A DNA stretch of 60,359 bases, counting the filler, from Dugesia japonica (lineage: Eukaryota), in NCBI GenBank assembly GCA_001938525.1. It is 6 parts of 6 records of this genome, joined end to end, with 100 filler letters (N's around TTAATTAATTAA, not from the genome) between each part and the next. Parts side by side here need not be neighbours in the genome. Positions count along the whole stretch, not along the records: positions 51,857 to 60,359 come from MQRL01610812.1; 5 more parts are not named here. The stretch is one strand, 5' to 3'. The position numbers and the translations under genes were made by a program. Positions 1-60,359 of this stretch are shown here, one piece after another. Positions within the stretch are counted from its first letter, which is position 1. Every line of letters starts with the position of its first letter. Under the pieces are notes generated by a model. The model was not told the origin of the DNA. It made no database searches and saw only the letters and a program-made list of their open reading frames with translations.

Positions 1-418
1 AGGGTCATATTTCTACGACAAATCTAGCGTTCGTTACTCAACGAATAAACCATTGAAATAAGGTCATTCATAAATTCAGTCTCGAGAACTCATAGAAAGC
101 AGTGAAATCTCTTTAAATTGAAATTAATTATAATTCAAAATAATTTATGGTAACCACAATGACCTTGACCTACTTTTTTTGAAATGACCTTGACCTAGTT
201 TTCGTTGCTAAGTTTGGTTGCCATGGTAACCAATTACCTCGATACCGTTGCTAAGGTGGTTGCCATGGTAACCAATGATCTAGTTACCGTTGCTAAGGCC
301 GTTGCCATGGAAATGACCTTGACCTACTTTAGTTGCCATGTCAACGGTTACCATGGCGACGGGGTGTACCCCCCTCCCTTTGACCTACTTTGTCCTCGTG
401 TCTTCCTATCTATCTACT
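1..418. mobile_element. Right-hand terminal region (TIR) of a Polinton/Maverick-like element, truncated by the window start
   Basis: Ends in CTATCTATCTACT (406-418), the reverse complement of AGTAGATAGATAG. This matches the ends of the TSD-flanked element at 53150-56768 and the ends at 28796 and 59731. Has a subterminal G/C run (361-378), ~42-bp repeats carrying GTTGCCATGGTAAC, and TGACCTTGACCT motifs. Confidence 0.65.
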
Positions 419-430
419 TAAGTAGAATAT

Positions 431-990
431 ATGATAGTATGGGAGCTACAACCAGATAAAATAACGAAACTATTGACAAAACCAAGAATTACAACAAGGA
501 TAACAAGTACACCGGAAACGACGAAAATGTGTAATGTAAACAATATCACCGAAATCAGCACGACCAGTAAAAGAGAAATATTCCAAATGAGACAATAAAA
601 AAATGAAATAAAAATAAACATAGGGTCAGAAGTCCAGACAAAAGTGAAAAAGGACAATTTCGAGAAATGGATGAAAGGATAGCAAGGGCCAACGAGATCA
701 AAATGAAACCTAATAAGCTGAAACAATTAGATGATATAACGATAATAACGGAGATAGCAGAACAAATGATGGATGGTCACTGAGACTCATCGGAGGAGTC
801 AGTGGATTTTTAGCCATTATAATATTCTTAATTTTGATAATCGTCATTGTAAAAACGAAAAAAAGGCAATAAACAAGGTCAAAGATTAGTAATGAGTTGT
901 TGGAATTAACGGACAAATATTTGGATTCATCAAAAGCAATGGTGAGGACTGGTGTCTCAGAGAGAAGGGCTGGCGCAGTTAGGTGGTAAT
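431..990 (+). pseudogene. Decayed ORF with a Thr-rich stretch followed by a transmembrane helix; possibly an env-like or accessory ORF of an LTR element
   Basis: Reads MIVWELQPDKITKLLTKPRITTRITSTPETTKMCNVNNITEISTTSKRE... and later RLIGGVSGFLAIIIFLILIIVIVKTKKRQ* (hydrophobic run plus basic stop-transfer). Interrupted by stops and frameshifts. Family assignment is inference. Confidence 0.3.
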
Positions 991-2564
991 GAGACAGGAA
1001 AAAATTGTGTAAAATGCTTGAACTCGAAATGTAATAGAAGAGTGTAGTGTAGAGTAAATTATGTAAATCGATCGCAATTATGGCGAGAAATTGAGGAGTA
1101 TGTTGTGAGTGTTGTAAAGAAAATTTAAATAATAGAGAGATGTAAATAATGTGAAATCGAGGAGTTAATCGCAGATATTTAAATTATTACAGGTCATTTA
1201 CTAACCAAAGTTAAAAATGTAAATATCTACTTACTCAACAATCAACTCCAATCATAATTAGACAAGTAACCCAGAGTATCTGCGACAATCCTCCTCGACA
1301 GACTGCAAATACTAATGATTTAAAGAAGTAGTAACGTTAACTATAAACAGTGCAAATAGATAAACAGTGTAATTGCTTATATTGTGTAAATAAAAGTACT
1401 TTTAACAATTGCTTATTTCTTTAGTTTTCTTTCTGTTATGACCAATGATAAGTCTTGCCTGATATTATCTTTGCAACTACCACTACCGACGAGAAATATT
1501 GAAATGAGAGGTTACCAACTCAGTGAATTCTATTGTAATAAAAAGAATTTAGAGAATTCCGGGGCTGAATATTTTGTGGGCTCCCAGTAATTTGTTGGGC
1601 TAAAATAGCTCAGTTAGAAATTAATTTTGAGGAAACTGAGAAAGTTAGAGATAAAGAACTTTGAATGCGTTAGAAAATGATTACAATAAGTAATGAAAAT
1701 AAATGATATAAAAGAAATAAATACTATTAAATCATCAATGAATTAACTGATAATAAAATAAATGAATGTAGTAAATAAATTCACCGGAAATGAAATTAGA
1801 AAATAAAGAAGCGAGTAAGATGAAAAGAATCAAAAAGGAAAACCGACAATAAAGTAAAGGAATAATAAAATCGTAAATAAGAAATAAAAAGTTAGAACTA
1901 TTGCTTAAATTTAAGATTTAATTATTGTGAATGAATTGAATGAAAGTGCTCTAGAAGAAAATGAACTGATTAAATAAAGCTCAAATAATAAATTCAGAAA
2001 TAAAAGAATACTAATTAAATAATAAATGAAGATCGCGAAATAAAAAGAATAATAATTAAATAATAAACNNNNNNNNNNNNNNNNNNNNNNNNNNNNNNNN
2101 NNNNNNNNNNNNNNNNNNNNNNNNNNNNNNNNNAAACCGAGAAACGATAAAATGCTCAAAGAAATAATAATCAATAAATTAAAAGCACGAAAGCTCAAAT
2201 GATATAAAGGCGGCTCATGAAATAAAAAGAAAGATTGAATAAACCAAAATAAAATGTATAAATTATGTCAGGAAATGGGAAATAAGAAAAAATAAAAGAC
2301 ATGAAATCGAAAATAAAATTGGAATATGTTATATATTATTCTTGTTTATAACTGTGATATTTAAAGAATTCAAAAGATATAACAATACAATTACTTCTAT
2401 TCGAAAGATATTGAAAAGATATAAAAACTATGCAAGATTTTTGTTAATAAATGTTTTAATACCCTATTTTGTTTATTCGTTTTCATTTAGTTATACACTA
2501 CTTTGTCAATTTTTTATCAATGGTTTAAATAAAATACGCAATTAAAATTAACAAGATGTATTAA

Positions 2565-4896
2565 CATTAGGTTTATGGGACGCGTCAATTTGACGCATTA
2601 CGAATTTTTTAAGGAAAATCACAAAACCCGTTTGCATTTTTATTTTATCTCTTGTAATGACTTTTATCCATTGATCAAGGTAAATATATATTGATGTCTG
2701 TTTTCTTCAAAAGCATTGAAATATTGAAATTCTCTATGTTGTATACCTATCTCTATGGATATGTGTCAATTTTACGCGATCGTAATTTAGACAACATTTT
2801 GAGTGAACATGCAAACATCATATCACAAATAAATAGGAATGTACCGACAATACTTTGATCTTTTATCCAATACCATTATATCAAATGAAACAAGCGATAA
2901 ACAACTGTTGCCGCTTAGCAATAATAGAAAGAACGAAACGTAAAATGTCAATTGGCGTCTGATTGCAAAGAAATTTTGAAGGTTTCAGTTGCTTAGTTCG
3001 AGTATTGAAAAATAAAATACTAGAATGTTTTTTGAATTAGTAATATTATTGTGAACCTCAATTTATACTATTTTGACAAAAAGCCCTTCTTTATCGTCTA
3101 AATATGTCTAGAAGAGGAAATAAAATTTTTTAAAACATAGTCAGTATTTGTGAAGAGTGTTTTGGCTCTCAAGAGGCTGAAAATGAAGTGACTCAAAACG
3201 GGGATGAAATCGAGATTTTGGAATCTGATGAAAGTATGCAAGCAGGGGAATCATCAGATAGTGAAAAAGAAAATCATAAGAAATTATTAGGCCTTCGCAG
3301 AAAAAGAATGCGTATCGTCCCAAAATTAGGATGCATTATGGGATCCAGAAATAGCGGGCGATGAAACAACTTGGATGAAATTGAATGTGGGCGCCTCTAG
3401 TGGTCGATATCCTTCCCACAAAATCTTCAAAGTCATTGCTGGGCCTACTAGCTACGCAAAACAAAATGTGATGGAAGGTAACGTAAGCAGTGCTTTTCAT
3501 TTGATTATAACCAAAAACATGATAGAACATATACGAAGTTGTACTGAAGAAGAAGCACATTGTGTTTTGAAAGGAGATTGGAAGATTTTAACGACAAAGT
3601 TACTTGCGTTTGTTGAGACTTTGTACGCTAAGAAAGTGTATGAAGCCAATTTGCTAAATGCTTTTTATTTATGGTCCAAGGAATGGGGACCAGATTATTT
3701 TTCTAATATGATGTCCAGGGATGAATTCATGCAAATTCTTCGATTTGTCCGATTTGATAAAAAAAACGGAACGATATAGACGTTTACGCACCGACAGACT
3801 TACAATGATATCCGAAATATGGAATCAATTTATACACAATAGTCAATGCTGTTATAAACCTCACGAGAATATTTCAATAGACAAGCAACTGTTCTCTACT
3901 AAAGCCCGCTGTAAATTCACACAATATATGCCAAATAAGCTGCACAAATTTGGCATAAAGTTTTGGTTGGCAGTAGATGTTCAACCTAAATGTCTTATAA
4001 ATGGGTTTCCTTACTTAGGTAAAGATGAAACACGAACTTCAACACCCTTGGGCGAATTTGTAGTTATGAGGTTAGCCGAACCATATCTTCACAAGGCAGA
4101 AATATAACTACGGATAATTTTTTCACCAGTATTCCTCTAGCTGAAAAATTAGTTGCAAAAAGAACTAGTTTAGTTGAAACTATTCAAGCCAACAAGAGCG
4201 AACTTCCGAAGCCAGCAAAAAAGAAAGATAAAATGAAGTTGTATTCTTCAGAACATTATAAGTCAGGAAAATGCATACTTACTATATATAAAAGTAAGTC
4301 NNNNNNNNNNGTGCTGTTACTAAGTACTAAGCATACTTTTATAACAATAAAAGACAATAAAAAACATACCCCTGAAACAATAGGATATTAAAATGAGACA
4401 AAGTTTGGAGTCGATGTAGTAGACCAAATGGCTCGCAAATATACTACCAAATCAGCATCTTTTCGATGGACTCTCCAGGTGTTCTTCAACATTTTGGATT
4501 TAGCGGCAATAAACGCATGGATCATATACACAGAGTGAAATTTTGTCAAAATATCCAGAATTTTCTATTTCAGTTGGCCAAAGAACTTGCAGAAGGAGAA
4601 AAGAAAAAATTCAAAAACATAGATTATAATCATCCGCCACCTAGTACTTCGGGAGAACGCAAGACAAGAGTATTTGTGGAAAAGATGTGCGAAATAAATG
4701 TATAATATTGAAAAAATGTATAATAAAATTATTGAATAATAAAAGCTTTCCATATATATACATCTCATATTTTCATTTTTATCTTATAGTATATAATTAC
4801 AGTGCTTTCTAAGTGTTGTTATATGTATTCGTTCATGCGTCAAATTGACGCAAATTCGCAGAGATAGGTATATAAGAAACGTCCGTAAACCTAGTG
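2565..4896 (+). mobile_element. piggyBac DNA transposon, full length, decayed
   Basis: TTAA at 2561-2564 and 4897-4900. TIRs CATTAGGTTTATGGGAC and GTCCGTAAACCTAGTG. Subterminal palindrome GCGTCAATTTGACGC near both ends. Internal transposase fragments. Confidence 0.92.
3104..4705 (+). pseudogene. piggyBac (PGBD4-like, DDE_Tnp_1_7) transposase pseudogene
   Basis: ORFs 3375-3779 (MSRDEFMQILRFVRFD) and 3721-4107 (ISIDKQL...QYMPNKLHKFGIKFW). Downstream motifs TTDNFFTS and TKFGVDVVDQM. Frameshifts and stops. Confidence 0.9.
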
Positions 4897-7800
4897 TTAA
4901 ATAGCACATTATTTGTTATTTTCATCATATTTGTATTTTCTTAATTAAACTGTTCAAATTTGACATTATATTATAAACTTGATTTTGATAATATCAATAC
5001 TTAAGACCAAGTATTACAACTTTTTCTCTAGCAAATACATTAACACATGCAGGATTGTATTTATCAAGTATCAATGCTAGAAATAATTCAGGTTCATACA
5101 AACACTTGGTTATTCTTGCTAATGTATAAAAATTTACTGATTCTTTCAAAATGACTATAATAGTTAACGATTGTAGCTGAATGTTTTTAACGTTTTACTG
5201 TAAATTCTTNNNNNNNNNNNNNNNNNNNNNNNNNNNNNNNNNNNNNNNNNNNNNNNNNNNNNNNNNNNNNNNNNNNNNNNNNNNNNNNNNNNNNNNNNNN
5301 NNNNNNNNNNNNNNNNNNNNNNNNNNNNNNNNNNNNNNNNNNNNNNNNNNNNNNNNNNNNNNNNNNNNNNNGTTAGTAATCATTAAATAATCAATAAATA
5401 AATTTCATTTAAATATATAAATATGATCAATAATTTTTAGTTAGAAATCAATATTAAAATCAATAATTAATAATAAATATGCTTTACATATTGAATCGTT
5501 TGTTATTGAATGCTTCCACAGCACAATTCATAGGGTCAACATTGTCAGCATTTAATAAAGGACAAATGTAAATTATGATAATTGAAAATATTAAAATCAT
5601 TATTTTGCATAAATAACAAATAATAATTTTCCAGTTTAATTTATATTTAATTTCTGTTGAAATGAACAACTTATTAAAATTAATTCAATGATAAATGTTG
5701 TCTTTTGCTTTCAGTTTGTGTGGATAGAATGACCAATAAATAATCAAATTGATTGGTTGATAATTCCTGCTGATATAATGAATACATATCACATCTCATA
5801 TTATTTGTCTTTTAAACTCTTGTTCTTTTTATTGTTTCATAGTTTCACTTATCAATTTAATCATTGTTTTCATAAATTCAATTTATATTGGTCCCATATC
5901 AGTTTGATGTGAATTTTATCTTAATTTCAATCTTGTAATTTATTTAACTTAAATTTTAAAAAGTTTTCTTAACATTCAGTGAAATAAAAAATAAATTAAA
6001 TTTGTTTGGCTGGAATATTGAATTAAATTCAGCTAAATGTTTTAGAAGTATTCTAAAAATCATGACAATGATTATAAGTAATAATACTACTGTAAAAGTA
6101 AATAGTGTGCATTTAACAGCACAATTCATTAGGTAACCAAGAAAGTTCATTCAATTTTTAAATATAATTCATTCTCGTTTATATGAATTTAATTTATCTT
6201 AATTTTTCTAGGTTATCTAAAGCCATTAAAAATTTTCTTTTGTTTAGATTTATAAAAAAATTTACTATTTAAATGTTGTGATTATCCGAATTAATTCAAT
6301 AATTTTTAATGCTATTCTTGATAATAATGACACCAATTTAAAGCGCATATTATTAATATAAACTGATAATGATAGAAAAACGAATGAATTTATTAATGAT
6401 GGAATTGTAATGATTTATATAATCTAATCATTATTAAAGTATCAATAATAGAAAACTTTAAGGTAAAATTTTAAGAAAAATATTTATAATATACATTTAA
6501 AACAAATTAACAGTAATAATAAAAATATATTAAATAAAACTAAAAGTTACCCGAGAATCGACGAGCGTAGCGCCCGCCGAAGTGAGTAATAAAAATGAAC
6601 AGCTATTTCTACCGTTTGAAAAATGAACTAATTATTAGTTTTTTGACAAGAGCAAAACATAGGATCTTGGTAGTTATCAACATTTGATAACAAACATGAA
6701 ATGAATAGAAACAACCATCAATCATTTAATCACTGAATAAACATAAAAGCGCTCTTTTATTTTACATGGAGTAAACAATAAGAAAATCATTGGAATATAA
6801 AATGAAGTATTTTATATATTGGCAAAGAATTAATTAAGTAAAAATATTAATTATGTATAAAATATTATGTGATATAAATAACTATGAACATAAAAATGTT
6901 CATAGATCAATTAAATAGGTATATTAAAGAGTTATAGTATTGATAAGGATTAGATAAAATTATATAAAAATTAAAAGTAATAGTTAATTATGCTCAAAAC
7001 GATTATTAAACATATCATATTTTATTTTAATATTATTATGTACATAATAGTGTGAATAGCCATATTAATACAAATCCAATTTTTAAAATAAACTACTAAA
7101 TATAAATGAAATTAGTATCATGACAAAGTTGCGAATAAACACAAACAAGGGTCAAAGTAAAATAAAGATGTCAAAATTTTAAAGAAACTTAAATCGGATT
7201 AACTATAACAGAACCACAAATCTTTTTAAAATGATGAGAAGTCATTTTCATGGATGATTTTGTGGCTGTGCAGTATAAACGAAATTGGAGCGACCAAACT
7301 TTAAAGAAATAATAAAATAATGTATCTCATTAGTTTAGTGGAAGTTAAAGACAAATATTATTAAAAATTTGGTATCTGATAAAATTCGAGGGGTTCAAAC
7401 CAGTACATAACTGTAAGATTGTAAATAATCATAAAATTCGGTTAAAAGAGCTTTAACACGATTAATCCTGTGGTTGAGAAAAAATTTATTATTGAGTTAA
7501 TAAATTTTGTTGGATTTGAATTATAATTTACGAGATTTTAGATAAGATTAGAAACCTCAGACGGATCTTTACCTAACAAGGAGCAGATTTAATTTAAAGT
7601 TAGAATAATTTTGTAATTTAGCGAGCTGAGGTTTTGGAAACCCCAACAGATCAAATCAGTCAATTATAGTAAATTGTTTGATTTATAATTATTACATTAA
7701 TTTTAATGCAATTTATTTATATTGTGTCAATGTAAACCAGCTCAAATGTGAATTAAAATTTTTTAATGAATAAATTTTGTTATTTAAATTAGTGTTTTTA

Positions 7801-9104
7801 ATTCTAGTTTTATTCTATAAATAATATTTGTATTTTGCATATTTTTGTTACCACTATTATTATTTTAATATTTTTAATTTTTATCATTGTTATTTTGACT
7901 TTTTTCAGTCTCAATAGTTTGTTAAATTTTCAACTCTTATTATTTAAAGTAAATCAAAGTTTATCTTATAAAAATAATTAAAATTTGAAATTACACGAAA
8001 AATCTATTAACGCGAAAAACTTGAAATTAAATTAAAAAATAATTAAAATTTTAATTTACATTTTAAAATTAAAATTATGAAAAGGAAGCATTTTTATACA
8101 CAAGATCCTATATAAAAAATGTTTAGTTATTATTCTGAGTTCAATGACACTAATTTCAGGCGCATATGATTAATATAAACTGAGAACAACATCAAATTCA
8201 TCCGAATCCAAACAGCACATTCAACACCAGATTAATTTTAAATATAGTGCTCGATAACTCATTAATATGGCCCACAGCTAACTTTAGTCCGTCGCTCACT
8301 GAAGCATTTTACATAATAAGTTCTTTATGCAATGTCAAGGTCGAATTAGTGGTTCACATCAAACACATCATCAATAAAGTGAACACACACGAACGCATAC
8401 CTTTTAAGTCAAATTTCTTATGTTTACGATATCATTACACACACAACAACAATATTATAAAATACACACACTTCACACGCATTAATTGATCAATATAAAG
8501 AAATTTTAGAAGAGTTATTATCATGAGTCAATATTCAATGAGCAAGAGAAAAACAAAATATTATTTTGAAAATGAACATTTGTTTTGGAATAAATTAGAA
8601 ATTGAATCATTATTCTGAAAGAGATCAAGTATTTTTGATTATTCGAATTATGCAATTTATAAGAATGATACAACCAAATTAGTCGTGCAGTTTTTTATAT
8701 GCGATTGTTTTCATATACCGAAATTTAGTTTAAATTTTGTTTAAATTAAATTAAAATTAAATTAAATTAAATCAACTAAACTTGTCAACTAATAAAAGGT
8801 TGTTAAAATTATTTTAATTAGAATAATTATTCGTATATNNNNNNNNNNNNNNNNNNNNNNNNNNNNNNNNNNNNNNNNNNNNNNNNNNNNNNNNNNNNNN
8901 NNNNNNNNNNNNNNNNNNNNNNNNNNNNNNNNNNNNNNNNNNNNNNNNNNNNNNNNNNNNNNNNNNNNNNNNNNAAAATGTTTTGACAAGAATTATGTAA
9001 ATGAAAATATTGATAAGTACCGACCTTTTTGTTTATATTTAACAAAGGTTTTAAAATAATTATTTTGTATTTAATAGGAAATTGAGTTATATTTGTAAAA
9101 ATAC

Positions 9105-9204
9105 NNNNNNNNNNNNNNNNNNNNNNNNNNNNNNNNNNNNNNNNNNNNTTAATTAATTAANNNNNNNNNNNNNNNNNNNNNNNNNNNNNNNNNNNNNNNN
9201 NNNN
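9105..9204. other. Artificial contig/scaffold linker
   Basis: 44 N + TTAATTAATTAA (stops in all six frames) + 44 N. The identical structure occurs five times. Confidence 0.95.
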
Positions 9205-10043
9205 CTGGAGACAGCAAGATTATATATTATTTCTAGAGATTTACACACTTTCTATAAATTTTGCATTCATATTTAATTATTAACGTATTTAATGAAACTC
9301 CTATATCTGATAATGGAATTTTCTATATTTGTAAGAATTTATTTATGCAATGAAATTACTGTTTACTTAAACCATTTACAAATCCATATAACATCTGATA
9401 AAAACGCCATAAAACCTTTTAAAATCCGAGAAAATCCTTTAAACCATAGTAAATTCTAGAAAACTGCAAAAACCACTAAAAACCTTTTATTGGTTTATCG
9501 AATGTATCGACTGCATTGATTTGCAGATTAGCTTAATTAAATTAATCAATACAAGATTTTAACAATTTACATATGTTTTAATATGATTTACATGACTTAC
9601 TGAATTTAGAATTTACATATGACTTAAGGAAATTTACAAATGGACAAATTTAATTGATTATTTTAATTTAGTCTATGAATTATAGAACTTATTGTATATG
9701 GATTTACTATATATAATATTTAATGGAACTACTGTAAGAATTATTCAACTTATGGTATATTTTATACGTCTAAGTAAATTTGATGTTAGATGAGATGAGA
9801 TTTATCTGAAACAAGATAGTTTATAGAGTTTAATGTTAACCTTAAATCATGAAAAGTTTAAAATTTTAAGTAAAACTTATTTGTTTCAATTATTTGATTA
9901 AATAAAGTAGAATACTTATATTCAGAAATCAGGTTTCTACCCAGAGTAATTTACATTTTAGAATTCAGATGATTTAAGTGATGTTTGATCTTCACGTAAT
10001 CAAATTGCACATGGCCTATTACGTAATAAAATAAGAGTCATCG

Positions 10044-10046
<3 letters not shown>

Positions 10047-10104
<58 letters not shown>
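10047..10104. repeat. (TAA)n microsatellite
   Basis: Pure TAA tract running into an N gap. Similar tracts at ~18895-18935, 27953-27973, 42731-42796, 44263-44349 and 57122-57189. Confidence 0.95.
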
Positions 10105-11121
10105 NNNNNNNNNNNNNNNNNNNNNNNNNNNNNNNNNNNNNNNNNNNNNNNNNNNNNNNNNNNNNNNNNNNNNNNNNNNNNNNNNNNNNNNNNNNNNNNN
10201 NNNNNNNNNNNNNNNNNNNNNNNNNNNNNNNNNNNNNNNNNNNNNNNNNNNNNNNNNNNNNNNNNNNNNNNNNNNNNNNNNNNNNNNNNNNNNNNNNNNN
10301 NNNNNNNNNNNNNNNNNNNNNNNNNNNNNNNNNNNNNNNNNNNNNNNNNNNNNNNNNNNNNNNNNNNNNNNNNNNNNNNNNNNNNNNNNNNNNNNNNNNN
10401 NNNNNNNATTTATTATTAAAATACTCAATAATTGTAATTGGTGTTTAAGTAATACAGATTCGCTGTCAAATTTTGAAAATGTTTAAATGATAATTAATTT
10501 GAAAATATTAAAATTTTCATTCTTTAGTCAACAGTAATTTACATCAATTATAACAATTCAATAATTAAAAAGAAAGTCTACTTTGAATATTGATTTTATA
10601 ATTAGTTTGTTTCAATCAATAGACTTAAATATTCACTCTTTTTTAGTAATTGTTCATGTTTTTGAATAAAATATTATAATTATTTCTGCTCATAAATTGT
10701 AAATTATTTTCATGATGAAGAATAAAAAGTGAATTTGAAATTTTACATTTTTAAACCAAATCGCTGACAAACACAAAGCTTTTATCGTAATATAAATTCG
10801 TGAATTATGAATCTAAATCGATTCATAAAAATATAACACTTTACATTTTATTTTTCAAAACACTTTTTTACAAAGCTTATATTTGGACGAAATTTTATAA
10901 GAGTAATTAAAATATTTTTGAAAAACTTCTCTATTTAAAACAAACTAAAGTTTTTCAATTTTACTGATATTTAACTGTTTTGATTTTATTAGAATAAAAT
11001 AATATTATTCAATAAAGATTTTGAAAGACCAGTTTGAATATTAAATTATTGATCATAAGATTTAATCACTAATGACTCACAAATTATTCTCTCTGAAAAT
11101 TGGAAATCATTAATGTTTATA

Positions 11122-12391
11122 CTGGGTGTTCCAATTTAATCTTACATTTTAAATTTAATTCCATTTACTTCTGTTTTGTTTTATTAAATCAATTATTGTT
11201 GAATAATAAATAGTAATTCATGCAGTTTTTAAAGATGAATCATTATACCATTGAACAAAAAGTATTTATGGTAAAAAATTATTTTAAATACGGCGAAAGT
11301 TATGCCGAAGTTCGCAGAAAATTTAAGTCGGAATATAGAAGAGAAAGTTGTCCGTCACATGTGACAATTCAAAAAGTTATCAATGAACGGCACCAAGAAT
11401 ATCATAAAGTGATTGCTCGGAAACCAATATTGCAGCTGTAAGCTGTAGTGTAAGTGAGAAACCGAAAACGTCAATCCGCCGACGTTCACAACAATTATCT
11501 ATTACAAGAAGGACATTATTCAGAATTTTGCATAAAGATCTTCATTTTAAGGCATTCAAGATTCAAATAACTCAACAAATAAAGACAGCAGACTTTGAAA
11601 TACACCGTAAATTCAGTAAATGAGCCATTGAAAATATGCATGAAAATGAAACATTTTTCCAAAACGTGAACTTTAGCGACGAAGCATATTTTGAACTAGG
11701 AGGATTTGTGAACACACAGAATTGTAGAATTTGATGCAATGAAAATCCACATGAAATATTACAAAAAAACTCCATTAATCAAAGGTAAATGTTTGGTGTG
11801 GTTTTTGGGCGGGTGGTGTTATCGGTCCTTATTTCTTTGAGAATGAAGCTAGAAATTCTGTAACAGTTACCGGAGCTCGATATAGAAATATGATTGAAAA
11901 ATGCTTGTTTCATAAATTGAAAGGTATGGATACCCAAAACATGTGGTTTTAGCAGACTGGTGCCACATCTCATACGGCAAAAGAAACAATTACCCTTTTA
12001 AAAGAACGATTTGATGAAACATTAATTACTCGAAATGCAAACATTAATTGGCCGCTCAGATCTTGCGATCTAACGCCTCTAAATGTTTTCTTTTCGGGTT
12101 ATTTAATGGAAAAGGTGTGTATTAAAGATCCTGAAACAATTGTTGATCTTAAAGAGAACATCATCTATGAAATTGGTGAAATTAAGCACCAGTTGTGCCA
12201 AAATATCATAGAAAACCTTTGTAAAAGAATGGGTACTTGCTAGGAAGCAGCATGAGGTCACTGGCATGACATTATTTTTCATTGTTAAAGCGGAATATAT
12301 GTACTATCATTGTAAATAATATATTGCTACATTTCATACCATTAACTATTTTTATTGAAAATTTAAAATGTAACCTTACCGGAACACCCTG
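11122..12391 (+). mobile_element. DD37D (maT-type) Tc1/mariner transposon with decayed transposase (~11235-12288)
   Basis: TA flanks. TIRs CTGGGTGTTCC...TTACATTTTAAAT and ATTTAAAATGTAA...GGAACACCCTG. N-terminal YTIEQKVFMVKNYF...VRRKF (DUF4817-like HTH). Motifs FSDEAYF, F*QTGATSHT and WPLRSCDLTPL. Confidence 0.88.
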
Positions 12392-13291
12392 TAACTGAAT
12401 TGAATGTTATGTTCTACAATATGTTATGTGACTGCAATTATGTAATAAACTACGTTTTTAAATTCTTTCACAGAGATGACGAGTAGTTTCTTAAATGTAT
12501 GTGGCATTACACATCTTCCAATCACAATAAACAAGATCAAATACCAATCCATAACGTGTTTTAGACTTATTACTGAACATATTTATTATTTTAAGACTGA
12601 CATAATTTTAAAATTTAGAAGATCATTTTCAATATGATTAAAGCTTTCAGAACAAGGAATATTAAAAAAATACCTAATTTTTATCAATTTTAGTAGATTT
12701 ATCTAGGTCTTTAATAATGTTGACATCATTTCAATTAATTTTTCAATGTTAAGAACAATTTTACCAATACTTTTATGAATTACAGTTTCAAATAGGTTGT
12801 CCAGCAGGTTCTTTCAGCTTTTACCGATTCCCGGCTTTTATAATTTTTCGAGTATTTACAAAGTAATAAATCTGAAACGCATATTTATTTTTTTAAATAA
12901 TAATGAATAATATTTTGGTTGATTTGGCTTGTTTGCATTTGTTTGGTATCCTTTTCAAATGAACAGTAAAATATACTTCTTTTACTTTTCTTTAAAATTT
13001 TATTTACAAACTCTAGAAATCTGTGATAAGAATTAAGGACAGTAAACAAATTTGCTTTAAAAATATAGGAAACCTTAAAAATTTGAATGAATACTTGTAA
13101 TTAAGCCAGTGTTGTCCAAACCTTTCCTTCATACGGCAAACTCATTTTCAAAAAAAATTTTATGTGACAGACCATCGGAAAATATTAAGAAAATGTAATT
13201 GTTTTCAAAGGTAAAAATTGTAAAATTCTATACTCAAATAAGTTTTTTTTTAAAAATCATTTTTGCTGTTCGTAATTATTATTTGCATTGA

Positions 13292-13345
13292 AGAAGGTAG
13301 ATATGAGCGCAATGTAATATCCACCCCCAACACTGATTTGCACAA
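13292..13345 (+). mobile_element. Isolated Polinton-like terminus
   Basis: AGAAGGTAGATATGAGCGCAATGTAA matches AGTAGGTAGATATGAGAGCATTGTAA (53150) at 23 of 26 positions. Followed by a C run. Confidence 0.55.
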
Positions 13346-13536
13346 TGTAGTCTTTTAGAATCACACTGAAAGCCATTACTTAAATATCACTCGTAATTTT
13401 TGTGTTTGGAATTTTTCCGTTAGTTTAAAATTTTTCAGTTTTCTTTAAATTTAGCGATCAATTTAAATTTTCGTGGGAAAGTTTTGTTTAATTACTTTAC
13501 ATTAATTCTTATGAATTTATAAAGAAAATTATTTTT

Positions 13537-13735
13537 GAATTCATTTAAAATAAAAGCAGCGATAAAAATTGCTTTCTGTTTTTTGAGATTGATTCACTAT
13601 TTTGACTTTGTCTTCGTTATCGAATCAAACTCAAAAAATAAAGAAATTTTGATCGAAGCTTTTATTTTAAATGAATTCTAAAAAACGATCAATGTTTATG
13701 TCCAACAATTATTCTTTCAATAATTGCAATTGTAA
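13537..13735. repeat. Member of a dispersed palindromic (MITE-like) repeat family
   Basis: Perfect 21-bp inverted repeat 13537-13557 / 13658-13678. The motif TTTGATCGAAGC...TCCAACAATTATT recurs at ~15910-16020, 30770-30865, 38660-38755 and 39400-39485. Confidence 0.7.
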
Positions 13736-16489
13736 AAAATTATTTTTGTTTAAACTAAATTATATTAAATAATATAAATAATATAATTAACATAAATTAT
13801 ATAAATTTGTTCGGTAATAAATTTAAAACACGGTATGGATTGGTTTCTAATCCTGTTTATAAATGTGATTGTAATGAGTCTAATGCCATATACATTTAAG
13901 AAACTACTAGTAATCTCTGTGAAAGAACTTACGAACATAGTCTATTACATAATCATAACAATATTACATAACATTATGTTTAATTTAAATCGTTTATAAA
14001 CAATTATTGTAAAATAGTTTTGTGAAGAAACTTTAGAAATTCTTTGAAGAGAATAATTTATGAGACATTATTGATTATATATGTTCATTCATAAATCAAT
14101 ATTCAAACTGGTCTTTCAAAATCTTTATTGGATAATATTATTAAATTTTAAATATTCTTTAACCTGTTGAAAATTATTAAAATTAAAAGATTGATTTTGT
14201 TTAAAATAGAGAAGAAGTGTAATATTAATAAATTAAAAATCCAGTGGTGTATGTATGCTTGCTCGTAAAGCTCAACATTATTCAAAAAATTTCAAAATGT
14301 TTTTTTATTATGGCTTTTAAACTTTAAAAAATTGATATATTAAAAATCCGGCATGCTCACACATACATTAAAGAATGAAACTATTATTATGCTGTTCAGA
14401 AATTTGAATTTGAAAAGTGTTTCTACAATGGCACACGATTAGTGGTTGAGTATCTTTCTCGAAATTCAATCGCTGCTTGATTTGTTTTTGAGTGAAATCG
14501 GGGTAAAGAAGTCATAGTTTATCGAATTATTTTTACATTGTCTTGACATTTGCGTTGTGTCGATTCCCGGTGATTCCGGTGTTCTGAATTATCAGGAACA
14601 AATAGCAAGGTCCTACTTATGACATTTTAACAGTTGACCTGCAACTTTCGGTATTTGGCCACAGCTAACTTTATGTCGCTTGTTTACGAACGCATAATGG
14701 TAACAATATTAAAGTGAATATTTCGCCACCACATTAGCAAGGTTATTTGTTGAAAGACGATCGAGAATTCACTCGAAACGTAGTCTATAATTTATCTTTC
14801 CGTATGTAACGTCAAAGACACGAGTTCAATTAAAATTTCAAATAAAACGATCAAATATAATTTAGCAAAAAATTTTAGCAAAAAAAAACTTAAATAATAT
14901 TTCATAAAATCAGTTTTTCAATATTTAGCAATAAATAAAGAATAATAAATAAGGAAATTAGAAATGCGGAAATAATAATAAAAAGTAGAAATATGAATAA
15001 TCAAAGTAAAATTATATTTTCAANNNNNNNNNNNNNNNNNNNNNNNNNNNNNNNNNNNNNNNNNNNNNNNNNNNNNNNNNNNNNNNNNNNNNNNNNNNNN
15101 NNNNNNNNNNNNNNNNNNNNNNNNNNNNNNNNNNNNNNNNNNNNNNNNATCAATGTGATATTTAAACAATGATTTTCTTAATCTAATTGTTTGTTCTTCA
15201 TTTCCAGATTCTTTACAATTTATTTTGTATAAATCATTTACTGTAAATTTGATATTCATTTCACAATTATTAATTAATATTCTATTAAATATTTAATTTA
15301 AACAAATTATTTAATTAAAAATTGATATTTAAGTATTATTTAATAATTTAACTTTTTCTGAAATATAACTAAAAATAATTGTAAATAAAATGAAATCAAA
15401 AATAATATTTTTTTAAATAAAAATATAGTTATTACTTAATTAAATATTTTATTTTTAAAATTTATATTAACAAAATTTTTATAAATTATTTAAAAATATA
15501 CAATTTCAAGAATAATTTAAAACATTTAATGAAGTAATAAATATATTTTATATTGTTTTAAAACAGTAATTATAATTTTTAGTTTTTTAAGAAAAATAGC
15601 GAATAAAAAAATTAACAAGAGTTAAAGATTTGAAGAATAATTAATATTATGATTATTGAAGAATGAATTATTATTTGATTTATTTTTAAAGTCTTTTTAA
15701 ATAAATAAATTAAAATTGTTTAAAGTTTTGTGTATAATAAAAAAATATTAACTTTTATTAAAAAAATTGATTTTCAAGAAAAAATTAAACAAGAGATATC
15801 GATTAACTACAATTAATATTTATAAATAACAATAAATTCTTTAAAAGAAGTTTTTATTAAATTAAAAATTTATTAAAATTAAAATTTTTTAAGTTAAAAT
15901 TTTTTTCCAAATTGCAATTATTTCGAGAATAATTGTTGGACATAATCATGGTTTTTATTTTGATTTCGAATCGTTATCCAATATCAATAAAAAAAAAAAT
16001 TTTGATCAAAGCTTTTATATGAAATTAAAATTTTTATTTATATTTTTGATTTCTTACTGACAAGATCGTATCTTTTTTAAAAAGATACAGAATTGCCCTC
16101 AAAATATTCTTAAATTTATAAATAATTATAGAGCCTTTGTGTAAACATTTAACAATATACAAACTAAGTAACACCCGTAAAAATAGTGTATCGTAAATGA
16201 AATGTTAGAAGTCTAAAAATTCCACAATGGTCTGAAAAATACACTAAATTTTAAGAATTCTAAAAATAATAATAAATTGAAATAAAATTTATTTTTAATT
16301 CAATAATTCATTAAAAATATTTTTGTTAATTTCTAAAATACAAAATTATTATTTATTGTTGTCTTGAATTTTCCTAAATAAAATTTTCCATTATTCTTAA
16401 CTTATGTGATAATTGATTAAACTAGTGTTCTTGATATATTACTTGATAAATGCACTTTGATATTCAATATGCTTTCAATGAAATTATTA

Positions 16490-18218
16490 ATTATTATGCG
16501 ATTTGAAAAATTTCAAAAAGCAAATCATAAATTTGCTATTACTGTGGATGAATGGACAGGTTGCACCATCTTACGTTAATTAAACGTAACAGTTCATGTA
16601 GTTAGAATGGAATCAAATAAAGTTGATTGCTATGTACTGTGTTTAATGGAAATAGTTAAGCAGGGAAATGAAGAAACTATTAAATATTCATTTGAAGCTA
16701 AGTTAGCAAACTTTAGCATTTCTTTAAAAAGCGATGTTGTTGCATCAACTAACGATACAGCAGCTGTAATGNAAAAATACGGAAACATTTTAAATGTTTT
16801 AAATCATCTTTGCCATAATTATGCACTCGATATGGCCGTAATGGATTGTTTTTATATACCAATAAATTCTACTCCTAATCAATCTTTAGACTTGGATGAT
16901 ATCGAAAACTTTGTTGATGATAAAATTTAAGATGATGTAGAAGAAGATTTCAGAGAAGATCTGTATTCGGATAACAATTTAGAGTTAGTTGAAGAAAATA
17001 AAGATGTTATGACATTGAGTATTGATTTTGGTCAAATTATTAACAGGTTAAGAGATGTTATAAGAATGTTTAAGAAATCATCTTTAAAGCACTCTATTTG
17101 GCAACAAAATATAGTTAAAAAAATGGGTAAAAACTGAAGTTAAAATAAGACATCAAAACAAGAGGGAATTCTTTGATTGCAATAATTCTACAATTTTTAA
17201 TTTTTTCAAAATGTGTCAAAGAATCCTTAGTGAAATTGAATTTAGAACAAATTTCAGACCATGATTTTTTCGTTCTACAAAACCTTGTTGATGTTCTTTA
17301 ACCAGTTGAAACTGCCATTAGTGAATTTAGCAAGAATGATGCAGATCTCATAACAGTTCAGCGAGTTTACAAATTTCTGTTAGAAAATTTGCAACCTATC
17401 ACACAAACTCTTGGCTACTGATAGATTTAAAACACTTTCTTTTGCGAGCTTTTTAAGTCTTCCATCATCTTTAAAGTTGCCAATAGTTGCTTTGATCCTC
17501 ACAAAGTGCTCAGCATAGTACTTCACAGCATTCAACTAAGTTGNNNNNNNNNNNNNNNNNNNNNNNNNNNNNNNNNNNNNNNNNNNNNNNNNNNNNNNNN
17601 NNATGCTTTATTATAAAATCAAAAAACAAAGAACTTTTTAATTTTTTAAAAATAGTTTTTGGTATTATTTCAGTATCTTAGAATTATCAATGATAATTAA
17701 TGAGAGTATATATTAAAAACAATTAAGTGTATATAATTAAAAGGTGTTGATTTTCTATCGTATGACGTATATTAATTTGATAATTTTTTGAAATTTTGAC
17801 TGGTCAAAAATATTTTTGATCCTTTGAAATATCTTTTGACAATTTTGACTTTATAAATTTTAAAATAAGAATCGTTTTTGTAGTCCAAGATGTTTTGACA
17901 TATTATTAACAAGATTTTAGTAATTTAAGATTCAATTGACTTTATTGACAAAAAAAGCCCTAAATATTAATAATGAAACAATTAATAAATATAATGAACT
18001 GGAAAATGAATTTCACAACTGAATTAACTGAAAGAAAACGGCTGACAACGCTGGATATCTTATATAACACATTGATTACTATACGACCTACCTCAACAGC
18101 ATTTGAAAGAGTGTTTTCAACAGAATATGCAATAAAATCGAATAGGAGATCAAAATTAAATGTAGAAACTTTCAATTCCTTTCTATGTTTAAAATATATA
18201 TTTAAAATAAATAAATAA
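16490..18218 (+). pseudogene. hAT transposase remnants, with an unrelated minus-strand hAT fragment at ~17402-17543
   Basis: KFAITVDEWT, VVASTNDTAAVM...LCHNYALDMAV and DIKTRGNS. C-terminal dimerisation motif LITIRPTSTAFERVFS...RRSKL (ORF 17973-18218). Minus-strand piece LNAVKYYAEHF. Confidence 0.8.
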
Positions 18219-18794
18219 AATATGTAGATAACTAATAGTATTGTGCTATCTTCTTTTTTATAGCTTTTTATTAAAACTTCCCGTTTCAGATACAACTAAC
18301 CTTCGTAGCACTGATTAATCACTGATTAATCACTAACTGATACAAATCAGTATAATCAATTTTGATGTTCGCATTAGCTCTATAAAAATAAATAAAAAAA
18401 TATTAAACTGTTTTTTAATAATTTTATTACTATTATATTTATTTTGATAATCTTCTTTAAAGTTTTAGTAAATTATTCGAATAATCAAATAATCGAAAAT
18501 AAACAAAAACAAAAATATTGATAAAAAGTTAAACCCTCCCTTCATATATTCCTGGCTACGCTAATGAATCAATGTACATGTTGATTTTCACTTCATAATA
18601 TTATCAGTTATATTTGAGAATTAAAAAGTTTTTAGTCATATTTTTATTTGTTCTAATACTAGTTTATTATCTTTGAAAATTATTTATGAATTATGTCTAT
18701 TACAGTAAATTAAAATAATATAACATTAAACGTTGCGAAGGGGTAAACTGTAATTTTACAAAAGACAGAATTTTAGAGTAGGCCAATGATAACC

Positions 18795-18894
18795 NNNNNN
18801 NNNNNNNNNNNNNNNNNNNNNNNNNNNNNNNNNNNNNNTTAATTAATTAANNNNNNNNNNNNNNNNNNNNNNNNNNNNNNNNNNNNNNNNNNNN
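18795..18894. other. Artificial contig/scaffold linker
   Basis: 44N-TTAATTAATTAA-44N. Confidence 0.95.
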
Positions 18895-18936
<42 letters not shown>

Positions 18937-18985
18937 TAAGAAATGATAATGATAAATAATAATAATATATTGAACGAAATTTTAC

Positions 18986-19588
18986 CTGAAAAACGACAAA
19001 ACATAATTCAATTATGTGTAAAGCTCTTTCAAACGGAGAAATGATCATTTCTGTGGACAACAAAAAAAAGAAAATTGCCGGTAATTGTACAAGTAATGTC
19101 AACAACCAAAATCCAGCAAATTCTGGAATCTAAATATGAATTAACTAAGTTAAGAATTAATTTTGGCACCTTCTCCGCTAAATTACCGGAATATCCAGCA
19201 ATTAATCTTGTAACTTCTAAAATTGTATACAAAATAAATAGAGCCACATTTATCACTCTATAAATATCAGACATTTTCGAAAACTAATAATTTTTTAAAA
19301 CAATATTAATTTGAGAAATTTAAATTGGAACTTCTTGTTCAAGTGTTAGACACATTCCGATGAACCAAAATGGAAAATAAAATGCATTGAAATACAAGGA
19401 AATTTGCAAAGGTAAATTTGAATGATATTCGAATCCTATGATTTCAGGAATGAGTTTTATTTAATAATTATAATTTATTATTAACCAGTTTTATTTTTTT
19501 GTAATCTTTGTTTCTCAAGATCAGAATCTGAAACTGGAAATATATAATTAATCAAATTATCACTGGACTTCTTTCTTTTGTCAATCAT
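18986..19588 (-). CDS. TMEM17: Transmembrane protein 17 (ciliary transition-zone protein); coding exons 19588-19486, 19435-19332, 19283-19170 and 19129-18986; 3' exon missing at contig end
   Basis: Phase-consistent GT-AG splicing (introns 50, 48 and 40 nt) gives MIDKRKKSSDNLINYIFPVSDSDLEKQRLQKNKTGFEYHSNLPLQISLYFNAFYFPFWFIGMCLTLEQEFSKMSDIYRVINVALFILYTILEVTRLIAGYSGNLAEKIPEFAGFWLLTLLVQLPAIFFFLLSTEMIISPFERALHIIELCFVVFQ. This carries the TMEM17 motifs LPLQxSLYFN, RLxxGYxGNLxEK, AGFWLL and PxERA. Confidence 0.92.
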
Positions 19589-20259
19589 TTTTCTAAAATA
19601 TAATTTTAAAATTCCAATTAGTTTTATCAATAATATATTTTAATAATTTTCATCATAAATTTTTGTATCCAAGTAATTTGAATAATTTGATTTATAATTA
19701 GACTATGATTTGTATTTTAAACAATTAAAATTTAACATTAAGGAAAAACTAATTAAAAAAAGATTAAGAAAAAAATATTACCTTAACCTTCTCTTTCAAA
19801 TTTTAAATTAAAATATACTTTAATTAAATTATGAAAAATGAAGTAACTTAATTAATTTTTAAATAATGAAGACTCGATTTCTAACAGGTTCTTAGAATTC
19901 TATGAAAGTTCTAATATTTTACAAAATATTTATCGACTTTTTTAATGTTTCTCATAGTGTTAGTAAGGAATAAATTTTATATTATTAACCAAAAATTGTT
20001 TAAATAGAAATTTTTAAAATTTGCAAATAAAAATAAATTTTATTGATTAAATTTAATACTGAAAATTTATAGAAATTACATGGTATATTTTGAAATAAAT
20101 TTAATGAAAAAGAAAATAATAATTAAGCAATAAATAACACTTGTATTATTAATACTAAATTCTAACTTCGGTAATAATGTCGTCCAATATTTCTGACTAC
20201 ATTTCAAATTTTTTGGTATCATAATCATGTCAAACTGATCATCACTTCCACCAAACCAC

Positions 20260-21364
20260 TCCACTGGAGTTGATATGGGGAACTAAATTGATGTATAATT
20301 TCCAATTTCCCCAGTTTATTCGCCATCGTGGAACTTTCAAACATTTTACCTTTATCTGTCAGAATGGATTTTTATTTACCAAAACAATATATTCATCTGT
20401 TTAAAATTATCATAAAATTTGTCTCATCATCCATTTATGAAACTGATGATAAGCTCAATAGTTTGCTAAAAAGATTAATAATTACTACAATATATTTTTT
20501 TCCTGACTGTCTTTAGTAATGGTCCAGGAATANNNNNNNNNNNNNNNNNNNNNNNNNNNNNNNNNNNNNNNNNNNNNNNNNNGAAATATTTGACCAAAAA
20601 TCATCTGAACCAATAAAAAATTGACCAACCCAAGAAGATAATAGACCCAATCGCCCAAATATTACCTAAACTAACCAATCCTGAGGAAAAATTAGACCAA
20701 ATTCACCTAAAGCTATAAAAAATTGACTAAATTTAAACTAACCGAGAAAAATCCCAACCAAATTCACCTGGACCAATCAAAAATCGACCTCATTCCACCT
20801 CACCGAGAAAATTTTCGACAAAACAACTTAAAACCAATCAAAATTCGACCTCATCCACCTCACCGAGCAAATTCCTAACTAAAAAGCCTATTAAAAAAAA
20901 ATATTCCCATCTAAATACACAGGAAAAAATCCATAGTCTGTTCAAAAAATTTGAAGAACAAAAAAAAAATTTGAACCATAAAAAATTTATTGGAACAAAA
21001 TAATTTATGCCACAAAAATTTTTGCCAGCGGGGGGGGGTGGGGGTGCCTTCTTTAAAAAAGTCAATAGTGGCAATGCGCCACTATCTACCTTCCACTGGA
21101 GTCTATATGGGGAACTAAATTGATGTATAATTTCCAATTTCCCCAGTTTATTCGCCATCGCGGAACTTTCAAACATTTTACCTTTATCGGTCAGAATGGA
21201 TTTTTATTTACCGAAACAATATATTCATCTGTTTAAAATTATCATAAAATTTGTCTCATCATTCATTTATGAAACTGATGATAAGCTCACTAGTTTGCTA
21301 AAAAGATTAATAATTACTACAATATATTTTTTTCCTGACTGTCTTTAGTAATGGTCCAGGAATA
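20260..21364. repeat. ~270-bp direct duplication of the Gypsy integrase tail (20260-20532 / 21092-21364)
   Basis: Near-identical copies, about 7 substitutions by eye. They flank an N gap and a Polinton-like TIR. Confidence 0.9.
20583..21091. mobile_element. Polinton-like terminal region inserted in the Gypsy integrase
   Basis: Internal repeats GACCAAATTCACC and GACCTCATTCCACCTCACCGAG, then a G run (21030-21045), ending GCGCCACTATCTACCT. Homologous to the reverse complement of ~36700-36870. Confidence 0.65.
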
Positions 21365-24300
21365 ATAATTTTTTATCCATAAATTATTTCATACGGTGAT
21401 ACTCTAGTTGCCTTTTGTTGTGTTGCATTTATTGAAAATTGAATTTGAGTTATAAGCTTATCCCAACTAACTTCTTCACATGCACTTTTTATTGTAGTGA
21501 CAATCATATCACGTAGAGTCCTGATCGTTCTTTCTGGCAATCCGTTTGATTGATGTTGGTATGAAGACGAAAACTCTTGGTTAATTCCAAATTTCTGAGT
21601 CATTCTTTTCACCAATTTTCCTTCAAATATCTTGTCTCTATCTGTCAGTATGGATTTGGGCTTGCCGAATCTATATATCTCTTTTATTTTTCTACTACAG
21701 ATTTTTCGTCTTGTTTTGCCATGGCTGACAAGCTAACAAGTTTGCTGTATCTATCTATAATGACTAAAACATACTTCTTCTTTAACGTCGATTCATCAAA
21801 ATAAGCTGCATCAATGAAAATCTGTACTAACGCTCCAAATTCGGTTCGATATAATAGAAATTCTTTTGTTTTATCTGTATGTTTTTCTTTGATTACAAAT
21901 TAAGCCTTTTTTAACTCATGTTCAATATTTCTAAACATATCTAGCCAAAAATAAGTTGTTTGAATATATTCAGTTAATTTTCTCGTGCCCAAGTGACATA
22001 ATTCTTTTTGAATATAATTTATTAAATCCGTCACTGATTTACCTACTAAAACAATCCTCTTCGTATTTTTTATCAACAAACAATAATATATATTCTTCCA
22101 TAACAAATTTATCAATCTCTCCAAAGTATTTATTTTTTTTTAGATTTTTACTAACTTGTAAACTTTTATCTTTAGTATATTCAATTATCTCTTTGGTAAT
22201 TTGATCATTACTTTGAATTTTTATGATAATTTCTTTATCATAACTTGAGCTTTCTTCAATATTTATTCTTCTAACTCTAGATTTTTCACCTTTTACGTCG
22301 TGATGAGTCGTCAAACATTGAGCACACAAACTTTCTGCAATTCTTGATAATTAATCAGCATTTTCATGATCAATGCCTTTACAAAAATGAAGATCAAAAT
22401 CAAATTCTGCTAGGTTTGTAATCCACGTCTGGAACTGTAAACTAATTGGTTTACTTGTTTTCTTCATAAATACTAATGCCTTATAATGAGTTCTGGCTAT
22501 GAACCTTTTTCCGTAAAGATAATGCTTGAAATGAATCATAAATTTGTGTAACGCCAATATTTCGTTTCTGGTTACATAATAACCCTTTTCATGATCAGTT
22601 AAATTACGAGCAATAACAGTTTCCCCACCATCCCTCGACAATTGACTCAAAATAGCACCAATTGCATTGAAACTTGCATCTGTATCTAATATCATTTTGC
22701 TTTGAGGATTTGGAAATGCCAAGATTGGAGAACTAAATAATTTTTCTTTTAGTAGTTTAAAACTGCTGCCACATTCTTCAGTCCACTTCATGACTTCTTT
22801 TGATCCAGTTACTGCTGCATATAGTGAACTGGCACTTGTTGCGTAATCTTTAAAAAACCTACGATAATAATTTGCCAATCCTAAGAAGGTTCGAATTTGG
22901 GTTGAACATTTTGGAATAACAGTCTCTTTTACTTTATTAATAATGCCATCATTTGTTTCAACACCTTTAAAACTGATTGTATGACCAAGTAATTTGAGTT
23001 TTGATACATTAAATATACATATTTCAGGATTTATTTTGAGACCAGATTGCTCAANNNNNNNNNNNNNNNNNNNNNNNNNNNNNNNNNNAATTTCTTGTGT
23101 CTGACCAAAAATTAAAATGTCATCAAGATAAACGAGCACTTCAGTAAATAACATCTCGTTGAAACGTTTTTGCATTAACTCTTGAAAGGTTGCAGGAGCA
23201 GTGCATATTCCAAGCGGCATGTGATTGAAACCAAATTGTACCATTTTCGTGCTGAAAGCTGTTTTTAATTTTGACTTATCCTTTAATAAAATTTAGTAAG
23301 ATCGATTGATGAGAAAAACATAGAGCCATTTAATGTATCCAATAACATATTTATATCTGGAACAGGAAATGAATAATTTTCAGTTACNNNAATTCTATTT
23401 CCTAAAATCAAGGCACATTCTGAGAGAACAATCTTTTTCTGGAACAATTACTAATGGAGAATTCCATGGACTTCAACAAAATTTTATTACATTTGATTAT
23501 AATAGATTTTGTATTAATTCGTCTATCTTGTCATCTAAATGCATAGGTTGTCTTCTTAGATTTATCAATACGGGTTCTCCTTTAGTTTCTATATTATGCA
23601 TTGTTATATTTGTTAACCCTACATCAAATTTTGAATTCATAAAAATGTAGTCAAATTTATCAAGTAATTCAATTATTCTATTGCTGGCATTTAGCTTGAG
23701 AGGTATTCATTTTTTTATTACTATGTTTCTTATTTTTGCATATTACATATTTTGAATCTATGAAATTGATCTTTTTATTCCAATTCCAAACGCTTCCATT
23801 GTATCCATACCACCAATAAAATTTGGAAAAATGTCTTTAACAATGATTAATTTTTTCTCTATATGCTTTTTATTACAATATAATTTAATTCTGGCTTTTC
23901 CTATGAATCGTTTACTTTTCTCAGAAAGTACTCCAGCTAACATTACATTTCAAAATTGAATTTTTGGTGAACCAATCTTCTTCCAAATGTCTTCACTCAT
24001 CACTGAGACAGATGCTCCAGAATCCCATAACATCTCTACACTAATTCCATTACAATTTACACGGCTCCAATTTCTACCATCACGTTTTTGATACATCATC
24101 TTAACATCAAGTTTTCTATCAATATTTCGATTTTTCTCTTTAAAATTCTTTAATGCATCCTCACTGATGAGATGGACACAGCGGGTTGCTGGACATTTTT
24201 TTCATTATTTTCTAAGATATTTATTTATCATGTTCAAAATAAATTAATGAGTCACATTCATTTTAAAGATTCTTCACTATCTTGTTCTGCTATAAATAAT

Positions 24301-25874
24301 ATTCTTTGATTAATGTGCCATCTTTGTAATAATTTCACAATTTCTGAAAGCATGGTCTTCTTTACCACATATTAAACACCTATTTTTTAAAGGACAGTTA
24401 TTATTCTATGATTTATTTCTCCACAGCAAAAACAAGCACCAGGCTGTAGGCATTCGACTCTTGAAGGTGTTTTANNNNNNNNNNNNNNNNNNNNNNNNNN
24501 NNNNNNNNNNNNNNNNNNNNNNNNNNNNNNNNNNNNNNNNNNNNNNNNNNNNNNNNNNNNNNNNNNNNNNNNNNNNNNNNNNNNNNNNNNNNNNNNNNNN
24601 NNNNNNNNNNNNNNNNNNNNNNNNNNNNNTTTGTGATGAAAATATTGTCCTCTGTAATCACTTCCTATTTTATTGTATTTTGGTTCAAAAGCTGGTTTGT
24701 TAACTACACTGGCATAGCTTTCGTTGACAATATTGACATTACCTTTTGCTACAAATTTATCGGGGTTTGCAGCCAATTCTCGACGTTTTTCGTCATTTAA
24801 CTCTAGTTGAAGTGCAAAGAATACATTTAACTTTTCACTTTTTAATCCATTCAGAATAAAAGCTCTTGATATTTCCTCTGATGATCGTTTGATTTCAAAT
24901 ATATCGTGGACTTTTATCTCGAAATTTTGATATTTTTCATCAATCGGCAAGTTTTTCAATTAGCGATCTATTATTAATAAATGTTGATCAAAGCCAACTT
25001 TCGCACTTTTCATTTGTATTGGAGTCCTTATTTGTGTTCTTTTTATGCTACAATTCCTTGGCATCACATCGTAATAGCATATCAAATGCAAAAGAAATTC
25101 CCATTTGATTAAATATGGCAAATTCATTGGCGGTTTGAATCCAATCTACTGCAGTATCTGAAGAATTATAATAAAATGTAGGATTCGGAATAAGCATTTC
25201 TCGAGTAGTTTTTGTTACATTTTTAAAAATCTTTTGTCGCTCTTCTTTCCTTTGCCTAGTAATGGCACTAACTTCTACGTGGTCGCCAGTTAGATTTTGT
25301 AATTCAAAGGTAGACATTTTCAAAGTTTATTAAAATTAAATAAATCAAAATTATTTTAAAAAAAAGTTTAAATATTATATCTAACAATAAATAATAAACA
25401 TACATAGAAATATATGCATAAACGTATATATACTTTCAATATCATTNNNNNAAAAAACAAAATAAAATAAAAATACATAACATATACCATTATTTTAACA
25501 TTTAAATCTTAACACTTAACAAATCTTACTCATTGATTTATATTATCGCTGAAATATTTAACAAACAGATAGAATTAATACAACTACCTAATAGTTATAC
25601 GATGTGTCCAAACTTCAAAGACCACCAATTTATAGTTTCTAGCCAATTTTTCTTATAATCATATTTGCTTTATTTACCGATCACTACTTATGGAGATTAA
25701 TCAAAAATTATTATGTATTGTCATTTATTTGTTAATTTTTATATTATAAAAATTTCAATTAAAAAAAATATTTATTTCTTTTATTTGATTATTTTAGTTT
25801 TATTATATTCTTAAGTATTTATTTAAATTTAGTGGAATCAAAATAAATAGATTTTCGAAGATTACATATAAATA

Positions 25875-27127
25875 TTGGTTTGTGAAATAAGTTCTGCATT
25901 ATTTCCATCAAAATTAAAAGTCGAAGTTATAAAATATAAATCTTTATTTTATTCACAAAAATATTCATCCCTGTTGCATATTACCTGTTGCCAAGGTTAC
26001 CAGCTTCATAAAAACTTTGGGGGGTTTTTTGTAAAAAATCTCTCCAAACACTCCTTGACATCCTCTATTGAATAAAATCGTTGTGTGTTCAAATTATTTT
26101 GAAGCAACCTGAATAGATAGAAATCCGAAGGTGGTAGATCAGGTGAGTGCGATGGGTTCTGTATTGCTTCAAAACCGAGATTCTTTAGTTTGCGTTTGGT
26201 AGCCAAAGCAATATGTGGTTTAACGTTGTCCTGGTGAAATACCACATTCTTTCTTTTCACCAATTCTGGAAGTTTCTTCAGCATCGCCTCCTATATTGTT
26301 TTTTAAGTGGTCGCAGTATTTCTCCGCATTAATAGTCTGACAATTTGGAAGCAGTTTGTAATAAATAATTCCTTTCCCATCACACTCAATGCATAACATC
26401 ATCTTCTTGGAAGGAAAATCTGATTTGGCTACTTATGACTACTCACCTGGACTACACCATGACCACCGACGCTTAATGTTGTTGAAGACAGCTCATATTT
26501 TGTCCACGGTTATCATCCGCTTCAGAAATAGGTCCAATGAATTCAATTTTCAGAGATATTCAAACTGCAATCCGATTAAAAATGTTCTCTTCGGACAACT
26601 CATGCAGGGCCCAAATATTCATATTTTTATCATCCCAAGAATTTGTAAGCGCTTCACAACTGTAGAATACTCAATAACTAAGCTTTGCGTTATTTTTCGT
26701 TTTGAGATATGTCGGTCTGCTTTGATTGCGGCCAAGATTTCGTCGTCATTAGTGGTGACAGGTCGACCTTTTCGGNCACTATCTCGGAGACTGAAATTCC
26801 CAAAACATGCAAATTATATCTCGCCGGTAACAGAGTTTATGGTTAGGTCAATATATACATGGCGTTTTTCACGAAGCGCTTCTGCTCCATTTACCTTTTT
26901 TTGAAAAAAGAGTAAATAATGCCTAAAATACTGCATTAAATATTCAGTTTGATTTGCTTCATTCATTCTGAAATTACGAATATTATAAGATATTTCTGCT
27001 ATACAACTAAATTATCCACAAATTTACAGGGATATTATTGAAACGATTTGGGATTAATAATTATTTCAATAAAATTTGTATTTGAATTTAGTAATTGAAA
27101 ATAATGTAAAACATATTCACAATCCAA
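25875..27127 (-). mobile_element. mariner (DD34D) transposon, full length, decayed
   Basis: TA flanks. TIRs TTGGTTTGTGAAATAAGTTCTGCATTATTT and AAAATAATGTAAAACATATTCACAATCCAA. Motifs KMMLCIECDGKGIIYYKLL, FHQDNVKPH and PSHSPDLPPSDFYLF. Confidence 0.92.
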
Positions 27128-53149: not shown

Positions 53150-56100
53150 AGTAGGTAGATATGAGAGCATTGTAACAGACCTCCTTCAATTACATAATAT
53201 TATAAAGTGTTTTATACAGCTTGTTATGTAATACAGTATATAGTTCCTGTTTCGTTTTCACATATAGTTTTTTTACGTAATCACTTAATCCCTCTTACAA
53301 CATATGATATGATCGTGAAGGTCAATTTTAATTGAATTTTCTCATAATGGCCAATATTGGATTATCTTAATCAAAGTTTTCCTCGGTATAGCTCACAATG
53401 TTTGATTTTGGTTAGATTTGATGAAATATTTGCTCTGGGTGGTCAATATTTTGTCGCATTTGCTCGTGATGATCAAATTTGGTTGATTTTGGTAAAAAGA
53501 ATTCCTCGGGATGGTCTTTTTTGTTTGGTTTTGGTTAAATACTTGCTTACAATTGTCAAATTTAGTGTATTTGGTAAGACATTTCCTCAGGATGGCCGAT
53601 TTTGGTCGAAATTGGCTGGTGATGTTCAAAGATTTCCTCAGGTTGTTTGAATATTGTTGTTATTGTTGAAAACTTGATATTTTGGTTAAGAATATATACA
53701 GTGGCTGTGAATTGTATATTGTTTTTTTTATCGGCATAGAGTTTCTGAGGTCATCGGGCAAAGCTAGCCACGTCAGACATGGGTGGTTATTTAATCAATT
53801 GGAGATTACACAATAGTGTGAATTATATAACAATTTTATAATATGTTACGAAATAGTTCAAACATCCTATAAATCCTGGGCAAAGCCTATTTTGTTAACA
53901 TATTTTAAATTTTTCCAAAAATGAACGTAAATTTCATTGTTTAATTTTTTTTAACATATGGTTATATTTATACACCAGTCTACTCAAAAAGACCTCGGGA
54001 TCATTTCTAGCAAGAAAACCTTTTTTTCAAAAAAATAAACAGTATCTCCAATTTGATAGAGAGTTTTGGACAGAATCCAAATTTCATTACTTAAAATAGC
54101 CGAACCTTATAGGAGGTTGGCAAAATCCATAAAGCTAGTGTAAAAAGTGGTCCATTTCAGGATTCGAACTCTACCACTGAATTTCGAAAAATCAAAAGTA
54201 TTTCAAATTTTTTCATCAACGAATCCATTCGATGAAGAATTTCACGCTAAGAATAACATGGTTAAAAATCATTTATCTTTATCTTTGAGGAACTAAAATA
54301 TAAAAACAAACAAGTATGCAGCTAAGAGACAAAAGCGAGTGTTAGTGTGTAATTAATTCTTCCAAATAAATAAAATTAACCATATGAAAATTGAAATACA
54401 TAACATTAAAATTATAATCAATTAATTGAAATTAGTAAATTAATCATCTTATATTCATTATCTCAAATTTCATTTGATAATTTATGTGAAAAGCATACAT
54501 TATTAATAATAATCAAAGTAAAAAGTTAATATTAAATAAAATCTTACCTAATTTCATTACATTTGTCATATAATTCAAAAAATCTGGAGCATTCTTCATA
54601 TTAGCATAATCTATGAAATTTACAAAATTATTTGTATGATTTGTGCCAATATTCATCATATTAGCATGTTTCATAAAGTTCTGAGCATCCCTTCATATTA
54701 TTTGACTTTAAATCAAAATTGAAATCAAAAGTAAATCATAACAGAAATCAATAAAATCTAAAATTTAACAAAACCAACCGCATTTAAATTTCAACATTTC
54801 AAAAATCTTTATCTTAATATTTTGCCTAATATTTCATTTTTCTAAACATGTAAATTGAAAATCTAGTTAAAAATTAAAGAAGTTACTTATTTCATGAGTT
54901 TTAAAATTATGACGAAATAAACGTGTTCATATTTAAATGATTACACATATTTTTTAATTAATTAATTAAATTCTTGTGATTAAACAAACATCTATTTCAT
55001 TAATATTAGTATGATTAAATTTCACAACTAAAATAATTAAACGTTAATAATTCATAGTTACACAGTCAATAAATAACAAAATAAAACATGTTTTTATAGA
55101 TTTATTTAATATAAAATTTCAGTTGTTTAAGCTAAAATGTTGGTTTATCAACCATAATTATGTATTATCAGCTATAGTGGTGATTTATCAGTTATAATGG
55201 TGATGAATTGTATTGTGCTTTACTATCGACATAGAGTTTCTGAGGTTAATCACCTCAGACTTGTATCATATATGATTATATTTTAATTACATAATAGTTG
55301 TGTAATCGATTGAAAAATATTTAATAGTGTGAATGATATCATAATTGCGGACTTATTGTGTAATAACTCCAATAAACAATGCTGTTCACAAGTTGAAACA
55401 TGTGATTGCCAATTTAACTGATTAAATATATGAATGCACGAATAAAGTGAATGTATAAGGCTAAATATCAATCCACGAGGGAAAAATATAATGAATACGT
55501 ACACAAGGAGACAAATGCCCCGTCACTGGGATCTTATGTGATCATATAAGTTGTTAAATGCATAAAATATTCTGATAGACATTTAAAATTCATATAAAAC
55601 GTATAGATAGATGAACATACGCACAAACAAGCATATATGTAGGGAGGTAAATGATCCCTCATTATGATCCTTTACGAACATATAACTGGTTGAGAACACG
55701 AAATAGGTTCATAGTCAGCTAAATTAATAGAAATTTCATAAGGTCATGGAAACTGATCATAAACGACTAATTGAACATATTTGCCGCTGAACACATGAAG
55801 TGTATAGGTTAATTGCCTCTTAGTGTGATATTTAATATTTATCTGTAACTAATTAAATTGTTTAGAACTTTTATTTTAGATGCTGAAAATCTATTTTCAA
55901 TGTTGAAGTGTTGAATTTCTATAGATTTTGTTAATGGATGGAATGTGTTGATTATATTAAGCGTATTGAACAAGTGTATGGAGTGAGGATTATAAATGCT
56001 ATCAGTTATTTAAGCGAATTAAATAGATTATAATTATTATTATTATTAAATAGATTATAATCACATTGCTCTAATGATTACTCAAATTTGAGATAGTTTT

Positions 56101-56768
56101 TATTTTTTTGATAAACGTTTTCTTGCTAGAAATGATCCGATGTCATTCTGAATCTATTGGTGTGAAAATAACCTTGTGTTAAAAAAACTAAAAATTTGAA
56201 ATTTGCGTTATTTTGTTNAATAAATTAAAATGTTTTAACAAAATAGGCTTTTCCCTAGGATTTTCGCGATTTTTGAGTTATTACACAGTGACGAAATTAT
56301 GATATCAGTCACAATATTGCGTAATTTTCAAATGATTATAGAACTATTATACAAGTATGGTGTAATGATATATGGTGACGTAACAGTACAAACCTGACGT
56401 GATTAGACTTTCCCGATGACCTCAGAAACTCTATGTTGATTCTAAACGACTATACAATTCATAGCCACTGTATATATTCTAAACCGAAATATCAAATTTT
56501 CAACCATCACAACAATATTCAACCAATTTGATAAAATCTTTGAACATTACCAATCCAATTTCGACCAAATTCGACCATATTTTTTTTAAAAAATTCAACG
56601 TTTCAATCCAAATCGACCATCCCTAGGAAATGTCTTACCAAAATCCACCACATTTGACCATTCCGACGAAATTATGTGTTGTATAAATGCGATTAACTGA
56701 TTACGTAAATATCTATATGGAAAACCGAAACACAGACTGTATACTGTATCCGCTCATATCTACCTACT
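53150..56768. mobile_element. Complete non-autonomous Polinton/Maverick-type element (3619 bp)
   Basis: Perfect 6-bp TSD ATTTTA (53144-53149 / 56769-56774). Termini AGTAGGTAGATATGAG...CTCATATCTACCTACT (16-bp perfect IR). Long diverged TIRs ~53150-54060 and ~56075-56768. No pPolB, integrase or capsid ORF recognised inside. Confidence 0.82.
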
Positions 56769-57121
56769 ATTTTATAAAACAAATATATTTTTAAGTTTTT
56801 TCTGGATTTTTGGAGTTTCTCTTTTACAGTTATTTTTTTAGAAATTTCATTTTTCCGTATAAATATTTAATTTTAGTTAAATATTACATTATTCTTTTTA
56901 ATTTATATATATATATATATTTATTTATTTATTTGTTTATTTATTTATTTATGACTTTTCATTCTTTTTTTTAAGATTTCTCTAAGAACCGATTTGGTGG
57001 TATTTACCGCTGTCACCATGTTAGGTAAATCTTACAAAGATAATCTATTTTCAAATGAAAATATTTTTATTNNNNNNNNNNNNNNNNNNNNNNNNNNNNN
57101 NNNNNNNNNNNNNNNNNNNNN

Positions 57122-57190
<69 letters not shown>

Positions 57191-57363
57191 TAACATGAAC
57201 AAAAATGTAATTAAAAGATAACATTAAATGACATAAATAATAATATTTGCATTTAAAGTTTAACATTTAATAACATAGTCACACGCATTTGATAATTTTC
57301 AAATACTACTTAATTAGATACTAAACTTTTTTATTGAAAATATTAATAACTTTTATAATTTAG

Positions 57364-58566
57364 GCAAAACGAGAATTCAAATTTTTTACGCCAAGTATTT
57401 CATCAATTTCACCTGATTTCGGGCCATTTATTGGAGGTACTATTATTAAAATTAATGGACAATTTCTAAATATTGGAACAAAAAGAGAAATTAAGTTTAA
57501 ATACAAAAGTCGTGACATTTTATGCAATATATTACAGTAAGAAATTTATATGGATATGATATATGATTTGGTAACTTCTAAACTTTATTAAGACTACCAA
57601 ACTTTTATTATGTGTACCACAATTGGTACTTTTTTCCATTAATTTTATTATGAATAAAACCAACTTCTAAAGTCAATTATTGGTTTTAGTAGATTAAATA
57701 CAAATTTATTTGGTTCTTTCCATTTTTATATGTGTATACCACTCTTCTGTCATATGCCCACTATTTCCACATCGCTTGCACCTGATTTCTTGGAATATCC
57801 TTCTAATGTGGTCTACCTTACCACAATCAAAACATTTTCTTGGTTTTTATCTGGGGCAAACTCGACTTATATGTCCTTTTTTATGTCAAATCTATTTGAC
57901 ACTCTAATACCTTTTTTGTCGAACAATTTGCTTTAGTGTAATCAATCTTTTGACATAGACAACATTCAATATTTCTTTTTCCTACCTTTGATCAACGTGT
58001 AAACTCACTGTATGATTTATAGGTTTCTCTTAATTTCGACTTGTAACTCTGGCTTAAGTTCTAACTGCATCAGGTTTATATCTTCTATTTTCTATTCGAT
58101 CTACTAACGCCGTTGTTTCTTTAATTTCTTCTATATTCTGTCGTTTCCGNAAAGTCACTCCTTCTTCAACTTTCATTTTCCTTTGTTAAATCTTTATTTG
58201 AATATAATCTTTTCACTAAATCTTTTACATTTTTAAAACAAACTTCAATCTCTTCATTTCGACATTTGTAGTTAATCAGAATTCGAAAATATTTGGCATT
58301 TTTCTTTTTCTCAAACGAGCCTGAAATACTTAAACCTTTTTCAACGTTTTTACATATTCTTCTTGTAAATTGCTATCTAACAAACTAATCTTACCTATTG
58401 TTTCTTCTGTTTCTTGTTACCAACAAAATACAATTCACAACACTATGCATTTTTCAATGTCATCTCTTCTAGGGAGCACATATATACCCAATCTGTAATT
58501 GAATCGGTATTTACCGCTGTCATTATGTTAGGTAAATCTTACAAAGATAATTTATTTTCAAAATTG
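57364..58566 (+). CDS. Fragment of an IPT/TIG-domain protein gene (plexin/MET-like); exons 57364-57536, 57593-57625 and 58473-58566
   Basis: AG/GT-bounded exon encoding AKREFKFFTPSISSISPDFGPFIGGTIIKINGQFLNIGTKREI...ILCNIL, the classic P.I..I.P..GP..GGT.I.I.G..L..G IPT motif. The two downstream exons are phase-consistent but less certain. Confidence 0.75.
57710..58450 (-). pseudogene. Decayed Gypsy pol fragment inside an intron
   Basis: Homologous to ~37790-38300. No intact frame. Confidence 0.5.
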
Positions 58567-58689
58567 GTACTATTAATTTGAGACATTTTTATTCATTATT
58601 AACAAAGTTAAGTAATTTTAATAAATATATGGTAAATAGAAACAATTGTATATAATTAATTATTTTAATCAATTTCTATTAGTTGAAAT

Positions 58690-59085
58690 TCTTCAAAATT
58701 ATATTCTGATAAAACATTATTTGAGATTAAGAATATGCCCTGAATATTGTTGGCAATATTGTTAATCATTTAGTTCAGATCATGTGAACAAGCGATGTAC
58801 AAATGTAGCAGAGAATTTTCGTTGTCTAATCATTTCTTGTAACCCTGAGTAGGTACCACTTATATTAGTAGCTCTGTAGTAACCTCAATCTCACAATTTT
58901 GATAGTTCGATGATTTTTTCAATGAATTTCATCATTGTGGTCTCTAATGTTTATGATATTTGGTCAATAACCAGAATAAATCCACAAAACCTTGCATTTC
59001 TTTGCGGATCGAACGATTTCATATTTTTATCTTTCAGTGGAATATAGTACTTAATTGAATAGATCTTGTATTAATGAAAACGGCC
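58690..59085 (-). pseudogene. hAT (Tip100/ZMYM1-like) transposase remnant
   Basis: RATNISGTYSGLQEMI...ATFVH resembles the YDGASNMSG..SGLQ..I...A.FVHC..H.LNL motif. Confidence 0.6.
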
Positions 59086-59559
59086 TTTTCTATTTCTATT
59101 CTTATTTAGACATTGATTACGCATGCAATTAAATTAATTAATTTATTTTGTGTATTCTTATTTCTATAGCAGGTATGTCAAAACATCATATTAAAGTTGT
59201 TTAATTATTTTTTCAAAATTTCCTAGAAAATTTCATTGAAATTTCAACCAATGGGGACGAAAAGGTAAATGATTTATAGCAAGTGTTTTACTTGCGTTTA
59301 CAATACTTTGCGCAAACAATTTACTGTATTGTTAATTTCTTCCTGACTAGCAATATCTATGACTGAACCACTTTTCCATTTATATTCCATGTTGGTTTAT
59401 TTCTTTGTATTTTTCAACACTTTTTGTTAAGTGCCCTCATTCAAATGTTCTTAGGAGAATTCTAAATCCCAGTTTGACGAATTAAAAGCCAGTACTTAAA
59501 ATTAAATTTCAATTAATTTAAACAAAAATTATGAATTTCGCTTAATTTCAAGAGAACTG

Positions 59560-59731
59560 GAATAGCTTGTGGTTACCTTTTGATTACATACTATTGTATT
59601 TATTACGTCACTGGTACATATTGATTGCACAATTAACTGTCTAAATCTGTAAGTCACTTTGTGGGTAATACGTAAACACAATTTGATTGGTCACCAGGGA
59701 GAGTTGGCCTAGTGCGGACTATCTATCTACT
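59560..59731. mobile_element. Polinton-like right terminus; inner boundary uncertain
   Basis: Ends AGTGCGGACTATCTATCTACT, nearly identical to AGTGCGCTACTATCTATCTACT at 28776-28796. No partner end with TSD TTCTCA was found. Confidence 0.6.
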
Positions 59732-60049
59732 TTCTCAATTTAAAATATTTACAAATTAGAATATGTTTACATGCAAAATATTGTACAAACTATAAAAACA
59801 ATACTGTTAAATGTATTGAATGTAAAAAGAAAAAACGATACGAGAGAAAACAAAGATTTTATTTTGATTAAAAATAAGTTTCACAATATATTTTGAATTT
59901 TAGTTGATAACGATATAGGAATACTTAAATTATTTTAAACCTGATATAATTATGACTGTGGGTATAATTATATAAATATATATATATATATATATAAGTA
60001 ATAGAATAATTACTTTTTACCCTTAGGGGGTATACTACCGTACCATATG

Positions 60050-60250
60050 AAAAATGTTAAATGTTAAATATAAAATGTAAAATGTTAAATATAAAATGTA
60101 AAATGTTAAATGTAAAATGTTAAATGTTAAATCAAATATAAAAATGTTTAACCCAATATGATAAATGATAAATGTTAAATGTTTAATGTAAAATGTAAAA
60201 TGTTAAATGTTAAATCAAATATAAAAATGTTTAACCCAATATGAAAAAAA
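60050..60250. repeat. AAATGT(T/A)-based minisatellite with a higher-order duplication
   Basis: Repeated AAATGTT/AAAATGT units. The block AAATGTTAAATCAAATATAAAAATGTTTAACCCAATATGA occurs twice. Confidence 0.85.
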
Positions 60251-60359
60251 TCAAAATGTTAGACATTTCATAGCCAAAATATTTAAGAGGAATATATAAA
60301 ATATAAATAAGAGGATTAAATTGTTCCTATAGAAAATGACCACTCAAATATATAAATGT

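Follow-up and report, generated by a model that had tools for sequence, protein, structure and literature searches.

What kind of element occupies positions 53150-56768 of the Dugesia japonica assembly GCA_001938525.1, in the window of 60,359 nucleotides that we analysed as a whole, and how did it come to be there? The insertion measures 3,619 bp and carries ATTTTA on either side, with the two copies of this 6-bp duplication lying flush with the left end (53144-53149) and the right end (56769-56774). When flush duplication lengths from 1 to 19 were compared, matches occurred only at 1 and 6; two 6-mers drawn at random, one from each flank, are identical with a local probability of 0.0023 in flanks that are 82% AT. 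The perfect target-site duplication described in the first-pass annotation is therefore confirmed at exactly 6 bp, a length taken from one complete pair (n = 1). The terminal 16 bases, AGTAGGTAGATATGAG, are the same at the left terminus (53150-53165, plus strand) and the right terminus (56753-56768, minus strand), while the bases immediately beyond them are unlike (A versus T), which places the boundary at AG...CT, as had been proposed. Two exact matches to AGTAGGTAGATATGAG occur in the window, and five at up to three mismatches against 0.30 expected. The terminal motif reads AGTAGG, with AG at positions 1-2 and 4-5. The “reiterated” end motif noted earlier is imperfect, AGTAGG rather than (AGT)2, with which it agrees at five of six bases, the motifs compared being those of vertebrates. 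An inserted element with a shared duplication and inverted arms is real.

The left terminal inverted repeat (TIR) spans 53150-54056 (plus strand, ~907 bp, 31% GC) and the right one 56082-56768 (minus strand, ~687 bp, 30% GC), in agreement with the 0.7-0.9 kb first estimated. Their identity, which the first-pass annotation had asked to be quantified, is 80.4% over 653 gap-free columns, with 51 transitions and 77 transversions (K2P 0.23); the main BLAST block, with 52 gap positions in 507 columns, gives 72.6%. A 24-mer quoted earlier from the left arm and its reverse complement in the right arm are both present, each one base away from the coordinates then given (at 53735 and 56412-56435). The arm-arm duplex energy of -312, against -49 for shuffled sequence, simply restates the 80% identity.

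Alignment of the arms reveals a 62-bp left-arm segment just inside the terminus that has no right-arm counterpart (53168-53229, plus strand) and a 37-bp right-arm segment missing from the left arm (~56357-56393, minus strand). A motif search resolved degenerate subterminal units of ~41 bp at 53366-53660 (plus strand; repeat families D3, D5, and D13), with six matches to the motif in the left arm and two in the right, which is without most of this subrepeat zone. The left-arm zone weakly resembles 20615-20696 and 36815-36870 (63-70%, E about 9e-4). Between the arms lie a third, internal arm-like piece in left-arm orientation (55193-55372, plus strand; 69.6% identity with the right arm in 194 columns) and an old internal duplication (55507-55733, plus strand) with a period of 136 bp and 66% identity over 92 columns. 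An AT-rich inner zone at 54092-55087 has matches of at least 80% in many other contigs and probably represents a common repeat, either captured or nested; a search of 54.0-55.2 kb for the ends and duplication of a nested element returned only AT-rich matches of 11-12 of 14 bases. The earlier reading had missed the internal arm-like piece, the unequal number of ~41-bp subrepeats, and six further AGTAG-type ends that are described below.

The longest stop-free frame within the element is 100 aa. Reading all six of its frames through with X gave no Pfam family at E ≤ 1 and no PHROGs family at E ≤ 0.1, and an Rfam search of the element returned no matches. Capsid proteins, packaging ATPase, protease, protein-primed B-family DNA polymerase, and integrase were none of them found in the element by these Pfam and PHROGs comparisons, a six-frame scan that could miss heavily frameshifted gene remnants. 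Across the window, 0 of 104 ORFs (stop-free frames of at least 65 aa) match the polymerase, ATPase, protease, or capsid families of Polintons; the ORFs match pieces of gypsy, piggyBac-like, mariner/Tc1, and hAT elements, and the only rve match lies within the gypsy element at 21.7-21.9 kb.

Polymerase and integrase together define Polintons (PMC5499653), which are given as 15-25 kb in size (PMC6431247) with a duplication length of 6 bp (PMC10045372) and, in two described cases, TIRs of 584 bp and 744 bp (PMC3014272; 10.1101/2024.01.15.575659, the latter for 744 bp). According to PMC8097293, vertebrate Mavericks end in (AGT)2//(ACT)2, (AG)3//(CT)3, or (AC)3A//T(GT)3, and jumping-back during protein-primed replication is the role suggested for these motifs. 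With autonomous Polintons/Mavericks (Polintoviricetes) as so described, the element has in common the 6-bp duplication, the AG...CT ends, and TIRs of several hundred bp; it differs in its AGTAGG end, which is none of (AGT)2, (AG)3, or (AC)3A, and in its size of 3.6 kb, with none of the genes for pPolB, integrase, ATPase, protease, and capsid found. An autonomous Polinton/Maverick was rejected, polymerase and integrase being absent and 3,619 bp standing against 15-25 kb.

Two other groups came into consideration. Ginger1 and Ginger2 are integrase-type DNA transposons with TGTNR ends, of which non-autonomous copies exist (PMC2836005), and their duplications are given as 4 bp and 4-5 bp (PMC10045372). 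Ginger1 and Ginger2/TDD have TIRs, as the element does, but of 40-270 bp compared with 907 and 687 bp; they were set aside because the element has AG...CT ends and a 6-bp duplication. IS3EU/GingerRoot elements usually duplicate 6 bp, again like the element, and encode an integrase-related transposase (PMC10045372); their termini are TA..TA or TG..CA, and we rejected them because the element ends in AG...CT. Taken together, the 6-bp duplication, the AG...CT ends, the long arms, and the lack of coding capacity fit a Polinton derivative better than they fit Ginger, IS3EU/GingerRoot, or a TTAA-specific element. Kolobok and piggyBac, whose target is TTAA, were rejected as well, given that TTAA fits the left end and not the right and only two of eight such ends in the window.

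Non-autonomous Polintons are an already known kind of object in other animals, of which the copy at 53150-56768 would be a putative member. The zebrafish family Polinton-1N1_DR is a Repbase family named in PMC9341505, and the Repbase suffix N1 denotes a non-autonomous derivative family (PMC4455052); likened by name and description, it is the same kind of object, with Polinton-type ends and without the full gene set. Repbase assigns membership by an equal duplication length together with agreement to a known member at terminal positions 1-11 (PMC4455052). Polinton-N1A_NV has a capsid protein (PMC11296320), and a study of the anole reports that non-autonomous Polinton copies appear to be lacking there (PMC3014272). 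Non-autonomous Polintons are thus named in Repbase and little discussed in the literature searched. The named families are multi-copy, whereas our element appears to have no near-identical sister in the public run X7, and its arms are 80% alike and of unequal length. As general context, piRNAs are described as targeting Polintons in Schmidtea (PMC8532177), and an expansion of DNA/Maverick repeats is reported for Dugesia (10.64898/2025.12.11.693146); further papers were of little bearing (10.1101/2025.02.07.637071, PMC5753468).

Contigs from 4 of 14 listed public runs were compared with the window at 80% likeness. Run X7 includes a 1,777-base contig (record 17, depth 9.92) that extends unbroken over 52249-54017, taking in the left flank plus almost all of the left arm and differing at 11 letters and two gaps, and a second contig (record 24) that crosses the right junction (56609-56888). 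Both junctions exist outside assembly GCA_001938525.1, though the best-matching run may be the window's source. Contigs of such assemblies break at shared 31-mers. Because the left-arm contig is unbroken, X7 would contain neither a near-identical second left arm nor an empty allele at the left junction. The first-pass annotation had envisaged an active family with many near-identical 3.6-kb copies; one single-depth X7 contig through the left arm points the other way. No listed contig spans the whole element, and no empty-site joint was present among the 15 of 142 joints listed.

Summed contig depth in X7, which is not a copy number, reaches 1,272-9,686 over 54092-55087 compared with about 10 for own-locus contigs; it is 14-74 in the outer and middle arm bins and 47-106 in bins 55420-55917. 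Diverged relatives of part of the core are present in other contigs, and record 8 of run X10 matches 55547-55636 with 17 differences. Run X10, which bears the same species label, has almost no words in common with the element and gave no orthologous site; it does contain relatives of the arm block and the core at 81-83%, and one of its contigs links a terminus-like piece to the arm block. X10 may represent a divergent lineage with related elements of its own. A 57-bp repeat (95%) at 56999-57055 and 58506-58562, a common repeat just to the right of the element, lies in a stretch that also has very high summed contig depth.

The element's ends are not the only ones of their type in the window. 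There, AGTAGRTAGATAKG has six matches at up to one mismatch against 0.05 expected, and AGTAGRTAGATA has five exact matches against 0.01 expected. Another six ends of AGTAGRTAGAT type, all beginning with AG, stand unpaired at 418(-), 13292(+), 21091(-), 28796(-), 36433(+), and 59731(-). Counting two looser ones, 60 kb contains eight ends, and a duplication closes only the 53150-56768 pair. We sought partners for the six others with duplications of 4-8 bp and found none convincing, three 9-of-12 matches being judged chance. The first 26 bases of the end at 13292 are 88% like the element's left end, and the ends at 21091 and 36433 have subterminal repeats in common (76-86%). The neighbouring ends read AGTAGATAGATAG, a 4-base rhythm that falls outside the three vertebrate end motifs of PMC8097293. 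Tandem units of 42 or 61 bp occur at some of the ends, and since the subterminal sequences of the ends differ, several subfamilies appear to be present. The subterminal units of 42 and 61 bp at 191-310 and 28535-28758 are rich in TGACCTTGA, those at 191-310 additionally carrying GTTGCCATGG; these sequences may resemble nuclear-receptor half-sites and RFX boxes.

The same terminal and arm sequences were also used to scan viral and metagenomic collections. An IMG/VR scan with the 16-bp terminus gave 28 loci with no alignment better than E = 0.2, and a metagenome scan with a 17-bp arm block gave 36 loci whose best alignments cover 19-27 bases around the seed; we read both as chance. With the neighbours' 14-bp end, IMG/VR returned at least 121 loci, the best among the matches listed being AT-rich pieces of 25-56 bp, again chance. 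One match from the 14-bp scan, also among those listed, lies three bases from the end of its IMG/VR locus and was rejected, as it points outward within an apparent reading frame.

We favor, with a probability of roughly 0.55, the reading that the element is an old, gene-less, non-autonomous insertion of Polinton/Maverick type that was likely integrated by a helper's integrase. The first-pass call of a mini-Polinton holds as far as the anatomy goes, but not in a link to any polymerase- or integrase-coding element, with a Polinton gene in 0 of the 104 ORFs. In the mechanism that we propose, a short unit would be integrated in trans by a retroviral-like integrase from a helper element, with both ends joined across a staggered cut at a 6-base offset and gap repair giving rise to the duplication. 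The terminal AGTAG motif may act as the cis signal for the helper's integrase and perhaps also for its protein-primed polymerase; AGTAGG would be compatible with a 3-base jump in protein-primed replication, though it is not an exact published motif. We infer the helper from the ends alone because no autonomous partner was seen. Under this mechanism, no near-identical sister copy would exist, and the element has likely been decaying since integration. An enriched terminal motif in a window where 0 of 104 ORFs encode a Polinton gene suits short non-coding elements and was counted in favor. Counted against were the AGTAGG end and the 4-base rhythm of the neighbouring ends, a 6-bp length known from one complete pair while the six other ends stand unpaired, a density of 7-8 ends in these 60 kb that greatly exceeds the median of eight Mavericks per vertebrate genome given in PMC8097293, and the 22 perfect bases of termini plus duplication, which fit simple old decay poorly (P about 0.01).

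The same termini could instead belong to a non-autonomous, foldback-like element with long TIRs from another or an undescribed DDE superfamily, one that has AG...CT ends and a 6-bp stagger and moves by cut-and-paste. Such an origin would account for an end motif that is dense in a window without any Polinton gene, for arms made of 41-, 42-, or 61-bp subterminal units in unequal numbers, and for an AGTAGG end that is no exact published Maverick motif, but the described superfamilies do not supply a match: Ginger1/2 differ in both ends and duplication (TGTNR, 4-5 bp; PMC2836005), IS3EU/GingerRoot agree in their 6-bp duplications but not in their TA..TA or TG..CA ends (PMC10045372), a TTAA target suits just 2 of the 8 ends, and the literature searched, which holds no full table of termini, names no other superfamily with AG...CT ends and 6-bp duplications. 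We consider this origin possible but unlikely. The composition of the interior, a third arm-like piece plus a common repeat rather than truncated genes, speaks against a different history, in which a full-length Polinton integrated and its coding interior was later deleted in place, so that the 3.6-kb form itself never moved. That no gene remnant appears in six frames also speaks against it, weakly, since frameshifted remnants could escape. The deletion would agree with X7 having no near-identical second left arm and with old-looking arms (K2P 0.23) in which runs of perfect matches are as random decay would leave them (p = 0.29 and 0.41), and we regard it as rather doubtful.

It is very improbable that the pair is a chance meeting of unrelated ends from a common family or an artefact of assembly. 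The local chance of the duplication (0.0023) and arms whose likeness to each other (E = 1e-81) goes far beyond the likeness of either to the six other ends argue against such a pairing, as do the contigs of public runs that cross both junctions, even though the window is rich in ends of this type, the arms are 20% different, the flanks are 82% AT, and the whole stretch is not spanned by any listed contig.

For the favored Polinton/Maverick derivative, it is about even whether the 20% divergence of the arms is wholly later than the insertion or in part goes back to a parent with unlike arms. The arms differ by large indels. The 22 perfect bases of termini and duplication have P about 0.01 at 19% uniform mismatch, a value weakened by the fact that the element was picked for its perfect ends. 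Private changes in a three-way alignment number 24 for the left arm and nine for the right (163 columns, relative-rate p = 0.014), and after trimming of the edges and a T-run (98-129 columns) the difference stands at p = 0.06-0.09. The asymmetric or chimeric ends suggested at first thus find a weak indication when all columns are used, but significance is lost on trimming. Conserved arm blocks were considered as a sign of selection, and the perfect-match runs are no more than random (p = 0.29 and 0.41). GC/AT differences between the arms are balanced (35 versus 30), and no GC-to-AT decay bias was seen (7:13, 7:9, and 3:4). Had the copy moved recently, close sisters should exist, and X7 shows none.

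A single old non-coding insertion matters little beyond repeat annotation; the density of AGTAG-type ends is the part worth following. One extension of the favored reading, drawn from one window and one complete pair, is that gene-less, long-armed elements with AGTAG ends form a large and diversified population in the genome, being MITE-like satellites of Polintons that would have stayed mobile with ~80% arms because only the terminal ~16 bases matter. We put it forward as a speculative and improbable extension. If true, it would establish the smallest cis signal that Polinton mobilization requires, and the Maverick “expansions” reported for some animal genomes could be mostly satellites, not viruses. 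Were the AGTAG-ended population dependent on Polintons, it would constitute a natural data set on the end sequences needed by the Polinton integrase and polymerase and could show whether matched arms are required.

Other repeats and gene-like pieces are scattered through the window. A broken gypsy-type LTR retrotransposon occupies about 20200-25330 on the minus strand, with pieces of protease, RT, RNase H, and integrase. Inside this gypsy copy, a 273-bp stretch is repeated at 97% (20260-20532 and 21092-21364) astride a gap and an element end; the two may be an empty and a filled allele that scaffolding has placed next to each other. Decayed transposase pieces lie at 3330-4301, 34546-34968, 11217-11438, 17964-18215, 26009-26432, and 45358-46269 and comprise two piggyBac-like pieces (DDE_Tnp_1_7), an HTH DUF4817, a hAT dimerisation domain, a mariner-like piece, and a Tc1-like copy. 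A palindromic, AT-rich, MITE-like repeat is present at 13532-13790, 15853-16028, 38659-38778, and 39376-39485 in copies that are 77-87% alike. Host-gene-like pieces occur on the minus strand at 18896-19283 and 4997-5194, with matches to Transmemb_17 (E = 2e-10 and 4e-6) and a weak match to TBP below the cut-off.
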